Shown: piece after piece, positions 1 through 44,656 of the stretch
How the letters are laid out: each line of letters starts with the position of its first letter
How positions within the stretch are numbered: the first letter of the stretch is position 1
The notes under the pieces: model-generated
What the model was told of the DNA's origin: nothing
The model's database searches: none
The model's input: the letters and a program-made list of their open reading frames with translations, nothing else
Program-made: the position numbers and the translations under genes
IMG/VR virus record: IMGVR_UViG_3300045988_024106
Source of the DNA: a virus
Taxonomy: Duplodnaviria > Heunggongvirae > Uroviricota > Caudoviricetes
DNA: 44,656 nucleotides
Strand: one strand, 5' to 3'

Positions 1-85
1 ACGGAAACCGACTTAGCGGAAGCAATTGAAAGCCTGGAGAAGTTACGGGAGTACCGAAGTAATATTGATGAGTAAGAAAAAAAAG
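1..85. repeat. 85-bp terminal duplication, identical to 44572-44656 (circular closure or terminal redundancy)
   Basis: Direct comparison of the first and last 85 nt of the window; contains the 3' end of the CDS that starts at 44416. Confidence 0.9.
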
Positions 86-108
86 CCCCTTTCGGGGCCT
101 TAGTTTTA
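76..108. terminator. Bidirectional rho-independent terminator between convergent genes
   Basis: A-run, GC hairpin gcccc-tttc-ggggc (85-98), then T-rich tail; sits between the end of the plus gene (stop at 75) and the stop of minus CDS 106..1272. Confidence 0.7.
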
Positions 109-1272
109 TGCGTAGGTGATACGCTGGATAACAATAGACGACTGGTACTGATTGCCAGTAGCCTGACCTTCAATGGACTGAGTGATTGACTCAGGTCCGC
201 CAATCTCTGGTGTTACCGCTGTAAGCTCTGCGCGTTTCAAACTGAAAGACATAGCTCCGTTTACCCCCGCCAGAATAGAGTTAATCTCTACCTGCTGCTC
301 GTTGATAAACTTCTGAATCATCGCCATGTCATACAGCTTACCGGAGATGGAGAAGGTGTTAGCCGCGCGGCTACGCTCCACAAATGCTACGCTAGTGTTA
401 CCAAGTTCGAACTGCGCGGACGCGCTGTTGTCGTTGGTGATGGTGAGGCTGTCGCAGCGCAACGGCGTAGAACCATCGAACACGGAAACGTCAACCGAGG
501 AGAACGGCTCGTCACCAAACGTAACAGAGGAGAAATCAGAACCAGACGGCGGCTCGGTGAGAATTTCCTGGCTACGCCCGATGAACGGGAAGCTGCCAGT
601 TACCATCGCGTTAACCGCCTGTTCAACGGTAAAACCAGAAACTTCCACGCCTTTGGTAAGCGTGTACGCGGCAGTCCCGCCACATTGGCCTTTGTACCAG
701 GTGAGAATAGAGAACGTCTTACACTGGCTACCCGTCTCCAGCTTATCCCCGGTCTTAGCCGCGGTAGTGGCAGTCTCTGTGGTCAAAGTGTGCTGGATAC
801 CGGCACCGGTGACAACAGTTGCGCTTACCTCGGTTACGATAAACGGTTTGGTGTTATCACCGGTTAAGTCGGTAAACGCAATCAGGTCGCCTACTTCCAC
901 ACCGTCAGTAATAAAGCTGCCATCAGCACGGGTGAACGTCTTGCCCGCCGGTGCGACGGTAATTGACAGGTCAGTCAAGGATACACCTGATTGCCACGTA
1001 GAGCCTAAAGCACCCGCCAGCCAGTCGTCCTGGCTTTTCGAGCTTAGCTCGATAGCGTATTCACCGCTAACCTGTTTGTTACCGGTGCGGATGGATGTAG
1101 TTTCACGGCTGCCGTCCAGTTCGTTGGAGGTCAGCGTGTCGCGGGTGATGGCGGGAACACCGCCAGTGTTACGCAACGGCGACCAGACAGGGTTAGTCGG
1201 TGTTACGCCCGGGGTGACTTCCGCCACATAGAATTGCGCGGTAGTCGCGCCCTTAAAAGGAGTTGTAGCCAT
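106..1272 (-). CDS. Major tail (tube) protein, putative
   Basis: 388-aa ORF; ATG at 1270-1272 preceded by AAGAGG (track start at 1278 is GTG); last gene of the head-tail shaft operon, followed by a strong terminator; Thr/Gly-rich structural composition. Confidence 0.55.
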   Translation of the reverse strand: MATTPFKGATTAQFYVAEVTPGVTPTNPVWSPLRNTGGVPAITRDTLTSNELDGSRETTSIRTGNKQVSGEYAIELSSKSQDDWLAGALGSTWQSGVSLTDLSITVAPAGKTFTRADGSFITDGVEVGDLIAFTDLTGDNTKPFIVTEVSATVVTGAGIQHTLTTETATTAAKTGDKLETGSQCKTFSILTWYKGQCGGTAAYTLTKGVEVSGFTVEQAVNAMVTGSFPFIGRSQEILTEPPSGSDFSSVTFGDEPFSSVDVSVFDGSTPLRCDSLTITNDNSASAQFELGNTSVAFVERSRAANTFSISGKLYDMAMIQKFINEQQVEINSILAGVNGAMSFSLKRAELTAVTPEIGGPESITQSIEGQATGNQYQSSIVIQRITYA

Positions 1273-1274
1273 AT

Positions 1275-1688
1275 TCACAGCCTCTTGGTGAATGCAATAA
1301 AGTTAATTGACAATGGCCGTTTGGCCCATCCGTTTTCTACAATCAGCGGCCCCAGGCTAACCGATTGAACCTCGGCGCAGATGTCGTTACGTGAAAATGA
1401 CTTGCCTGCTTTAAACGCCGTGTTAAGTAAGTCTGCCATTTTATTGATTGGCGCGCTACCTTTCGCCGATGCGTAGTTAATGTCGACCTGATAGATACCA
1501 GAGCGTTGCTCGGTGAAGAACAAATCCGCCTGTTCCGTATCCGCCAGCAACATGTAACTCGCCAGATACGGCGTATCTGTTGACGTCGGCGCGTCGATGT
1601 TTTCAAGCGCAACCTTGATGCCGTTTGCGTTCCCGAAGGCTACCAACGGCACATCAAACGCTTTGGTTAAGTCCTCAAAGTAGCCCAT
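1275..1688 (-). CDS. Tail completion / tail terminator-like structural protein
   Basis: 137-aa ORF immediately upstream of the major tail gene, coupled to its neighbours; assigned by position only. Confidence 0.45.
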   Translation of the reverse strand: MGYFEDLTKAFDVPLVAFGNANGIKVALENIDAPTSTDTPYLASYMLLADTEQADLFFTEQRSGIYQVDINYASAKGSAPINKMADLLNTAFKAGKSFSRNDICAEVQSVSLGPLIVENGWAKRPLSINFIAFTKRL

Positions 1689-2083
1689 TATTTCACCTTG
1701 TTGGCTTCTTCATTAATGAGTTGCTGGAAGCGAGACACGTTAGTCCTGACCATCCCGGCGGGCGCTTGCTGCGACCAACCATACTCCAGTCGTTGTGCAT
1801 ACGGCAGATTATTTGTCAGCGTGAACTCGCGCCAGTCGGTGGCTTTCAGTACGAAACCTGTAGCGTTTCCGATTGCTATGTTTCCTGATTTATCCGTAGC
1901 GTCCGTAATCCCGGAAGCAGGAGTACCGCCAGATGCCATCCAGTTCATACGAAATCGGCCTGTATCTACCGGACTCGCCTTTATGATAGCGGAAAACAGC
2001 TTGATAGACACCTGACGCATCACCTTCTCTGGGTTCTTCTTCGCCTTTTCCACGAACTTAGAGACATCAAGCGCGAAACTCAT
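1688..2083 (-). CDS. Head-tail connector protein (HK97 gp10-like neck protein)
   Basis: 131 aa; contains VDTGRFRMNW, resembling the HK97 gp10-family signature; position between head and tail genes. Confidence 0.5.
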   Translation of the reverse strand: MSFALDVSKFVEKAKKNPEKVMRQVSIKLFSAIIKASPVDTGRFRMNWMASGGTPASGITDATDKSGNIAIGNATGFVLKATDWREFTLTNNLPYAQRLEYGWSQQAPAGMVRTNVSRFQQLINEEANKVK

Positions 2084-2439
2084 TTTCTCACCTGGATAAA
2101 GTATGCCACGACATCATCGTTAACCATCTTCTTCTCAATGGCTACGACAGACCATTGCTCGCCGCCGAATTGCACCTTGTCTTCCATCTTCGGTACAACA
2201 CTGCAATCCGCTTTAACAATCATGTCGCCAGCCTGAATCGTCGTACCGTTTACCAGTCCCGCGTTTACCGGAACCGGAACCGCCTTCAACGGCAACACTT
2301 CATCCGCAGACCAGACGTACTCACCGAGAACTTCATCCCACACTTTCGAGCCAGCACGAACCAGAGATACCGTGCTACCGAATTTGGTTAGCAGACGTGT
2401 ACCCACGCCTTGCATACGTTTACTGAAAGCGGTGCTCAT
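2080..2439 (-). CDS. Head-tail adaptor / head completion protein, putative
   Basis: 119 aa from ATG at 2437-2439 (RBS AGGTG); the track ORF 2080..2520 begins further upstream at a non-ATG codon; position in the connector cluster. Confidence 0.4.
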   Translation of the reverse strand: MSTAFSKRMQGVGTRLLTKFGSTVSLVRAGSKVWDEVLGEYVWSADEVLPLKAVPVPVNAGLVNGTTIQAGDMIVKADCSVVPKMEDKVQFGGEQWSVVAIEKKMVNDDVVAYFIQVRK

Positions 2440-2533
2440 TTTAACACCTCTTGCAGCGTCAAAAGAACACCGTAACTGTGCAAGACTACCGCGGTAAGAA
2501 AACCAAAAACTAAACCACATGCGAACTTATTCA

Positions 2534-3148
2534 TCAAGCGGCCTCCAGTCTCGAGATAACCAGTAGCGCCGACGGTGCCGTGCCCCATGAGGTTACTGTA
2601 GCCGCTTGTGGGTATACACCGCCGAAGTTGGCCCCGGCGCTATCCCGCATAATCTGAACGGCAAACGTCTGGCCTGCGGTTGGGTTAATAACGACGCGGG
2701 ACTCAATAGGAATTGTTATGTCGGCGCTGACTATTTTTGTGGCAGCGGGAGAGCCGTACTGAGCACCGTTGATGAGGATGCGCGATAACAGGATAGATGT
2801 ACCGCTCGCTCCAGTGCGCCCCGCCTGTAACTTGATGCGGACGGCATAATTACCCGCGGTGTTGAACGTAACCAGCCCCGCAGCATTAAGCATTACCGGG
2901 TCAGATGCGCTACCCTGAGCAGAGCCGAAAGTTAACTGCAATGCTGTATCTACTGCGGCGGGCGCTTGCGCTACTGTTGACGCTGCGCGGAGAACTTCAA
3001 CCTCTTTAACACCGGGAGTGGCGTAAATAGGTGAGTCCGCCATCTGGGTTAATACCCCGCGCAGCTTCGCTGGCGTGATAAGTCCGGTCGTGTTGTCTGG
3101 TAGCTCGGAACCGATTAGCGTGAATATCTCTGTTTTAGTATTCGCCAT
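2534..3148 (-). CDS. Virion structural protein (connector region), function unknown
   Basis: 204-aa ORF in the structural operon; Ala/Gly/Thr-rich; no motif recognised. Confidence 0.45.
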   Translation of the reverse strand: MANTKTEIFTLIGSELPDNTTGLITPAKLRGVLTQMADSPIYATPGVKEVEVLRAASTVAQAPAAVDTALQLTFGSAQGSASDPVMLNAAGLVTFNTAGNYAVRIKLQAGRTGASGTSILLSRILINGAQYGSPAATKIVSADITIPIESRVVINPTAGQTFAVQIMRDSAGANFGGVYPQAATVTSWGTAPSALLVISRLEAA

Positions 3149-3150
3149 TT

Positions 3151-3663
3151 TTAACCCCGGTACACGTTAAACGAGAAGCCATTGTTAAGACCGCCGCACA
3201 GTAACGGGCGTAAGGCGTCGTCCGCAGCCGTAATCGCGGTCGTAGCGCCACTGTTGCCGTTGTTGAAGTAGGTCACTGTCACTGCACCCTCGACACGCTC
3301 AGTCTGCACGGAACGGCCGTCTGAGTTAGCCCGCACTTCGGTGCCTGCGCCATACGTAACTGCGGCGATTACCTGCGCAAGAATTATCTGTTTCGGGATA
3401 ACACTGTTCGCTACAGGGAAGCCATTTAACGTTACGCCGGTGCGGGGATACGCAAGAGACTGTTCTGCCGACACTCGTCTACCGCACATCTGCGGTTCTG
3501 CAAGCCCGACATAAGTAGCGCCGTTGCGCAAGGCCACCTCTGCTGCGGTATCGTCTTCCGGTAGCTCAAGGCCATAATTAGCCGCTAACGCGCGGGCGTC
3601 AGCCAGGCTAATGTAACTGTCAGCGCCAGGTACGATTTCTCCCGTTTCCACGATTAGCGGCAT
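3151..3663 (-). CDS. Virion structural protein (head-tail joining region), function unknown
   Basis: 170-aa ORF, translationally coupled to flanking structural genes. Confidence 0.45.
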   Translation of the reverse strand: MPLIVETGEIVPGADSYISLADARALAANYGLELPEDDTAAEVALRNGATYVGLAEPQMCGRRVSAEQSLAYPRTGVTLNGFPVANSVIPKQIILAQVIAAVTYGAGTEVRANSDGRSVQTERVEGAVTVTYFNNGNSGATTAITAADDALRPLLCGGLNNGFSFNVYRG

Positions 3664-3666
3664 AAA

Positions 3667-3846
3667 TTATTCCTCTGACTTACGGCGACGACGCTTAGTA
3701 CCGCCGCCGTTGTTGTGCGCTTCTTCGCTGTCCGGTTGGGTTGCAACCAGCTCGTCCGCTTCTACAACACCGCGAACTGGTATCACCTGACCGTCAACAA
3801 TATCAACGTGGGTGTACTTTTCGCGGATTACGTAATTATCTGCCAT
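3667..3846 (-). CDS. Small protein with basic C-terminal tail (59 aa)
   Basis: ATG at 3844-3846 preceded by AAGGAAAGG; ends ...GGGTKRRRRKSEE; not in the ORF track (<60 aa). Confidence 0.35.
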   Translation of the reverse strand: MADNYVIREKYTHVDIVDGQVIPVRGVVEADELVATQPDSEEAHNNGGGTKRRRRKSEE

Positions 3847-3882
3847 GACCTTTCCTTATTACGGCCCCGAAGGGCCGTTGCA

Positions 3883-4233
3883 TTAAGACACAGTTGCTAC
3901 AGTGCTGCCGGAGATAATATTACCATACACATCCTGCACGACCACTTTATACGTACCAGAATCGGTGGTAGCGAGCGAAGTTTTCTCGTAGGTGGCGGCG
4001 TTAGCACCAGGGATAGCGTTGTTATCTTTGTACCACTGGTATGTGTACGGGGCCAGACCGCCAGTTACGGCTACGGTAAGAGTCATCGTCTTCCCCGTAG
4101 ACCCGGTAGTGGTAGCGGCAAGTGCGGTAGAAAAAGATGCGGGCGAGATATTCGCCATATCGATTTCAACCTGACCATCGGCAGGAGAATCATTAGAAAC
4201 ACCAGTAATACGACGTTTAATTACATCAACCAT
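3883..4233 (-). CDS. Ig-like domain protein (putative capsid decoration/accessory)
   Basis: 116 aa; C-terminal YTYQWYKDNNAI...GTYKVVVQD resembles a bacterial Ig-like domain; downstream of the capsid gene. Confidence 0.5.
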   Translation of the reverse strand: MVDVIKRRITGVSNDSPADGQVEIDMANISPASFSTALAATTTGSTGKTMTLTVAVTGGLAPYTYQWYKDNNAIPGANAATYEKTSLATTDSGTYKVVVQDVYGNIISGSTVATVS

Positions 4234-4245
4234 TTTTAAGCTCCT

Positions 4246-4533
4246 TTAGCCTACAGTTCCTGCGTTTTTAAGCGCAGTCAACAGGTCTGCTACGGTAGTG
4301 TGCAGCGCGGTAACATCAGTTAGAAGTTTGTCGTGCTCCGCTACAAGCGCATCGAACTCCGCCTTAGTCGGGTCCGCCACGGCCTGAACCCCAGCGGCGG
4401 CGGGTGCAGCTACAGTAGCTGACTTTTTAACCCCACCAACTACGCTGGTAGTAGCGGGCGTGACTGGGATATCCAGGTCGCCGAAGTCGACATTCTGAAG
4501 GCCGCGCGGCAAGCCTTTTCCGGTCTTAGCCAT
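4246..4533 (-). CDS. Small structural protein, function unknown
   Basis: 95-aa ORF with RBS AAGAGG, immediately downstream of the major capsid gene and its hairpin. Confidence 0.45.
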   Translation of the reverse strand: MAKTGKGLPRGLQNVDFGDLDIPVTPATTSVVGGVKKSATVAAPAAAGVQAVADPTKAEFDALVAEHDKLLTDVTALHTTVADLLTALKNAGTVG

Positions 4534-4540
4534 AAATTAC

Positions 4541-4576
4541 CTCTTAGTAAATGAAAAGAGGGACCGAAGTCCCTCT
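4541..4576 (-). terminator. Terminator/attenuator hairpin downstream of the major capsid gene (minus strand)
   Basis: Hairpin agaggga-ccgaag-tccctct (4557-4576) followed on the minus strand by the T-rich tttcatttac. Confidence 0.5.
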
Positions 4577-4592
4577 CGATTATATATTAACC

Positions 4593-5642
4593 TTAAGCCC
4601 CGACACCAGTTACCAGGAAGGCAATCGGTACATGCTTACGGTCAACAACACGGTTCCAGTTGGAGGCGTTCGCCAGGTCCTGCCAGGAAGCAGAGCGAGC
4701 GACAGTCTCAGTGCCGTTGCCGGTGATTACCGCGCTGGTGAAGCTGTAGCCCAGTGGGTGCAACAGCCAGGTCTTACGGGTCCACAGGGTTTCGACGCCA
4801 CCACCGTTACCGCGGGACGCTTCGCGTTCGTATTCCAGCGGGTTAGACGGATTGCCTTCACCGTAACCGATAGCGCCGTTGCCGAAGATGATGGAGATGA
4901 ACTTACGGCTTTGGCCGGTACCAACTACGGTCATGCTGTCGTCAACAATCACGCGGTAACCCTGGTAGGTGGCGAACAAGGTGTCGTTGTCAGCGTCTTT
5001 GATGAAGTCAATAAGCTGCTGCTTACGCGCCTGCGCATAAACGAAGCTGTGCATCGCGATAGCGCCCAGCACTTCGCCACCGTTACCCATCAACGCATCA
5101 CCCATAGTCTGGGTAGCGTCAATGAACGCACCTGCGTCGAAGCCCAGAGAAGCAGACACGTTGATAACCATATCGTTCTGCTTGTGGTAGTCGTCGTCAG
5201 CGGTTACGTTGTCGTTGTACAGACCGAGCGCGGTAGCAATCAGACGGCGTTGTGCCTGACGCTGCCAGAAGTTATCCAGACGAGAAGCCACAGATTGCAG
5301 CGGGTTCTGACTGGTCAGTTCGACCGTCAGGTCTGCCTGACCAAAACCTTCGTTCAGGTACGCAACGCGGGCCATCATCTCGCCAGTCTGCACATTACGC
5401 GGAGTAGCGATGTCCTGATACACATCGTTCGAGTAGTTAGGCTCGATAGAAGTATCAATCGCTTTCCAGAAAGGAATGTTGGCGATGTTGGACGGGCCAC
5501 GAGCGATCTCAGCGGCGTACGGAGTCGGGGTCAGAATACCGGACTGGAAGAACGCGGTTTTTTCTACCGGGTCTTCGGTCATATAAGACGCCAGGACCGG
5601 GATGTTGCCAGTTACGATATCGCCGATAGTGGTAATTGCCAT
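4593..5642 (-). CDS. Major capsid protein
   Basis: 349-aa ORF directly downstream of the scaffold gene, tightly coupled; size and position typical of HK97-fold capsid proteins. Confidence 0.75.
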   Translation of the reverse strand: MAITTIGDIVTGNIPVLASYMTEDPVEKTAFFQSGILTPTPYAAEIARGPSNIANIPFWKAIDTSIEPNYSNDVYQDIATPRNVQTGEMMARVAYLNEGFGQADLTVELTSQNPLQSVASRLDNFWQRQAQRRLIATALGLYNDNVTADDDYHKQNDMVINVSASLGFDAGAFIDATQTMGDALMGNGGEVLGAIAMHSFVYAQARKQQLIDFIKDADNDTLFATYQGYRVIVDDSMTVVGTGQSRKFISIIFGNGAIGYGEGNPSNPLEYEREASRGNGGGVETLWTRKTWLLHPLGYSFTSAVITGNGTETVARSASWQDLANASNWNRVVDRKHVPIAFLVTGVGA

Positions 5643-5644
5643 TA

Positions 5645-6346
5645 TTATTTCCTCAGGGCTTTAAGTTGCCGTTCAAATTCGGCAGGGTTCGATTTATACA
5701 GAGCCAAACGCTCCGCTTCACTCATGTCTTTAAACGCTGGTGCGGCCCCGCCGCCTTTGCCACCGGAAGCCCCGCCGCCGGAAGCTGCATTTGCTTTAAT
5801 CAAATGCGAAAACGCTTTGTGTTCACGCAGGTATTTGCGGAACTGTTCCGGGTCAGTCGTGATTACGTTGCCATCTGCGCCAACAAACTTAGTAACCACA
5901 TCATCGCCTTCGAACTCAGTCTTAACGAACGGCGCAAGAATGTCCACTGCTTCCGGGGTGATAAAGTCACCCGCGAAAGAGCCTAACACTGCTTTACGTT
6001 CGCTGCCGAGGATGCGCTCTGCCATTCTGGAGATGCGACCATCTTTCTCGGCTAACACCGGGTCATACTGGCTACGAATCGTCTTTTCGAACTCGTCCAT
6101 CTTACCAGCGGCTTTTAACGCCTCCTGGTGTGCGCGCTGCCGTTCTTCTTCGGCCTCTTTTGCTTTACGGGCGGCTTCTTTCTTCTCCGCCAGCAACGCT
6201 TCCTGATTGGCCTTAAGACCGGCTACTTCTTTCTCAATCAGCGCCTGAACTTCTTCAGCGGTGAACATTTTCGGCGCGTCACCGCCGCCAGATTTATCTT
6301 CTGCCCCAGCTTCTTCCTGGAACGGATAACGTAAAAAACGATTCAT
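5645..6346 (-). CDS. Head scaffolding protein
   Basis: 233 aa from ATG at 6344-6346 (track start at 6400 is TTG); Ala/Glu/Lys-rich predicted coiled coil; immediately upstream of the capsid gene. Confidence 0.65.
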   Translation of the reverse strand: MNRFLRYPFQEEAGAEDKSGGGDAPKMFTAEEVQALIEKEVAGLKANQEALLAEKKEAARKAKEAEEERQRAHQEALKAAGKMDEFEKTIRSQYDPVLAEKDGRISRMAERILGSERKAVLGSFAGDFITPEAVDILAPFVKTEFEGDDVVTKFVGADGNVITTDPEQFRKYLREHKAFSHLIKANAASGGGASGGKGGGAAPAFKDMSEAERLALYKSNPAEFERQLKALRK

Positions 6347-6428
6347 AGTCAGTATGTCCCCTGGACGTTGGAATCCGGGCCACCCGGATTTACATGTCAA
6401 GAATAAATTATTCCAACATGCAAGGCAA

Positions 6429-6692
6429 CTATTCCAGAATATTCCGCACGTAATCCTGCAACATGAACACTTTCAGTCTCAGTTGCCGTACACATTCGGC
6501 GTTCCGAACGTCAATAGCCAAATCCTCGTCAGCGTCACTACTTGGCGGCGCCAGTTTGCACGGCGGCTGCATCATCGTCGTATCCGGGGATGGAATTGGC
6601 GTTTGCGACGGCGCGGGACTTGAGCAGGACGTGAGCATCATCGAAAGTGCACACGCTGCGGCCAGGCGTTCTAATGTACTTAACGACTTCAC
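6429..6692 (-). CDS. Rz1: o-spanin (Rz1-like outer-membrane lipoprotein)
   Basis: 87 aa; signal peptide ending in lipobox LTSC, Pro-rich mature part; GTG start with RBS GAGGTG; overlaps the 3' end of the Rz-like gene in another frame. Confidence 0.6.
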   Translation of the reverse strand: MKSLSTLERLAAACALSMMLTSCSSPAPSQTPIPSPDTTMMQPPCKLAPPSSDADEDLAIDVRNAECVRQLRLKVFMLQDYVRNILE

Positions 6693-6924
6693 GGGTAATC
6701 ACCTCTGATTTCGTCTTGCCTTCGTTGTCAGCAGCGGCTGCCTTTGATTCGTCCTGCTGCTGCCGTTGTGTTTTCTTCGCTAACTCGGCCTGCGCTTCTT
6801 GCTGTTGCTGTGAAACGAGATTCGCCCGGCCTTCGTTCCAGCCGCTGCGGTATTGAAAGTAGCCGTGTGCGTAAGCCAGGATGATGAAACATGCTCCAGC
6901 TACGACAGTTGCTTTAAGATTCAT
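6538..6924 (-). CDS. Rz: i-spanin (Rz-like)
   Basis: 128 aa; N-terminal transmembrane segment (KATVVAGACFIILAYAHGYF) then Gln/Glu-rich coiled coil; RBS AAGGAG; overlapping Rz1 partner. Confidence 0.65.
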   Translation of the reverse strand: MNLKATVVAGACFIILAYAHGYFQYRSGWNEGRANLVSQQQQEAQAELAKKTQRQQQDESKAAAADNEGKTKSEVITREVVKYIRTPGRSVCTFDDAHVLLKSRAVANANSIPGYDDDAAAVQTGAAK

Positions 6925-6940
6925 GTTTCTCCTTTCTCGA

Positions 6941-6968
6941 TAAGTAAAGCCCCGCCATAAAGCGGGGC
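6941..6968 (-). terminator. Terminator-like hairpin ~20 nt upstream of the Rz start (minus strand)
   Basis: gccccgc-cataaa-gcggggc (6949-6968); minus-strand tail TTTACTTAT; lies between element R1 and Rz. Confidence 0.45.
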
Positions 6969-7034
6969 GCTAGTCCTTATCATTTAAACATAGAAACGGC
7001 GTAATCTCAGTAAACCCGTTACTTTTTACACAAG

Positions 7035-7177
7035 CAATAGAGTATGGCCCTTCCGAACGCGTCAGCGTAACTACACTCAGGACTTACGTCCCGCTCCGCT
7101 ACCTGCCCGCGCCGCGGTCGCTTGTTCATACTTCACAAGCTCAGGTGGAGCTTAGCATATTTTCAGTGAAAAGTCAA
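7035..7177. repeat. Element R1: ~145-bp structured intergenic element, paralogous to R2 (20251-20395); candidate sRNA/regulatory element
   Basis: Alignment by eye to 20251-20395; core 7112-7160 differs from 20330-20378 by one base; contains hairpins gcttgt-N9-acaagc and aagctc-N5-gagctt. Confidence 0.6.
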
Positions 7178-7242
7178 CTATTCGAATAGTTTATTCCAAC
7201 ATTTACAATTCGGTGGAATAACTGGAATACGTAAATAAATAG

Positions 7243-7276
7243 TTTACAGACACCAACATAATAGGGTACCATTCGG
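7243..7276 (+). promoter_or_regulatory. Promoter/operator box (P-box) upstream of the mini-clamp gene
   Basis: tttacagacaccaacataatagggtaccattcgg; related to boxes at 9398, 42810, 18253(-), 20065(-); holds a TATAAT-like hexamer and an imperfect AATAG-N4-CTATT palindrome. Confidence 0.55.
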
Positions 7277-7299
7277 ATAACTTAAACAGGAGATGTAAA

Positions 7300-7821
7300 A
7301 TGGTTGCCACAGTAATTACTTTTCCCGCGTATGTAGGGGCGAAAATCTGCAGGGCTAAAAATGATGTACGCTACTATCTGAACGCTTTTTACATAGACCC
7401 GGAAGGATTGATAGTGTCTACGGACGGCCATAGATTGTTCTGCGACAATGTTAAGACAAACGTTGAGAATGGGGCTCTCATAGACATAAAAGGGAGAGAG
7501 CCTTCTAAATTTAACTACGCGGAAGTAGACCACGACAACGGCAGTGTATCTTTCTATGACGATAGTCGTGCGCTTATATGTACACTTCCGGTGGATGTTG
7601 TAGACGGAAAATTTCCTGACTGGCGACGTGTGGCGCACATCACGCCGGGGGCAGTTGATAGCATAGGATTTACCATGCCCTACTTGGCAGACGCGCACAA
7701 GATTTCTAAGGCATACAAAAATGAAATTGCTCGTTTCGATTTCCAGGACCAAACCAGAGGATGCAAAATATCGTTTTCAAACACTGCATTTATGGTGCTA
7801 ATGCCAGCGCGATTTAAATAA
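7300..7821 (+). CDS. Truncated beta-sliding-clamp (DnaN-like) protein, moron
   Basis: 173 aa; DVRYYLN...STDGHRL, VDGKFPDWRRV, IGFTMPYLAD and C-terminal MVLMPARFK match conserved E. coli DnaN domain II/III segments (from memory); RBS ACAGGAG; own promoter and terminator. Confidence 0.6.
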   Translation: MVATVITFPAYVGAKICRAKNDVRYYLNAFYIDPEGLIVSTDGHRLFCDNVKTNVENGALIDIKGREPSKFNYAEVDHDNGSVSFYDDSRALICTLPVDVVDGKFPDWRRVAHITPGAVDSIGFTMPYLADAHKISKAYKNEIARFDFQDQTRGCKISFSNTAFMVLMPARFK

Positions 7822-7827
7822 AACTAA

Positions 7828-7848
7828 GGCCCCTTAACGGGGCCTTTT
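7828..7848. terminator. Bidirectional rho-independent terminator
   Basis: ggcccc-ttaa(c)-ggggcc hairpin followed by TTTT; A-rich on the opposite side; between convergent CDS 7300..7821 (+) and 7850..8311 (-). Confidence 0.7.
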
Positions 7849-7849
7849 A

Positions 7850-8311
7850 TCATTCTGGCTTAGTAACCTTCGCCGCCTTGCTTACCGCCTCTACCCCATC
7901 AGCATCAGTAACTTTAACGAAGTATTCACCAGCCGCATTAACAGTCAGAGACAGAGCCTCTTCCGGGGCGTTCACCACTTCCTTCCCGTCTTTGTACCAG
8001 GTCAGTACATACGGCGCTTTACCTGCCTTAACTTCGACGGTGATGGTGGCGCTACCGTCGACCAGCTCGGTGTCTTTCGGTTGCACAGAGAAATACATGT
8101 CACCAGCGTCTGCCAGATACGGAATCTCGTAAAGCATGCCCGCCGCCGGTAGCGCAATACCGGTTTTATCTGCGAACGGCATATCGTCTACCGGTGTACC
8201 TAGTACACTTTCATCTTCAATAAACACCACATTCTCGCCGGAGCCAGACACACGGGCGTACTGGACTACGCGGCGCGCGGGTACATCAGTTACTTTGAAA
8301 AAGCCCATCAT
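7850..8311 (-). CDS. Ig-like domain protein (putative head decoration/accessory)
   Basis: 153 aa; C-terminal TITVEVKAGKAPYVLTWYKDGKEV...GEYFVKVTD is an Ig-like repeat; start overlaps the stop of the head morphogenesis gene (TAATG). Confidence 0.5.
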   Translation of the reverse strand: MMGFFKVTDVPARRVVQYARVSGSGENVVFIEDESVLGTPVDDMPFADKTGIALPAAGMLYEIPYLADAGDMYFSVQPKDTELVDGSATITVEVKAGKAPYVLTWYKDGKEVVNAPEEALSLTVNAAGEYFVKVTDADGVEAVSKAAKVTKPE

Positions 8312-9411
8312 TAATCCCCTTTCAGATAATCAGCAACACGTTTATCGAGTTCCGCCATCTGCTTAAGCGTGAGCGGATTCCCGAAACCATCTACAGATAT
8401 TACGCGAAACTCTTCCGGCGATATACCGCTGTTACGGAAAATCTTACCGCGAACTGGCCCTAATGCTTCATCCTGAAACCACGCCGGTTGTTGTTTAAGG
8501 AACTCGTAATAGGTGGTGTCTGCACTTACCTGAGTACCGCCGTCCGCACCCTTAGCCGCGCGTTTTGCGCCTTTATCGAGGAAGTCGAACTCAGAACTGA
8601 TTACAGGCGCGGTGGTGCTTCGGCAATTAGGATGCGCGGGTGGCATCGGCCCTTTACCAATTTCCCACGTCATTCCGTCTCTGGCCCTGCAAATCGTGCT
8701 GGTGCGGCTGTCCAGCGTTGACACCCACTCGTATTTCTCGATGATGTCGTCGTTCCGGCGATACGTCTCGTTACGGGCTTCATTGGATACGTGAGACAGC
8801 GCGGTGCGGATTACGGTAGCCGCGTTACGTTCAGAGATGTCAGCCAGTCCGCCAGCGCCTACGACATTCTTAACAATCTGTCGTGTTGTCTGACCTTGTA
8901 CGAACCCCATCTTAACGCCCGTTACAAGACGGGCGACTTCGGTTTCACCCCAGCCATCCATCAGCTTAGTGAAGTCGACAGGCTTGTCGCTCAGTGAGAG
9001 CGGTTGAAACTCAGCAGCGGCCCACACCTGTTCAGCGGTGGGTGTAACGAATTCTGCGTTAACGTTGGTGGCTAGTGTCTTTACGTTCCACTCAGCCTCA
9101 TACGCTGCCAGCTCCTTAAGGTCTTCTGTCAGCTTTGTTCGCCAGTCGCCTGTAAGTCCGGTTAGTGCTTCTTCAATGTCGCGTAACAGTTTATTCAGTC
9201 GCGCAGTGCTACGCCCGTCGTCACCGAATAGCAGCACCTGCCGTTTGATTTCATCTCGCATTTCCTGGATAAACGGAGCGAGGTCTTTCACTTCACCGGA
9301 TGCGGTGCGTTGCAGCCAAATCTGGTGGCTGATTAGGGATGTAAGTAAGCTCATAGGCCCTCCTGTGGTATCGCCAGTGTAACGCATAAAAATAATATTT
9401 GCAGACACCAA
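8311..9411 (-). CDS. Head morphogenesis protein (Mu F / SPP1 gp7-like minor head protein)
   Basis: 366 aa; STLDSRTSTICRARDGMTW resembles the Phage_Mu_F family; located just downstream of the portal gene. Confidence 0.7.
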   Translation of the reverse strand: MVSANIIFMRYTGDTTGGPMSLLTSLISHQIWLQRTASGEVKDLAPFIQEMRDEIKRQVLLFGDDGRSTARLNKLLRDIEEALTGLTGDWRTKLTEDLKELAAYEAEWNVKTLATNVNAEFVTPTAEQVWAAAEFQPLSLSDKPVDFTKLMDGWGETEVARLVTGVKMGFVQGQTTRQIVKNVVGAGGLADISERNAATVIRTALSHVSNEARNETYRRNDDIIEKYEWVSTLDSRTSTICRARDGMTWEIGKGPMPPAHPNCRSTTAPVISSEFDFLDKGAKRAAKGADGGTQVSADTTYYEFLKQQPAWFQDEALGPVRGKIFRNSGISPEEFRVISVDGFGNPLTLKQMAELDKRVADYLKGD

Positions 9412-9431
9412 TATAATAGGGTACTATTCAG
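9398..9431 (+). promoter_or_regulatory. Promoter/operator box (P-box)
   Basis: tttgcagacaccaatataatagggtactattcag; exact TATAAT at 9412-9417 and palindrome AATAG-ggta-CTATT at 9415-9428. Confidence 0.6.
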
Positions 9432-9455
9432 TTATTGAAACGAGGATATAAAGAA

Positions 9456-9671
9456 ATGAAGTTAACTAAATTAGAGAAGAAAACAACAGAAGAAGCCATT
9501 AAACATGGCTATACCTTCAAAAACGACTCACATTTCACTAGCTTTCAGCAAGGGGACCGCACAATTAGAAAACTAATGGATAAGGGTTTTCTTGTAATGG
9601 TCGACGACGGGAATGGGGTTGAATACAGACCATCACAACGGGCTTTCGACTTCATAAAATACGGCGTATAA
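9456..9671 (+). CDS. Hypothetical protein (moron; possible small winged-helix protein)
   Basis: 71 aa from ATG at 9456 (RBS GAGGA); flanked by P-box and terminator; opposite strand to the surrounding head genes. Confidence 0.5.
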   Translation: MKLTKLEKKTTEEAIKHGYTFKNDSHFTSFQQGDRTIRKLMDKGFLVMVDDGNGVEYRPSQRAFDFIKYGV

Positions 9672-9678
9672 CGTTATT

Positions 9679-9704
9679 AGGCCCCATAACGGGGCCTTTT
9701 CTTT
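9679..9704. terminator. Bidirectional rho-independent terminator
   Basis: ggcccc-ataac-ggggcc hairpin followed by TTTTCTTT; between convergent CDS 9456..9671 (+) and portal (-). Confidence 0.7.
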
Positions 9705-11172
9705 ACTCCTGTTGCTGCGCCGACTGCGGAATCTCTCCCGCTACCTGAGTAACCGCGCCCAACGGCAGCGGCGCGTCCTCAATAGCGTTCTGGATGTCTT
9801 CGTCAGTCCAGTCAGTAACCCCCGCCTTACGCAATGCCGCGTAATAAGCGGTGGCAGGCAGCAAGCCAGCGTTAATGTCCGCCATCCACTGAGCGCGGTC
9901 CTGAGCGGTCATCGGTTGCAGGAAGAACTCCATGTTAAGCTTGAATTCAATCTCTGTGCCTTCACGCGGCCCCAGCATCGCCGCAACCCAGCGCAACGCA
10001 TCAGTATACGCCATGCTTACGTTACGTGCGATTGTTGCCATAACAGACGTATCAGCACCACGTTGCAGGCGGGCGGATTCAGCGGTGATTTGCTGCGTCG
10101 GGGTGATAAGCTGCGCGCCAATCTGGATGGCCTGATTCTCTTTATCCAACATGTTCTGCTTGGCGAGGTTGTTCTCTCCGGCCTGAACCAGGAACGCGTT
10201 GCCGCCGTAACCGATGTTATGCCCTGAACGCGACCCCATGCGAACGCCGTGAGGGTTGGCTTCTTTCCACTGTTCCATGCTCATGTTCTCACCGGGGGCG
10301 ATGAACAGAGTGGGCTGGCCCACAACGAAGCTGGACTCCTCATTGTCCGCGCTGTTGCGGAAATGCCCGATATTAAGCTCGGCCAACGGCAGCAAAGGGG
10401 CGTCGTCGATGGTCGCATCGTTGTTGCTTGCTCCAATGAACGTGAACGGGATTTTGCCGCGTAACTGTTCGCCGAGTTCCGGGAATATTTCGATTACTTC
10501 ATCCTGAGCACCACCTTCGGCGTCGAAGCGATAGATTCGCTGGCGGTAACGGCCTTCAATCAGGTCAAGGACGCGGTATTGCTCGCCGAACTTTGTTTCG
10601 AACTCTGCACCTTGTTCCGAGTATTCCCATACTTCGCGCAACACGACCATCGTAACGCGGTTCACTGAACCGATGCGGGTCAGTCGCCAGTTGATGATGT
10701 TCTCCGCAGTGTAGAATGCTATGACCGGGTTTAATAACCCCGCGTTCTGCTCCGCCGCCGTTGCCGCGGCTGTCTCGGGGGCGTCCACCAGCAACCCGCC
10801 ACGACCCATCGAGTCAATCTCCATCAGCGTATCCTGCGCGTGCTGCCACAGCCCGACACCGGAACCGTCGGCATTACGTAGCAGGTACTCCAGTTCAGGC
10901 GGAATAATCTGCTCAGGGTCTTTGCGCATGACACTGCCGACCATCCCCGCCAGGGTACGTTTAGTGAAGTTGTAGCAGATAGCGCCGTTCTCGTATTCTT
11001 CCTGCCGCTGTGCCGCGTAGGTCGGGTCCGGCTCGTTCTTCCCGACGTTGCGAAGATAGCGAATAAGGTCGCCTTCCAGTGCGTGGCGTACCTTCTGCCA
11101 TTTATCGAAGTGATGCAGCCATTCCCGGTGTTTTGTCTTAACACCCTGATTCTGACCGTTCATAGTTAACAT
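9703..11172 (-). CDS. Portal protein
   Basis: 489-aa ORF immediately downstream of the terminase large subunit; size and position typical for portal. Confidence 0.7.
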   Translation of the reverse strand: MLTMNGQNQGVKTKHREWLHHFDKWQKVRHALEGDLIRYLRNVGKNEPDPTYAAQRQEEYENGAICYNFTKRTLAGMVGSVMRKDPEQIIPPELEYLLRNADGSGVGLWQHAQDTLMEIDSMGRGGLLVDAPETAAATAAEQNAGLLNPVIAFYTAENIINWRLTRIGSVNRVTMVVLREVWEYSEQGAEFETKFGEQYRVLDLIEGRYRQRIYRFDAEGGAQDEVIEIFPELGEQLRGKIPFTFIGASNNDATIDDAPLLPLAELNIGHFRNSADNEESSFVVGQPTLFIAPGENMSMEQWKEANPHGVRMGSRSGHNIGYGGNAFLVQAGENNLAKQNMLDKENQAIQIGAQLITPTQQITAESARLQRGADTSVMATIARNVSMAYTDALRWVAAMLGPREGTEIEFKLNMEFFLQPMTAQDRAQWMADINAGLLPATAYYAALRKAGVTDWTDEDIQNAIEDAPLPLGAVTQVAGEIPQSAQQQE

Positions 11173-11184
11173 TGAATAATCCTC

Positions 11185-12435
11185 TTAAAGTGCGAAAGTC
11201 ACCGGGATGTTGATTACGGGTTTAACCACCGGCATCTCGTAAACTACAGGATAGCCGAGGGCATCCGCCATATGGTCGATTACGCCGTCTTTAGCTGGCT
11301 CTCCATTATCGTCGTATGCCTGCTGCTCCAGCGTCTTCGCTATCTCGGGGCATAAGTGGTCGTTAACCCACAGCTTACCTTTTTCCAGTGCGGTATTCAC
11401 GGCTAAAACACGGTCTTTAACCGGGGGGTTGGCGGATTTAGCGCGAACATCGAACCCGGCCTGCTGGAGTAACGCGATATCAGAGATTGACGCCGAGTTG
11501 GTTTTGCGGTTCTTACCGCTGGCGTCCGGGTACACGACGATGCGATGGCCTTGCGACTTCCACTTCTCAGTAATCACTCTCACCGTGTCCGGCGTATCGA
11601 ACAGGCCTTTCAGTTCGGCAACCGCGTGCCAGCCGTCTTTACGTTGCACATACACGGCGCTGGCGTTCTTCGTAACGTTGAAGTCTTGCCCGATGTACAG
11701 TGTATCGCCTGGCTGAATTGTCTCTTTGCTGCGGTGTTTGCGACGGTCATACGCATAATACACGCTGCCGGATGTCAGGTTAACGAACTCACCGTTCAGA
11801 TACGCGTTAATCAGTTGCGCGGGGTAAGTCTCGGTCAGCGAGCTGATGTAATCCGGCGGCAGGAATCTCGCGTTCTCGTGTGTGGAAGCCTGCACCATAG
11901 AGTAACTCGGCGTCGGATTCTCTTTGAACTTGGCATAGACGAACTTAAACCCTTCCGGCGTCGTGGTGACGGAGATGTGGTTAGTTACGCCCGGGATAAC
12001 CAGACGCATACGGGCTACGATTTTGTTCCACGCCAGCTCAGCTTTCTCGCGGCTCAATACGTCCAGCTCATCCACGACCGCAGCCGCGATTTTGAAGCCG
12101 ACTATCGAGCCGGGGTTATCCATCGAGCGGCAGATAACAGTTCCGAGCACCGTCTTACCGCGGGTAACAACGACTTCTTTGTCGCCTGATTTAACCAGCA
12201 CATCGAGGCCAAGCAGGTTAGCCGCTTCCTCGAATGTCGGATAGAAGATGTCACGGATAGCAGGGTATGTGGGGCCGAAGTATCCAAGGCGTGTGCCGGG
12301 GTGCTTGAGCATAAACGTGAGCAGGTCCAGACATCCGACAAACGTCTTGCCGCTGCCGAATCCCCCGACATAGGCTTTGTATTTGTTATTGCAATTCAGG
12401 AACAGTGCCTGTGGTGCGGATAGCTGAATACTCAT
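11185..12435 (-). CDS. terL: Terminase large subunit
   Basis: 416 aa; N-terminal Walker A (GGFGSGKT) ATPase and C-terminal nuclease-like region; overlaps the upstream small-subunit candidate. Confidence 0.8.
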   Translation of the reverse strand: MSIQLSAPQALFLNCNNKYKAYVGGFGSGKTFVGCLDLLTFMLKHPGTRLGYFGPTYPAIRDIFYPTFEEAANLLGLDVLVKSGDKEVVVTRGKTVLGTVICRSMDNPGSIVGFKIAAAVVDELDVLSREKAELAWNKIVARMRLVIPGVTNHISVTTTPEGFKFVYAKFKENPTPSYSMVQASTHENARFLPPDYISSLTETYPAQLINAYLNGEFVNLTSGSVYYAYDRRKHRSKETIQPGDTLYIGQDFNVTKNASAVYVQRKDGWHAVAELKGLFDTPDTVRVITEKWKSQGHRIVVYPDASGKNRKTNSASISDIALLQQAGFDVRAKSANPPVKDRVLAVNTALEKGKLWVNDHLCPEIAKTLEQQAYDDNGEPAKDGVIDHMADALGYPVVYEMPVVKPVINIPVTFAL

Positions 12436-12977
12436 TCCTCTACCTCGCCCATATTCGTTGTTACGATTTTACCTACAGGCTCCGCGACACTAAAAATAAT
12501 CTCAGTCGGTGCTGTTTCTTCGGTGGATTCAACTGGTTTCTCTTTGCTGAGGCCCAGCTTCGCCGCCGCAAACGTAGCAGAGATACCCGCAGCCCCTGTC
12601 TCTGTGAAGTACGCCTCTTCCAGCGCCTGCGCCGTTTCATAGGCTTCTGCAAATGCGGGAATCTCGCGCAGCCACAGCTTAATAATTGGGATAGTGACAC
12701 CGATATGTAAGGCGAAGCGGGCCAGTGATGGGGGTTTATCCTGAATCAGCGGGCGTTCGTCGCCCTTGGAGGTAGGCACAAGCTCCCACGACGTGCGGTC
12801 AAAGAACTCGATTAATTCGTCGCAATAGTCCGGGTCCCACAACGCGGCGGAATTACGGGATGATTGATAAAGGCTCTGTTTACCGCGAGGTCGTCTACGG
12901 CGACGGTTTGCGCTAACAGCTTCTTCATGTGCAGCTTGCACCACCTCTGGCGATGGCTGCTTAAGTTTCAGCTTCAT
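12432..12977 (-). CDS. Terminase small subunit, putative
   Basis: 181 aa from ATG at 12975-12977 (RBS AAGGGGA); directly upstream of and overlapping terL; Arg-rich N-terminus and HTH-like segment. Confidence 0.45.
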   Translation of the reverse strand: MKLKLKQPSPEVVQAAHEEAVSANRRRRRPRGKQSLYQSSRNSAALWDPDYCDELIEFFDRTSWELVPTSKGDERPLIQDKPPSLARFALHIGVTIPIIKLWLREIPAFAEAYETAQALEEAYFTETGAAGISATFAAAKLGLSKEKPVESTEETAPTEIIFSVAEPVGKIVTTNMGEVEE

Positions 12978-13106
12978 ATAATCCCCTTGCATATGCGTCT
13001 GACCATCAGAGCGCACCAGACGCGCCCTACGCGCCTAAAGGGATTATATAAGGGGATTAGGTGGGATGTACAGAAAAGCCCTCCGTAGAGGGCCTGTATC
13101 AGTTAT

Positions 13107-13301
13107 CTACCTTTTACCCATGTACTCATCAACTATGTCGATAATGTACCTGTGCTCTACAAGCCACGCCAACATATTTTCTGGCCTGACATCACCGTTT
13201 GGTGCACTGCCGTACAGAATGCAGTCGGCATAGCAATCCATAAAGTTCTTTATGGCAGCGGCCTTGTCTAATGTTTTTGCAATAGCTTCTTTTTCTGTCA
13301 C
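13107..13301 (-). CDS. Hypothetical protein
   Basis: 64-aa ORF in a coupled small-gene array upstream of the packaging genes. Confidence 0.4.
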   Translation of the reverse strand: MTEKEAIAKTLDKAAAIKNFMDCYADCILYGSAPNGDVRPENMLAWLVEHRYIIDIVDEYMGKR

Positions 13302-13534
13302 TCCCCACGCCCCCCTCTGGCAATACGTTGTTCAGTTTTAGTGATACCACGGCGCGTGAATAACACCGGGCTTGTCTTAACGTGCGTCATGAGACGGTTG
13401 TTATAAATTACGTGGCGCTCGCAGTTCACGTCTTTGCTGTACTTCGCAATCGTCATTTCGTTGATGCCGGTTTGTCGGCATGTCTCAGCCATCGTGCCGT
13501 ATTCTTTAATCAGGTTCGGAATGCTGGTAATCAT
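13298..13534 (-). CDS. Putative HTH DNA-binding protein
   Basis: 78 aa from ATG at 13532-13534; helix-turn-helix-like segment GTMAETCRQTGINEMTIAKY. Confidence 0.4.
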   Translation of the reverse strand: MITSIPNLIKEYGTMAETCRQTGINEMTIAKYSKDVNCERHVIYNNRLMTHVKTSPVLFTRRGITKTEQRIARGGRGE

Positions 13535-13725
13535 TCTGAGGCAATCTCCGTTATGCACATGATTATGACCTTCGCACCGTACGGTACATGCTCTTTCGCT
13601 TCATCTTCAATTACCCTAATCTCTGCTAAGGTGAGCTTTTCCCCGTTTTTCGCCGACGCGGTGCAATTTCCGAAGCCTGAACTCCGACCGTTTGACCAGC
13701 TGTAGCTTATAAAGAACTGTTTCAT
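13531..13725 (-). CDS. Hypothetical protein
   Basis: 64 aa from ATG at 13723-13725, overlapping the upstream stop (ATGA); the track ORF begins at GTG 13749. Confidence 0.4.
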   Translation of the reverse strand: MKQFFISYSWSNGRSSGFGNCTASAKNGEKLTLAEIRVIEDEAKEHVPYGAKVIIMCITEIASE

Positions 13726-13892
13726 CCTAAGAAATTCCTCGTTGTCCACATCGCATTCGGATATTTATTATCTCTGTCCTGCACCACGGCAATCATGTTA
13801 CCGCGCTGCACGAGGCAGAAGTGTCTTTGTTGCTCGCCGTTGTAGCGACGCCAGATTGCTTCTTCGATTGCTGCGTCAATATTGTCGAACAT
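13722..13892 (-). CDS. Hypothetical protein (56 aa)
   Basis: Manual translation MFDNIDAAIEEAIWRRYNGE...; coupled to neighbours; not in track (<60 aa). Confidence 0.35.
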   Translation of the reverse strand: MFDNIDAAIEEAIWRRYNGEQQRHFCLVQRGNMIAVVQDRDNKYPNAMWTTRNFLG

Positions 13893-13894
13893 AA

Positions 13895-14131
13895 TTAATC
13901 TTCCATACTTAGTAACACGTAACCAGGGAGGTACGCAGATACGTCCGCAACATGAATAACACGACGGTAAACAATACGACCTGTGTACTCACCGTTTTTG
14001 TATTCTCTCAGACACAAAGTATCATCCACTTTAAAGTTACGGTCGTTTAATCTCAGTTCCGCCAGTTTAAGGCCCGCCAGAACAGGCTCAAAATGCTCAG
14101 GTAATATCTTTAATTCATGGAACATACTCAC
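13895..14131 (-). CDS. ASCH (PUA-like) domain protein
   Basis: 78 aa; N-terminal pattern LKILPEHFEPVLAGLKLAELRLNDRNFKVDDTL resembles ASCH/DUF3850 domains. Confidence 0.45.
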   Translation of the reverse strand: MSMFHELKILPEHFEPVLAGLKLAELRLNDRNFKVDDTLCLREYKNGEYTGRIVYRRVIHVADVSAYLPGYVLLSMED

Positions 14132-14310
14132 CCCACTATCTCATCACCTAGCCACGCCGTTTCTCGTATATCGTCAACCACGCAAGCGGCATGTTCACGG
14201 CTAATTGCAAAAATGTAGAAGCTAAACTTCTTCCCGTCGGCGTCGATGTGGTTAACCGAGTAAGGTTTCCACAGGACGCCATCGACAACTACTGGCTCAG
14301 GCGCTTTCAT
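14128..14310 (-). CDS. Hypothetical protein
   Basis: 60-aa ORF with ATG start at 14308-14310. Confidence 0.4.
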   Translation of the reverse strand: MKAPEPVVVDGVLWKPYSVNHIDADGKKFSFYIFAISREHAACVVDDIRETAWLGDEIVG

Positions 14311-14449
14311 TCTTCATGCGCTCAAGCAACAACTTAAACGCCTCCAGTTGAAACTCTCCGTTAATCGACAGTTGCCCGCCTAACGTCTGTTTCTCTGACT
14401 CAAGCACCATAATACGGCGCTCGAGTGATGCGATTGTGATTTTAGGCAT
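14297..14449 (-). CDS. Hypothetical small coiled-coil protein (50 aa)
   Basis: Manual translation MPKITIASLERRIMVLESEKQ...; overlaps neighbouring ORFs at both ends; weak RBS. Confidence 0.25.
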   Translation of the reverse strand: MPKITIASLERRIMVLESEKQTLGGQLSINGEFQLEAFKLLLERMKNESA

Positions 14450-14627
14450 TGGTATCGCCTTTGTTCAGATTGAAGCGGTTAATCAGCTCACGACGTGTCT
14501 CATAAAGCGACTCGACCATTTGCTCGGCTACCGCGATTTTAGTATTCAGGACGTGCATCACGTGCCCGATGTCTACGCCGCCGTTGACGGCCTCTACCAT
14601 CATCTTTTCGTATTCGTTGTTAGTCAT
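14442..14627 (-). CDS. Hypothetical protein
   Basis: 61-aa ORF; ATG at 14625-14627 with RBS GGGGAG. Confidence 0.45.
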   Translation of the reverse strand: MTNNEYEKMMVEAVNGGVDIGHVMHVLNTKIAVAEQMVESLYETRRELINRFNLNKGDTNA

Positions 14628-14781
14628 TTTTACGCTCCCCCCACATGCGATTGAGATACTTGTTCTTGTCAGGCCCAGGGAAACTGTTACGTTTCATCAG
14701 TTCCTCGCGTGTCGGGAACGGGGTGTGACTGACTTTGCGGCCTGCTCGTAATGGTTGGCTTACTTGACCTTGTTCGCTCAT
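14620..14781 (-). CDS. Hypothetical protein (53 aa)
   Basis: Manual translation MSEQGQVSQPLRAGRKVSHTPFP...; RBS AGGAGAG; ATGA overlap with the upstream gene. Confidence 0.3.
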   Translation of the reverse strand: MSEQGQVSQPLRAGRKVSHTPFPTREELMKRNSFPGPDKNKYLNRMWGERKND

Positions 14782-14927
14782 TTCTTCTCTCCTGCATAAG
14801 CTGCTTTAAGTGTCTGCATCGCAGCGAACCAGAACGCGTCCGCCGGAATTCTGTTGCTCAGGTTACTAACGGCGATACGCGCCATCAGTTGTGCGTCTTT
14901 GAATGCTTCGGTATCTGTGATTTTCAT
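14778..14927 (-). CDS. Hypothetical protein (49 aa)
   Basis: Manual translation MKITDTEAFKDAQLMARIAVS...; RBS AGGA. Confidence 0.3.
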   Translation of the reverse strand: MKITDTEAFKDAQLMARIAVSNLSNRIPADAFWFAAMQTLKAAYAGEKK

Positions 14928-14932
14928 ATTCA

Positions 14933-15145
14933 TTATCCTGCGTTAAATGAGCCAAGTACGATGCCACTTTCTTTTGGTTTCTCGATTTCGGTAACTTTTA
15001 CGTTATCGTTGAAGTTATTCATGGTTATTGGGTCATCCTTAGCGCGAACTAAGCTCAAGGCTTCATCCGGGGAATTAGCCCACACCACAAAAGAATCGTA
15101 TTGGTCATAATCACACCAGTCTGCTTCTACTAAATATAATTTCAT
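14933..15145 (-). CDS. Hypothetical protein (first gene after the 15.2-kb promoter)
   Basis: 70-aa ORF; RBS GGAG; directly downstream of a sigma70-like promoter. Confidence 0.45.
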   Translation of the reverse strand: MKLYLVEADWCDYDQYDSFVVWANSPDEALSLVRAKDDPITMNNFNDNVKVTEIEKPKESGIVLGSFNAG

Positions 15146-15178
15146 CTTCTCTACTCCGTTCTCGTTGTCAATGGAGTA

Positions 15179-15207
15179 AATATAATAGGGTCGATGGTAA
15201 TAGTCAA
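15179..15207 (-). promoter_or_regulatory. Sigma70-like promoter (minus strand), TTGACT-17-TATATT
   Basis: Minus-strand -35 TTGACT (15202-15207) and -10 TATATT (15179-15184) with 17-nt spacer; just downstream of a strong terminator. Confidence 0.5.
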
Positions 15208-15228
15208 CTAGTCATTACAGAAAATAGA

Positions 15229-15261
15229 TAAAAAAAATCCCGGCTGGGTCAGGGCCGGGAT
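15229..15261 (-). terminator. Rho-independent terminator (minus strand) ending the early/lysis unit
   Basis: 8-bp GC stem atcccggc / gccgggat with 9-nt loop, followed on the minus strand by a run of eight T. Confidence 0.75.
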
Positions 15262-15445
15262 AAAACTGGAGAGCAGAGGGATGGAACAGGAGGTGATTTA
15301 AGTATCGTCGGATTAGTCTTAGGTGTCAACAGAGATTCTCCGGCACGCGTTACCGCACTTTGGCCCGACCTTGTTACAGGTCCGCGAGGGTGATGATACC
15401 CGGAGTGCCCTCAATGTTGTTTAATCTTCTGTTGCCGTTAGTCTA

Positions 15446-15934
15446 TCAACCTTTAACCGCGCGTCCAATAGCCTCCGCCTCCTGCCACGGTTTGCCGTCG
15501 AACAGCGCCAGACGTCCTGCTGTACGGCGACGCAGGCCGAGTAATGGCTTGCCATTCTGGTTGATGAACAACGCCAGCTTAGCCCGCAGCGTCGCAATAT
15601 CGCCAGAACGCAGCGCCTTGCCCGTGCCAGTAGTAGCCGCAATCACGCCAGCACCCGCGTTATAGACCAGGTCACACACTGCATCGAACTGCGCCTGTGT
15701 CAATGAATAGTGTGCTGCCGCATCAACCGCAGCTACAGCCTTAGCCATATCGCGATTCAGTAACAGCAAGCCTTGTCCAGGGGTGATGGTCTTACCCGGT
15801 GTTACGTCTGGACCGTAATGCCCGTAGCCTATGGTAAGGTACTTCTCGTTTGACGTAGCGCGGTACGCAGTTCCGCGGAATCCCTCAAACGCGGCACAGA
15901 AATGCAATCCATTATCTGAAATGTTTCGAGACAC
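15446..15934 (-). CDS. Endolysin (GH24 lysozyme-like)
   Basis: 162 aa; N-terminal FEGFRGTAYRAT...TIGYGH and C-terminal LLGLRRRTAGRLALF resemble P22 gp19/T4-type lysozymes; preceded by two membrane-protein genes. Confidence 0.7.
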   Translation of the reverse strand: MSRNISDNGLHFCAAFEGFRGTAYRATSNEKYLTIGYGHYGPDVTPGKTITPGQGLLLLNRDMAKAVAAVDAAAHYSLTQAQFDAVCDLVYNAGAGVIAATTGTGKALRSGDIATLRAKLALFINQNGKPLLGLRRRTAGRLALFDGKPWQEAEAIGRAVKG

Positions 15935-16184
15935 GCTTATGCCCTCCGTATGACAACCACGCCTGGCGAATCTGACGCAGCGCGGCTAATGTGATTAACG
16001 TCTCAGGCAGCGTCGGCGACACGCTGCCCTGTAACAGGTGGATACATCCGGCGGCGCAGACGATAGCGGTCAGGATATAGAGCACCCGACCAAATAGCCC
16101 GTCGTCCACGCTGGGATGATACACATTAAACAGCGATGTGCCCCCGATTGCCAGCATACCGCCGAACCAGAATAACTCATTCAT
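15912..16184 (-). CDS. Small membrane protein (holin/antiholin-like)
   Basis: 90 aa from ATG at 16182-16184 (RBS GAGGAGG); two hydrophobic segments; between holin and endolysin. Confidence 0.5.
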   Translation of the reverse strand: MNELFWFGGMLAIGGTSLFNVYHPSVDDGLFGRVLYILTAIVCAAGCIHLLQGSVSPTLPETLITLAALRQIRQAWLSYGGHKRVSKHFR

Positions 16185-16485
16185 CTGTGCCTCCTCGACG
16201 CGCGATGTATTCTCCGGCAACGATACTGGAGAGACGGGAATAGATGGGCATCCAGAGAACAGCGATAATGAAGCCCAGGCCCGCGATTTCACGGTCGCCC
16301 GTGATACCGAACCATTGAGCTGCGAGAGGTGCGCCAAATACGGCGCAGGCGAAACCAGTAGCGATGAAGCAGAAGCCGTCGATAGGGTCAGAAATAGCGG
16401 ACTTATGTTGTCTCAGTCCGATTACCCCACCGGCTAGTGCGGCAGCCAGAAGCCAGCCTGTCACAGTTTCAGTAAATTTATCCAA
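16177..16485 (-). CDS. Holin, putative
   Basis: 102 aa with about three hydrophobic transmembrane segments and a charged C-terminus; first gene of the cassette. Confidence 0.55.
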   Translation of the reverse strand: MDKFTETVTGWLLAAALAGGVIGLRQHKSAISDPIDGFCFIATGFACAVFGAPLAAQWFGITGDREIAGLGFIIAVLWMPIYSRLSSIVAGEYIARRGGTDE

Positions 16486-16560
16486 GATGAATCCTCCAGG
16501 TGCGTATTAAGTATGCAGTAACTGGAGGATACCACGCTTAGGAATTATCCTAATAACGGT

Positions 16561-16842
16561 TTATTTATATCTCCTGACGTATTGTCGTCTCTGTGGTTTC
16601 GTTGGAATATCATCGTATCCCAGCGATTTCCAGTAATTAAATAGCCGATTAGCGATAGCTGCGCGTTCCTGTGTTTTAAACTCACCGAGATTCACGGCCT
16701 TCCCGTTCTGGGATGCGCTGGCGCGTATTGTCCCATACCGCTCGACCAGTTCCCTATAGGTTGCGTTACGTTCTCGCGTCTTAACTTTCGGCGACAGCGG
16801 CGCAAGGCCGCTTCGTTTCAGGATGTCAGTTGCGAGGCTCAT
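16561..16842 (-). CDS. Hypothetical protein
   Basis: 93 aa from ATG at 16840-16842 (MSLATDILKR...); the track ORF extends to 16866. Confidence 0.4.
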   Translation of the reverse strand: MSLATDILKRSGLAPLSPKVKTRERNATYRELVERYGTIRASASQNGKAVNLGEFKTQERAAIANRLFNYWKSLGYDDIPTKPQRRQYVRRYK

Positions 16843-17074
16843 TGCGATACTTCTCCAGAATCTCACCTACTCTATCGTATGCATATTCGTCCGGTATTAC
16901 CCCGTAGCCCAGGTCATTGTCCAGCTTAACTAGCATATCCAGGATACCGTTCAGATTGGATTCTAGTTTCGCGTAGTCCTCGTAACTTACATACCGCCCT
17001 TCATGAGAGTCCGGCACCGGCGTTATATCTACCGCACCCGCGAAATCTTCTGTTAAGTCGTATCGTACAACCAT
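16826..17074 (-). CDS. Hypothetical protein, tandem paralogue A (YV.YEDYAKLE motif)
   Basis: 82 aa from ATG at 17072-17074 (MVVRYDL...); shares MV.RY.L and G.YV.YEDYAKLE with the adjacent upstream gene. Confidence 0.45.
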   Translation of the reverse strand: MVVRYDLTEDFAGAVDITPVPDSHEGRYVSYEDYAKLESNLNGILDMLVKLDNDLGYGVIPDEYAYDRVGEILEKYRNEPRN

Positions 17075-17268
17075 CACTCCACCCCTTCCACACGTGTAAC
17101 TGACCCACAGTTCGCGCACTCGACGTAATCCGGGAACTGGTCTTTGTATTTCTGTAACTCGGCTTCGAGTTTCGCGTAGTCTTCGTACTCTACGTACCCA
17201 CCATCATCGCACGGGTTTACCGAACCACCTTTTTGATGGAACAACTCTAATTCGTATCTCTGTACCAT
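17074..17268 (-). CDS. Hypothetical protein, tandem paralogue B (YV.YEDYAKLE motif)
   Basis: 64 aa (MVQRYELELF...GGYVEYEDYAKLEAEL...); ATGA overlap with paralogue A. Confidence 0.45.
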   Translation of the reverse strand: MVQRYELELFHQKGGSVNPCDDGGYVEYEDYAKLEAELQKYKDQFPDYVECANCGSVTRVEGVE

Positions 17269-17270
17269 AA

Positions 17271-17474
17271 TTATTTCTCCTGTTTACCAAGTCGCTTAGG
17301 TGAGCAGATAGCGCGTACCTCTGAATCATTGGGCTTGTCGCCCTGGAACAAGAAGTGCGCGTTTTCTGCGGCGCGTGCCGCTGACTGACACGCCTCCATC
17401 GAATAAAACGTTTCTGATGCCGCCAGGTGCATCTGGCCTGCGGACAATACCCAGATAAATAAGATGCTGGTCAT
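17271..17474 (-). CDS. Small secreted/membrane protein
   Basis: 67 aa from ATG at 17472-17474; N-terminal hydrophobic signal-like segment MTSILFIWVLSAGQMHLAA. Confidence 0.4.
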   Translation of the reverse strand: MTSILFIWVLSAGQMHLAASETFYSMEACQSAARAAENAHFLFQGDKPNDSEVRAICSPKRLGKQEK

Positions 17475-17840
17475 TTTATTTTCCCGCATTTATAGCACTG
17501 CTGTAAGTCGCTACACCACGTAACCAAACGATAGTCGTGCTCGCACTCCTCAGCTTTGGTCGCGCCGCAATTAATACATCCGGGTAAAGGTTTGCTCGGG
17601 GTAGGGTCTCCGGAAATGCCACCACCCTTACGTATAAGTTTATACGCCTCCGCATCACCCGTAGCTGTAGCCAATGCCAGATGCAACTCCTTAATCTGTT
17701 TTGACGCATCACGTAACTGATTCTTAAGTGACTGCACCTCATGCGCCAGGTCTTCGCACTGTTGCTTGTACGGTGGGTTACTTACCTGCTGCCGTAGCTG
17801 GTCAATCAGGTACTCGAATACTTCGTTTTTTGCTACTCAT
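17471..17840 (-). CDS. Hypothetical Cys-rich protein interrupted by a +1 frameshift in an A6 tract
   Basis: ATG at 17838-17840 with RBS GGAGA; frame stops after 12 codons, but the +1 frame continues from the A6 run (17826-17831) into ORF 17471..17737 (C-terminal CINCG...CYKCG). Confidence 0.4.
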
Positions 17841-18060
17841 TGGTTTCTCCTAACACCGACTCAATAATGTAAGTATGGACCGCATGGGTTAATGTGTCGC
17901 CGTATGACACGCCTGGCGTACCAGGGATACCCGCCATCCAACGCATATCACCTTTCGACTGGCGACCTATCATGTGGATGCCGTACCTCTCTACAAGGAT
18001 GTCCACCTCATCGAGAATCCCCTTGCGGCGTAACAGCGCACGTGCTTTTGCGGGGGTCAT
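17833..18060 (-). CDS. Hypothetical protein
   Basis: 75-aa ORF; ATG overlaps the upstream stop (ATGA). Confidence 0.45.
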   Translation of the reverse strand: MTPAKARALLRRKGILDEVDILVERYGIHMIGRQSKGDMRWMAGIPGTPGVSYGDTLTHAVHTYIIESVLGETNE

Positions 18061-18224
18061 TGCGCAACCTCATACAAAGTTTCCGGGTAACCCCATGTTG
18101 CTTTAGCAACAAGATTATTATCACTATCAACGTATATAGACTCTGGCGTACCTGCATTAATAACCATGTGATACATAAGACCTTCTACTGTGCTGAAAAA
18201 CTCATCTTTAGTTACTGCTTTCAT
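18057..18224 (-). CDS. Hypothetical protein (55 aa)
   Basis: Manual translation MKAVTKDEFFSTVEGLMYHMV...; RBS GGAGAG; directly downstream of P-box 18253-18285. Confidence 0.4.
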   Translation of the reverse strand: MKAVTKDEFFSTVEGLMYHMVINAGTPESIYVDSDNNLVAKATWGYPETLYEVAQ

Positions 18225-18252
18225 CTTCTGTCTCTCCTCTCGTTTGTGTAAA

Positions 18253-18285
18253 TGAATAGTAGCCTATTCTATCTTAGTGTGCAAG
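18253..18285 (-). promoter_or_regulatory. Promoter/operator box (P-box), minus orientation
   Basis: Reverse complement cttgcacactaagatagaataggctactattca matches the plus-strand P-boxes; palindrome AATAG-tagc-CTATT. Confidence 0.55.
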
Positions 18286-18291
18286 TAAATT

Positions 18292-18462
18292 TTATTGGTG
18301 TTTTAAAGATAATCGTTCACCTCTAATCCAGTAGTACCTCGGGCGTCGGGCCCACTGACGCCAGCGCATAACACGGTACTTGTTGCCGTCTGACGCAACA
18401 ATAAGCCCGAATCGCTTTTCTCCGTTTCTACCGGTCCAGGTTACGATGTCATTCAGTTTCAC
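18292..18462 (-). CDS. Hypothetical protein (56 aa, GTG start)
   Basis: Manual translation (M)KLNDIVTWTGRNGEKRFGLIV...; RBS AGGAG 8 nt upstream of GTG; low confidence. Confidence 0.25.
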   Translation of the reverse strand: MKLNDIVTWTGRNGEKRFGLIVASDGNKYRVMRWRQWARRPRYYWIRGERLSLKHQ

Positions 18463-18532
18463 TGTTGCATCTCCTGCAATAGTCGCTTCGATTGTTGCGT
18501 TTGGTGAAATAGAACAAAAATGAGAAAAATGA

Positions 18533-18554
18533 TACGCTGCTGTGTAGCAGCGTA
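18533..18554 (-). terminator. Rho-independent terminator (minus strand)
   Basis: 8-bp stem tacgctgc / gcagcgta; on the minus strand followed by the T-rich tcatttttctcatttttgtt; downstream of the DUF551 gene. Confidence 0.6.
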
Positions 18555-18586
18555 AGTCACTCAGTAAAGTCCCAAACTATTGACCA

Positions 18587-18796
18587 TCACACTTCCGGCG
18601 GCTCAGGTAATGGCATCCAGTGGGATGGCTTCCACGAAGCGCCAGGAATTAGCCACCCATCATCAGCGTCAGGATGACCGGGAATATAAGTAGCCCACTT
18701 CATCCGCCAATCGCCTTTATGTCCAAACTCTGTAGCTACAAGAACGCCCGTCATTTTTGGGGGCATCCGCTCACTACACTTAATCCACTTACCCAT
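18587..18796 (-). CDS. DUF551-like protein
   Basis: 69 aa; ...WIKCSERMP...SHWMPLPEPPEV matches the DUF551 pattern (W...ERLP...HWMPLPEPP). Confidence 0.5.
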   Translation of the reverse strand: MGKWIKCSERMPPKMTGVLVATEFGHKGDWRMKWATYIPGHPDADDGWLIPGASWKPSHWMPLPEPPEV

Positions 18797-18947
18797 ATCT
18801 CACACCTCTTTCAATCAAGGATTGCACACCAGCTTTCCACGCCCGCCACGCGAGACGCGTCTTAACGTTCAGGTACTCTTTCTTTGAACCCTTGTTAACC
18901 GGCAGACCCTCGACGACGGCCCACCGCTCGAATGCTTCTCTCACAAC

Positions 18948-19139
18948 TTAGTCCTCCTCATCTCCTAAATCTGGATACACTATGAAATCCCCAAGCCTTT
19001 GCAGCTCCGCACCAGCCATAAAATAACCAAGTGCTTCGGCTCTTTCGGAATCTGTTTTAAACTCGGATAGCGGGTAACGTTCATAGAACTTGTTAATCAA
19101 AAACGCCTGGTCGAATTTAGTAGCATCGTAATTACTCAT
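18948..19139 (-). CDS. Hypothetical protein
   Basis: 63-aa ORF in the early gene array. Confidence 0.4.
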   Translation of the reverse strand: MSNYDATKFDQAFLINKFYERYPLSEFKTDSERAEALGYFMAGAELQRLGDFIVYPDLGDEED

Positions 19140-19342
19140 AGCCCTACCCCATGGTGCTTAAGGAAACTGTTTAACTTGTACTCACGGTACTGTACGGATG
19201 CTTTAGCGCGAGCTACAAACAACGCCTTTGAGGAAAAATAAGGCGTACTCTCCCATATATCGAGAGCTAATCTGGCGTTAGACAATCCGCGACGTAGACG
19301 CGCCAAACGAGATTTGTTATACGGACTCATACCAACCCCCAT
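19136..19342 (-). CDS. Hypothetical protein
   Basis: 68-aa ORF coupled to its neighbours. Confidence 0.4.
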   Translation of the reverse strand: MGVGMSPYNKSRLARLRRGLSNARLALDIWESTPYFSSKALFVARAKASVQYREYKLNSFLKHHGVGL

Positions 19343-19394
19343 AACGCGTGCACCACATAAACGGCGCTGACAATTAAAATAAACGGGTAATTAT

Positions 19395-19667
19395 TCATAC
19401 CACCCCCATCTTATCTTTAACGTGCACCCAGAACTCACCACAGTACCAGCACCACATAAGATTGGGCGTCTCGCGCACCCAACCGTAATCCTTACGCGCA
19501 CGAATCGGAATAATACCCTTAGTAAAATAATAACCTGTTCGTAGAAACTCAGGGTCGCGCGTCGCAGTGCGCCACATGTTGTAAAACTGCTCCAGCCCGG
19601 CACCCCGACGCAAAACCCGTATTTTATGGTTATATTCCGCTACTGTTTTCAGTTCAGTGTTATTCAT
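19395..19667 (-). CDS. Hypothetical protein
   Basis: 90-aa Trp/Tyr-rich ORF; no motif recognised. Confidence 0.4.
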   Translation of the reverse strand: MNNTELKTVAEYNHKIRVLRRGAGLEQFYNMWRTATRDPEFLRTGYYFTKGIIPIRARKDYGWVRETPNLMWCWYCGEFWVHVKDKMGVV

Positions 19668-19852
19668 CTACGGCAACCTCCCTCAGAGTCGTCGGCACGA
19701 GCATCATGATTCGATGCCGTTCTGGATTTAAATTCTGCGTTGAAACCTAACTTTGTTAAGGCGCAGCAATGGTCGAATGCTTCGCTTCTGCTTCTTGTTG
19801 AGTAACTAAATCTTCCACCTACATATACGTCGTAAATTAATTCTTCCATCAC
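19664..19852 (-). CDS. Hypothetical protein
   Basis: 62-aa ORF with stop/start overlap to the upstream gene. Confidence 0.4.
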   Translation of the reverse strand: MMEELIYDVYVGGRFSYSTRSRSEAFDHCCALTKLGFNAEFKSRTASNHDARADDSEGGCRR

Positions 19853-20043
19853 TTCACCCCTTTGAATTTAAAATTGTTGCCGATGAGTGTTAAATTATCT
19901 CGTAAGGCGTAACCATGTTTCTTTCGTACAAGACCCCATACGTCTACAGCGATACTATATTCATCTTCGTCCTGGGTAACTATCACGTACTGTCCGCAGC
20001 GTTTCGTTTTCACCAACTGACCCTTCTTAAACATAACCCTCAC
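19849..20043 (-). CDS. Hypothetical protein (first gene of the leftward early unit)
   Basis: 64-aa ORF; RBS GAGGAG; downstream of P-box 20065-20098. Confidence 0.45.
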   Translation of the reverse strand: MRVMFKKGQLVKTKRCGQYVIVTQDEDEYSIAVDVWGLVRKKHGYALRDNLTLIGNNFKFKGVK

Positions 20044-20064
20044 TCCTCTGTCTCGTTTCGATAA

Positions 20065-20098
20065 GTGAATAGTATCCTATTATGTTGGGGTGTGCAAG
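20065..20098 (-). promoter_or_regulatory. Promoter/operator box (P-box), leftward early promoter
   Basis: Reverse complement cttgcacaccccaacataataggatactattcac; palindrome AATAG-tatc-CTATT. Confidence 0.6.
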
Positions 20099-20164
20099 AG
20101 ATTAGTTACGTTGCCGTTGTGATTCTTTCGTGTAATAGGATAGCGAGCGAAACGAAACGAACGT

Positions 20165-20196
20165 GGTGCCGAAGGCACCAAGAGTGAGTGAGTGAG
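20165..20196. other. GC hairpin (ggtgcc-gaa-ggcacc) followed by (GAGT)n microrepeat
   Basis: Hairpin 20165-20179 and gagtgagtgagtgag 20182-20196; on the minus strand the hairpin is followed by a moderately T-rich tail. Confidence 0.4.
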
Positions 20197-20250
20197 CTTG
20201 CGGTTCTGACCTACGGCAAATCAGTAACTTATATACTTAGGCGGGAATTA

Positions 20251-20395
20251 CAATAGACTATGGCCCTTCCGAATGCGCCAGCGAGACTCACTCCACACGT
20301 CGAGACGTGCTCGTTTCGCCTGCCGCGCACCGCGGTCGCTTGTTCATACTTCACAAGCTCAGGTCGAGCTTAGCATATTTCTTAGTAAAAGTCAA
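20251..20395. repeat. Element R2: ~145-bp structured intergenic element, paralogous to R1 (7035-7177); candidate sRNA/regulatory element
   Basis: Alignment by eye to R1; nearly identical core 20330-20378; the upstream half has a different hairpin (cacgtc-ga-gacgtg) at the position of R1's ggac-ttac-gtcc. Confidence 0.6.
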
Positions 20396-20442
20396 TACCT
20401 GTAGCATCTTTTGTATCTTAGTAACTTTGTGTGTTGTTTCGG

Positions 20443-20471
20443 TTGCTTTTACATTCCCGCTATCCTATACT
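20443..20471 (+). promoter_or_regulatory. Sigma70-like rightward early promoter (TTGCTT-17-TATACT)
   Basis: -35 at 20443-20448, -10 at 20466-20471; ~30 nt upstream of the first plus-strand gene. Confidence 0.4.
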
Positions 20472-20502
20472 TGGCTTCACCGAACAAACAGGAGATATAG
20501 AA

Positions 20503-20685
20503 ATGCAACATTACATGACACAGAATGAAGTAGCTGAACGTATCGGGGTGACACGGCAGACAATTAATAACTGGTTGCGCAGTGGTAAATTCCCGGATTG
20601 TTGTATTAAGGTTATGGGTAGACGTTTACCGGGAACATTTGACCGTAATAAAGTTGAAGCGTGGATTAAGGAGAACGTGAAATGA
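20503..20685 (+). CDS. AlpA/excisionase-family HTH DNA-binding protein
   Basis: 60 aa from ATG at 20503 (RBS AGGAG); MTQNEVAERIGVTRQTINNWLRSGKFP is a typical HTH_17/AlpA-like helix-turn-helix. Confidence 0.6.
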   Translation: MQHYMTQNEVAERIGVTRQTINNWLRSGKFPDCCIKVMGRRLPGTFDRNKVEAWIKENVK

Positions 20686-20894
20686 TTGGGCGTATGGGTT
20701 GTTACTTTGAAAACGGTAAAGTTAAATACTGGTTTAAGTTTGCGTCGGAAATTACTGACAGCGGATTCTATGCGGAAATATGTAAGCCTAATCATTTGTC
20801 AGAACCTACGCGCATTATTAAGATGCCAATCGAGGCGTTGAGTAAATGCCGTTTCTATGATTCTGCGTACGCGTGGTTTGCGGGCGATAAGTAA
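20682..20894 (+). CDS. Hypothetical protein
   Basis: 70-aa ORF overlapping the upstream stop. Confidence 0.4.
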   Translation: MIGRMGCYFENGKVKYWFKFASEITDSGFYAEICKPNHLSEPTRIIKMPIEALSKCRFYDSAYAWFAGDK

Positions 20895-20962
20895 AAGAAA
20901 CCCCAACGCTATAACGTCGGGGTTAAAGTACAAATCATCAAAGTAAGCATAAGGATTATACA

Positions 20963-21091
20963 ATGACAAAGTTAATAGTTCCACAGCTACGCCGCCAGAA
21001 ACACGGCGCTGACTTCTTCGCACCGGTAAAGATGAACCGCGCAATGCGCCGTATGCAGGAAGCCTTAGAACGTGCGGAGAAAAAGAAATGA
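20963..21091 (+). CDS. Hypothetical small basic protein (42 aa)
   Basis: Manual translation MTKLIVPQLRRQKHGADFFAP...; RBS AAGGA; stop overlaps the primase-helicase start. Confidence 0.3.
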   Translation: MTKLIVPQLRRQKHGADFFAPVKMNRAMRRMQEALERAEKKK

Positions 21092-23349
21092 ATATTGTTT
21101 TTGCAGCGCTGCGAAACACATTCGATAAAAACCCGGTAGCGCGTGAAATGCCGCTGGAGCAGTTCGTAGAGTATGTCTGTGATACGTCGAAGCGTTTATC
21201 TGTAGACCCGTCGTGGACTAAGGAAGAGTACGACGCAGCCAAGATTAAGCAGAAGGCTATCGCACCTGTTGGTGGTCGCCGTAAAAACGCGATTCTGGAA
21301 GACAGTGTGGTTAAGTTCGACTTTGACCATCTCAACCGTACTCAGTACCGCGACCTGACACGCAAATTCAAGAACGCGCCGTTCTTCAATATTCTGCACA
21401 CGACGGCGTCGCACCAGCACGCGTGTAAAAACGGTGACTACGCTTTCCGCGTTCTCGTACCGGCCCGCACGCCGTTTAACTCTAACGACGCGTGGATGGT
21501 GCAACGTGCTATTTGTGCTGAGTTAGAAATAGACGAAGCATTGCGCGACCACTGCACAGAAGATGGCAACCGCCTTATCTACCTGCCGCATAAAGAGTCA
21601 AAGATAACGGTTACAGAAGGGCGTGTTATCCGTGCCGAGCGGTACATCAAGAAAGCCGAAGAGATGGGGCTGCGTAAACGTGAAGCTAAGACGCTTGCTG
21701 CCGATGAGCACGGGCTTAACGCAGATATAGCTCATTTCTGCGAAGCCGAGCTGGGCCTTGACGCTTTATCTTCCGGCCGAGGGTATGAAGTGCCATGCCC
21801 TAATGAACATCTGCATACTGGCAAAGGCTCTACCAGCATCATGCTCGATGGTAAAGAAGTGCGCTTTGTATGCCAGCATACGAACAACGGCGCTTGTACC
21901 GAGCTTAACCGTCGGCAACATTTGGCCTTGCGTATGTGCGGCCTGCCCGACGAGCTTAACGTAGACAAGCAACCTATCAGTATTAACAGCATTCGTGCGG
22001 CTTTGCCTGACTTACCTGACGAAGAGATTGAAGAACTGCACCGCACAGAGAACGAGGAGCCTGTAACTTGTACGCTGGAAGACCTCGAAGACGAGCCGGA
22101 AGTAGAAAAAGAACCTGCTTACTCCGTCGTAGATGGTCTTATGCAGACTAACGAATCATTCTACATTTGCGCAAAGTCCCACACCGGTAAGTCGACATTT
22201 AGTATGGCGATTGACGCCGCCATCACCGCCGAAAAAAGATATGCGTTCGGTGGCGCTGAGGTCGCAGAAGGTCATGCATTTATCTTCGCAGGCGAAGGTG
22301 CACAGTCGTTCGAGAGACATAAAAAATCTTTGCAGATTGCACTTGGCGATAGCCTCGACCGCTTACACATTATCGATTGTGTTGCTGAGGGGTGTAACTT
22401 ACTTGACGAAGCGTGGCGACGTAAGGCGGTGAGAATGATGCGCCGTGTTGCCGGTGAAGAGAGAATTGTAAAGGTTACGTTTGATACCCTGCAAACCTGT
22501 ATACCTGGCTTCGACGAAAACGACAACAGGTCAATGAAAGAAGCGGCGCAGGCGCTTAACGAAATAGCGTCTACGCTTAACGCCGCGGTAGGTGCTATGG
22601 TGCACCCGACTAAAAACATCGATGAAACTGTACCATCCGAGAACGGCATGATGCCGAAGGGCGGTAGTGATTTTCACAACTCCATCGATAACGGGATGTT
22701 CCTGCATAAACCAGACAACGACAATAACTTAGAGATAAACCTGTATCACATAAAGAACCGAAACGGAGAACGGCAGAAAGCCAGAGGATTCGTAATACAG
22801 AAGATTCAGATAGCGGAGCCACCGGAAAAGAAAGAACCAACTCACAACTTCATGGGACTCCCGGAAGGGTACAGTAGTGACGATGTACGAGATTTTGACG
22901 CAGGAAATCCGCACATCGATGTCTTTGTTAACTTTAACGCCTTCTCTGTCTTCGTGAAGAAAGTAGAAGGTATGACCGACGAACAGAAGGAAGCCGTTAA
23001 AGAAAAAGTAGGCCAGTTCGAGAAACTGGACACCAAAGAGGCTACGGTTATTTACGCATTAGGTAAATTGCAGGAGCAGGGCGACGACAAGCGAGGGTTT
23101 TCTATGTCCGCTATCGTCAAAGCGGCGAAAGAAGATAGTTACGGCGTACCGATTAACGCTAATAACGACCTTCGAAAAAAACTGGAAGAGATGCACGAGG
23201 CGGGGGTTATCGTCTCGGGTCTGGATAACAACAACAGACCTATCCCTAAGCAATACAGGTTGCCGTGGGGCATAAACGACAACAAGATTCCTAAGACAAT
23301 ATACGAACAGAATGAAATGCTTACAGTGACCGAGGAAGATTTGGAATAG
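21088..23349 (+). CDS. DNA primase/helicase (N-terminal primase-like and zinc-binding region, C-terminal P-loop RecA-like ATPase)
   Basis: 753 aa; Cys/His cluster CPNEHLH...CQHTNNGAC; Walker A AKSHTGKST in the C-terminal half; first large gene of the replication block. Confidence 0.6.
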   Translation: MNIVFAALRNTFDKNPVAREMPLEQFVEYVCDTSKRLSVDPSWTKEEYDAAKIKQKAIAPVGGRRKNAILEDSVVKFDFDHLNRTQYRDLTRKFKNAPFFNILHTTASHQHACKNGDYAFRVLVPARTPFNSNDAWMVQRAICAELEIDEALRDHCTEDGNRLIYLPHKESKITVTEGRVIRAERYIKKAEEMGLRKREAKTLAADEHGLNADIAHFCEAELGLDALSSGRGYEVPCPNEHLHTGKGSTSIMLDGKEVRFVCQHTNNGACTELNRRQHLALRMCGLPDELNVDKQPISINSIRAALPDLPDEEIEELHRTENEEPVTCTLEDLEDEPEVEKEPAYSVVDGLMQTNESFYICAKSHTGKSTFSMAIDAAITAEKRYAFGGAEVAEGHAFIFAGEGAQSFERHKKSLQIALGDSLDRLHIIDCVAEGCNLLDEAWRRKAVRMMRRVAGEERIVKVTFDTLQTCIPGFDENDNRSMKEAAQALNEIASTLNAAVGAMVHPTKNIDETVPSENGMMPKGGSDFHNSIDNGMFLHKPDNDNNLEINLYHIKNRNGERQKARGFVIQKIQIAEPPEKKEPTHNFMGLPEGYSSDDVRDFDAGNPHIDVFVNFNAFSVFVKKVEGMTDEQKEAVKEKVGQFEKLDTKEATVIYALGKLQEQGDDKRGFSMSAIVKAAKEDSYGVPINANNDLRKKLEEMHEAGVIVSGLDNNNRPIPKQYRLPWGINDNKIPKTIYEQNEMLTVTEEDLE

Positions 23350-23359
23350 GTAAAAAGAA

Positions 23360-23376
23360 AGGGGCGTTAAGCCCCT
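23360..23376. terminator. Hairpin terminator overlapping the XRE gene stop (aggggc-gttaa-gcccct)
   Basis: GC hairpin between convergent primase-helicase (+) and XRE (-) genes; T-rich tail on the minus strand. Confidence 0.5.
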
Positions 23377-23582
23377 TCACCGAACGCCAGCCACTTGGCG
23401 TCTACTTCCAGCACTTCTGCCAGTTTAAACAGCGTCGCCGGGCGGACATCCTGAGTTACACCGAGTGCCAGTTGGTTAATCGCGCCCTGGGAAACCCCAG
23501 CCAGAACAGCCAGACGGCGCTGGGAGATGCCGAGTTCTTTACGGCGTTGTTCTACACGGATGCCTAGTTCAGATGGTTGCAT
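23367..23582 (-). CDS. XRE-family (Cro/CI-type) HTH transcriptional regulator
   Basis: 71 aa; ...RRKELGISQRRLAVLAGVSQGAINQLALG is a canonical HTH_3 motif; sole minus-strand gene in the plus block; RBS AAGGAG. Confidence 0.75.
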   Translation of the reverse strand: MQPSELGIRVEQRRKELGISQRRLAVLAGVSQGAINQLALGVTQDVRPATLFKLAEVLEVDAKWLAFGEGA

Positions 23583-23610
23583 GTCAATTACTCCTTAGTC
23601 AGTTGATATG

Positions 23611-23677
23611 TGAATAGTACCATATTAATTATTTTAGGAAAGCCCATTGACATCATGAATAGTTAGCTATTATAGTT
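23611..23677. promoter_or_regulatory. Divergent control region with two operator palindromes and a TTGACA -35
   Basis: tgaatagtaccatatta (23611-23627) and tgaatagttagctattatagtt (23656-23677); TTGACA at 23647-23652; lies between the XRE gene and gene 23709. Confidence 0.55.
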
Positions 23678-23708
23678 AGCACATACCAAACGAGAGGAGA
23701 GAAACAAA

Positions 23709-23885
23709 ATGGCTAAACGTAAAGATTATGATGCTAACTGGAAAGTGTGGTTTCCCAACGTCATCCTAGAAGGACGTGGGGATGTTGAAGGTATGATTAC
23801 TCAGGCATTCCGTTTCTTACCCGAAAACATGCAGAAAGACATTCTTAAAGAACTTAACAATATCGCCGAACAGGAGAACAAATAA
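23709..23885 (+). CDS. Hypothetical protein (58 aa)
   Basis: Manual translation MAKRKDYDANWKVWFPNVILEGRGDV...; RBS GAGAGGAGAG; stop overlaps the next ATG. Confidence 0.4.
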   Translation: MAKRKDYDANWKVWFPNVILEGRGDVEGMITQAFRFLPENMQKDILKELNNIAEQENK

Positions 23886-24412
23886 TGTTAGAGAAATTCT
23901 TAGTATTACTGGAACGTTTCGTAGTTGCGCATGAACTGATTGCTGCGAACAGTGTGAAACAACCGACTAATAAATCTGTAGGTGAATTGACTGTTGACGT
24001 CGCGGTAACGGGGGTAGAGACAGTTAAAAAAGAACTGGCTAAAGCACTTGAAGAAGTCGAGAAGGCGAAAGAAATCCCGGTTGAAGGTGAAGACGTCGTT
24101 GACACTAAACCGGCAGAAGATGAGAAGCCGAAACGCAAGCCTGGCAAATCAAAACCAGCCCCTAAACCTGTAGAGGAACCAACACCGGAGCCGGAAGAAG
24201 AAGTCGATTACCAGTCTCTGCGTGACCAGATTCAGGCTATCGACGATGCGATTAACGAAGGTCCGAGCGATGCCGCGTGCGACGATTCCGATGAACTACT
24301 GGAAGAGTTCACCGGTAAGAAAATGAAGATTGCCGCGATTAAAGACGAAGACCTGGCTGAATATCTGGAACGCCTCACGGCAATCAAGAACAAGTATTTC
24401 GAAGAAGAATAA
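23885..24412 (+). CDS. Acidic early protein (possible DNA mimic), function unknown
   Basis: 175 aa, roughly a quarter Asp+Glu with Pro/Glu/Lys-rich linker (EEPTPEPEEEVDY...); early position. Confidence 0.4.
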   Translation: MLEKFLVLLERFVVAHELIAANSVKQPTNKSVGELTVDVAVTGVETVKKELAKALEEVEKAKEIPVEGEDVVDTKPAEDEKPKRKPGKSKPAPKPVEEPTPEPEEEVDYQSLRDQIQAIDDAINEGPSDAACDDSDELLEEFTGKKMKIAAIKDEDLAEYLERLTAIKNKYFEEE

Positions 24413-24425
24413 CTACTTAACTTAT

Positions 24426-24449
24426 GGTGCCCTCGCTATTGAGGGCACC
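24426..24449. other. Stable hairpin (9-bp stem ggtgccctc / gagggcacc) without a U-tract
   Basis: Perfect inverted repeat 14 nt after the stop of CDS 23885..24412; not a canonical terminator. Confidence 0.4.
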
Positions 24450-24467
24450 AAACTGAGGGTCAGAATT

Positions 24468-24740
24468 ATGATTTACCAACTCTACCGAGCCGTAGACAGG
24501 CGGGATAGCACAGAGGCGTTATGGCTGTTGCGCGCGCCGTCCGGTGCGCACCAGATGGAAGAGATGGCGTACTTAGGCAAAGTACCACGGCCTAAAGATA
24601 TAGGCCGTCACGTGTCGCAGATTAAGCGCACGACTTTCGCCAAGCCTGACTTTTATGTCTTCGAGTCGATGTATGGGTGGGCTATGCACTGCGAACATAA
24701 GACCCGGCATTTAATTGACCAGTGGGAGAACAGGGTATGA
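24468..24740 (+). CDS. Hypothetical protein
   Basis: 90 aa from ATG at 24468 (MIYQLYRAVDRRD...); the track ORF begins upstream at 24330. Confidence 0.4.
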   Translation: MIYQLYRAVDRRDSTEALWLLRAPSGAHQMEEMAYLGKVPRPKDIGRHVSQIKRTTFAKPDFYVFESMYGWAMHCEHKTRHLIDQWENRV

Positions 24741-25234
24741 ATTGGCATGAAGTTTTTGACTACGACCCCGCTACAGGTAAATTATTTTGGAAAATAAGTC
24801 CGTCAAAATCTGTAAAAATAGGGCAAGAAGCTGGCAGTACGAGGGCGGACAACGACGGGAGTGAATTTAAAATACTACGTTTTAACGGGACTACTAAACT
24901 TATCCACCACGTAGTTTGGGAGATGTTTAACGGGCCGATAGCGCCTGGGGAAGTAATTCGTCATAAAAATAAAGATAGAACTGATAACAGAATAGAAAAT
25001 CTTATAAAAATGCGTCGGGGCAGTATCGCACACGGCACCAGCATACGGACGGACAATACTTCAGGGGTTAAAGGTGTTGGGTTTCATAAACGCTATGGTA
25101 AGTGGGTCGCAAGAATTTATGTAGACGGCAGGCCGATTTATTTAGGGGCTTACGATAAGTTAGAGAACGCGGCTAAGGCTCGCAGGCAAGCCGAGATTAA
25201 ATACGGGTTTACAGTTAACGGAGCTGAGAAATGA
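24737..25234 (+). CDS. HNH homing endonuclease with AP2-type DNA-binding domain
   Basis: 165 aa from ATG at 24737 (RBS GGAGA); HNH signature ...IRHKNKDRTDNRIENL... and AP2-like GVKGVGFHKRYGKWVARIYVDGRPIYLGAYDKLENAAKARRQAE. Confidence 0.7.
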   Translation: MNWHEVFDYDPATGKLFWKISPSKSVKIGQEAGSTRADNDGSEFKILRFNGTTKLIHHVVWEMFNGPIAPGEVIRHKNKDRTDNRIENLIKMRRGSIAHGTSIRTDNTSGVKGVGFHKRYGKWVARIYVDGRPIYLGAYDKLENAAKARRQAEIKYGFTVNGAEK

Positions 25235-26481
25235 TTCTAAAAGAACGCGGCGGCAATAATGACGTACACGCCTTACTGTCGCCGTCAGGTGCTAAAAAGT
25301 GGCTAAGCTGCGCCGCGTCACTGGCCTGTGAAAAAGATATTCCTAACACGTCAGGTAAAGCCGCGGTATTAGGCACAGCTATGCATACAATAGCCGAGGT
25401 CCATTTAAATCAGTACATCAAAGGCACTGCGCTGCCGTTAGAACGTGAAGTTGGCGCTTACGTGCTGGATGGGGGTAAAGGTCAGATTAAGGCGCTAATC
25501 AGCCCGATTAAAGGCGCGGTACTGATTACGGCGGATATGATTGAGCAGGTGCGTAAGTACACCGACTACTGCAAACCGATTATCGATGTAGCGACTTACG
25601 CCAAGCTCGAGATGCGCGTCAATCTTACTGAGGTATTGCATCCTGGCTACGAAGGTGTCGAGACGTTCGGAACTGCTGACCTTGTTGCCGTACAGGAACT
25701 GGCAAACACTGACGAGCACATGTTAATTATCGGCGACCTGAAAACTGGGCGGCATCGTATCGAAGCGAAAGAAAACAAGCAGCTTATGCTCTATGCTCTC
25801 GGTGTTTATCGCCGACTCAAGAGACGTTATAACATCGCAGTTGTTCGTCTGGTCATCTTCCAGCCGTACGCTGGCGGGGCGTCGGAGTGGGACATCTCGG
25901 TTGAAGGTCTGGAACTGTTCGCTAAGTTCGCACAGAAACGTGCACTGTTGGCTCTTGATGCCTATTTCCGCGGTAAGAAGAACCTGAAAGCGTCGGACTT
26001 CAAGCCGTCTGTCGATGGTTGTCAGTGGTGCCGGTTCTCTGAACAGTGTGCTGCGCGTACAAAAACCGTTAACGCGGTACTGGTGGAAGAGCTGGAGGAC
26101 GACTTTGCACTGGAACTGACGCCGGAGCAACTCGTAACTGAGTATGAGAAGCTGCCGTTGTTGCGCCAGCACATAGACAAGGTTGAGAAAGCGATGGCCG
26201 CCGCATTGCATTCAGGTAAGAAAGTGCCAGGGTACAAGCTGGTTGAAGGCCGTCCTGGTAATCGTGCGTGGAAAGACTCCGATGCGATTGAAGTGTCACA
26301 CGGCGACATTCTCAAAAAAGAGGTATTGATGTCGCCTACGGAGGCAGCAAAAGTTCTTTCGGCGGACGAGATGGCAGCGCTTGAGCCGTTTATCACGCGT
26401 AAGCCGGGCGCACCATGTGTCGCATCGGCAGACGACAAGCGTCCTGAGTGGAATCAGGTAACAGAGGAGGATTTAGAATGA
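25231..26481 (+). CDS. DUF2800-family PD-(D/E)XK exonuclease (Cas4/RecB-like, Fe-S cluster)
   Basis: 416 aa; N-terminal ALLSPSGAKKWLSCAAS and C-terminal Cys cluster DGCQWCRFSEQCAAR; lies upstream of DUF2815 and PolA. Confidence 0.65.
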   Translation: MILKERGGNNDVHALLSPSGAKKWLSCAASLACEKDIPNTSGKAAVLGTAMHTIAEVHLNQYIKGTALPLEREVGAYVLDGGKGQIKALISPIKGAVLITADMIEQVRKYTDYCKPIIDVATYAKLEMRVNLTEVLHPGYEGVETFGTADLVAVQELANTDEHMLIIGDLKTGRHRIEAKENKQLMLYALGVYRRLKRRYNIAVVRLVIFQPYAGGASEWDISVEGLELFAKFAQKRALLALDAYFRGKKNLKASDFKPSVDGCQWCRFSEQCAARTKTVNAVLVEELEDDFALELTPEQLVTEYEKLPLLRQHIDKVEKAMAAALHSGKKVPGYKLVEGRPGNRAWKDSDAIEVSHGDILKKEVLMSPTEAAKVLSADEMAALEPFITRKPGAPCVASADDKRPEWNQVTEEDLE

Positions 26482-26714
26482 TTCGTAAAATGTTCAGAGT
26501 AATTGGCGGTTTTGTGGCGTTTTTAAGCTATCACTTTATGATGTTGCCGGTTTATTCTTTGCTTTTTCCATTAATGGCTTATATTGCGGTTAAGTATAAA
26601 ACTGTAGACCTGGAAGACTTAATGGAAGTTAATGAGATAAAGTTTGTTCAGAATTTGGAGTGGCCTTTCGAATACGTACTGATAGTTGAGAAAATAACTG
26701 GCTGGAAGGGTTGA
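26478..26714 (+). CDS. Small membrane protein
   Basis: 78 aa from ATG at 26478 (RBS AGGAGG); hydrophobic segments FVAFLSYHFMMLPVYSLLFPLMAYIAV. Confidence 0.4.
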   Translation: MIRKMFRVIGGFVAFLSYHFMMLPVYSLLFPLMAYIAVKYKTVDLEDLMEVNEIKFVQNLEWPFEYVLIVEKITGWKG

Positions 26715-26739
26715 CACCTGAATAGTTAGCTATTATAGT
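26710..26739 (+). promoter_or_regulatory. Promoter with operator palindrome (TTGACA + tgaatagttagctattatagtt)
   Basis: TTGACA at 26710-26715; the 22-nt block 26718-26739 is identical to 23656-23677; followed by a short hairpin (26751-26766) and the DUF2815 gene. Confidence 0.55.
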
Positions 26740-26793
26740 TCTAATCACTGGCCGGGCAGCTTCCCGGAGTAAACTTAAAAGCGAGAAATCACG

Positions 26794-27420
26794 ATGGGAC
26801 TGAAATTAAATCTGCGTAAAGTAAACACTGCATGGGTTAACGTATTCGAACGCGAAAAAGACCGTGAAAACGATGATGGCTCAATCACTAAAGGCCAGTA
26901 CAGCGCGACTATCATCCTGCCGTCCGACCATGCTCAAATCGACGCGCTATACGACACTGTTTACGCTGTAGTTGAAGAAGCGTTAGGTGCAGCCGCCGCT
27001 GAGAAATGGATGAAGTCCAACTACGGCGAAGGCAAGCACATGGATAAATGCGCGATTAAAGACATTGCCGAGCGCGACAATCCGTTTGAAGACTTCCCAG
27101 AAGGCTTCTACTTCAAAGCGAAGGCACAGAAACAGCCGCTGATTGTAACCTCTAAAAAAGGTGAGACTCAGGTAGAGCAGGACTTCAACGTAGACGGCGA
27201 ACAGATTGAAGGCGAACAGGTTTACAGCGGCTGCGTCGCTAACGTAAGCGTTGAAATCTGGTTCAGCCAGAAATATAAAGTCCTCGGCGTTAACCTGCTG
27301 GCGATTAAATACGTTGGTGAAGGTAAAGCGTTCGGTGGTTCTAAAGTAGTCGCAAGCGTCAATGACCTGGAAGACGACGAAGAAGATGGAGCACCACGCC
27401 GTGAACGCCGCCGTCGCTAA
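26794..27420 (+). CDS. DUF2815-family protein (putative ssDNA-binding replication factor)
   Basis: 208 aa; conserved position between the DUF2800 exonuclease and PolA; basic C-terminus APRRERRRR. Confidence 0.55.
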   Translation: MGLKLNLRKVNTAWVNVFEREKDRENDDGSITKGQYSATIILPSDHAQIDALYDTVYAVVEEALGAAAAEKWMKSNYGEGKHMDKCAIKDIAERDNPFEDFPEGFYFKAKAQKQPLIVTSKKGETQVEQDFNVDGEQIEGEQVYSGCVANVSVEIWFSQKYKVLGVNLLAIKYVGEGKAFGGSKVVASVNDLEDDEEDGAPRRERRRR

Positions 27421-27439
27421 TATCTGAATCAATTTAACT

Positions 27440-27462
27440 AAGGCCCTTCATTGGGCCTTTTT
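27440..27462 (+). terminator. Rho-independent terminator/attenuator before the DNA polymerase gene
   Basis: aaggccc-ttcatt-gggcctt hairpin followed by TTTTT. Confidence 0.6.
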
Positions 27463-27479
27463 ACTAAGGGTCGAAAATA

Positions 27480-29681
27480 ATGAGTTACCTGTTCTTAGAC
27501 TTTGAAACATTCTCCGAAGCCGATTTAAAGAAAGTCGGCTCCTACGCTTACGCCGAACACCCAACTACTGAAGTGCTTATCTGCACGTATGCTTTTGACG
27601 ACGAGCCTGTTCGGGTATGGGATTGCACCGACGGCAGCGACATGCCTGGCGATTTGCACCGCGCGTTACGCCGTCTGGTTAAACCGAACAGCCGCATCAA
27701 GATGGTGTGGCACAACGGCTCAATGTTCGACCGCCTCATCATGAAACACTGCTGGGGTTTTGATATTCCGGTAAGCAACACCATTGATACGATGATTTGG
27801 GCGTTCCGCCACGCGCTGCCGGGTTCACTTGATGCATTGTGCGAAGTGCTGGGTGTATCCGCGGACAATGCAAAAGATAAACGCGGCAAGGCGCTGATTC
27901 AGCGTTTTTCTAAACCGACGCCGAAGAACTACAAAATCCGTCGCTACACCGCCGAAACACACCCGGGCGAGTGGGCGCTGTTCATCAAGTACGCCGTGAG
28001 CGACATCACTGCGATGCGTGAAGTCTCCCATAAGCTGCCGAGGTGGGGTAACTCCGAGTTTGAGGACCGTGTACTGGAACTGGACCAGTTAATTAACGAC
28101 CGCGGGTTTAAGGTTGACGTCGCACTGGCGGAAGCCGCGATTGAGGCCGTGGAGAAACACAAGGCACAGTTACAGGAAGAAGCCCAACGCAAATACGGCG
28201 GCTCGCTTACTGGTAAAGACTTCCTGCCAATTCTACGCGAACTGGCTCCTGCGCACCGTATTCATAACGCACAGAAGTCTACGCTTAACGACCTGCTGGC
28301 GGACGATGATTTACCTGACGACGCCCGCGCGATTATAGAAATGCGCCTCGGGGCCGCATCCACCGCATCAACGAAATATAACCCGCTGTTGTTAGGCCGC
28401 TCTTCGGACGACCGCCGTCGAGGGTGTTTACAGTATGGCGGGGCAAAACGTACTCTGCGATGGGCGGGTAAAGGCTTCCAGCCGCAGAACCTGGCGCGCG
28501 GGTACTATCACGATGATGAACTGGATAAAGGCATTTCAGCGTTACTTAAGGGCCGCGCGCACCGCCGTTTTGATGTCGCTAAATTAACGGCATCGACGGT
28601 GCGTAGCTGCATCATACCGGAAGCAGGACATAAGTTTGTTGTTGCCGATTATTCTAACGTCGAAGGTCGCGGTTTAGCGTGGCTGGCCGGTGAAGAAACC
28701 GCGCTCGATACGTTCCGCGCTGGCCTTGATATTTACTGCGTAACCGCGGGTAAGATGTTCGGCATGGACCCAGATGATATTAAGAAAAACTTCAAGGAAA
28801 TCAGACAGATAGGCAAGGCTTGCGAACTGGGCCTCGGCTATGAGGGGGGTGTCGGAGCGTTCGTTACGTTCGCTAAAAACTTAGGTCTTGACCTTATTGA
28901 GATGGCAAAAACAATGGACGGGACTTTCCCCGACCACATCTGGGCTGCTACCGCACGAGGGTATGAGTGGGCGCGTATTCAGGAAGCCAAGCGACCGCCA
29001 CATCCCGGTGAAAAGGATGACCGACCATCGTATATTCTTGATAAGAAAGTGTGGCGCACATGTGACGCTATCAAGCGTATGTGGCGTGAGTCTCACCCTG
29101 AAACAGTAGCGTTCTGGCGAGACCTTAAAGATGGAATTTTAGCCGCTGTTCGCAATCCTGGTCGTGAATTTTGGGCAGGAGCACACTTGCGCAAGAATGG
29201 TGAAAGGGCTATCCGCATATGGCGTACTGTTGAATTTGATTCGTCCGGTAGGAAGGTTCCTGGTTGGTGGTTGTGTATGGAGTTGCCGTCGGGTCGTATC
29301 CTCTCGTATCCGGGGATCGGCGTTAGCGTGACAAAGGAAACAGACGAAGACGGACGGGTAAACACGAATGTGCGAATCAAGTACCAAGGCGAAAACCAGT
29401 TAACCCGCCAATGGACTACCCTGTACACACACGGTGGCAAAGCCTGCGAAAACATTGTCCAGGCGCTGTGCCGTGATTTACTCGCGTATGCGATGATTAA
29501 TGTTGAGGGTGGCGGGTATCCAATCGTGCTTTCGGTACACGATGAACTGGTATGTGAAACTCCAGACACCCCCGAGTATACGGTGGCTGAACTGGAAAAA
29601 TTAATGTGTTCGCTGCCTGAGTGGGCCGAGGGGTTCCCTCTTGTAGCGGAAGGTCAGGAGTTAAAACGTTATGCTAAGTAA
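27480..29681 (+). CDS. Family A DNA polymerase (PolA-like with 3'-5' exonuclease domain)
   Basis: 733 aa; N-terminal exonuclease motif LFLDFETFS, large polymerase domain; downstream of DUF2800/DUF2815. Confidence 0.75.
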   Translation: MSYLFLDFETFSEADLKKVGSYAYAEHPTTEVLICTYAFDDEPVRVWDCTDGSDMPGDLHRALRRLVKPNSRIKMVWHNGSMFDRLIMKHCWGFDIPVSNTIDTMIWAFRHALPGSLDALCEVLGVSADNAKDKRGKALIQRFSKPTPKNYKIRRYTAETHPGEWALFIKYAVSDITAMREVSHKLPRWGNSEFEDRVLELDQLINDRGFKVDVALAEAAIEAVEKHKAQLQEEAQRKYGGSLTGKDFLPILRELAPAHRIHNAQKSTLNDLLADDDLPDDARAIIEMRLGAASTASTKYNPLLLGRSSDDRRRGCLQYGGAKRTLRWAGKGFQPQNLARGYYHDDELDKGISALLKGRAHRRFDVAKLTASTVRSCIIPEAGHKFVVADYSNVEGRGLAWLAGEETALDTFRAGLDIYCVTAGKMFGMDPDDIKKNFKEIRQIGKACELGLGYEGGVGAFVTFAKNLGLDLIEMAKTMDGTFPDHIWAATARGYEWARIQEAKRPPHPGEKDDRPSYILDKKVWRTCDAIKRMWRESHPETVAFWRDLKDGILAAVRNPGREFWAGAHLRKNGERAIRIWRTVEFDSSGRKVPGWWLCMELPSGRILSYPGIGVSVTKETDEDGRVNTNVRIKYQGENQLTRQWTTLYTHGGKACENIVQALCRDLLAYAMINVEGGGYPIVLSVHDELVCETPDTPEYTVAELEKLMCSLPEWAEGFPLVAEGQELKRYAK

Positions 29682-29802
29682 ACTGATTATCGCGGTACTG
29701 GCAGGATTTGCCGCCGGTGTCTACTGTCACGAGGGTCAATACGGCATGATTGTCGCCGTGTTAGGCATGTTCATCGCAATTTATCTGTGGGTGCTGGAAT
29801 GA
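29671..29802 (+). CDS. Small hydrophobic peptide (43 aa)
   Basis: Manual translation MLSKLIIAVLAGFAAGVYCHEGQYGMIVAVLGMFIAIYLWVLE; overlaps the PolA stop. Confidence 0.3.
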   Translation: MLSKLIIAVLAGFAAGVYCHEGQYGMIVAVLGMFIAIYLWVLE

Positions 29803-29888
29803 AAATCTACTGGTTCTACGAAGAAGACTGTCGAATCTGTCCGCGCTGCGGGGTTGAGCATACAAAACGAGAGGGGTGCGTATTATGA
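29799..29888 (+). CDS. Small CxxC zinc-ribbon-like peptide (29 aa)
   Basis: Manual translation MKIYWFYEEDCRICPRCGVEHTKREGCVL; ATGA overlaps at both ends. Confidence 0.3.
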   Translation: MKIYWFYEEDCRICPRCGVEHTKREGCVL

Positions 29889-30076
29889 AAGAAGAATGTT
29901 TTAGCAACACCAAAGCGTTAGTAGATATGCCGGAGTGGGAATTTATCATGGTAATGGGCGATGGGTTCTTTAGCGATGCTTGCACCGGGTGTACGCACAA
30001 AGGTGTTTACTATTCAGAACACGACATCTATCAAGCGTACTTCCTGCGAAACCCAGATGCGGAGCCGTTGTTATGA
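29885..30076 (+). CDS. Hypothetical protein
   Basis: 63 aa from ATG at 29885 (MKEECFSNTK...). Confidence 0.4.
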   Translation: MKEECFSNTKALVDMPEWEFIMVMGDGFFSDACTGCTHKGVYYSEHDIYQAYFLRNPDAEPLL

Positions 30077-30225
30077 CAATGTTTGTATTTTGGACGATAG
30101 TAACCATGCTCGCACTGTTACTCGGCGCTGGAATAGCTGCGATGTTCTGTTATGGCCTGTTCTTTAAGTTTGTCGGTGTTGCCGTTCTCGGTGGAGCTTT
30201 CCTTACTTGGATTCTGCGGTCGTGA
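30073..30225 (+). CDS. Small membrane protein (50 aa)
   Basis: MTMFVFWTIVTMLALLLGAGIAAMFCYGLFFKFVGVAVLGGAFLTWILRS; two hydrophobic helices. Confidence 0.35.
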   Translation: MTMFVFWTIVTMLALLLGAGIAAMFCYGLFFKFVGVAVLGGAFLTWILRS

Positions 30226-30506
30226 CTAAAGAGGGCCGCGTACAGAAATACGCAAAAGAGAGGTTCGAGGCCCTGGGCGGCCTCGTTCGTAAACTTTCCT
30301 ATGAGGGGCGCTCCGGCGCTCCCGACCTGCTGGTAATTCTCCCCGGGGGCATCGTCTGGTTCGTCGAGGTTAAGAAAGATGAAAACACGAAGCCGGACCC
30401 CCACCAGTTACGCGAGCACGAGCGGATGCGTAAACGCGGTGCGAATGTTTTTGTCGTCGGTTCGTACAAACAGGTTGACGACCTAATAGCGAACTATTAT
30501 AGTTAG
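30207..30506 (+). CDS. VRR-NUC domain nuclease
   Basis: 99 aa; GAPDLLVILPGGIVWFVEVKK carries the PD-(D/E)XK-like D...E.K core typical of VRR-NUC; start uncertain (TTG at 30207 or GTG at 30222). Confidence 0.6.
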   Translation: MDSAVVTKEGRVQKYAKERFEALGGLVRKLSYEGRSGAPDLLVILPGGIVWFVEVKKDENTKPDPHQLREHERMRKRGANVFVVGSYKQVDDLIANYYS

Positions 30507-30536
30507 TCCCACACCAACAATATAAGGAATTGAGAA

Positions 30537-30728
30537 ATGAAACACGAATATGACCGCAAACCAGCACGCGGCATCGTACCAGGCGACATGATTTTCAACG
30601 TTAAGACCCGCCAGCCTGTTGCCGTTGATACGGTGTTCGTCGAGTCGAATGGTAAACTGGTTATCGAAGATGCGACCGGTAACGTTACGGCGTTCGGGCG
30701 TAAAGAGCTGGTGCTGGTGGCGAAATGA
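30537..30728 (+). CDS. Hypothetical protein
   Basis: 63-aa ORF with RBS AAGGA. Confidence 0.4.
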   Translation: MKHEYDRKPARGIVPGDMIFNVKTRQPVAVDTVFVESNGKLVIEDATGNVTAFGRKELVLVAK

Positions 30729-31648
30729 ACTATTACAATGAGTGGGATAAAGGCGCAGCCGCGTGGCTGCGTGAATTAATAAAACAGGGTCACATACCTT
30801 TTGGAGTTGTAGATGAAAGAAGCATTACAGAAGTTAAGCCAGAAGACCTCGACGGGTTCACCCAGTGTCATTTTTTCGCTGGTATTGGCGGCTGGCCTCT
30901 CGCGCTCAGACTTGCGGGAGTTTCGGAAAATACGCCTCTCTGGACGGGAAGCCCGCCTTGCCAACCGTTTAGCGCGGCAGGAAAGCAACTCGGACATTTC
31001 GACCCGAGACACCTCGCGCCGGTATTCCTTGACCTCATCAGCGAGTGCCGCCCTCCAGTCCTCTTTGGGGAACAGGTTGCACCAGCAATTGCAAAATCGT
31101 GGATGTGCGATTTACAAACTCACCTGGAAGGAGAAGACTACGCCGTCGGGTTTGCCGTACTCCCAGCTTGTGGCGTCGGCGCACCGCATAAAAGAGAGCG
31201 ACTCTTCTTTGGTGCGTACCAACTGGCCGACACCGACAGCGAACGATTACAAAGGGAGCGGAGAGACAGTGATTCGCAAGGACGGGAAGGACAGAACATT
31301 CGACAGGCTGGACTACTCAACGGAGCAGGGACTGAAAGCGGCATGGGGGACGCCGACGGTTCAGAATTCGCGTCACGGCAGCTACAGCGAGGCGGAAACA
31401 AAAAGAGACCCGAACAATCTGCACAATCAATGCTACCTCGTGGTGGCAATCCGAATCGCAGCTTCTGGTCGGATGCTGACTGGCTCGGATGCCGTGACGG
31501 AAAATTTAGGCCAGTTGAACCCGGCACATTCCCGCTGGCTAATGGGATACCCGCCAGAGTGGGACGATTGCGCGGTTACGGCAATGCTATCGTCCCGCAA
31601 GTAGCTGCAGAATTTATAAAGGCGTTTATGGGGGCCATAAATGAGTAA
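30725..31648 (+). CDS. DNA (cytosine-5)-methyltransferase with two compensating frameshifts (+1 near 31219-31220, -1 near 31572-31576)
   Basis: Frame A holds motifs I (FFAGIGG), IV (PPCQPFSAAGK), VI-like (GEQV), VIII (APHKRERLFF) and X (GYGNAIVPQV); the middle segment with NWPTPTANDYKG and LNPAHSRWLMGYPPEW is in the frame of ORF 30813..31604. Confidence 0.6.
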   Translation: MNYYNEWDKGAAAWLRELIKQGHIPFGVVDERSITEVKPEDLDGFTQCHFFAGIGGWPLALRLAGVSENTPLWTGSPPCQPFSAAGKQLGHFDPRHLAPVFLDLISECRPPVLFGEQVAPAIAKSWMCDLQTHLEGEDYAVGFAVLPACGVGAPHKRERLFFGAYQLADTDSERLQRERRDSDSQGREGQNIRQAGLLNGAGTESGMGDADGSEFASRQLQRGGNKKRPEQSAQSMLPRGGNPNRSFWSDADWLGCRDGKFRPVEPGTFPLANGIPARVGRLRGYGNAIVPQVAAEFIKAFMGAINE

Positions 31649-33065
31649 GTTTCAAAGGCGCGAGTACCAGAAGCTCATGACCTCGTTCATGTTGCAACAC
31701 CATCGCTGCAACATATGGGCAAGCATGGGCGCTGGGAAGACTGGCAGCGTACTGTGGGCATTAAACCGACTGTTCCGCAACGGCCAACTTAATGATGACG
31801 ACCGCGTGTTAATACTCGCCCCGCTGCGCGTTGCGTCCGGCACATGGCCCGCAGAACAAGAGAAATGGCGATTCCCGTGTCTGAGTGTCGTAGATGCGAC
31901 CGGTTCAGAGAAGCGCCGTATCGCGGCGCTGGAGTCGGACGCTAACGTGGTATGCACAAACTACGAAGTTATCGAGTGGCTGATTGACTACTACGGCAAA
32001 GATGACTGGCCTTTTACCGTTATCGTTGCCGATGAAAGCACGAAGCTTAAATCATTCCGCAGCCGTTCAGGTGGTAGTAAGAGGGCGAAGGCGCTCAGTA
32101 AGGTGGCATTTGGAAAGGTTAAGCGTTTTATTAACCTGACGGGAACGCCGTCACCGAACGGCCTCAAAGACTTGTGGGGGCAGAACTGGTTTATCGACGC
32201 GGGCGAGCGCCTGGGTTCTTCCTACACGGCATTCACTGACCGCTGGTTTAACTCGGTACAGAAAGGTAAGTCGGCGATGGCGCGTGAATACCATGCACGA
32301 CCAGGTGCTGATAATGAAATCCACCAGAAGATGAAGGACATTAGCCTCACGATTGACGCCGCCGAGTGGTTCGGTTGTGAAGCTCCGATTATCGTACCGG
32401 TTGAAATCGACCTGCCGAAGAAAGCACGTCAGGCGTACATAGATATGGAGGAGAAGTTATTCGCGGAACTGGAGAGTGGGGAAGTTGAAGCGGCTAACGC
32501 AGCAGCGAAGACGTCTAAGTGTTTGCAGATTGCTTCCGGTGCCGTGTATGTGACTGGCGACGACGGAGAAGCAACGAAAGACTGGGAGAAAGTGCACGAT
32601 ACGAAACTGGATGCGCTCGAGTCCATTGTGGGGGAACTACAGGGTGCGCCGTTGCTGGTAGCATATCAGTTTAAGCACGAACTGGAGCGCATCCTTAAGC
32701 GATTCCCCCAAGCACAGGCGTTTGCAAAAGGTGCTAAGGGTAATAAGCAGATGGAAGCATGGAACCGTGGTGAAATCGAAATCTTATGCGTGCACCCCGC
32801 GTCAGCTGGGCATGGTTTGAATTTACAGGACGGCGGACATCATCTGGCGTTCATCTCACAAGGCTGGAACCTTGAGCACTATTTGCAGGTCGTTGAGCGT
32901 ATAGGCCCGGTCCGCCAGAAACAGGCAGGCCACGAGCGCCCGGTGTTCCTTTACCACATCGTTGCTAAGGACACGCTGGACGAGGTTGTTGCCGCGCGTA
33001 CGGACGAGAAAAAATCTGTACAGGAAGAGTTGCTTAATTACATGAAGAGACGAGGTAAGAAATGA
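31641..33065 (+). CDS. SNF2-family (DEAD/DEAH-like) helicase
   Basis: 474 aa; Walker A GAGKTG, DExx box VIVADEST, C-terminal helicase domain. Confidence 0.7.
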   Translation: MSKFQRREYQKLMTSFMLQHHRCNIWASMGAGKTGSVLWALNRLFRNGQLNDDDRVLILAPLRVASGTWPAEQEKWRFPCLSVVDATGSEKRRIAALESDANVVCTNYEVIEWLIDYYGKDDWPFTVIVADESTKLKSFRSRSGGSKRAKALSKVAFGKVKRFINLTGTPSPNGLKDLWGQNWFIDAGERLGSSYTAFTDRWFNSVQKGKSAMAREYHARPGADNEIHQKMKDISLTIDAAEWFGCEAPIIVPVEIDLPKKARQAYIDMEEKLFAELESGEVEAANAAAKTSKCLQIASGAVYVTGDDGEATKDWEKVHDTKLDALESIVGELQGAPLLVAYQFKHELERILKRFPQAQAFAKGAKGNKQMEAWNRGEIEILCVHPASAGHGLNLQDGGHHLAFISQGWNLEHYLQVVERIGPVRQKQAGHERPVFLYHIVAKDTLDEVVAARTDEKKSVQEELLNYMKRRGKK

Positions 33066-33577
33066 TGGATGGCGAGGAGTTGCTACTTAAGGCGCATCTG
33101 CTGTCGCGTGGTTTTGATGCGGACCGATTACGTGTAGTCTTAGGCTCTGGGGTAGCTACGTTTTACCTGTGGGGATTTGATGGTAGGCTTCGCGGATACC
33201 AGCACTACAAACCACATGCGGAAAAGAACTGTAAAAACCCTAAAGACGCGAGGTACTTTACCAGAACAACAAGGCCGTGTTTATGGGGGCTTGAGTATTT
33301 GCCGGAGAGCGGGGTGGTATTTGTTACTGAAAGCGTATTCAAAGCCGTAGCCTTGATGAATTGCGGGTTCAATGCCGTAAGCGCACTTGGGTCAAATATA
33401 CCAACCGACCTACGTCAGCAAATGTCACTTTTGCCGTATGACTGGGTGTGCGCGGGCGACAATGATAAAGCTGGCCTAAAGTTCAGCAAAACATTCACCA
33501 GAGGATTTGTGTCAAACGACCTTGATGAACTTTGTGAAGAAGAAATAACGTATCTTGCGAGGAAATTTACCAGATGA
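33062..33577 (+). CDS. Toprim-domain protein (DnaG-like primase catalytic core)
   Basis: 171 aa; Toprim-like VFVTESVFKAV (conserved Glu) and CAGDNDKAG (DxD). Confidence 0.5.
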   Translation: MMDGEELLLKAHLLSRGFDADRLRVVLGSGVATFYLWGFDGRLRGYQHYKPHAEKNCKNPKDARYFTRTTRPCLWGLEYLPESGVVFVTESVFKAVALMNCGFNAVSALGSNIPTDLRQQMSLLPYDWVCAGDNDKAGLKFSKTFTRGFVSNDLDELCEEEITYLARKFTR

Positions 33578-33711
33578 ACATCACAGCCCCGATTCCGGCA
33601 TTGCAAAAACGTATCAAGGAACTTGAAGAAGAGGTTCTACGACTACGTCAGCAGAGAGATGCCTCTAATGCACAACTGGCGTTTGTACTGGAGAAATTAG
33701 CAGAAGAGTAG
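33574..33711 (+). CDS. Small coiled-coil protein (45 aa)
   Basis: MNITAPIPALQKRIKELEEEVLRLRQQRDASNAQLAFVLEKLAEE; ATGA overlap with the upstream stop; followed by a terminator. Confidence 0.35.
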   Translation: MNITAPIPALQKRIKELEEEVLRLRQQRDASNAQLAFVLEKLAEE

Positions 33712-33716
33712 AGAAA

Positions 33717-33742
33717 AGGCCCCAAACGGGGCCTTAGTTTTA
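33717..33742. terminator. Bidirectional rho-independent terminator between replication and tail-fibre genes
   Basis: aggcccc-aaa-cggggcct hairpin followed by TTAGTTTTA; convergent genes on both sides. Confidence 0.7.
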
Positions 33743-35731
33743 CAGGGCCGCCATAATAAAACAAAGAAGTTCCTCATAGCGCACGCCGAAGTTTTCACCT
33801 GCCTCTAAGGTGCATCTCTTTTCCCCGGTGTCGTACTCTTCCTCGACTTCAATCGTCTTAGTGGTAGTAATAGTTTTGCCGGTTAGGTCGTCTATTTCCG
33901 TTACTTCTTGGTCCTTAAGTACGGTACGCTTAGCCATGATTGGCTCATACTTAGCGTCCCAGGTATCGTGGCAGTAGAAAGCGTACATTTCAGGGTCCAG
34001 TCCATGCTTACGCAAAATTTTACCTATAGATTGCGCACCTACGCCAAAATGGTATCTGGCACCGTTGCCTTTCTCGGAGATAGCATCTTTGAATCTAAAT
34101 TTCCATATGTCATTCTTTATTTCCAGGGCCGCGGCACGTTCGGCTTCAAGTATCTTATCCCGTACTTTGAGGTCTTCATTTGATGTGTTTATCGCCCCGG
34201 TTCCCGCGTATACCACAGACCACCGACGAGACGCGGTGCCATTCGATATGGTATTGTCCGTAGAGGGCCTTATGTTGGCGGCGGCTATGACTTCAGTAGA
34301 AGCCTTAAGCTGAATAACACCCGCGTTAACCCCATAAGTGCCTTGCCCGGAAGACGACGCCCCGCCACTAACCACAACCCTTGCGTCATAATCGTTAGGG
34401 TTTCCGCTTGAGTGAAAGTCTATGTATGTCGTACCTAGGGCTGTGGTGCTTCCCAGTTCAATAGCAGACCCAGAAGCGCTCATGATTAATTTATCGTTCT
34501 GTAAATTAACGTCTCCGGATGTTAAAATAGTAGTTGAGCACTTTGGTATCTCGAACCCAGATGTGATCGACGTCACATCGGTAAACGCTACAAGTATTTT
34601 GCTGTCCGATGCTAACGCGTGCCCCCCATTCATGTTCCCTATACGAAAGGCGTTTCTCCATCGGACCGTAGCTGTCGAAAGATTCGACAAGGCAACCCCA
34701 ACGTCTACGGCGCTTCCTTGTACGTCCCCACCACCAATGACCTGAATCCCTGACCTATACCATACAGACGACCCTTCGGAGGCTACTGTGTTAAACTCAC
34801 ATGCGGTCACGTTATATACACCAACGGCGGACGGGCTCAAACTACCGTACATATGCCCGCCAAAGTACCCACCTTTGAATGTGCTCGGGGACGCTGATAC
34901 TGCCCCTCCGTCGCCATTTTGCGACACTGCCAACCCAACCACACCCACATAGTTACGGTCCGGGTTGTCGGCACTGGTAGGTGATTTATGGGTAGATACA
35001 AATTCTGCCGCGTGCCTGCCACCTTTGGCTGCGGTGCCGCCGAAAACATGGTTTACCTGTAGCCCGTCAACTTTTGTCCCGGCCGTTAAATCGTCAACAG
35101 CATTAACCTGGTCGTCTATGATAGCAAGGTAGTTAAATTTTGCAGTGCTGGCGTTGGGTATAGTGCCAGTGATAGGGTCCGTAAGGATAACTCCTATCCC
35201 ATATGTCATACCATCGTTTTGATACTCCCCGGTTCTCCCTTGCATGATAGAAAACTTATCGTTTCCGCGGGACATTACACCTGGACCAATCAATGATGCT
35301 CCACCAAAAGCAGCCAGGTCCTGTCGTAAAATAACACCTCCAACCGACAACCATGCGCCGCCGCCTACACCGCCTGAGGTTGACGGTGTTGACGCCGCGG
35401 GGATAGTCTTCGGTAAACTACCAGCCCAATAGTACCAATCCCCATCCCCCCCATCAGTCGAAGGCCACAGCACCGCCTTGTTTCTATCGTCCGTAGTTAA
35501 TGTTCCACCAGTTGTGAAATCAAAAGATGCTGGGGCTAGGCCCAAGCTACGCAACACAGCGGGTAGCGTCTTCTGATTCTGCCCTGTAACCTGGTTTGTC
35601 GCGTAATCAATATCTGCACCCCCGGCTACTCCGCCAGATTTACCGGTAATTACCTCTGCTTCGAAAATCTGGTGTTTCTTGGCGGTTTGTAAATCCGCCA
35701 GGCTTAAAACATCACCGCATCCGCTTGACAT
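33740..35731 (-). CDS. Tail fibre/tailspike with C-terminal intramolecular chaperone (peptidase S74-like) domain
   Basis: 663 aa; Gly/Ser/Thr-rich beta-structure; C-terminal ...SNEDLKVRDKILEAERAAALEIKNDIWKFRF...YHFGVGAQSIGKIL... resembles self-cleaving chaperone domains of endosialidase/T5 fibres; last gene of the tail operon. Confidence 0.6.
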   Translation of the reverse strand: MSSGCGDVLSLADLQTAKKHQIFEAEVITGKSGGVAGGADIDYATNQVTGQNQKTLPAVLRSLGLAPASFDFTTGGTLTTDDRNKAVLWPSTDGGDGDWYYWAGSLPKTIPAASTPSTSGGVGGGAWLSVGGVILRQDLAAFGGASLIGPGVMSRGNDKFSIMQGRTGEYQNDGMTYGIGVILTDPITGTIPNASTAKFNYLAIIDDQVNAVDDLTAGTKVDGLQVNHVFGGTAAKGGRHAAEFVSTHKSPTSADNPDRNYVGVVGLAVSQNGDGGAVSASPSTFKGGYFGGHMYGSLSPSAVGVYNVTACEFNTVASEGSSVWYRSGIQVIGGGDVQGSAVDVGVALSNLSTATVRWRNAFRIGNMNGGHALASDSKILVAFTDVTSITSGFEIPKCSTTILTSGDVNLQNDKLIMSASGSAIELGSTTALGTTYIDFHSSGNPNDYDARVVVSGGASSSGQGTYGVNAGVIQLKASTEVIAAANIRPSTDNTISNGTASRRWSVVYAGTGAINTSNEDLKVRDKILEAERAAALEIKNDIWKFRFKDAISEKGNGARYHFGVGAQSIGKILRKHGLDPEMYAFYCHDTWDAKYEPIMAKRTVLKDQEVTEIDDLTGKTITTTKTIEVEEEYDTGEKRCTLEAGENFGVRYEELLCFIMAAL

Positions 35732-35743
35732 ATAGAGTCCTCT

Positions 35744-38290
35744 TTAATTAAAACCATTGCTGAATCCGTCGGAGAAACCGCGGCCTAAAGGTGCGACGCC
35801 GTCGTATTTATAGAATCCGTCGTCATAGTTGTAGCCAGTAATCTTGACCGTGCGGTCATCGCCCGGGTCTATTGAAGAAACAACTATCTTCTGAGCATTA
35901 TGCCTTGCTTCGTTGCCGAATGAAAACTCAGTTTTTAGCGCGCTATTCCCCGTGTAGATTGCCTCCTCCGGCGCGGAGAGCATAACCACTTCGCGGTCAT
36001 GACTTCCTTTGATAACGGAGATACTCTGTACGGAGCCGTCGCGCTTCTTAAGAATGATGGAGTGGTCGTCTCCGGGGGTAAACGTAACAGGCTGGGACAA
36101 TGTCAGTGTAAGCCCATTAACGGCAACAACATAACCATCTTGCGGCGCAATGCGAGAGCCTTTAACAACGCTGATTACCCCGCCGGGGGTGGCGAGCGCA
36201 CCTTCTTCCGTAGCTTCAAACTCTACGACAACTTTACTTAACGTGTTGCGCTGGTAGCGGCGCCACGCCAGCCAGTACGCCTGCTGGTAGTTGCGCACCC
36301 CCTTCGATTCGTACTCCTCGGTGTTTGCGCCGAGTTCTTCCGGGATATAAATCGTTTCCTGTACGTTAGTATCAGGGTCAATGTACGAGAACGACAGGCT
36401 ATCGTAGGTTGTCGAATCGTTGAACGTGCGGGTCCATTTCTCTGTACCAGTTGTCTTACTGCGGTGGGTGAATACCATTTCAGGCCCCGCGACAGGACGG
36501 TCGAATCGCAGCATAATATCCGCGCCTTTACGGTACGCAGTACAGAACACGGCTTCCGCTATGGTCTGAACGATGTCCTGCATCGTGGTGTCGTAGTCGT
36601 CGAACGTGTAGCAGAACTGCCCCGCTAATTCACTTCCGAAATAGGACTCGATTTCTTCCTGCACGGATAGTAACTTATCCATGTTTGCCGTTGTCAGTTC
36701 CAGATTACCCACCGCCGGGTCGCGCGCCAGCCTGATTAGCGACTGCACGGCCTGAGTGTTTGGTGTCATTACCGTATCGAATACCCCATTGCCTAAGTAT
36801 TTGTGGCACATCTCGGTCGCGATCATGCGCAGTTCAGGGTTATTGATACTGGCAGCGCGCGGCGTCTGTTTACGGGCACAATGTACGGTAGTTCGGTTGC
36901 CGTAGTGTGGGGTTGTGTCCAGTGACTGCCCGTACAGGTTGATGAAGGTTATCTCGTCACTTACCGTCCCGTCGTAGTCCTTGTCGAAATTCGTTACGCG
37001 GCGCATGCGGGCACGGAAACGAGACGCTGTCGGCAATTGGCCATAGATAGACGTACCGACGTAATCCGTATTGTTGCCTGTAATTGTAGCCTGTACCGTG
37101 TAAATATCGCCCAACGGGTTACGCTGAGAGTCAATCATCTGATACTGGAGTTCTACGGTTACGCTGGTACGGTTATAGCCGCCGTCGTATTTGTAGAGGC
37201 CGTTCTGCCCGGCAACGTTAGCAAGTACCCGGTCAACTTCTCCGCGTACCATGTAATACCAGTCCGTAAGAGATACGTCATATGTGTTGCTCGGGCCGAT
37301 AAACGTATCTGAACGCTCTGTTAGCGTGTACGTCTGTCCGCTGGTCAACGCGGCCCAGTTAGACGCACCGTTTACGGCTAATCTTACTTCGAAGTCGTCA
37401 ACGTATAAAACCTCAAACGAGCCGTTCAGGTTAGTGACATCAGCAACGTCAAAGTTGCTCAGCACCGCCACATCACCGACGCTAAGAAACTCAGAAAAAG
37501 CAGAGTCTCCTGACGGGTCATAGATGTAGCCGGTGTTTGAAATACGTTTAGCGGTGCCGTCGGCGCTTGGGTTGGCCCCGATGTCGTTCGGCGCTTTCAG
37601 TACAATACCGTCAACGTCGTCGTTGGAGTACGTCACATAGAGTTTCTGGTCAATGATGTCGCCGATTTGTAGTTGCGGGGTAGTTGTATTGTTTGGTGAT
37701 GTATAGGGGGTGTACACGGCAACAGAAGAACCTGTGATGTCGCTTATCAGGGTGTCGCCTTCCGTGACGCCATCAGCCTCAATATGCAGATGCCCGCGAC
37801 CAGCGTCATAGTACGAATACTCCAGCAAAGCACCAGTGGAGTTGAACGCCTTGTACGTCTGCATAAGGTCGTTAGGGATTGTCTGCACAGTCCCGCATAT
37901 GTCATAAGAGCGCTCGTAAGGACGCGGCTTGTTGGAGCGGTCTGTTAGGCTGTTATTAGCGGATTTTGCTTGGTTATTTGTCGCTGTTACCGCCAGACTC
38001 GGTTTCTTAGTTAGTAAAACCGTAGCCGCAACGACGACCAAAGCAACAAGCGCACCTACTACAAGCGCACCTCCACCAGCTCCTTCTACTATGTGATACA
38101 CCGCGTCTTCGTCTTTAAGCGCGTCGAAGTCGTCAGTGATATCGGTGTCGTCACCAATCTCACCGAGATATACGCGCACAGGAACGCCGTCAGGGATATG
38201 GTTAACAACAAACTCCATTGGCATCCCGACGTGTTTTGTACGGTCGAAAACACCGTTAGCATTTCGCGTGTAGTGCAGGATTATCGCCAA
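35744..38290 (-). CDS. Tail tip / host-specificity protein (lambda gpI-like N-terminus fused to gpJ-like body)
   Basis: 848 aa downstream of the K-like gene; N-terminal ~100 aa with a hydrophobic segment (GGGALVVGALVALVVVAATVLL); position equivalent to lambda I-J. Confidence 0.55.
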   Translation of the reverse strand: MAIILHYTRNANGVFDRTKHVGMPMEFVVNHIPDGVPVRVYLGEIGDDTDITDDFDALKDEDAVYHIVEGAGGGALVVGALVALVVVAATVLLTKKPSLAVTATNNQAKSANNSLTDRSNKPRPYERSYDICGTVQTIPNDLMQTYKAFNSTGALLEYSYYDAGRGHLHIEADGVTEGDTLISDITGSSVAVYTPYTSPNNTTTPQLQIGDIIDQKLYVTYSNDDVDGIVLKAPNDIGANPSADGTAKRISNTGYIYDPSGDSAFSEFLSVGDVAVLSNFDVADVTNLNGSFEVLYVDDFEVRLAVNGASNWAALTSGQTYTLTERSDTFIGPSNTYDVSLTDWYYMVRGEVDRVLANVAGQNGLYKYDGGYNRTSVTVELQYQMIDSQRNPLGDIYTVQATITGNNTDYVGTSIYGQLPTASRFRARMRRVTNFDKDYDGTVSDEITFINLYGQSLDTTPHYGNRTTVHCARKQTPRAASINNPELRMIATEMCHKYLGNGVFDTVMTPNTQAVQSLIRLARDPAVGNLELTTANMDKLLSVQEEIESYFGSELAGQFCYTFDDYDTTMQDIVQTIAEAVFCTAYRKGADIMLRFDRPVAGPEMVFTHRSKTTGTEKWTRTFNDSTTYDSLSFSYIDPDTNVQETIYIPEELGANTEEYESKGVRNYQQAYWLAWRRYQRNTLSKVVVEFEATEEGALATPGGVISVVKGSRIAPQDGYVVAVNGLTLTLSQPVTFTPGDDHSIILKKRDGSVQSISVIKGSHDREVVMLSAPEEAIYTGNSALKTEFSFGNEARHNAQKIVVSSIDPGDDRTVKITGYNYDDGFYKYDGVAPLGRGFSDGFSNGFN

Positions 38291-38646
38291 AATTCAATCT
38301 CCGTGTACAAGTCTCTCAGGTCAACAAGCCTGTCAAGCCGTACCTGACGGGAGGCCATTTCGCAATGACTCACCATTCCGTCAAAGTAGACCCCGGCGTG
38401 CCACACGATTCTGCCGCCGCGGCGCCTACCCATAAGAACCGCGCACAAGTTTTCAGGCTTATCAATTTTCGTAAGCCCCTTCGTGTCACGATGACCTTCA
38501 TCAAACGCTTCGTTAATTGCCGTTGGGCTTGTAGCGTCGAACGCCGGGGTTGCTAACCCGGCATCCGCACGGACAATACGCACATGATGCCAGCAATTGC
38601 GTTTGCGAAAGTCGTAAGGTATTCCCGTGTAGTCGTTAATGTTCAT
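38281..38646 (-). CDS. Tail-associated NlpC/P60-family peptidase (lambda gpK-like)
   Basis: 121 aa; Cys/His arrangement (NCWHHV...H.GVYFDGMVSHCE) typical of NlpC/P60 papain-like hydrolases; position between L-like and tip genes. Confidence 0.55.
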   Translation of the reverse strand: MNINDYTGIPYDFRKRNCWHHVRIVRADAGLATPAFDATSPTAINEAFDEGHRDTKGLTKIDKPENLCAVLMGRRRGGRIVWHAGVYFDGMVSHCEMASRQVRLDRLVDLRDLYTEIEFWR

Positions 38647-39173
38647 GTGATTAACAGACCGCGTAATAACGGTATCTCTTTAGGTGTCATAAGTATACCA
38701 GTGCTTCGTTGGTTCAGCATAGGCGTCCCTAAATTAGCAGAGAACCGCCCCTTGTCCTGAGCTATGGTCTGCGCCTCATATACCACGGGGCCATCTGCCG
38801 GGTATGACAGGTCGGTGCTGACATAACGGCGAAATATGAACTTCGGCAACTCAGTGCTATCCATCGGAATATTATCCAGCTCATCGTCCAGTAAATTTCC
38901 GACGTCAGGAAGGGTAAACGTCGTCGTCTGGTCCATGTCGTTATTGTTAGCAGCCCCCGACGCCTCCATCGGGGTTGGTTCGAACGTGATTGTTTCGCCT
39001 GTCTCCAGCGTTGCCGTAAGTTCCTGCAGTCCGCGTACAAGATAGTACGTCTTTGACAGCAACGGGTGGCTGACTTGCAACGTGATGTAGTCCATCTCGC
39101 CGTCGGGATTTGAGGCCAGCTTACGGCGATAGGCGGCTTCTACTGATTCCTGGCTCATTGCATCGGGTCCCAA
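38643..39173 (-). CDS. Minor tail protein (gpL-like), putative
   Basis: 176-aa ORF; assigned by position. Confidence 0.45.
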   Translation of the reverse strand: MGPDAMSQESVEAAYRRKLASNPDGEMDYITLQVSHPLLSKTYYLVRGLQELTATLETGETITFEPTPMEASGAANNNDMDQTTTFTLPDVGNLLDDELDNIPMDSTELPKFIFRRYVSTDLSYPADGPVVYEAQTIAQDKGRFSANLGTPMLNQRSTGILMTPKEIPLLRGLLIT

Positions 39174-39655
39174 ATTCGTGGAAACGTTGATTGCGCGGTT
39201 CCGTAGGCTTTAAGGAAACATCCCAGCCCATCACCATAGCAACCATACAAGTCCGGCAGATTGTTAACAAGGCACTGGTTCTCAAGGTTCTGGAACGGCG
39301 ATTTCTCTGCGGTTGCCGTGAAAGTAATAGTCCAGTTGACCCCGTCTTCGGTGGACTCGGCGATGGTTGACGTGATTGTTACCTGATAATCCTCAATACC
39401 CATTCCGAAGTCATGCGCCATCCAGAAACTTGACGCACCGCCGTCTACTTTTTCGAGGAACGACAGAAACGCCTGCCGCCCCAGCGCCGATGTAATCAGG
39501 GTTACGCTTATTGGGAACACGTCGTAATACGTGTCGCGACCCTGACGCACCCCGCCACCGGCTAAATCAACGCTCCAGACGTTGTTACGTCTGGTCATTG
39601 AGTAGCCTTTTGACACCACCGGCTTAAGGCTACGTGGAAAAAATAAGTCAGTCAT
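39155..39655 (-). CDS. Minor/distal tail protein (gpM-like), putative
   Basis: 166-aa ORF immediately downstream of the tape measure gene; assigned by position. Confidence 0.45.
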   Translation of the reverse strand: MTDLFFPRSLKPVVSKGYSMTRRNNVWSVDLAGGGVRQGRDTYYDVFPISVTLITSALGRQAFLSFLEKVDGGASSFWMAHDFGMGIEDYQVTITSTIAESTEDGVNWTITFTATAEKSPFQNLENQCLVNNLPDLYGCYGDGLGCFLKAYGTAQSTFPRIWDPMQ

Positions 39656-41943
39656 TATTTGAACCCCGGCGCATTTCTTGTGGCCTTTCGGGCCTTGCTA
39701 ATCTTACTGTTGCTGTTCTGCAAAGAGGCAGCCACTTGCTCTTCGATGATGATACGCAAACGGCCTTCATCATCTTGTTCAGTGGATACGTTGCCAATCT
39801 GACTCGATGTGTTATTTACGATGGTAACATTAGATGGGCCAGAAGAAGACCCGTTTTGCCCCATAATTTCTTTCATCTGCTGCGCGGTGCGCACACGCGA
39901 TGCGCCAGCGGGCATGATAACTTCGGGTTTACCACGTTCAGCGATAGTAGAAGCCTGCCCCGCGGATAACTGACCGCCCTGTTCACGCGCGGACCTGATA
40001 GCGGAAATCTGCGCCATACCCGCCCCAACGGCTGCGGCAGCGGCTACAGGGGCAAGGAACGGACCAACAATAGGGATAGCCGCCGTAGACTTGTACGCCT
40101 CAATAGCTGCGGTGTACGTGGCTATAGTGGCCTGTACGATAGCGAATGCTTTATACGCACCAGAAGCCTCGCCCAACGCAGACCCGATGTTTGAAGCCAT
40201 GTTACCAAAGGCGGTTGCTGTTGCGTCGGCACGTTTCGTGGCGTACTGCTCGTTGATGGCGTTAAGCGCGGCCTGATACTGCGTCTCACTAATCAGACCC
40301 TGCTCACGGTACTTATCCGCCACCGCCAGTTTCTGCTGTTCCTGGATGTCGAGAAGCTCAAGCTCAGTAGCGTTCTGGCCCATAATCTGAGCCATGAAGT
40401 CGTCACCTTTCTGCTGCTTTTCCTGGGCTTCTTTCTGGCGTTTATCCAGTTCATCTTGGCGTTTTTGCCCTGCTTCAAGGACGATAGCTGTTTTAGCTTG
40501 TTCGTATTCTTTCAGAGACAACGCGCCCTGTCTGTAGAACTCTTTTGCCTTAGCCAGTTTCTGCTGTTCCTGAGCGTCAATAGCCTTTAACTCGTCGTTG
40601 TTCTGACGGGCTAAAGTGTCGAGGTAATCCTGCGCCTGTTTACGCAGTTGCTCCGCTTTCTTAGCGGCGGCTTTCGCGTCTTTGTCGTCGGCGTTTCCGG
40701 TGCCGCCAGTTCCGCCCTTTTTATTAACAAGGCTGGCTAAGTCAATTTCTTGCTTCTTGCGCTCGTCATACTGCTTGCGCTGTTCCTCAATTTCTTTCTT
40801 ACGCTGCTTAGACCTGTTGGTGATGGCCTGTGATTCGGCCTCTGCGCGTTTTATGCTGGCGGCGTATGCGGCGTCAGCCTCTGCGGTCAGGTTTTTAAAT
40901 GTGAGTGCTGCCGTTTTGCTCGGGTCAAACACGTCAGCGAGGGTCTGTCCTAACGCTACGGCATAATCGTCAATGCGCTGGAACCACGCAATAACCTCAT
41001 GGAATGTCTGCTGGATGTCAGGCAACCACTCACGGATAGCGTCCGGTATAGTACCCAGCGAGTCGGACATGTCCGCGGATTTGTTCTCGGTGTCATATGC
41101 CAGGTCGTTCAAAGCGTCAGAAATAAACTTGAACGACTCATTGAACAGTGTCACCCAATCCTGGAGTGTGGCGGCTATCTCATTAGACGCGATGGCATCA
41201 GTAAGCGCCGTGATAGCATCTTCCGCCCTCGCAGCTTGCTCACCTACTGCGTCGCCGAAACCTGATTGCGCCACCGCAAGTACAAGGCCGTCAAAGGAGT
41301 CCGCCAGGCTCGACAACTGACCATCTAATGTCTTAGAGCGCGTCTCCATTGCCCCGGCGAAATCCGTGTTGCCGATGTTCAGAAGGTATTTCTGAATCTC
41401 TTCGGAGTTCTTTTTAACAGTAGTCGTTACGCCGCGGAACGTGAACGAAACCGTATCCGCCTGTTGCGACGACTTGATACCAAACTCTTTCAGTCGCTCA
41501 AACTCAAAGGTACTGGCGTCCGCCACGGCCTCAATCATCTGATTAAGGTCTTTACCCATCGCAGCGGCGGTGTTGCCGTAGGAGATTAACGCCTCTTTGC
41601 TGGGATTCAGGCCGAGAGCTACAAGTTTAGTGAAGCCCTCAACAGCCTGGTTAAGGCCGTATGGGGTCTCTTTTGCGAACTGTTGCAGGACGCTGAAAGC
41701 CTTAGCGGCATTCTCGGCACTCCCGGTCATCGTGATGAGGCCGGAGTTCAGCTTGTCGAAGTTTCGCTGGGAGTCCACCAGCGCACTGAACACCTGTTTG
41801 GCGGTTTCCAGACTGACGACGGCGGCTGCGGCAGCCCCCGCCGCCTTAGTGAGCCCGTTCAGTTGTGATGTGGTTTTATCGACGCCGGTCGATGATACTC
41901 GTACTATCAAGCTAGCGGTATCAGCCATGATTTCTACCTTCAA
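39655..41943 (-). CDS. Tail tape measure protein
   Basis: 762 aa; long Ala/Gln/Glu/Lys-rich predicted helical protein; downstream of the G/T chaperone pair. Confidence 0.8.
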   Translation of the reverse strand: MKVEIMADTASLIVRVSSTGVDKTTSQLNGLTKAAGAAAAAVVSLETAKQVFSALVDSQRNFDKLNSGLITMTGSAENAAKAFSVLQQFAKETPYGLNQAVEGFTKLVALGLNPSKEALISYGNTAAAMGKDLNQMIEAVADASTFEFERLKEFGIKSSQQADTVSFTFRGVTTTVKKNSEEIQKYLLNIGNTDFAGAMETRSKTLDGQLSSLADSFDGLVLAVAQSGFGDAVGEQAARAEDAITALTDAIASNEIAATLQDWVTLFNESFKFISDALNDLAYDTENKSADMSDSLGTIPDAIREWLPDIQQTFHEVIAWFQRIDDYAVALGQTLADVFDPSKTAALTFKNLTAEADAAYAASIKRAEAESQAITNRSKQRKKEIEEQRKQYDERKKQEIDLASLVNKKGGTGGTGNADDKDAKAAAKKAEQLRKQAQDYLDTLARQNNDELKAIDAQEQQKLAKAKEFYRQGALSLKEYEQAKTAIVLEAGQKRQDELDKRQKEAQEKQQKGDDFMAQIMGQNATELELLDIQEQQKLAVADKYREQGLISETQYQAALNAINEQYATKRADATATAFGNMASNIGSALGEASGAYKAFAIVQATIATYTAAIEAYKSTAAIPIVGPFLAPVAAAAAVGAGMAQISAIRSAREQGGQLSAGQASTIAERGKPEVIMPAGASRVRTAQQMKEIMGQNGSSSGPSNVTIVNNTSSQIGNVSTEQDDEGRLRIIIEEQVAASLQNSNSKISKARKATRNAPGFK

Positions 41944-42187
41944 AGATTGCTTCTAAGCCCATGATAATGTCTATCTCGAACAGACTAAGCTGCTTTTGCG
42001 TAACATCGAGATAGGCTTTCAGGTCTTGCCACGTAACGGATTCTCTTGCAAACAATACTACAGCGTCCTCGCGCACGTGTCGCGTAAACTTAATGTCGCA
42101 ATACGTCTCAAAGGTGGATATAAAAAGGGGTGGACATTCTGGCCCACCCCGTCGCGCTGCACGTTTTTTCTTATCGATTACACCCAT
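41921..42187 (-). CDS. Tail assembly chaperone T-extension (likely made as a G-T fusion by -1 frameshift)
   Basis: ORF in the -1 frame relative to G; manual translation shows this frame open from before the G stop (42286-42288) through to 41921. Confidence 0.5.
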   Translation of the reverse strand: MGVIDKKKRAARRGGPECPPLFISTFETYCDIKFTRHVREDAVVLFARESVTWQDLKAYLDVTQKQLSLFEIDIIMGLEAIFEGRNHG

Positions 42188-42285
42188 CGCGATAAGCGCC
42201 TGTTCGTGTCCGTCAGCTATAGAATCAAACTCTCTGATTTTATGTTTATCAACGAACTCGTAGGTGGCGAACCTGTACAGCGCGT

Positions 42286-42702
42286 CTACTTTTCCTGTAA
42301 TGCTTTACGCTCAGCGTTATGGAACGCGGCCACCTGTGTGCCTAATGCCTTGAACTGGTCGAGCAATTTGTTAAACGCTTCCTTAGAGAAAGGCTCATCA
42401 AAGCTCCAGCCGTTTACGACTTCCGCCGCGAGTTGTCGGTTGAGGTCTTCCGCCAGTTCGTTAACCGCCAGGTTATATTCAGTGTAGTCACCAGATTCTT
42501 TGGCGGCTTTTTCCAGTTCTTCAAAACGCGCCAAGCCGCGGCGATACGCGATAATGAAAGCACGCCCCGCTTTAACGGCGGCATCCGCATCCGGATTTAC
42601 AACGTTAAGCCACTCACCGGAGTCTTCGCCATTCGGCAGCAGAATCGGCATCTTCTTGCCTACCAGTGCTTTCTCTTCGAAATAGAAATCAGAAAGTTTC
42701 AT
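42286..42702 (-). CDS. Tail assembly chaperone (gpG-like)
   Basis: 138-aa acidic protein directly upstream of T and the tape measure; RBS AAGGA; G-T architecture. Confidence 0.6.
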   Translation of the reverse strand: MKLSDFYFEEKALVGKKMPILLPNGEDSGEWLNVVNPDADAAVKAGRAFIIAYRRGLARFEELEKAAKESGDYTEYNLAVNELAEDLNRQLAAEVVNGWSFDEPFSKEAFNKLLDQFKALGTQVAAFHNAERKALQEK

Positions 42703-42809
42703 TCTTTAATCCTTTGGTTAAGAGGTTACGGGTTAATGGTAAATGCGCCAGACGGGAACCACCCGCTTTTCGTGTGCGACACTAGGCGCAAAATTATTCT
42801 ATCACATTA

Positions 42810-42843
42810 CTTGCAGACCCCAATATAATAGGGTACTATTCAC
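42810..42843 (+). promoter_or_regulatory. Promoter/operator box (P-box) for the moron island
   Basis: cttgcagaccccaatataatagggtactattcac; TATAAT plus palindrome AATAG-ggta-CTATT; upstream of the Imm-like gene. Confidence 0.6.
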
Positions 42844-42869
42844 TTACACCATCAATGAAGGGGTTTAAA

Positions 42870-43061
42870 ATGTCAAGTTTACCAGTTTCCTTAATTCTGT
42901 TTGCACTGCTCGCTTATTTCGCGCCTTTCCTGGTTGCGTACTTCCGTAACCATAAAGCGAAGTTGGCAATATTCATGGCCAATCTGTTTCTTGGCTGGAT
43001 TCTGCTGCCGTGGGTATTTATCTTAATCTGGGCGTGCAACTCGAATGTTAACGAGAAGTGA
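42870..43061 (+). CDS. Superinfection immunity protein (Imm_superinfect-like small membrane protein)
   Basis: 63 aa from ATG at 42870 (RBS GAAGGGG); AYFAPFLVAYFRNHKAKLAIFMANLFLGWILLPWVFILIWA matches the family pattern (..RNHK...IF.LNL.LGW...W..ALIWA). Confidence 0.6.
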   Translation: MSSLPVSLILFALLAYFAPFLVAYFRNHKAKLAIFMANLFLGWILLPWVFILIWACNSNVNEK

Positions 43062-43098
43062 GCTAGTATAGGACAAATCCTAAACACGAGGAATAAGC

Positions 43099-44229
43099 AT
43101 GGCCCGGAAGAAAATAACCGACGAACAGTTGCAGGAAGAATTGAACGCCGGCATGAAGAATATCGACATCGCCCGTAAATACGGCATATCAGACCGCGTT
43201 ATTCGTATTCGTAAAGCGAAGCTGGCTAAGAAAGGCGTAGGCCACGGGCGTGACGTTAGCCACCTTGTGCCAGACGGCTACAAGATTAAAGGCACGTCGT
43301 CACTTGTGGACGAGTTCGGCAACACTAAGTTGCAATGGGTTAAGACCGATACTGACGCCGAACGTCAGATAGAGTTGATGAAAGCCGTAATCGAAGGCAT
43401 GAAGTCAGAGATTACACCCGTTGCACCTGTTAAAGCCGTTCGCGCTAAACGCGACGACAAGCTACTCAATCTTTACACGGTATCTGATTTCCATCTCGGT
43501 ATGCTGGCATGGGCCGACGAGAGCGGCGACGACTGGGACATGAAGATTGCGGAAGACCTGTTCTCCCGCTGGTTCGATGCGGCGTTTCAGAAAGCACCGG
43601 ATGCGGGAACAGGGGTTATTAACCTGCTTGGTGATTTCGCGCACTTCGATAGTCTGGATGCCGTTACGCCAGCGAGCGGTCATGTTCTTGATGCGGACAC
43701 ACGCTACCAAAAGCTAGTCCGCTACATGATTCGTATGGTGCGCCGTGTTATTGATACGGCCCTCGTTAAGCATAAAAATGTTCGCTTGCTTATCGTGCAA
43801 GGGAACCACGACGAAAGCGGAATGATTTGGTTGGCTGAGATGTTCAGTACACTGTACGACAATGAGCCGCGTGTGTTCGTCGATACGTCGCCGGATGTTT
43901 ACAAGATGGTGCAACACGGCAAAACTACACTGTTCTTTCACCACGGGCATAAGGCGCGATTCGACGCTATCGAACCGGTAATGATTGCTAAGTTCCGCAA
44001 AGCGTTCGGAGAGAGTGTTTACAGCTACGCCCACGTAGGCCACCTGCACCATCAGAAGATTGTAGAAAGCCGTAACATGATTGTTGAGCAACACCGAACC
44101 TTAGCGGCTAAAGACGCCTATGCCTCACGCGGCGGTTGGATGTCAGGGCGCAGTGCAAATGTAATTACTTATAGCGCCGAATATGGTGAGGTTGCACGTT
44201 TAACTATTTCACCGGAGATGCTGGGATGA
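43099..44229 (+). CDS. HTH-domain / calcineurin-like metallophosphoesterase fusion protein
   Basis: 376 aa; N-terminal HTH-like NIDIARKYGISDRVIRIRK; phosphoesterase motifs D-x-H (VSDFHLG), GD (LLGDFAHFD), GNHD/E (VQGNHDE), HHGH and GHLHH. Confidence 0.65.
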   Translation: MARKKITDEQLQEELNAGMKNIDIARKYGISDRVIRIRKAKLAKKGVGHGRDVSHLVPDGYKIKGTSSLVDEFGNTKLQWVKTDTDAERQIELMKAVIEGMKSEITPVAPVKAVRAKRDDKLLNLYTVSDFHLGMLAWADESGDDWDMKIAEDLFSRWFDAAFQKAPDAGTGVINLLGDFAHFDSLDAVTPASGHVLDADTRYQKLVRYMIRMVRRVIDTALVKHKNVRLLIVQGNHDESGMIWLAEMFSTLYDNEPRVFVDTSPDVYKMVQHGKTTLFFHHGHKARFDAIEPVMIAKFRKAFGESVYSYAHVGHLHHQKIVESRNMIVEQHRTLAAKDAYASRGGWMSGRSANVITYSAEYGEVARLTISPEMLG

Positions 44230-44426
44230 AAGACATGTATGAATGCACCGATGTGAGTCCGTACGCGGAGAAAAATGGATTCGAAGTAGGTGCTGTATAT
44301 GAAGGGGTCACCCTAGAGAATGGCGATGTAAGAATGTATTCGCCTAAATATCGCAGCTTCTTTGAAATAGGCAACATTAACGAGTCAGGCATAGCCAGAT
44401 TTAAGAGAGTTAACAGTGACAAATAA
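44226..44426 (+). CDS. Hypothetical protein
   Basis: 66-aa ORF; ATGA overlap with the upstream stop. Confidence 0.4.
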   Translation: MKDMYECTDVSPYAEKNGFEVGAVYEGVTLENGDVRMYSPKYRSFFEIGNINESGIARFKRVNSDK

Positions 44427-44646
44427 ATACAACCGCACAATGACAAACACTCACGGCAGCACTATGACAGTAGACGTTTATGACGTGCTACGTGCTTTCG
44501 ACATCCGCGACCCGGCGTTACAGCACGCATTGAAGAAGCTATTGTGTATGGGCCTTCGCGGGCACAAAGATACGGAAACCGACTTAGCGGAAGCAATTGA
44601 AAGCCTGGAGAAGTTACGGGAGTACCGAAGTAATATTGATGAGTAA
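44416..44646 (+). CDS. Hypothetical protein (runs into the terminal duplication)
   Basis: 76-aa ORF (GTG at 44416; alternative ATG at 44440); 3' end lies in the 85-bp repeat and is followed by terminator 76-108. Confidence 0.4.
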   Translation: MTNKYNRTMTNTHGSTMTVDVYDVLRAFDIRDPALQHALKKLLCMGLRGHKDTETDLAEAIESLEKLREYRSNIDE

Positions 44647-44656
44647 GAAAAAAAAG
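44572..44656. repeat. 85-bp terminal duplication (copy of 1-85)
   Basis: Exact identity with window positions 1-85. Confidence 0.9.

Follow-up and report, generated by a model that had tools for sequence, protein, structure and literature searches.

A predicted AEP primase-helicase and a minimal DnaG/T7 gp4-type primase core in the replication module of a Kagunavirus-like phage

Why should one phage replication module encode two primase-type proteins? The question is raised by a 44,656-nucleotide stretch of tailed-phage DNA (IMG/VR record IMGVR_UViG_3300045988_024106, hereafter the window), in which an initial annotation had described positions 20,963-33,711 as an unusually complete replication/recombination module with two primase-type proteins, two helicases and three nucleases, and had read the smaller primase-type protein either as part of a split primase or as a nuclease. 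Taking the evidence as a whole, we consider it fairly probable that the module is a standard block equipped with an archaeo-eukaryotic-type (AEP) primase-helicase of 753 aa, and that the smaller, 171-aa protein is an auxiliary primer-making enzyme.

All the ORFs of the initial annotation were found at their coordinates on the plus strand, in the order it had given; each label holds at the family level in Pfam and PHROG, and the counts given there for primase-type proteins, helicases and nucleases stand. The rightward early genes are headed by an excisionase/MerR-like HTH_17 regulator (20,431-20,685, plus strand, as are all features below unless noted; Pfam HTH_17, 4.7e-8), the equivalent of which is annotated "excisionase and transcriptional regulator" in Escherichia phages EcoPhCCP1 and VB_EcoS-Golestan. 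A 42-aa ORF (20,963-21,091), hypothetical in both of these phages, overlaps the start of the 753-aa primase-helicase gene (21,088-23,349; PHROG_3228 "replicative helicase-primase", 1.5e-295; Pfam AAA_25). A Cro/CI-type HTH_3 regulator (23,367-23,582; Pfam HTH_3, 2.3e-12) lies within the module on the minus strand; near it are a terminator-like hairpin on the minus strand (23,378-23,358) and an 11/12 promoter-like site on the plus strand (23,647-23,676). It is followed by a conserved 175-aa protein (23,885-24,412; PHROG_3127 of unknown function, 4.3e-66; no Pfam match) and by a homing-type endonuclease with HNH_3 and AP2 domains (24,722-25,234; Pfam 1.1e-14 and 5e-6; PHROG_99, 1.3e-51), which is probably a mobile insertion and is shared with EcoPhCCP1, whereas Golestan has a different 115-aa gene at the same position.

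The core of the module continues with a DUF2800 exonuclease of the PD-(D/E)XK (Cas4-like) type (25,231-26,481; Pfam DUF2800, 1.4e-66, and PDDEXK_1, 5.3e-9; PHROG_69 "exonuclease", 7e-120) and the DUF2815 protein (26,794-27,420; Pfam Enc34_ssDNA-bd, 4.8e-15; PHROG_112, 2.1e-40), an SSB (a protein that binds single-stranded DNA) of the Enc34 ORF6/T7 gp2.5 type, a family the function of which has been demonstrated experimentally (PMC5686142). The family-A DNA polymerase (27,480-29,681; Pfam DNA_pol_A, 5.1e-18; PHROG_17, 1.2e-138) has a 3'-5' proofreading exonuclease region that matches DNA_pol_A_exo1 below the cut-off (1e-3); reading the translation by eye places motifs A, B and C at DYSNVEGR, RQIGKACELGLGYEGG and SVHDELV, respectively, and the first exonuclease motif at DFETFS. 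Between the polymerase and VRR-NUC genes (29,671-30,225), the reported small peptides, hydrophobic or with Cys residues, are present in the translations as overlapping ORFs, namely a 43-aa hydrophobic peptide, a 33-aa CxxCxxC peptide, a 66-aa CxxC peptide and a hydrophobic peptide of about 50 aa, with matches to PHROG_10404 and PHROG_25645, both of unknown function. The VRR-NUC nuclease (30,207-30,506; PHROG_93, 9.7e-34; PHROG_5702, 2.4e-20), for which the Pfam VRR_NUC match is weak and under the curated cut-off (1e-3), is labelled a Holliday-junction resolvase in relatives. After a C5 cytosine methyltransferase gene, which like the homing HNH endonuclease is embedded within the replication block, come an SNF2-family helicase/translocase (31,641-33,065; Pfam SNF2-rel_dom, 1e-12; Helicase_C, 2.6e-3, below the cut-off; PHROG_62, 9.7e-168) and the 171-aa protein (33,062-33,577). 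The rightward block is closed by a 45-aa coiled-coil peptide (33,574-33,711; PHROG_5915, 9e-26) that is kept with or without the Toprim gene, as Golestan and EcoPhCCP1 illustrate; its "SbcD" label in Golestan is unsupported by our Pfam scan.

On sequence comparison, the block is the standard conserved replication/recombination module of a Kagunavirus-like (Guernseyvirinae) virulent E. coli siphophage. Its DNA is 96.5% identical to that of EcoPhCCP1 (PQ384582) and 89% identical to that of Golestan (NC_042084), and 503 phage records match part of it, 13 of them over at least 80% of its length; "unusually complete" is therefore not an apt description of a module that is standard for its subfamily. 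The genes for the primase(-helicase), DUF2800 nuclease, DUF2815 SSB, family-A polymerase, VRR-NUC nuclease and SNF2 helicase are co-linear on one strand; Golestan and EcoPhCCP1 share this six-gene order, and so does a 40-kb contig unrelated to them. Compared with the Kagunavirus/Jerseyvirus modules of EcoPhCCP1 and Golestan, which have the same genes in the same order, the differences are at the level of cassettes only: the 171-aa gene (missing from EcoPhCCP1, present in Golestan), the HNH insertion, the small-ORF count and the target-recognition region of the methyltransferase. The same list of components (primase, DUF2815 SSB, PolA, VRR-NUC and helicase) has been given for the Enc34/Chi-type module of Enc34 (PMC5686142). 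As a replication module the block thus offers nothing new, and near-identical phages with the same labels are already in GenBank. A PADLOC scan returned only generic SNF2 and PD-(D/E)XK matches besides a weak DRT match of the 171-aa protein (E 2.5e-4, DnaG-like), and such weak or generic matches give no reason to assign the block to a defence system.

The larger primase-type protein owes its name to inherited annotation, Pfam recognizing nothing but AAA_25. A structure model now supplies the basis: residues 1-200 adopt an AEP/Prim-Pol fold (pLDDT 85) that only the fold search identified. The N-terminus has no match in Pfam (E<=10), in NCBIfam or, with either the single protein or the family profile as query, among PDB sequences; the domain escapes Pfam because it is too divergent. 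An exhaustive search among 1.8 billion representative proteins collected the family, a tiny one of 14 clusters at 50% identity, and furnished its diversity; a word-index search with the N-terminal fragment gave two matches, and a full-length search gave relatives with N-termini about 99% identical, so that their alignment was uninformative. Across 13 sequences with identity down to 22%, D78xD80 and D154 are invariant, and by their place in the predicted strands they would correspond to motifs I and III. The region HTTASHQH (residues 104-111) is partly conserved, T106 being invariant and no single His being so, and the placement of the AEP motif-II histidine lacks confidence. That the 753-aa protein carries a primase domain, as the initial annotation had assumed, is accordingly supported by the modelled AEP fold, visible by structure only.

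After the AEP domain, C237, H243, C262, H264 and C270 are conserved in a Zn motif (residues ~225-320, plus helices) that appears in the model as small strands and helices and is a candidate Zn/PriCT-type module; taken by itself, the segment gave neither a profile nor a fold match. Residues 334-580 form a RecA-fold helicase of the RepA/DnaB type (Pfam AAA_25 at 334-510, 1e-16), for which the best match in a PDB profile search is RSF1010 RepA (3.4e-7), with weak matches to the T7 gp4 helicase and Twinkle, and a C-terminal domain (residues ~600-753) ends in an acidic tail. Primases of mobile elements are known to combine an AEP domain, a PriCT/Zn domain, a RepA/DnaB helicase and a winged helix (Kazlauskas et al. 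2018, PMC5862659). As modelled, the 753-aa protein is a single-chain replicative engine uniting an AEP primase, a Zn motif and an RSF1010 RepA-type hexameric helicase. It would work beside the gp2.5-type SSB, the proofreading family-A polymerase, the Cas4-like exonuclease, the VRR-NUC nuclease and the SNF2 translocase.

The 171-aa protein belongs to a different superfamily. Its Toprim_2 match (E 2.8e-4) falls slightly under the curated cut-off, and its PHROG_849 "DNA primase" match is strong (1e-47); its family profile retrieves only DnaG catalytic cores, the alignment running from motif III (KYLNSP against K55..P60) to the DxD. Over its whole length it matches the folds of DnaG, T7 gp4, Twinkle and T4 gp61 (~160 residues), and its viral structure matches are small and full-length phage primases; profile and fold searches alike leave it among the DnaG-type primases and do not reassign it to a non-primase family. 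"Toprim-only" proved too narrow a description: besides a Toprim fold with four acidic metal ligands (a conserved Glu, the DxD and a distal Asp), the protein carries the subdomain, bearing motifs II and III, with which the RNA-polymerase domain of primases begins at its N-terminal side. In the family, which spans 165-200 aa, G45xQxY49 and Y65xT67 are conserved and Lys55 and Lys/Arg50 largely so; the Asp of the EGxxD motif is replaced by Lys (ESVFK) in about half of the members, this protein included. In agreement with the earlier description, neither a zinc finger nor a helicase domain was found. A CHC2/Cys4 zinc-binding domain is lacking, residues 1-30 forming one helix with no Cys/His cluster; Zn_ribbon_DnaG gave no match in a scan in which a T5-type 296-aa primase was positive; and there is no helicase-binding C-terminal domain or fused helicase, the chain ending about 20 residues past the last Toprim strand. 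From its modelled structure, the 171-aa protein is a second primase-type enzyme, a minimal RNA-polymerase domain of the DnaG/T7-gp4 superfamily with predicted activity. T7 depends on the zinc-binding domain for template-directed synthesis of primers; an enzyme lacking it may prime poorly or do something else.

Another reading makes the protein an RNase M5-like or OLD-like Toprim nuclease, or else a scaffold with no catalytic role, comparable to metazoan Twinkle's primase-like domain. The Asp-to-Lys change in EGxxD would suit either role. However, the alignments with RNase M5 and small Toprim proteins cover only an 88-residue Toprim half, as opposed to about 160 residues for primases, and leave the motifs of the N-subdomain (and K55, in most) without a counterpart. 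The protein also lacks the hallmark of Toprim nucleases, namely an RNase M5 C-terminal domain or an ABC ATPase partner with no primase N-subdomain. A full RNA-polymerase domain rather than a bare Toprim weakens the nuclease option of the initial annotation, and the retention of all four acidic ligands across very divergent phages argues against a purely structural role; we regard both roles as very unlikely.

Could the two proteins instead be one enzyme, in which the 171-aa core needs a zinc module in trans? Standalone primase-type zinc ribbons do accompany DnaG-like Toprim proteins in some jumbo phages (PMC7824862), and this module offers two candidate donors, the conserved C/H motif at residues 237-270 of the 753-aa protein and the Cys peptides (29,787-30,076) between the polymerase and VRR-NUC genes. 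Against this, in EcoPhCCP1 the 753-aa protein is identical and the Cys peptides are the same with no Toprim gene present, Golestan has the Toprim gene with fewer small ORFs in the interval, and the AEP domain has intact catalytic residues of its own. The Cys peptides were rejected as partners, their presence not tracking the Toprim gene. A pattern scan of the window and targeted Pfam scans detected no CHC2/Cys4 primase-type ribbon; the sole gene-sized pattern match, a ribbon-like ORF on the minus strand (17,471-17,737), was also discarded, since it matched nothing in Pfam and showed no connection with the Toprim gene. The split primase functions proposed initially are thus hard to maintain as an obligatory arrangement when the nearest relative does without the Toprim gene and no primase-type ribbon was found in the window, and we judge this explanation highly improbable.

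The distribution of the 171-aa gene bears on the preferred reading of an auxiliary primer-making enzyme. The SNF2 stop codon and the start codon of this gene overlap (ATGA), an arrangement kept in a 55%-identical homolog on another ~40-kb siphophage-like contig. On sequence grounds the gene is accessory, since EcoPhCCP1 has an unrelated 61-aa gene in its place and close copies occur in only 65 phage records, compared with the 503 that share part of the module. An association of the window-type helicase allele with the Toprim gene (15/20 records) was set aside, these records being one clade. The protein is a member of a T5.076-like family that is phage-restricted. A genome scan with family patterns, built from a narrow alignment, met a single MAG contig. 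Literature searches found no experimental work on the family.

Elsewhere the neighbours of this family direct attention away from the replisome. In two genera of T5-like phages, homologs are located within tRNA clusters; in jumbo phage FBKp24 one lies 2 kb from a tRNA cluster, with an SNF2 gene 1 kb away; in Erwinia phage Rebecca one is directly upstream of a gene for a genuine RtcB (E 3.9e-126); in Vibrio phage F91 one overlaps a gene for a CCA-adding enzyme (PolyA_pol + HD) at that gene's end; another adjoins NAMPT and NadR/Nudix NAD-salvage genes; and four metagenomic loci (L054, L058, L068 and L069) have tRNA genes within 1 kb. The 143 neighbours from 24 non-redundant contexts, a raw census without a background control, include RNA_ligase, RtcB, PolyA_pol and AAA_33 and no polymerase, primase or replicative helicase, and none of the contexts examined outside Guernseyvirinae put the family in a replisome gene cluster. 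Placing the Toprim protein among replication genes, as was done initially, therefore holds for this module and not for its relatives in other phages, which sit outside replication modules. T5-like phages encode, in addition to the small protein, a canonical zinc-ribbon primase next to a DnaB-type helicase, so the small protein is not their replicative primase.

These contexts suggest that the 171-aa protein may not be a replication primase at all and may, as an enzyme of virulent phages, act on RNA or against host defences, for example on damaged tRNA/RNA ends or by making small oligonucleotides, the end of the Kagunavirus block being a mere slot for accessory cargo; the variability of this slot in the phage group and the full primase already owned by T5-like phages fit such a role. 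We hold this possible though rather unlikely, since in its fold and conserved residues the protein agrees with an NTP-polymerising primase core and not with Toprim nucleases, and the coupling to the SNF2 gene is retained down to 55% identity in Guernseyvirinae-like phages; furthermore, large phages have accessory islands in which many unrelated functions occur side by side, and several of the contexts come from one phage lineage and are non-independent. In its general form, which we advance only tentatively, the zinc-finger-less T5.076-like cores would be an unrecognised accessory RNA or counter-defence enzyme, engaged for example in tRNA repair or turnover with RtcB, RNA ligase or the CCA-adding enzyme, or making small oligonucleotides, that travels with tRNA and NAD-salvage islands and is made in jumbo phages either as two polypeptides or by way of a conserved +1 frameshift.

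If the 171-aa protein is an auxiliary primer-making enzyme, as we favour, it would be co-translated with the SNF2 protein and would synthesise short RNA primers on exposed single-stranded DNA, showing little preference for sequence. Such primers would be used for lagging-strand synthesis or for re-priming at forks that have been remodelled or derive from recombination, and would lower the dependence of the phage on host DnaG, while phages without the gene would rely on the AEP domain or on the host primase. The small "DNA primase" is a clean natural case of a DnaG/T7-type catalytic core without zinc finger or helicase anchor; it is optional here, confined to phages and, in T5-like phages at least, encoded together with a canonical primase. 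It is also a cheap and tractable target, whether it proves to be a sequence-independent back-up primase or something else.

The methyltransferase gene presents a separate question, as annotators call it in two different frames. Frame A (30,725-31,648) encodes 307 aa (Pfam DNA_methylase, 5.1e-16, residues 74-167; PHROG_363, 2e-86), and motifs I, IV, VI and X can be read from its translation. Frame B holds a nested ORF of up to 263 aa (30,813-31,604; PHROG_1008, 2.6e-52), of which the last ~132 aa are the conserved part; this part has tblastn matches in 235 phage records, and most of the matches listed lie over a feature annotated as a cytosine methyltransferase. The same nested layout is present in Edwardsiella phage PVN06; a substitution-phase test of the two frames met too few substitutions. 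In M.EcoHK31I, a heterodimeric C5 methyltransferase, the second subunit is encoded inside the first gene in another frame (PMC2836561). The likeness is one of layout, an alpha-like ORF of ~307 aa (motifs I-VIII plus X) with a nested second-frame ORF, and by this analogy the latter is a candidate beta subunit. Such a reading explains the conflicting calls and predicts a two-subunit methyltransferase.

Each primase-type protein likewise has its counterparts among known systems. The 753-aa protein may be regarded, on its modelled structure, as the phage counterpart of the RSF1010 RepB'/RepA pair: RSF1010 has the RepB' primase and the RepA helicase, the PrimPol-PV1 supergroup has AEP-helicase fusions (PMC5862659), and the phage protein fuses both activities in one chain, with which it would start and unwind the phage DNA as RepB' plus RepA do. 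The 171-aa protein shares 15-21% sequence identity with the T7 gp4 primase fragment and the RNA-polymerase domain of bacterial DnaG, but differs from them in being only 171 aa long, in having neither a zinc-binding domain nor a helicase or helicase-binding domain and in having Lys for the Asp of EGxxD. T5.076, the "DNA primase-like protein" of T5-like phages, belongs to the same family; the DT57C copy has 48% identity, equal length and the same conserved residues, and equivalent small proteins of the family occur in Privateer-, PSTCR5- and jumbo-type phages. The difference is one of setting, a tRNA cluster in T5-like phages as opposed to the end of the replication block, after the SNF2 gene, in this Kagunavirus-like phage.

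The replication genes of the window form a single rightward block on the + strand (~20.3-33.7 kb) whose ORFs overlap or are closely spaced; the GC skew is positive over this block and negative on either flank. Profile scans bore out all gene labels of the initial annotation. These comprise a 753-aa "replicative helicase-primase" (21088-23349; PHROG_3228, 1.5e-295), an endonuclease with HNH_3 and AP2 domains (24722-25234) upstream of a DUF2800/PD-(D/E)XK exonuclease, a DUF2815 protein whose current Pfam name is Enc34 gp2.5-like ssDNA-binding protein, a function demonstrated experimentally (PMC5686142), a family-A polymerase, a VRR-NUC nuclease, a C5 methyltransferase, an SNF2 helicase, and a 171-aa protein (33062-33577) with a borderline Toprim_2 match and a strong match to PHROG_849 "DNA primase" (1e-47). 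Also present are the small ORFs, hydrophobic or Cys-containing, that were reported between the polymerase and VRR-NUC genes; they match unknown-function PHROGs. The description of this module as unusually complete was not upheld. The 12.7-kb stretch is 96.5% identical to Escherichia phage EcoPhCCP1 across 95% of its length, and its identity to Golestan, RP180 and numerous further Kagunavirus genomes is 89-91%; matches to parts of it occur in 503 phage records, the majority of them Guernseyvirinae of Salmonella and Escherichia. The annotated gene order of Golestan and EcoPhCCP1 equals that of the window, and the same list of components has been published for the Enc34/Chi-type module (PMC5686142). 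The replication module itself is known and ordinary; what the initial annotation observed was confirmed, and its interpretation was right in part.

One gene runs leftward within this rightward module, a Cro/CI-type HTH gene (HTH_3; 23367-23582, - strand) with a terminator-like hairpin behind it. An 11/12 sigma-70-like promoter-like site (23647-23676, in 23583-23708) faces the next rightward genes. Near-consensus promoter-like sites lie immediately upstream of gene starts at three positions (23647, 26711 and 30475), the last two overlapping the end of the preceding ORF, and shuffled sequence has no fewer promoter-like sites in total than the real sequence. Judged from sequence, the HTH_3 gene, the hairpin and these sites suggest sub-operons that may be controlled by a local switch. 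The HNH_3 + AP2 gene fits a homing endonuclease insertion. Where the window and EcoPhCCP1 have this endonuclease, Golestan has a different 115-aa gene. The 45-aa coiled-coil peptide that ends the block (33574-33711) is called "exonuclease subunit SbcD" in the Golestan RefSeq record, a label that looks spurious because the peptide matches coiled-coil families only, and weakly. Outside the block, an 88-aa ORF (17471-17737, - strand) without a Pfam match combines a coiled-coil-like N-terminal stretch with a CxxC...CxxC zinc ribbon in its C-terminal part; the ribbon is not of the primase type.

The methyltransferase gene contains two long ORFs in different frames, one inside the other. Frame A (30725-31648; 307 aa) carries FAGIGG, PPCQPFS, GEQV and GNAIVPQV and is the source of the Pfam match; the enclosed frame B (30813-31604; up to 263 aa) matches PHROG_1008 and has no Pfam match. 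Homologs of the last 132 residues of frame B (from WPTPTANDYKG) occur in 235 phage records, where most of them underlie genes annotated as cytosine methyltransferases, and GenBank annotation picked frame B for EcoPhCCP1 and frame A for Golestan. The same nested pair is found in the distant Edwardsiella phage PVN06 (1014-1886 and 1120-1860 of its locus, L095), and relatives show mosaicism in the mid-part of the gene. In M.EcoHK31I the beta chain, which carries motif IX, is encoded within the alpha gene in another frame (PMC2836561); the nesting of frames A and B resembles this layout, the likeness here being one of gene arrangement.

For the 753-aa primase-helicase, Pfam recognizes an AAA_25 P-loop domain alone (residues 334-510). 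Residues 1-331 have no Pfam match even at E<=10, and the full-length protein has no NCBIfam or PDB-sequence match covering them, so the word "primase" in its database description is an inherited annotation. When 1.8 billion representative proteins were searched exhaustively, the N-terminal domain was recovered in 14 clusters only, with 11 full-length relatives of 715-771 aa among them. Down to 22% identity, D78xD80 and D154 are invariant in the family, as are R64, T106 and R121; no single motif-II histidine is assignable in the family alignment. A C237/H243/C262/H264/C270 motif comes after the archaeo-eukaryotic primase (AEP) domain, and the best solved relative of the central part of the family profile is the RSF1010 RepA helicase (E 3.4e-7). 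Together with the structure model, the invariant residues, the zinc motif and the RepA match identify the chain as a predicted AEP primase followed by a putative zinc module, a RepA-type helicase and ~170 unassigned C-terminal residues; the two primase-type proteins of the initial annotation therefore stand, this one with its primase domain assigned as AEP. The protein is a domain mosaic, its AEP part being 98-99% identical to that of most Kagunavirus relatives versus 32% for the helicase and C-terminal part, and its final ~25 residues (DNKIPKTIYEQNEMLTVTEEDLE) are near-identical again in these relatives. Such a pattern implies that recombination took place at the acidic linker, close to residue 335; 20 phage records carry the window-type helicase allele.

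The label "Toprim-only" given to the 171-aa protein was wrong. In the PDB, its family profile matches DnaG catalytic cores and nothing else (1EQN, 1DD9, 3B39, 2AU3, 4E2K and 5VAZ; E 3e-3 to 0.1), in an alignment spanning motif III (KYLNSP on K55..P60), EGxxD and on to DxD. Fold-search matches include M. tuberculosis DnaG, E. coli DnaG and T4 gp61, and among predicted viral structures the best are the 165-173-aa "DNA primase" of Providencia and Proteus phages, then full-length phage primases. These profile and fold matches indicate a minimal but complete DnaG/T7-type RNA-polymerase domain, which, as originally noted, has neither a zinc-binding nor a helicase domain, and has no helicase anchor either. 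Ten homologs, close to moderately distant, keep E90, D133xD135 and D153 together with N-terminal H12, R16, W37, G45xQ47xY49, K55 and R64-Y-F-T67; at least 90% of the members of a 27-member alignment keep H12, R16, G45, Q47, Y49, Y65, T67, E90, D133, D135 and D153, and a 15-member alignment has the same conserved core. The domain content and conserved catalytic residues of both primase-type proteins are established. A nuclease or purely structural protein, a reading that has to be set beside this core, is quite improbable: RNase M5 and a small Toprim protein were also matched in the fold search, over the 88-residue Toprim half only. The EGxxD aspartate is a lysine (ESVFK) in the window's subgroup, and other subgroups keep EGVFD.

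The 171-aa gene is accessory, optional and mobile, and it is coupled to the SNF2 gene. EcoPhCCP1 encodes a 753-aa protein identical to the window's and has an unrelated 61-aa gene (15108-15293 of its locus, L002) where the window has the 171-aa gene. Copies at >=80% identity occur in 65 phage records, whereas part of the module is shared by 503. An obligatory split primase with its zinc module in trans takes up the missing zinc-binding domain of the small protein; set against the gene content of EcoPhCCP1, it is very unlikely. In this phage group the gene always follows SNF2 with overlapping stop and start, an overlap shared by a 55%-identical copy on a different, ~40-kb siphophage-like contig. 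What occupies the interval between SNF2 and the terminal 45-aa gene varies among relatives. In a 40-kb relative (L092) the Toprim gene is followed by a Dam methylase.

Homologs of the 171-aa protein were found by tblastn in 488 phage records and, with 173 confirmed matches of which 80 were retained, in IMG/VR viral contigs; narrow patterns run against 185,579 genomes of bacteria and archaea gave one homolog only, on a short MAG contig. Members are standalone proteins of 165-200 aa (homologs at 5986-6504, 3438-3959, 4896-5432 and 4330-4869 of loci L003, L089, L004 and L091, at 4001-4505 in Erwinia jumbo phage Rebecca, L006, and at 3495-3996 in Klebsiella jumbo phage FBKp24, L088). Their genomic surroundings are unlike those in the window. 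T5-like phages carry the homolog, named T5.076 "DNA primase-like protein", within a tRNA gene array; in the same genome a canonical 296-aa primase (Zn_ribbon_DnaG + DNAG_N + Toprim) belongs to the replication module, adjoining a DnaB-type helicase and a polymerase. The homolog is directly upstream of RtcB in Rebecca, overlaps the end of the CCA-adding enzyme gene in Vibrio phage F91, and in FBKp24 is flanked by a tRNA array with a GNAT gene and, on the opposite side, by an SNF2 gene. In a large metagenomic lineage it neighbours a GNAT-like protein, AAA_33 kinases, a metallophosphoesterase, a dual-specificity phosphatase and NAMPT with NadR/Nudix, and four metagenomic loci have tRNA genes within 1 kb of it. 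No relative at the six loci listed above was found to lie in a replisome cluster. The window has no tRNA genes. Among 143 neighbours in 24 non-redundant contexts, several of which share ancestry and which were counted without a matched background, are RNA_ligase, RtcB, PolyA_pol, AAA_33, NAMPT, RNR and DNA ligase, and no polymerase, primase or replicative helicase. The main alternative, a family working on RNA or in counter-defence for which the location here is no more than a cargo slot, draws on these surroundings; weighed with the DnaG-type fold and the constant coupling to SNF2, it is a minority reading that we nevertheless take seriously. The RNA-related neighbours elsewhere are a lead, not a proof. 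In Rebecca (~3986-4505) and FBKp24 (~3495-3996) the homolog is divided over two frames by a +1 shift, the break falling at the identical point in both, after the N-terminal subdomain (..WGLE..) and before the Toprim strand (..VFLTESVFK..). All jumbo-phage homologs among the matches listed are in two pieces; a programmed frameshift, an enzyme made of two chains or a pseudogene common to these phages could explain this.

We favour, as the probable overall picture, an AEP-helicase-driven module with an auxiliary small primase. The 753-aa protein would be the phage's own initiator and fork helicase, alongside which the polymerase, SSB, exonuclease, VRR-NUC and SNF2 proteins would perform recombination-coupled replication. 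The role of the 171-aa protein is the weakest part of this picture: it may supply sequence-relaxed RNA priming on exposed ssDNA and lessen dependence on host DnaG, and, with the AEP domain or the host able to stand in, would be dispensable. The residual interest lies in this optional, zinc-finger-less primase core and its unexpected neighbours in other phages. As for the AEP-helicase, an architecture of this kind is on record for primases of mobile elements in the PrimPol-PV1 supergroup (PMC5862659). RSF1010 employs RepB' and RepA as a two-protein pair, which the 753-aa protein in effect fuses into one chain.

Follow-up and report, generated by a model that had tools for sequence, protein, structure and literature searches.

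Is the 165-codon gene that separates the early genes from the DUF2800 exonuclease of a K1G-like coliphage an active homing endonuclease? The initial annotation of this locus described a free-standing HNH-AP2 homing endonuclease, a selfish mobile gene that may be missing from close relatives. We analyzed a DNA stretch of 44,656 nucleotides (IMG/VR record IMGVR_UViG_3300045988_024106; hereafter the window), which belongs to Kagunavirus (Guernseyvirinae, K1G-like coliphages). The first 25 kb of the window are ~90% identical to known Kagunaviruses over 65–75% of the length, and the best GenBank relative at the locus is Escherichia phage EcoPhCCP1 (94.9% nucleotide identity). The protein encoded by the gene (allele denoted HNH-A) is 100% identical to XHQ01495.1 of EcoPhCCP1, which is labelled 'HNH endonuclease'. 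According to the accounts of Magnani et al. 2004 given in PMC5714182 and PMC10448857, the HNH-AP2 homing endonuclease family occurs in phages, cyanobacteria and protists; genome papers on the subfamily mention HNH or homing endonucleases as accessory genes (PMC9825357, PMC5582158, PMC8425127). Family, domain architecture and the exact protein, deposited as an HNH endonuclease, are already known.

The HNH-A gene and its operon

The features of the locus are listed in Table 1. The gene order is helicase-primase, a divergent HTH repressor-like gene, three small genes, HNH-A and the DUF2800/PD-(D/E)XK exonuclease; 3' of the exonuclease follow a small ORF, a Gp2.5/Enc34-type SSB and DNA polymerase A. 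In a consensus scan, strong sigma-70-like sites at 23647–23676 and 26711–26739 bracket the HNH-A operon, and no terminator-like site was found on the + strand between them. The upstream site probably drives the HNH-A-containing operon 23709..26714.

The open reading frame of HNH-A can be extended to an upstream GTG at 24722, which would give a protein of 170 aa. We assign ATG 24737 as the true start on sequence grounds, because all homologues begin with MNWHE and a GGGAG motif is placed 8 nt 5' of this codon. The GC content of HNH-A is 43%, compared with 52–53% in the neighbouring genes (GC3 40% versus 56–65%), a composition that would suit an active homing endonuclease.

Table 1. Positions of the features of the HNH-A locus in the window.
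Feature	Position	Strand	Details and basis
Sigma-70-like promoter TTGACA-18-TATAGT (11/12)	23647..23676	+	consensus scan only
Upstream 90-aa gene (K1G gp41 homologue, phrog_4965)	24468..24740	+	stop TGA 24738–24740
Shine-Dalgarno GGGAG	24724..24728	+	8 nt 5' of HNH-A ATG
HNH-AP2 gene (HNH-A allele)	24737..25234	+	165 aa + stop; ORF, Pfam, PHROG
494-bp unit missing from K1G	24741..25234	+	window, EcoPhCCP1 and ZCEC5 aligned with the empty K1G junction
Beta-beta-alpha-Me (His-Me finger) core, aa 72–100	24950..25036	+	AlphaFold2: strands 72–76 and 89–93, helix 94–100
AP2-fold DNA-binding domain, aa 105–156	25049..25204	+	profiles, AlphaFold2, Foldseek
GGAG, replacement Shine-Dalgarno within HNH-A 3' end	25220..25223	+	7 nt 5' of exonuclease ATG
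DUF2800 / PD-(D/E)XK exonuclease, 416 aa	25231..26481	+	Pfam 1.4e-66; PHROG 69 exonuclease

HNH-A has the HNH_3-AP2 architecture

Both strings on which the initial annotation had based its domain assignment are present in HNH-A, the HNH string IRHKNKDRTDNRIENL at residues 74–89 and the AP2 string GVKGVGFHKRYGKW...RRQAE at residues 110–153. The protein matches the Pfam profile HNH_3 (PF13392) with 54.2 bits (gathering cut-off 24.8; E = 1.1e-14), the match ending at profile position 37 of 46, short of the helix Asn, and PHROG 99 'HNH endonuclease' with E = 2.4e-51. Pfam AP2 (PF00847) scored 27.2 bits (E = 4.7e-6), under its gathering cut-off of 33.3, and is designated 'weak' in the precomputed hits. 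Because of this sub-threshold score, the AP2 domain was checked independently by PDB searches and a structural model. With HNH-A as phmmer query, the AP2 domain of WRI1 was the sole match in the PDB; a profile of 26 homologues retrieved WRI1 (3.6e-8), I-HmuI (4.1e-7) and the AP2 domain of TEM1 (1.4e-5).

The AlphaFold2 model of HNH-A (pLDDT 87.7) contains a beta-beta-alpha unit at residues 72–100 and a sheet plus helix at residues 114–155. The latter comprises the elements of an AP2 fold (strands 114–117, 122–129 and 132–139, helix 142–155) and is preceded by a conserved DNTSG linker. A Foldseek search with the model returned I-HmuI at the top, followed by the AP2 domains of TEM1 (7et4), WRI1 (7wq5) and AtERF1 (1gcc; TMt 0.64, rmsd 2.2 Å). 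I-HmuI, the HNH nicking endonuclease of SPO1 (PDB 1U3E), is the best structural match and the sole PDB nuclease matched by sequence; it differs from HNH-A in being intron-encoded, in its non-AP2 C-terminal DNA-binding modules and in the presence of Asp and Asn metal ligands. The plant AP2/ERF proteins (AtERF1 1GCC, WRI1 7WQ5, TEM1 7ET4) share the three-stranded sheet and helix as well as detectable sequence similarity, but are eukaryotic transcription factors devoid of a nuclease domain.

The annotated combination of an HNH motif with an AP2-type domain in the 165-aa ORF is borne out by the agreement of HNH_3, PHROG 99, PDB profiles, AlphaFold2 and Foldseek. Among the Pfam profiles, HNH_3 scored above its gathering cut-off and AP2 below, the AP2 fold being backed by the PDB profiles, the model and Foldseek. 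The search against NCBIfam gave zero matches, and that against PADLOC yielded weak generic 'homing endonuclease' models only. A second AP2-like segment at 38563–38661 (tblastn E = 0.001) was dismissed as a chance match, as it lies inside minus-strand tail genes without a supporting ORF.

The HNH-AP2 family is very large, with tblastn matches in 2,747 GenBank phage records; because 63,457 representatives of 50%-identity clusters match HNH-A at E<=1e-3, the family match is far above chance. A large group of homing endonucleases typically has this HNH_3 plus AP2 architecture (PMC5714182, PMC10448857). Like other members of the family (PHROG 99; the 'IPA-HNH' HEGs of ICP1), HNH-A is a small, optional, free-standing gene with an N-terminal HNH_3 domain, a DNTSG linker and a C-terminal AP2 domain. 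Judged by profiles and model, HNH-A is a genuine member of the HNH_3-AP2 homing-endonuclease family of free-standing phage genes, and this membership in itself favours an active enzyme.

A clean insertion into the gp41/exonuclease junction

In K1G, the 90-aa gene (gp41) and the exonuclease gene overlap directly through ATGA. Compared with this empty junction, HNH-A represents a clean insertion of 494 bp flanked by a direct repeat of ATGA, which confirms that a compact insertion separates the exonuclease from the early genes, as the initial annotation had deduced from 4-nt overlaps with both neighbours. The left overlap (24737–24740) joins the HNH-A start codon to the TGA of gp41; the right overlap (25231–25234) contains the exonuclease ATG at 25231 and the HNH-A TGA at 25232–25234. 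A comparison of the flanks of 48 loci revealed that the GGGAG used by HNH-A serves the exonuclease in genomes with an empty junction, and the GGAG at the 3' end of HNH-A is conserved among HNH-A carriers. This takeover of the exonuclease Shine-Dalgarno and start, together with the supply of a new GGAG and ATGA, indicates that HNH-A is co-transcribed and translationally coupled within an early replication/recombination operon that it leaves undisturbed. Throughout the subfamily, the nucleotide sequence of the last ~30 nt of gp41 is conserved.

An active homing endonuclease would, upon co-infection, cleave relatives without the HNH gene at or near the gp41/exo junction, and repair would copy the cassette and a variable length of flank. 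The precision of the insertion, which would split a target spanning the junction, fits such a scheme. Two candidates for sequence signatures of a target did not hold. A GCC-box-like GCGGCGGC at 25247, 13 nt into exo, was rejected as an AP2 target, GCCGCC occurring 53 times in the window; GGC/GGT variants are found in all cassette classes. Just after the junction, ATT-TTA-AAG was seen in the initial census in empty sites only (15/23) and ATT-CTA-AAA in all occupied sites. A rule of synonymous 'immunity' polymorphism fails, since one contig (L077) carries a non-nuclease cassette, c6, followed by ATGATTTTAAAGG; eight empty sites of the 'occupied' type also speak against it. Empty K1G junctions come in ATGATTTTAAAGG and ATGATTCTAAAAG types.

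The junction is shared with other cassettes

For a census of the junction, 50 IMG/VR loci fetched with the exonuclease as query were combined with GenBank loci, gp41, exo and the HNH gene were located in each, and the 47 relatives with both flanking genes served as denominator. The junction is empty in 24 of the 47 and holds HNH-A in four, HNH-B (56–58% identical to HNH-A) in two and remnants of HNH-C (~48% identical) in two; the gene is missing from close relatives, as had been anticipated. The remaining 15 carry non-nuclease cassettes, denoted c6 (phrog_20588), c7 (similar to phrog_924), c8 (phrog_31152) and c9, each of which starts and stops in the same ATGA overlaps. In other genomes, the slot of HNH-A is thus taken by no fewer than four unrelated small genes as well as by two further HNH-AP2 alleles. 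Among 22 GenBank records with both flanks, taken as a spread sample, nine junctions were empty, eight held c6-like cassettes, one held HNH-A and four had other insert sizes. At >=90% identity, HNH-A is present in only four GenBank records (three phages), and overall in about 1–2% of GenBank relatives.

HNH-B occurs in Jerseyvirus phages, many of which carry it in addition to those of the census, and in Kagunavirus SXAU_B4; in SE-W109 it is deposited as 'homing endonuclease' (AOT28026.1). It occupies the same slot directly 5' of the exonuclease, begins at the gp41 ATGA overlap and is near-identical to HNH-A over the N-terminal 33 aa. In contrast to HNH-A, it retains the canonical D-H...N...N motif, and it extends over the first ~12 codons of the exonuclease gene, which are recoded. 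The HNH-C remnants are a frameshifted gene in fBC-Eco01 and a 67-aa product with an internal deletion in contig L039. Recoded exo 5' ends were observed in carriers of HNH-B and HNH-C alike; they would be expected if this endonuclease lineage targets that region. From these comparisons, HNH-A is related to canonical HNH-AP2 genes occupying the same slot in sister phages.

HNH-A is optional, precisely placed between intact conserved genes and sporadic among close relatives, and so are the non-nuclease cassettes. The presence/absence comparison thus upholds the optional nature of the gene but not its specificity for a selfish nuclease, since four non-nuclease cassettes are equally patchy. Because these cassettes show the same patchiness and divergence, presence and absence do not constitute evidence of active homing. 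As judged from the cassettes that it holds, the HNH-A junction is a general hotspot of cassette exchange.

HNH-A lacks the canonical metal ligands

The active-site segment of HNH-A is EVIRHKNKDRTDNRIENLIKMRRGSIAHGT. It retains H76, N84 and N88, and carries Arg at position 75 and Ile at position 97. The profile-to-I-HmuI alignment pairs D75 with D74, H76 with H75, N88 with N87 and N97 with N96 of I-HmuI, the exact numbers D74 and N96 being taken in part from this alignment. R75, I97 and H99 are common to all eight HNH-A sequences. Among 187 aligned homologous domains, drawn from the closest ~175 cluster representatives, Asp75 is found in 174, His76 in 184, Asn88 in 186 and Asn97 in 167. Arg75 is limited to the HNH-A allele in this set, and both metal ligands are otherwise missing only from one half of tandem two-domain proteins. 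HNH-A accordingly departs from its family by having Arg and Ile where ~90% of homologues keep the Asp and Asn metal ligands.

In His-Me finger nucleases, the His acts as general base and an Asn or His of the helix binds the metal, with an acidic or His residue preceding the catalytic His often binding it too (PMC5714182, PMC2816704, PMC5304195); Asn87 of I-HmuI positions the catalytic His (PMC2816704). By alignment, HNH-A is without both canonical metal ligands of an I-HmuI-type site. The 'HNH nuclease motif' quoted in the initial annotation is incomplete, with R75 in place of Asp and I97 in place of Asn in every HNH-A member. The active site of HNH-A is atypical and possibly inactive, which casts doubt on endonuclease activity and on the homing that depends on it. 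The loss of both ligands, one of them to a positively charged Arg, weighs against a fully active enzyme. On the other side, the catalytic His is kept, and one metal ligand suffices in some His-Me nucleases: I-PpoI and Serratia nuclease use a single Asn (PMC2816704), so that a missing Asp would not by itself settle the matter for HNH-A. His99 stands two residues past position 97 and could conceivably act as a metal ligand. The confidence of the AlphaFold2 model is lowest in exactly the helix that holds these positions (pLDDT 68 for residues 91–100).

HNH-A and HNH-B (EEIDHINHIRTDNRIENLRKVYRSDNVKNR) align without gaps through the motif, and the helices of their His-Me fingers are identical at just 3 of 16 positions. 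A compensated double frameshift was rejected as the origin of the divergent HNH-A helix, as neither alternative frame of HNH-A or HNH-B yields the peptide of the other.

The ligand-less allele is under purifying selection

Nei-Gojobori dN/dS values among six HNH-A alleles are 0.04–0.13 in both halves of the gene, at dS values of up to 0.46; within the motif segment, position 77 alone varies among these alleles. No frameshifts or stops were found in the six diverged alleles or in at least 23 metagenomic contigs with the identical protein. These substitution patterns indicate that the ligand-less state is kept under strong purifying selection and that the allele is not decaying. Constraint is equally strong in the HNH and AP2 halves, and an active enzyme would give the same pattern; strong purifying selection on the nuclease half counts among the arguments for activity.

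A functionless, decaying homing-endonuclease relic awaiting deletion is very unlikely. The loss of two catalytic residues and the decay of the sister HNH-C in fBC-Eco01 and L039 would agree with it; the low dN/dS over such divergence nearly refutes it, and the reading frame is intact throughout the diverged alleles and the identical-protein contigs.

HNH-A and the non-nuclease cassettes are similar in distribution and divergence

In a neighbour-joining tree of the exonuclease, HNH-A carriers are placed at at least four separate positions, which could be taken to support homing, and carriers of c6, c7 and c9 are equally scattered. The dS among HNH-A alleles is 0.11–0.46, compared with 0.18–0.38 for gp41 and at least 0.46 for exo; HNH-A alleles thus appear about as diverged as the backbone, with no sign of recent invasion. 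The median pairwise identities of HNH-A carriers are 91.8% for the cassette, 91.3% for the gp41 flank and 84.0% for the exo flank. The corresponding values are 92.4, 79.3 and 90.0% for c6, and 93.4, 92.6 and 88.0% for c7, and the relation of cassette to flank identity is alike for the three. A recent spread of HNH-A relative to its flanks was not supported, given the matching c6 and c7 controls and the similarity of HNH and flank dS. The reading of HNH-A as a selfish mobile homing gene loses ground: the allele is old (dS up to 0.46), and its pattern matches that of the c6 and c7 controls.

The exact HNH-A protein is encoded by at least 23 metagenomic contigs, always in the same slot. On these contigs, which were picked by HNH identity, the HNH DNA is 99.6–100% identical and the flanks drop to 73–97% at variable distances. 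Such variable shared tracts resemble co-conversion and would be expected of an active homing endonuclease, but the pattern is biased by the choice of contigs on HNH identity. Contigs encoding an identical exonuclease or an identical gp41 were used as unbiased controls. The HNH gene is present on all contigs with identical exonuclease; an identical gp41 is accompanied by HNH-A in nine of ten places and by c6 in one (L077). Compared with the window, L077 has 0/273 mismatches in gp41, 51 in exo nt 1–461 and 2 in nt 462–1251, and is ~100% identical beyond. From this pattern, the cassette and the first ~460 nt of exo were exchanged between near-isogenic genomes of the window type and of L077. Parsimony suggests that HNH-A was replaced by c6 in L077, which would fit ordinary recombination; this sole recent event, simplest as a loss of HNH-A, speaks against an active homing endonuclease. 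Taken together, the distribution and divergence data neither require nor establish homing driven by the nuclease.

Discussion

The explanation that we favour, with modest confidence, is that HNH-A binds DNA specifically, that its metal-dependent cleavage has been lost or strongly altered, and that it spreads by ordinary recombination in its flanks. We infer this also because the metal ligands are replaced while the AP2 domain, H76, N84 and N88 are kept. The optional cassette of 494 bp sits in the ATGA stop/start overlap of gp41 and the exonuclease gene, adopts the Shine-Dalgarno and start context of the exonuclease, and supplies the latter with a new GGAG and ATGA. In the mechanism that we propose, the AP2 domain and the His-Me finger would still direct the protein to a specific DNA site, its metal-dependent cleavage would be abolished or strongly altered, and the gene would persist and move among phages mainly through ordinary homologous recombination in its conserved flanks, in the manner of the non-nuclease cassettes. 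Several observations run against this explanation, among them the retained general-base His and structural Asn residues, the equal constraint on both halves of the gene and, among contigs selected on HNH, the occurrence of an identical HNH nucleotide sequence on backbones that differ on either side.

That HNH-A is a fully active free-standing homing endonuclease, either a nickase or a double-strand cutter, with a rewired metal site, is a serious possibility that we nevertheless doubt. Family and architecture, base composition, the precise insertion, the constraint on the nuclease half, the scattered carriers and the recoded exonuclease ends of the sister alleles can all be read in its favour. 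Set against them are the missing ligands, the non-nuclease cassettes with their equal patchiness and the same cassette and flank identities, and the rarity of an allele that is nonetheless old. A terminase-linked packaging HNH protein like HK97 gp74, for which the generic HNH label is the only argument and which recalls the packaging role suggested for the HNH genes of fBC-Eco01 in the paper on that phage (PMC9825357), is exceedingly improbable and effectively refuted by the optional presence of HNH-A: most close relatives package normally without it, it lies in a replication/recombination operon (helicase-primase to exonuclease, SSB and DNA polymerase) and not beside the terminase, and HNH_3 plus AP2 is typical of homing endonucleases (PMC5714182, PMC10448857).

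The specific DNA binding by an altered nuclease that we favour can be extended to a bolder proposal, in which a homing endonuclease became catalytically dead and was domesticated, HNH-A being kept by selection as a sequence-specific DNA-binding protein for a phage function. We put this forward tentatively and consider it rather unlikely as it stands. The Smad MH1 domain offers a likeness, its active site having deteriorated with DNA binding kept (PMC5714182); the catalytic His is absent there and kept in HNH-A, and the homology is at the superfamily level only.

As a homing endonuclease, HNH-A adds little, HNH-AP2 genes being present in thousands of phage genomes. An earlier description of the conserved ligand-less allele or of the cassette hotspot was not found in the literature, and these two points are modest refinements. 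For annotation, the lesson is that 'HNH + optional' is insufficient to establish homing at the gp41/exo junction, because the junction is a cassette hotspot and HNH-A is without metal ligands.

The slot also provides a natural series in which a single endonuclease lineage is represented by the canonical HNH-B, the decaying HNH-C and the strongly conserved, ligand-less HNH-A; this series could serve to study the fate of homing endonucleases after invasion. If HNH-A were indeed domesticated, it might tune the coupled exonuclease/SSB recombination module, or block cutting by HNH-B or HNH-C of co-infecting phages through occupancy of the target site; it would then represent a phage-internal parallel to the route from endonuclease to transcription factor that has been proposed for plant AP2 proteins.

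Cassette exchange at the gp41/exonuclease junction

The ATGA overlap between gp41, the 90-aa gene upstream of the optional HNH-AP2 gene (HNH-A), and the downstream exonuclease gene is a hotspot of cassette exchange (window 24737-24740 and 25231-25234; loci L012-L043 and L077 of relatives). At least four unrelated small genes, alone or combined, share the start and end overlaps at this junction; the non-nuclease cassettes c6-c9 are listed in the table. On the gp41 side, nucleotide-level conservation of the final ~30 nt of the gene (CATTTAATTGACCAGTGGGAGAACAGGGTATGA) extends even to Jerseyvirus.

The near-isogenic contig L077 (Logan ERR9710712_248), which was compared with window 24468-27300, carries c6 in place of the HNH gene. 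Its gp41 is identical to that of the window, nucleotides 1-461 of its exonuclease gene diverge by 11%, and all downstream sequence is ~100% identical. The difference is a recombination tract with sharp bounds, the left edge of which falls exactly at the ATGA.

Coordinates and properties of cassettes, HNH-AP2 genes, recoded exonuclease starts and promoters
Feature	Locus	Position	Details
c6	gp41/exonuclease junction		phrog_20588, 115 aa
c7	gp41/exonuclease junction		~phrog_924, 85 aa
c8	gp41/exonuclease junction		phrog_31152, 45 aa
c9	gp41/exonuclease junction		~51 aa
Other HNH-AP2 genes, further slots	L005	4647-5120	
	L025	~2132-2539	
	L056	~1219-1626	
	L062	4233-4679	
Recoded exonuclease starts	L004	~3005-3050	
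	L006	~3505-3550	
	L051	~2390-2435	
	L005, L039	exonuclease start	
Sigma-70-like promoter, near-consensus	window	23647-23676	TTGACA-18-TATAGT, 11/12; 5' of early small-gene/exonuclease operon
Sigma-70-like promoter, near-consensus	window	26711-26739	TTGACA-17-TATAGT, 11/12; 5' of SSB gene

Other variable slots and neighboring genes

Two further slots, the SSB/DNA polymerase and exonuclease/SSB gaps, hold other HNH-AP2 genes in relatives; their counterparts in the window contain nothing (27421-27479) or a small ORF. This ORF (26448-26714), 3' of the exonuclease gene, marks a second variable slot. It comprises 88 aa counted from GTG (78 aa as annotated in relatives) and gave no match in PHROG and Pfam; in contigs that are nearly the same as the window elsewhere, this position holds an ORF of 56, 51 or 57 aa, or none. 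A divergent HTH (Cro/CI-like) gene of 71 aa lies on the minus strand at 23367-23582. DNA polymerase I of Salmonella phage SE-W109 (L006) is annotated as two adjoining CDSs (5552-5923 and 5938-6504), which could reflect a frameshifted or interrupted gene, or else a sequencing error.

HNH-C decay and recoding of the exonuclease 5' end

HNH-C, the third HNH-AP2 allele, has a canonical active site and is a decaying allele in fBC-Eco01 and L039. The fBC-Eco01 copy (gp49c, L005 1918-2413) contains a frameshift within the AP2 domain and appears in the annotation as an HNH endonuclease of 140 aa; the L039 copy (2801-3001) has shrunk to a 67-aa fusion of N- and C-terminus.

Thirteen nucleotides into the exonuclease gene, beside the junction, the window contains GCGGCGGC (25247-25254), whose reverse complement, GCCGCCGC, is GCC-box-like. 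The exonuclease variants linked to HNH-B, another allele of the slot, and to HNH-C have this site destroyed; with 53 copies of GCCGCC across the window, the presence of the site near the junction is not statistically meaningful. The exonuclease N-termini are recoded in HNH-B and HNH-C carriers (MTLKAKDRSGSNDVH and MKIKGRSGSNDEH versus MILKERGGNNDVH), and HNH-B overlaps the exonuclease start by ~17 nt. Recoding and overlap together would fit a target of the canonical alleles within the first ~40 nt of the exonuclease gene.

Follow-up and report, generated by a model that had tools for sequence, protein, structure and literature searches.

The analysed stretch of DNA, hereafter the window, is the whole 44,656-nucleotide IMG/VR virus record IMGVR_UViG_3300045988_024106. 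Its source is a Kagunavirus-like E. coli siphophage whose top match is EcoPhCCP1 (98.1% identity), followed by ZCEC5 (94.4%) and then by the K1G group. Within the replication module of this phage lies an orphan methyltransferase gene, which we call alpha, that reads in one frame (frame A) from the ATG at 30725 to the TAA at 31648. The list of open reading frames (ORFs) places a second ORF, which we call beta, wholly within alpha but in the other, +1 frame, with its stop codon at 31602-31604, such that the two overlap by approximately 790 nt. The features of the locus are as follows.

30725..31648, plus strand: alpha gene, frame A, 307 aa, catalytic chain of a C5-cytosine methyltransferase with motifs I, IV, VI, VIII and X
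30803..30815, plus strand: beta start signals, comprising a Shine-Dalgarno sequence GGAG (30803-30806), a 6-nt spacer and an ATG (30813-30815)
30813..31604, plus strand: beta gene, +1 frame, 263 aa, nested in alpha, 'Mte8-like', phrog_1008
30872-30892, plus strand: frame A motif I, FFAGIGG
30953-30985, plus strand: frame A motif IV, PPCQPFSAAGK
31064-31078, plus strand: frame A motif VI, FGEQV
31178-31210, plus strand: frame A motif VIII, GAPHKRERLFF
31220-31465, plus strand: low-complexity stretch of frame A
from 31221, plus strand: WPTP segment of the +1 ORF, NWPTPTANDYKGSG
31224-31343 and 31344-31445, plus strand: the two WxTP modules of beta
31515-31562, plus strand: motif-IX-like LNPAHSRWLMGYPPEW of the +1 ORF, assigned by pattern
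31574-31615, plus strand: frame A motif X, GYGNAIVPQVAAEF

A preliminary description of this region had assigned motifs I, IV, VI, VIII and X of a C5-methyltransferase to frame A, and WxTP modules together with the motif-IX-like segment to the +1 ORF, and each was found where it had been placed. It had also pointed out that skipping one C and reading one G twice would join the two frames. The arithmetic of both junctions is correct: skipping C31220 joins a Y (31217-19) to an N (31221-23), and reading G31574 twice joins an A (31572-74) to a G (31574-76).

Alpha matches Pfam PF00145 (DNA_methylase) only within aa 74-167, with a score of 59.4 bits where the cut-off is 22, and the catalytic motifs IV (PCQ), VI (ENV-like) and VIII (QxRxR-like) of C5-methyltransferases are found in this domain. 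An alignment of alpha to M.HhaI (E 4e-8) sets FFAGIGG against HhaI motif I. Motif X was assigned by pattern and gave no significant profile match, and splicing the two frames together gave a Pfam match no better than that of frame A alone. Sequence and profile searches of Pfam, NCBIfam and the PDB with beta returned nothing; its motif IX is likewise a pattern assignment with no statistically significant Pfam or PDB match. The spliced IX and X segment, the frame A C-terminus and the beta C-terminus, each compared with the PDB and Pfam, gave no methyltransferase match. Among phage protein families, alpha matches phrog_363 over its full length and aa 3-258 of beta match phrog_1008, which are separate families that are both labelled DNA methyltransferase.

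We compared 91 loci, consisting of 80 IMG/VR loci, one Logan contig and a number of named phages, with hosts or sources that include E. coli, Salmonella, Klebsiella, Burkholderia, Pseudomonas, cyanobacterial and metagenomic phages and a GC content between 0.51 and 0.73. Every one of the 91 loci has both frames open, always in the +1 relation with beta nested in alpha, while the third frame is interrupted there by 5-22 stops. In each locus motifs IV to X lie on frame A, whereas WxTP repeats and a W-L-M-G-x-P motif lie on the +1 ORF, which is 211 to 764 codons long. Distant phages with this two-frame layout are K1G, Salmonella phage epsilon15, Burkholderia phage BcepC6B, EBPR podovirus 2, Cylindrospermopsis phage Cr-LKS3, Pseudomonas phage PMG1, Klebsiella phages and Komagataeibacter phage phiKX1. 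In L010, the +1 ORF encodes 762 aa and frame A is open for approximately 820 codons, of which up to approximately 650 belong to the middle region, and the overlap exceeds 2 kb. To our knowledge, same-strand overlaps of ~260-760 codons are among the longest conserved pairs in dsDNA phages and bacteria. Relatives of beta form 10,084 clusters at 50% identity, and in E. coli genomes relatives were found only as prophage orphans, with no adjacent restriction enzyme in the two loci inspected.

The annotation of these pairs is inconsistent. Alpha alone is annotated in RefSeq bacteria and epsilon15, beta alone in EcoPhCCP1 and Cr-LKS3, and both in K1G, whose depositors named the overlapping ORFs "C-specific methylase" and "Mte8-like protein"; in some E. 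coli genomes the gene pair is marked as a pseudogene. We found no account of the dual coding in the literature searched.

To assess the openness of each frame we shuffled synonymous codons within each of 84 sequences, holding the protein of one frame fixed, and counted stops. With the +1 protein fixed in the middle region, frame A contains 0 stops versus 170 expected and is open in 84/84 sequences; shuffled versions left it open with a mean probability of 0.155, and of 0.01 for the window gene. The third frame of the same region served as a control and showed 365 stops versus 369 expected. With the frame A protein fixed, the +1 frame has 1 stop versus 91 expected in the block ahead of the WxTP modules (31031-31215, the N block defined below), and 8 versus 30 expected between the +1 start and that block (alignment columns 35-100). 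Two further controls lay outside these regions: upstream of the +1 start there were 120 stops in the +1 frame versus 130 expected, and past 31574 there were 52 versus 43.5 expected, with no depletion. The depletion of stops relative to the shuffles indicates that ribosomes evidently read frame A through the region in which only the +1 frame is selected, and that they would read the +1 frame from well upstream of motif VIII.

We then asked where each frame is constrained, using a codon alignment of the 84 non-identical sequences and third-position entropy at 4-fold sites, counted over majority-residue codons only. Purifying selection acts on both frames, in discrete blocks that divide the gene as follows.

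30725-31030, plus strand: frame A only selected (YYNEWD, motif I, motif IV), the +1 frame being merely kept open
31031-31215, plus strand: first dual-coded block (N block), alpha motifs VI-VIII over the beta N block SSASAALQSSLGNRL...IYKLTWKEKTTPSG...ASAHR
31216-31465, plus strand: +1 frame only selected, with two WxTP modules, alpha reading as an open low-complexity linker
31466-31573, plus strand: second dual-coded block (C block), alpha WSDADWLGCRDGKFRPVEPGTFPLANGIPARVGRLR over beta ...ASGRMLTGSDAVTENLGQLNPAHSRWLMGYPPEWDDCA (motif IX-like)
31574-31648, plus strand: frame A only selected, with motif X GYGNAIVPQVAAEF and the alpha C-terminus

Upstream of the +1 ORF (30725-30812) the entropy of frame A is 1.82 bits, and between 30813 and 31030 its synonymous sites are free, at 1.64 bits versus 0.49 bits for the +1 frame. 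In the N block frame A falls to 0.95 bits, with many sites at 0-0.4, and the +1 frame stands at 0.67 bits. The +1 frame then rises to 1.53 bits in the first WxTP module (31216-31250), and variability across the middle of the gene is highest at phase 1 of frame A, which is the third codon position of the +1 frame. Both frames are low in the C block, at 0.56 bits for frame A and 0.75 bits for +1. From motif X on, frame A returns to 1.58 bits (31574-31648), and the +1 tail stands at 0.43 bits (31574-31604). Because the C block is dual-coded, its DNA is unusually well preserved, and window positions 31461-31604 share 80-88% nucleotide identity with cyanophage, Burkholderia, Pseudomonas and EBPR phages.

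The same map is visible between close relatives. The gene in the window differs from that of ZCEC5 by 52 substitutions and 0 indels. Over 30725-31030, 10 of the 12 changes are synonymous in frame A and 11 of the 12 are non-synonymous in the +1 frame; in the middle region, 15 of the 19 are synonymous in the +1 frame and 16 of the 19 are non-synonymous in frame A. The frame in which changes are synonymous flips from A to +1 exactly at the block borders.

Two insertion variants separate the readings physically. In L095, a Kagunavirus relative, and in phiKX1 (L008), an HNH endonuclease gene (Pfam PF01844, 22.8 bits versus a cut-off of 21.4) lies inside the C block, which is duplicated around the insertion, and frame A is open across the entire HNH gene. 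In the upstream copy of the C block the +1 reading is preserved (GQLRPGHSRWLMGFPIYWD, then a stop) and that of frame A has drifted (RPVEAWTQQMVDGVPDILG). In the downstream copy the frame A reading is preserved (FPLGADIQARVARLRGYGNAIVPQ) and that of the +1 frame is broken by a stop. With one reading retained on each copy, the two readings of the C block are conserved independently of each other.

These comparisons bear on the possibility that the second frame results from artefact or decay, that is from two indel errors, from an inactivated gene left open by chance, or from one functional frame whose conservation is passed on to the other as a by-product. In favour of such a reading, GC-rich DNA can hold alternative frames open, and the middle of frame A is of low complexity. 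The layout is nonetheless identical in 91/91 independent genomes and contigs across the whole range of GC content, the window is 98% identical to EcoPhCCP1 and has no indel relative to ZCEC5, the shuffle controls reject chance openness, each frame shows constraint at its synonymous sites wherever the other is conserved, and the duplicated C blocks of the HNH variants preserve each reading separately. The preliminary description had offered both two indel errors and an inactivated methyltransferase kept open as explanations; the universal layout, the purifying selection on both frames and the absence of indels relative to ZCEC5 exclude them both. We consider this reading refuted by the comparative data, with a negligible chance of being correct.

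The +1 ORF has a conserved Shine-Dalgarno sequence and ATG of its own. Family-wide, a recurrent +1 ATG lies 68 codons ahead of the conserved +1 region and is preceded at 8 nt by (A)GGAG, and an alternative start in the family lies 74 codons before the conserved beta region with GGAG 6 nt upstream. The codons of frame A are biased accordingly, towards choices that are rarer elsewhere: the Asp column that creates the beta ATG is GAT in 55/63 codons (87%) versus 43% in the background, and at the Shine-Dalgarno column Arg is encoded by AGG, which creates AGGAG, in 31% of cases versus 9%. The first ~74 codons of beta show no amino-acid constraint, and in a few loci (L010, L016 and L051) there are +1 stops in this unconstrained stretch and beta starts later, ~11-45 codons before the N block.

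A second start is difficult to accommodate if the locus encodes a single polypeptide that depends on a programmed +1 shift near 31220 and a programmed -1 shift near 31574, which together would yield a canonical enzyme with motifs I-VIII, a target recognition domain (TRD), motif IX and motif X. The motifs of the spliced product would stand in canonical order, the +1 frame ceases to be selected at 31573, exactly where motif X starts, and the rare variants P0162 and P0267 fuse frame A to the +1 frame directly after motif VIII. However, the part of frame A that would be skipped is kept free of stops, the +1 frame is open and selected for 185 nt before the first shift site (31031-31215), selection acts on frame A at 31466-31573, ahead of the site where the ribosome would shift back to it, and the first junction differs between family members in both its length and its sequence. 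Neither 31205-31230 nor 31555-31585 contains a slippery heptamer, neither junction has an Rfam match, and the downstream RNA folds are not unusual (z-scores of -0.63 and -1.10). Among the best 120 matches to the spliced protein there was no single-frame enzyme with motifs I-VIII, WxTP/WPTP, IX and X; the matches were ordinary frame A proteins and two A-to-+1 fusions without motif X, namely P0162 and P0267. Given that no slippery site or stimulatory element was found at the junctions and that frame A is open past the junction in every locus, we rejected a programmed frameshift gene and regard this explanation as highly improbable. These are the two recoding events envisaged in the preliminary description, and they do not fit a stop-free middle region in frame A, dual selection that extends beyond the junctions, and separate start signals for the +1 ORF. 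Judging from these sequence comparisons, the underlying observation of that description is confirmed, and its readings as a frameshift, a pseudogene or an error are rejected.

Structure models of both chains were built with AF2 from alignments of database proteins. Alpha is modelled with confidence at aa 1-165, the C5-methyltransferase core, and at aa 291-306, the terminal motif X helix (pLDDT ~90), and Foldseek matches the alpha model to M.HhaI, M.HaeIII, Dnmt2 and DNMT1 over ~170-200 columns. The linker and the conserved C block have pLDDT <50 and are not placed. A folded TRD and motif IX between motifs VIII and X of alpha are absent, as aa 166-247 are of low complexity, unconstrained and have pLDDT <50. 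For beta, only the N block (aa 76-124) is confidently modelled, as a helix at 76-95 and a hairpin at 101-124 (pLDDT 81-90), with moderate confidence at aa 237-256 in the motif IX region; Foldseek searches with the beta model returned no meaningful match. That conserved segments appear unfolded when modelled alone would fit chains that need a partner in order to fold, though this is no more than suggestive.

The conserved WxTP modules sit on beta directly before the motif-IX-like segment, the position that the TRD occupies in canonical enzymes. Two are present in the window, one in K1G and 1-11 in tandem elsewhere, and their number varies between close relatives. Under single-linkage clustering 679 of the 887 modules fell into a single cluster; the modules form one repeat family, in which no discrete cassette types could be defined.

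A nested arrangement of this type has a precedent in M.EcoHK31I, whose recognition as a heterodimer reportedly goes back to the work of Lee, Kam and Shaw in 1995. [quoted passage not shown] According to the same papers (PMC2836561, PMC3404938), activity needs the association of both chains, N-terminal deletions of beta weaken its association with alpha, the beta N-terminus is partly dispensable with internal Met codons usable as beta starts, and the predicted TRD is placed in alpha, not in beta. The nested gene layout is that of the window, the distribution of motifs matches by pattern, and the role of the N-terminal part of its beta chain in association fits the conserved and confidently folded N block of beta in the window. 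The chains of M.EcoHK31I comprise 309 aa (alpha) and 176 aa (beta). These sizes are close to the 307 aa of alpha and the ~180-aa constrained part of beta in the window. No search match and no name of a cluster member linked relatives of alpha or beta to M.EcoHK31I. The two systems differ in that M.EcoHK31I belongs to a restriction-modification system, whereas the window gene is a phage orphan, and in that its TRD is predicted on alpha, whereas the variable region of alpha in the window is an unconstrained linker and the WxTP modules are on beta.

Other systems resemble the locus in part. M.AquI is a natural split C5-methyltransferase, divided in the variable region, whose two chains must assemble (PMC3404938). 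It is a two-chain enzyme, as we propose for the window, but its chains are consecutive (alpha with I-VIII, beta with IX-X) and not nested in two frames, and motif X of the window stays on alpha. The Bacillus phages SPR, phi3T, rho11s and H2 encode orphan multispecific C5-methyltransferases with several related recognition modules in tandem in the variable region. These recall the 1-11 WxTP modules of beta, for which a TRD role is our inference, but they are single polypeptides in one frame. Viral overprinted genes share with the locus two proteins in a +1 relation and suppressed synonymous variation in dual-coded blocks; they differ in that the nested product of the window appears to be part of the same enzyme and not a novel accessory protein, and the length of the overlap here, both in the window and in L010, is unusually great for a dsDNA phage.

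By analogy with the layout in the M.EcoHK31I literature, the window can therefore be read as an alpha gene with a nested beta gene, and we consider it likely that 30725-31648 encodes two chains that assemble into one C5-methyltransferase. Alpha, translated from frame A, would provide the catalytic core (motifs I-VIII), followed by a variable linker of low complexity, a C block of 36 conserved residues and the motif X helix. Translation of beta would initiate separately in the +1 frame, at GGAG...ATG 30813, and its functional part, predicted at 31035-31574, would comprise the N block (a helix and a hairpin), the two WxTP modules and the motif-IX-like C block. The two chains would associate into the active enzyme as in M.EcoHK31I, with the beta N block and the alpha C block as likely contact elements, and beta would supply motif IX and, in our reading, the target-recognition modules. 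The two open frames, the purifying selection on each and the start signals of beta are seen in the sequences themselves; we infer the synthesis of both chains, their assembly and the control of specificity by beta. The suggestion in the preliminary description that the TRD-like segment and motif IX of the +1 frame belong with the methyltransferase would accordingly stand.

We also weighed whether beta is a real overprinted gene unrelated to methylation, for example in anti-defence or DNA binding, with alpha alone as the complete enzyme and its C block as a minimal recognition element and motif IX. Alpha could be self-sufficient because its own C block fits the pattern R-x-V-x-P...G-x-P, and this block (RPVEPGTFPLANGIP...) is conserved in its own right, even where the two readings have been parted. 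No similarity of beta to solved structures or Pfam families could be detected, and thousands of database entries name alpha alone as a methyltransferase. The preliminary description had held that if frame A alone aligned end to end with intact methyltransferases, the WPTP and WLMG of the other frame would be coincidental; frame A can indeed be aligned over its whole length with thousands of annotated methyltransferases, but the motifs in the other frame are not coincidental. Beta ends in a motif-IX-like L-x-P-x5-W-L-M-G-Y-P-x-x-W immediately before motif X of alpha, alpha lacks a conserved, foldable variable region, the pairing of alpha and beta is universal in the family, and the sole biochemically studied enzyme of the same gene layout needs both chains. 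An unrelated function for beta therefore seems unlikely to us, and we favour the two-chain methyltransferase.

Within the two-chain reading, a more specific proposal is that beta, not alpha, carries target recognition in the form of 1-11 exchangeable WxTP cassettes, which we put forward tentatively, as a possibility with somewhat more against it than for it. The locus as a whole most likely belongs, by analogy, to a known but rare kind of enzyme, an alpha/beta C5-methyltransferase with a nested beta gene. What is new is that this layout is the rule in a very large phage and prophage family, with clear signatures of dual coding: an arrangement known from a single enzyme is now the rule for ~10,000 beta clusters (50% identity). 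Annotation pipelines or readers easily take the gene pair for a frameshifted gene, and the family offers a clean natural system in which to study dual-coding constraint and the engineering of split methyltransferases. If the TRD does reside on beta, the family would consist of modular, possibly multispecific two-subunit C5-methyltransferases in which the specificity subunit is overprinted on the linker of the catalytic subunit, and the textbook placement of the TRD on alpha of M.EcoHK31I would need revision. Exchangeable cassettes on beta would, in turn, give phages a compact way to diversify their anti-restriction methylation.

At the DNA level, the ~140 nt between positions 31461 and 31604 of the window are 80-88% identical to methyltransferase genes from a cyanophage, Burkholderia phage BcepC6B, Pseudomonas phage PMG1, EBPR podovirus 2, and Klebsiella phages. 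We attribute this level of nucleotide identity to simultaneous selection on two frames, that of alpha, the C5-cytosine methyltransferase chain, and that of beta, the +1-frame ORF nested within it. Within the dual-coded C block, amino acids 219-234 of beta (31466-31514) read ASGRMLTGSDAVTENLG in the window and in its closest match, EcoPhCCP1, whereas the corresponding segment in ZCEC5 and in the family consensus reads ASGQMLTGSAAGMENSG. The window and ZCEC5 differ at six positions in the C block, and every one of these differences leaves the alpha protein unchanged but replaces an amino acid of beta, a pattern which suggests that beta is locally relaxed or altered in the window lineage.

The alpha/beta pair is annotated inconsistently among the related loci L093, L094, L005, L001, and L091. 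In EcoPhCCP1 (L094) and Cr-LKS3 (L005), the +1 ORF alone is annotated, as the methyltransferase, while both ORFs are annotated in K1G (L001), and the prophage copy in E. coli ECCTRSRTH03 (L091) is recorded by PGAP as two pseudogene pieces. The last 12 codons of alpha are lost in ZCEC5 (L093) through a TAA.

Apparent indel fusions of the alpha and +1 frames are rare, and were found in six proteins from metagenome assemblies (P0162, P0267, P0099, P0130, P0164, and P0205). In some, the alpha frame passes into the +1 frame, with the junction either directly behind motif VIII or behind motif IV; in others, the +1 frame passes into the alpha frame. Since neither frame is closed by stops, an indel anywhere joins the two into a long chimeric ORF, and the six proteins may be either real variants or assembly errors. 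Two beta ORFs, those of P0140 (497 aa) and P0138 (758 aa), have no stop codon ahead of a downstream domain and extend into it. The domain in P0140 is a Dam-like adenine methyltransferase of the NPPY type, and that in P0138 is a nuclease resembling Cas4/PD-(D/E)xK enzymes and containing a CxxC cluster; these extended ORFs could represent real fusions or a missing stop.

At the N-terminus of alpha (amino acids 3-56; 30731-30892), the order of motifs appears permuted. Alignment to M.HhaI matches YYNEWDKGAAA to motif II (HhaI amino acids 37-47) and FFAGIGG to motif I (HhaI amino acids 2-33), such that the motif II-like sequence lies upstream of the motif I-like sequence. The AF2 model places strands at amino acids 2-5, 27-30, 47-50, and 72-75. 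At the other end of the gene, the TAA stop of alpha (31646-31648) overlaps the start of the next gene (ATG at 31641; overlap 31641-31648), which encodes a 474 aa SNF2-type helicase, and this arrangement suggests that the two genes may be translationally coupled.

In two loci the C block is interrupted by an HNH endonuclease ORF (Pfam PF01844) in the +1 frame:

L095, 601-1869: Kagunavirus relative, Logan ERR6120405
L008, ~1600-2110: phage phiKX1

The insertion point corresponds to ~31520-31560 of the window. In both loci the C block is present twice, with one copy on either side of the HNH ORF; the copy before it preserves the reading for beta, whereas the copy behind it preserves that for alpha, and there is no alpha-frame stop across the entire HNH gene (about 170 codons). 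The ORF looks like a homing endonuclease inserted into a highly conserved target.

Follow-up and report, generated by a model that had tools for sequence, protein, structure and literature searches.

The question raised by this locus is how ribosomes would pass from the tail gene G into T, an overlapping reading frame in the −1 register, when a canonical X_XXY_YYZ heptamer is absent from the overlap and G_GAA_AAG is found instead. The locus lies in a 44,656-nucleotide stretch of viral DNA (the window), which is the whole genome of a Kagunavirus, a K1ind/K1G-like E. coli siphophage. The host is presumably E. coli, judging from E. coli phages that are 96% identical. A prophage scan of bacterial genomes returned one locus only, which fits a virulent phage group. 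The slip-site pattern was present in 126 distinct related loci of 40–100% protein identity, which formed the main comparison set. Counts are also given for 79 usable IMG/VR loci, 63 distinct metagenome loci, and 9 GenBank loci that were read directly. Two fetched loci fall outside the pattern tally: L025, which is truncated, and L086, in which the stop codon comes one codon later.

Gene Organization and Reading Frames

The genes and the boundary of the overlap are positioned as follows.

42286..42702, minus strand: gene G, tail assembly chaperone, 138 aa and 15.5 kDa (from the ORF list and translation)
41921..42289, minus strand: T segment in the −1 frame, 122 codons plus stop; the first codon, GTA, re-uses the G of AAG
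39655..41928, minus strand: tape measure gene, with its ATG at 41928-41926 (PHROG 1538, E = 1e-193)
42305..42307, minus strand: TAA in the −1 frame, upstream limit of the shift window (read from the sequence)

The G/T pair sits immediately upstream of the tape measure gene, whose ATG overlaps the T stop codon (ATGGCTGA); the same 8-nt overlap of T and tape measure is annotated in K1ind2. The tape measure protein scores 38.9 bits against Pfam TMP_3, under the cutoff of 41 bits. G is the first gene in its own transcription unit, and four opposite-strand genes (Imm, exonuclease, PNK, and ATPase) lie 5′ of it. The major tail gene is found at 106-1278 on the minus strand of the window, across the permutation point, and G/T is not directly downstream of it.

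Standard decoding yields the 138-residue G protein, which matches Pfam PF08748 (Phage_TAC_4) at 27 bits (cutoff 21.1). T matches PF23812 (Phage_TAC_18) with E = 1e-18 and 67.6 bits (cutoff 27). The two parts are joined in the PHROG 15027 profile of 259 positions, where G covers 1-138 (E = 1e-71) and T covers 138-259. The original prediction had read G/T as a tail-chaperone pair, and this reading is supported by the Pfam and PHROG 15027 matches, the adjoining tape measure gene, and fusion proteins already deposited. The predicted G-T fusion contains 260 residues (29.55 kDa). Its derived junction, ...QEK|VDAL..., is the same as that deposited for close relatives, and the fusions derived for K1ind2 (ADA82419.1/YP_009597354.1), fFiEco02, and Shemara are identical to the deposited proteins residue for residue. 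The frameshift itself is therefore not new. A tblastn search with T matched 494 phage records, 492 of them with at least 80% query coverage, and 59 of 60 among the matches listed begin at residue 1.

Translation confirmed that G ends in CAG GAA AAG TAG, with the stop at 42288-42286. As had been predicted, T is in the −1 frame relative to G and is open from before the G stop, extending from 42304 to the TGA at 41923-41921. The −1 frame reads TAA (42307-42305) AGC ATT ACA GGA AAA GTA GAC ..., so that the predicted −1 reading of the overlap, A-GGA-AAA-G, is indeed present. Because of the TAA at 42307-42305, a shift that yields G-T is possible within five codons only. T was found in the −1 frame in 78 of the 79 usable IMG/VR loci (the exception being L024, in which G is interrupted) and in 63/63 distinct metagenome loci; the same geometry is seen in the 9 GenBank loci. 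Alignment with related G-T sites, which had been proposed as a check, showed this geometry and A_AAG recurring across the relatives. Judged from the sequences, the −1 arrangement of G and T is not due to chance.

Slip Motif and Adjacent Stop Codon

Three elements lie together at the end of G.

42289..42292, minus strand: slip motif A_AAG, the final A of GAA followed by the Lys codon AAG
42294-42289, minus strand: hexamer GAA_AAG, the slip motif with its preceding codon
42286..42288, minus strand: 0-frame stop TAG, directly 3′ of the slip codon, which gives the TA of the first −1 codon GTA (Val)

The motif A_AAG sits in the 0 frame inside the permitted shift window, and it is present in 126/126 distinct pattern-matched loci. 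The codon 5′ of AAG takes seven forms in these loci (GAA 87, GCA 22, GTA 9, GGA 3, AAA 3, TCA 1, and CAA 1), with A as the third base in every one of the 126. Since the preceding codon varies while A_AAG is invariant, the signal is the bacterial tetramer A_AAG (NNA_AAG) and not a degenerate heptamer. The codons GCA, GUA, and UCA are read by cmo5U34 tRNAs. GCA, GTA, and TCA leave the P-site tRNA unable to re-pair one base back, and thus only the slip of tRNA-Lys is conserved. True heptamers occur in rare relatives, as G_GGA_AAG in L019, L108, and L152 and as A_AAA_AAG in L076/77 and L150. The slip site had been called noncanonical; this holds insofar as the 0-frame G_GAA_AAG is not an X_XXY_YYZ heptamer, but the conserved unit, the A_AAG tetramer or NNA_AAG hexamer, is an established bacterial motif.

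The constraint on this site was also evident at synonymous positions. Among 27 representatives, four codons are frozen: K138 as AAG, V139 as GTA, A141 as GCG, and L142 as YTG (27/27 each). All other invariant residues show a mixture of synonymous codons, and the synonymous sites of about 40 other invariant columns are saturated, unlike those of K138, V139, A141, and L142. Another invariant Lys, for example, is encoded by AAA in 20 and AAG in 7 representatives, versus AAG in 27/27 for K138.

The motif A_AAG is followed directly by a stop codon in 77 of the 79 IMG/VR loci and in 63/63 metagenome loci. Of the 126 distinct loci, 88 have TAG as the adjacent stop, 37 have TAA, and one (L133) has TGA. 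The stop was never TGA in the first 31 clusters, and such a rule was refuted by the metagenome locus L133; the bias remains. In the representatives, the base 3′ of the stop is almost always A or C. L086 reads AAG TTA TAG, with A_AAG and the 5-nt spacing to GCGCTG retained.

A conserved purine-rich element of the Shine-Dalgarno type was not found 10-14 nt 5′ of the motif. An AGGA abuts the slip site in the window and is missing from most clades. Runs of 3–4 A residues are too short for transcriptional slippage, which was rejected as a candidate, the A-runs of most lineages being just 3–4 nt long.

As a −1 motif, A_AAG is well established in bacteria, with examples in IS3, IS1222, and cdd (PMC5009743, PMC4066793). 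None of the 16 tetramers shifts more readily in E. coli; on its own A_AAG hardly exceeds background, and with the IS3 pseudoknot 5 nt 3′ of it the efficiency reaches 5.6% (PMC4066793). E. coli contains a single tRNA-Lys, which reads both AAA and AAG (PMC5009743).

Long-Range RNA Helix

A pairing between the start of T and a distant part of its coding sequence was found downstream of the stop codon.

42275..42284, minus strand: 5′ arm of the helix, CGCGCUGUAC, which contains the frozen GCG/YTG sites (RNAalifold, covariation, and the MFE and centroid structures)
42153..42162, minus strand: 3′ arm of the helix, GUGCAGCGCG, which closes a 112-nt loop and lies in a variable linker of T (...KRAARR...)

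The helix is 10–14 bp long. Its 5′ arm begins 4 nt after AAG in the window and 5 nt after it in most relatives. The 3′ arm lies about 133 nt downstream of the slip site in the window's clade and about 207 nt downstream in the other clade, where the helix partner falls within K-F-I-Q-R codons. The helix was predicted unprompted by RNAalifold in both clades. In the window's clade, 86.7% of the cells were paired, versus 17–51% in slid controls; in the other clade, 93.1% of the cells were paired, the slid controls of the two clades together spanning 17–53%. Covariation in the helix exceeded that of 500/500 shuffles in each clade, a test that is inflated by related sequences, and the independent compensatory events are few, at roughly 3–5 per clade. 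Changes on both sides were detected for 5 pairs in the window's clade and 4 pairs in the other. Compensatory examples include GCGCTGTATGAATT/AATTCATACAGCGC, GCGCTGTTGAAAT/ATTTCAACAGCGC, GCGCTGCATAAATT/AAATTTATGCAGCG, and GCGTTGTTTC/GAAACAACGC. The helix appears in both the MFE and the centroid structures of the window, and the ensemble pairing probability of its core is at least 0.75 in 28/30 representatives; alternative pairings are favored in the other two, L026 and L027. The slip motif and the stems were reproduced in the independent metagenome set.

The spacing of the 5′ arm from A_AAG is constant across lineages, and the 3′ arm is found at +133, at +204/+207, or, in L134, at about +36-58. 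A fixed 5′ arm with a mobile 3′ arm is what is expected if the position relative to the slip site matters. Both arms lie within coding sequence, and part of the conservation is therefore driven by the protein. The fold of the window is not unusually stable (z = −0.93 over 149 nt and z = −0.84 for the first 111 nt).

Two other kinds of structure were rejected. A local hairpin or pseudoknot within 75 nt downstream received −0.06 kcal/mol from RNAalifold for 23 representatives, with z = −0.84 for the window. Further "conserved helices" of G-T from an all-against-all column scan were pairings between TTYGAR (Phe-Glu) codon pairs, which are self-complementary whatever the synonymous choice, and these were discarded as artifacts. 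A search of positions 41800-42800 against Rfam matched no frameshift-element family at E values up to 10, and neither the Rfam models nor the database records examined carry the helix.

On this evidence the helix is a candidate stimulator of frameshifting. It is supported by the covariation and the frozen synonymous sites, and it most likely boosts the weakly slippery A_AAG. As a stimulator, a helix closing a loop of 112–186 nt would be out of the ordinary, and its purpose might be a different one. The GenBank note for phage Snoke refers to Anany et al. 2015, in which a "predicted secondary structure" was reportedly described at this place, and this may be the same helix. That work aside, we know of no other phage tail-chaperone frameshift reported to be tuned by long-distance RNA pairing. 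A reporter confined to 42280-42310, as suggested with the original prediction, leaves out the downstream stem and would probably under-report frameshifting.

Alternative Explanations

Stimulation by the stop codon instead of the helix was considered. Here, tRNA-Lys would slip from AAG to AAA only when in the P site, with the stop codon in the A site awaiting release factor. Slippage of a single P-site tRNA while the A site is empty is well established (PMC10861913). The adjacency of the stop (77/79 and 63/63 loci) agrees with this explanation, as do the use of the rare TAG, read by RF1 only, in 88/126 loci, the single TGA, although the resulting GTG would still encode Val, and the A or C that nearly always follows the stop in the representatives. 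However, L086 has a sense codon before its stop and yet keeps A_AAG and the 5-nt spacing, which argues that the stop is not indispensable. The efficient terminator TAA is used in 37 loci and TGA occurs in L133. Once AAG had moved into the P site, about 3 bp at the base of the helix would lie within the ribosome, and the frozen GCG/YTG codons and the covarying helix would be left unexplained. The stop codon as the actual stimulator is thus considered rather unlikely, although a contribution from it is compatible with helix-stimulated slippage. A two-tRNA slip on G_GAA_AAG, a one-base variant of the lambda site G_GGA_AAG, would have tRNA-Glu move from GAA to GGA with a central G-U pair as tRNA-Lys moves from AAG to AAA. 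GAA is the commonest preceding codon (87/126), a G precedes it in most sequences of the inspected alignments, so that G_GAA_AAG is widespread, and the true heptamers of L019, L108, L152, L076/77, and L150 are one mutation away. The central G-U mismatch would nevertheless make for poor re-pairing, and in 33/126 loci the codons GCA, GTA, TCA, or CAA do not allow the P-site tRNA to re-pair while the gene arrangement and the helix are kept. Re-pairing in the P site is therefore not a conserved requirement, and slippage of both tRNAs appears very improbable.

The remaining alternative dispenses with the frameshift. T would be a separate protein, initiated or reinitiated either at an internal ATG or at a CTG/TTG that lies six bases 3′ of the G stop, and the helix and A_AAG would have other uses, for example in translational coupling, mRNA stability, or control of the tape measure gene.

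42185..42187, minus strand: internal ATG (Met35 of T) within a conserved stretch, GHxxALIAMG; not a conserved start

T is annotated as separate in the GenBank records of wksl3, Eta, Snoke, Bas74, and EM1. The Jerseyvirus codon, TTG, has an AGGA 12 nt 5′ of it, and the invariance of V139 and A141 could be explained by nucleotide constraints alone (the stop and the helix) and is no proof of translation. The candidate start, however, is CTG in 22/27 representatives, its first base covaries with the helix partner, and most lineages have no Shine-Dalgarno sequence. Separate initiation gives no reason for A as the third base of codon 137 (126/126) or for AAG over the commoner AAA, and the function of lambda T requires its fusion to G (PMC5009743). 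The internal ATG that the original prediction had named as a possible independent start is present at 42187-42185, but independent initiation there is contradicted by Ile (ATC) at this position in 8/36 clade-B sequences and by the conserved protein upstream. No Shine-Dalgarno-like sequence was found upstream of this ATG. The 34 residues before Met35 are conserved as protein: F159, D160, I162, H166, and others between the G stop and Met35 are invariant while their codons vary synonymously, and it follows that this stretch is translated in the −1 frame. T thus lacks a conserved start of its own, and its separate expression is the least probable of the readings considered.

Comparison with Known Systems

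To our knowledge, the lambda G-T slip needs no flanking stimulator. Lambda resembles the present locus in having two ORFs just upstream of the tape measure gene, the second in the −1 frame and without a conserved start, and in a slip of tRNA-Lys on AAG near the end of G; in both, much of the short product and little of the fusion are to be expected. The lambda signal is the heptamer G_GGA_AAG, whereas only A_AAG is conserved here, with a directly adjacent stop and a covarying long-range helix. Unlike in lambda, four opposite-strand genes lie between G and the major tail gene. The lambda frameshift was described by Levin (1993) and by Xu, Hendrix, and Duda (2004, 2013, 2014), as summarized in PMC5009743.

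The orfA-orfB junction of IS3 shares A_AAG, a spacer of about 5 nt to the downstream structure, and the same host translation system (PMC4066793). Its stimulator is a compact H-type pseudoknot, in contrast to the 10–14 bp helix with a coding loop of 112 or about 186 nt and a clade-specific 3′ arm, and its gene context is unrelated to phage G/T. Hexamer sites are known as G_CGA_AAG in IS1222 and A_CGA_AAG in Bacillus subtilis cdd (PMC5009743). These sites also use a −1 slip of a single tRNA-Lys after a P-site codon that is unable to re-pair, with efficiency set by the wobble of the P-site tRNA (for NNA_AAG, wobble-prone P-site tRNAs; PMC5009743). The preceding codons differ from those found here, and cdd has an upstream Shine-Dalgarno-like stimulator, none being conserved at the present locus.

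E. coli dnaX (A_AAA_AAG) likewise combines a slip of tRNA-Lys on AAG with a downstream stem 5–6 nt away. Its signal is a full heptamer that has a Shine-Dalgarno stimulator 5′ of it and a local hairpin and works at an efficiency of about 50%, whereas A_AAA_AAG is found here only in L076/77 and L150. Slippage at a "shifty stop" was reportedly described by Weiss et al. in 1987, and A_AAA_UGA of potato virus M is said to be such a site. Those sites share with the window (AAG TAG) a slippery tetramer immediately 5′ of the stop; the L086 lineage differs in having moved the stop by one codon.

Proposed Mechanism and Implications

We consider it quite probable that G and G-T are produced from one mRNA by programmed −1 frameshifting at A_AAG with stimulation by the helix. 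Computation shows the ORF geometry, the conserved motif, the frozen synonymous sites, and the covarying helix; that the shift takes place, how often and at what moment, and that the helix stimulates it, is our inference. Most ribosomes would decode ...GAA AAG and end at the adjacent TAG to release the 138-residue G. A minority would slip back by one base on A_AAG, where the single E. coli tRNA-Lys (mnm5s2UUU) would leave AAG and re-pair with AAA. The slip unit would be the NNA_AAG tetramer or hexamer and not a two-tRNA heptamer. The next codon would be GUA, and translation would continue to the 260-residue fusion (...ALQEK-VDALYRF...). By analogy with lambda, the fusion may join the tape measure protein, via G, to the major tail subunit, via T. 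When AAG occupies the A site, the lowest pair of the helix would fall about +11/+12 from the P-site codon, where mRNA enters the ribosome. Until release occurs, the adjacent stop may give tRNA-Lys a further opportunity for slippage in the P site, and it would leave the T region nearly free of ribosomes so that the helix can re-form.

There is, in our estimate, an even chance that the helix is a genuine stimulator and that the G-T signal of the Guernseyvirinae is a three-part device made of A_AAG, the adjacent stop, and a helix at the mRNA entrance. In such a device the 5′ arm would be locked to the slip site and the 3′ arm would have changed its place on two or more occasions (about +133, about +207, and local in L134).

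The accessible literature on Kagunavirus or Jerseyvirus and frameshifting yielded no experiment that demonstrates the fusion protein or measures its rate in these phages, and one announcement reported the absence of a canonical slippery sequence (PMC6776780). In many GenBank records T is a gene of its own, and in others the ORFs are joined; among annotators of Kagunavirus, Jerseyvirus, and Cornellvirus genomes, the ORFs are joined, T is kept separate, or T is called hypothetical.

The general picture of −1 frameshifting is unchanged by these results. The loci supply natural variants for work on recoding, with seven P-site codons, three stops, at least two positions of the 3′ arm, and occasional true heptamers. 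If the helix is a true stimulator, they would form an "arm-swap" series for how loop size sets the frameshift rate. The helix would explain how a useful rate is obtained from a weak tetramer, and in lambda the ratio of G to G-T controls tail assembly. For this large and therapeutically popular group of phages, A_AAG followed by a stop and then by a helix at a fixed spacing would provide a clear annotation rule for hundreds of genomes.

Gene Layout of the G/T Region

The genome of Escherichia phage K1ind2 is collinear with all 44,656 bp of the window in the reverse orientation. The 1-kb region that contains the tail-chaperone ORFs G and T shares 94-96.5% identity with many genomes of Kagunavirus (Guernseyvirinae; K1G, K1ind1-3, RP180, and others). 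The features of this region are as follows.

42702..42286, minus strand: G, 138 aa, ending CAG GAA AAG TAG with the stop at 42288-42286
42307-42305 to 41923-41921, minus strand: -1 frame (T), TAA at 42307-42305, then AGC ATT ACA GGA AAA GTA GAC GCG CTG …, to TGA at 41923-41921
42187-42185, minus strand: in-frame ATG within T
41928-41926, minus strand: ATG of the tape-measure gene, overlapping the T stop
42855-44656, plus strand: four genes between the major tail gene and G (superinfection immunity, DNA repair exonuclease, polynucleotide kinase, and ATP-binding protein)

The ORFs and their translations were re-read, and the end of G, the -1 frame of T, the overlap, and the internal ATG are all as stated in the original prediction. 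T was said there to be open from before the G stop; the -1 frame opens after the TAA at 42307-42305, which leaves just five codons for a productive -1 shift. G is assigned to Phage_TAC_4 and the -1 ORF to Phage_TAC_18 in Pfam. In the 259-position profile of PHROG 15027, G covers positions 1-138 and T covers positions 138-259. The computed masses of G and the G-T fusion are 15.5 and 29.55 kDa, respectively.

The major tail protein gene (106-1278, minus strand) does not adjoin G. Because the inserted genes lie on the opposite strand, G starts its own transcription unit from the divergent intergenic region 42703-42854. The leader at 42728-42792 (minus strand), which closely precedes the G start (42702), falls just short of the threshold for the int-alpA RNA motif of Rfam (RF02996): it scores 32.6 bits, the gathering score being 35.8 (E = 1e-4), and covers the full model. 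The corresponding position gives weaker matches in Snoke, fFiEco02, and wksl3 (198-262 in L005, 202-246 in L007, and 204-248 in L004). These matches suggest a conserved structured leader ahead of the tail-chaperone/tape-measure operon.

Conservation of the Slip Site

Related loci were gathered from GenBank (9), IMG/VR (80), and metagenomes (70), together with one genome locus, at approximately 40-100% protein identity. They sample Kagunavirus, Jerseyvirus, Cornellvirus, the Serratia phages Eta and Tsm2, and environmental relatives. Of 79 usable IMG/VR loci, 78 have T in the -1 frame; in the one that does not (L024), G is interrupted. The 63 distinct metagenome loci all have T in this frame. 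The nine GenBank loci have the same G/T geometry.

The AAG codon at the end of G is invariant in the 126 distinct loci with the site pattern. The codon before it always ends in A (GAA 87, GCA 22, GTA 9, GGA 3, AAA 3, TCA 1, and CAA 1), and the stop directly after it is TAG (88), TAA (37), or TGA (1). Codons were compared among 27 representatives at <90% nucleotide identity. Synonymous codons are well mixed at about 40 invariant amino-acid columns, whereas K138 is frozen as AAG (27/27), versus AAA in 20 and AAG in 7 at K205. V139 and A141 are likewise frozen as GTA and GCG (each 27/27), and L142 is CTG in 22 and TTG in 5. Since AAG is invariant, the preceding codon is variable but A-ending, and the codons are frozen, the conserved unit is the tetramer A_AAG (42292-42289, minus strand) and not a heptamer. 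The proposal of a non-canonical slip site thus holds in that G_GAA_AAG is not a canonical X_XXY_YYZ heptamer, and alignment with related G-T sites redefines the unit as the tetramer. P-site re-pairing is impossible with GCA, GTA, and TCA, and those lineages still keep the arrangement. A few relatives show true heptamers, one mutation away: G_GGA_AAG in L019, L108, and L152, and A_AAA_AAG in L076/77 and L150.

The only TGA stop occurs in L133. The only displaced stop (AAG TTA TAG) occurs in L086, which lies outside the pattern and keeps A_AAG with one sense codon before the stop. A Jerseyvirus-like G-T locus with 54% identity and the same CAG GAA AAG TAG was detected on the 13-kb scaffold23 of Taishania pollutisoli strain CZZ-1 (L161). 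It is the sole match in 185,579 species genomes, and the short scaffold belongs to the assembly of a Bacteroidota genome; phage contamination of the assembly seems more likely than a prophage.

A Long-Range Helix Downstream of the Slip Site

No conserved structure exists within 75 nt, and the local fold of the window is unremarkable. Complements of GCGYUG were searched for downstream of the slip site. The partner is located at +133 in clade A (the window, K1ind-type Kagunavirus, Jerseyvirus, and others) and at +207 in clade B (Cornellvirus, Eta/Tsm2, fFiEco02-type, and others). The extended duplexes span 10-14 bp (dG, -15 to -24 kcal/mol) and show clear compensatory changes, and exactly these helices are predicted by unguided RNAalifold (37 and 36 sequences). 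The helix in the window, which is present in both the MFE and the centroid structures, is:

42284-42275 paired with 42162-42153, minus strand: 5' and 3' arms of the long-range helix

The overall stability of the window is ordinary (z = -0.93). For clade A, 86.7% of the cells of 11 pairs are paired, versus 17-51% with the partner slid, and the covariation is 0.267 versus 0.147 in shuffles (0/500 reach it), with five pairs changed on both sides. For clade B, 93.1% are paired over 14 pairs, versus 21-53% when slid; the covariation is 0.138 versus 0.093 (0/500), with four pairs changed on both sides. In 28 of the 30 representatives folded, the core pairs with an ensemble probability of 0.75 or more.

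In clade B, no other conserved helix anywhere in the G-T region is as long as this one. The clade B 3' arm codes for K-F-I-Q-R (AAA TTC ATA CAG CGC), and each wobble base of this arm is paired with the first base of a codon in A-L-Y-E-F; this accounts for the frozen synonymous sites on both arms. The clade A 3' arm is located in a protein-variable linker (KRAARR, EETTQD, ERTARE, and others) in which CA-RCG-C is kept. The stems are reproduced in approximately 56 of 63 metagenome loci, as counted by eye, and most of the others are truncated contigs. In another, L134, the arm is GCGCTC and seems to pair with a nearby partner (approximately +36-58) rather than a distant one.

A terminator-like element is found on the coding strand inside T, 3 nt after the 3' arm:

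42150-42117, minus strand: GGGGTGGGCCAGAATGTCCACCCC then TTTTTATATC, coding for G-G-P-E-C-P-P-L-F-I

All of clade A shares its GGGC…GCCC core, and Gly is always GGG there; many clade B phages contain GGGGCC-NGAN-TGCCCC followed by TTAATTTTT. The number of terminator-like matches in the region is not above the shuffle expectation. The element may serve in pausing or attenuation, may belong to the frameshift structure, or may be a mere coincidence of the coding sequence. Two other apparently conserved helices (42114-42107/41944-41937 and 41980-41975/41944-41939, minus strand) were rejected as artefacts of TTYGAR (Phe-Glu) codon pairs; whichever synonymous codons are used, TTYGAR complements itself and so yields false covariation in coding alignments.

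Frameshifting versus a Separate Start for T

At this site, a spacer of 4-5 nt separates A_AAG from the helix. When AAG occupies the A site, the helix base would sit at about +11/+12 relative to the P-site codon, where -1 stimulators usually lie. This arrangement favors a tRNA-Lys slip stimulated by the predicted helix. Of the 16 tetramers, A_AAG shifts most readily in E. coli; alone it is near background (~0.15%), and with the IS3 pseudoknot 5 nt downstream it reaches 5.6% (PMC4066793). NNA_AAG is used by IS1222 and occurs in cdd; how efficiently it works depends on the wobble propensity of the tRNA in the P site, and in E. coli one tRNA-Lys serves both AAA and AAG (PMC5009743). We infer that the adjoining stop may give the P site a "second chance" to slip and would leave T nearly clear of ribosomes, which would allow a helix with a loop of 112-186 nt to re-form.

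Initiation of T at the ATG at 42187-42185 had been raised as an alternative, and some database records present T as a separate gene with an ATG, TTG, or even CTG start. The Met at this position lies within the conserved block GHxxALIAMG and is replaced by Ile (ATC) in 8 of 36 clade B sequences. Upstream of it, F145, A146, F159, D160, I162, G165, H166, and L170 are invariant and their codons vary; ribosomes must therefore read this stretch in the -1 frame, which speaks against an independent start at that ATG. A YTG six bases after the G stop is CTG in most lineages. V139 and A141 are perhaps invariant for nucleotide reasons alone, so conservation places the start of translation only "at or before L142". 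The conservation of A_AAG itself argues for the slip.

Prior Annotation and Comparison with Known Systems

A joined "tail assembly chaperone" CDS over exactly the same span is annotated in the RefSeq/GenBank records of K1ind2, fFiEco02, and Shemara. Fusion proteins built by a tRNA-Lys slip from AAG to AAA are residue-for-residue identical to ADA82419.1/YP_009597354.1, YP_010749005.1, and YP_010582519.1. The frameshift is thus known at the annotation level, and its product is not new. One genome announcement denies a canonical slippery sequence (PMC6776780), and another paper says that the slippery sequence is present (PMC6763656); the literature search found no experimental test of the frameshift. 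In the sources covered, which did not include Anany et al. 2015 (cited in a GenBank note for "predicted secondary structure"), no description was found of the tetramer-plus-stop rule or of a long-range helix whose 3' arm differs between clades.

RefSeq K1ind2 carries one more CDS joined across a frameshift, ORF14A/B, annotated as "tail completion or Neck1 protein". The homologous pair in the window is:

2520..2080, minus strand: upstream ORF, ending …GTG AGA AAA TGA
2083..1688, minus strand: downstream ORF, overlapping the first at 2080-2083

The downstream ATG overlaps the stop (ATGA), and the A_AAA tetramer beside the stop formally resembles the G-T site. Since the downstream ORF has its own ATG at 2083, ordinary translational coupling is the simpler reading.

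For reporter constructs, the segment 42280-42310 proposed in the original prediction would cut off the helix; for mass spectrometry, trypsin cuts exactly at the junction Lys of G-T. Functionally, this is a lambda-type G/G-T system. It differs from lambda in that there is no canonical heptamer and that G is separated from the major tail gene by four opposite-strand genes; the signal is like the tetramer type of IS3 and IS1222 rather than the heptamer of lambda.
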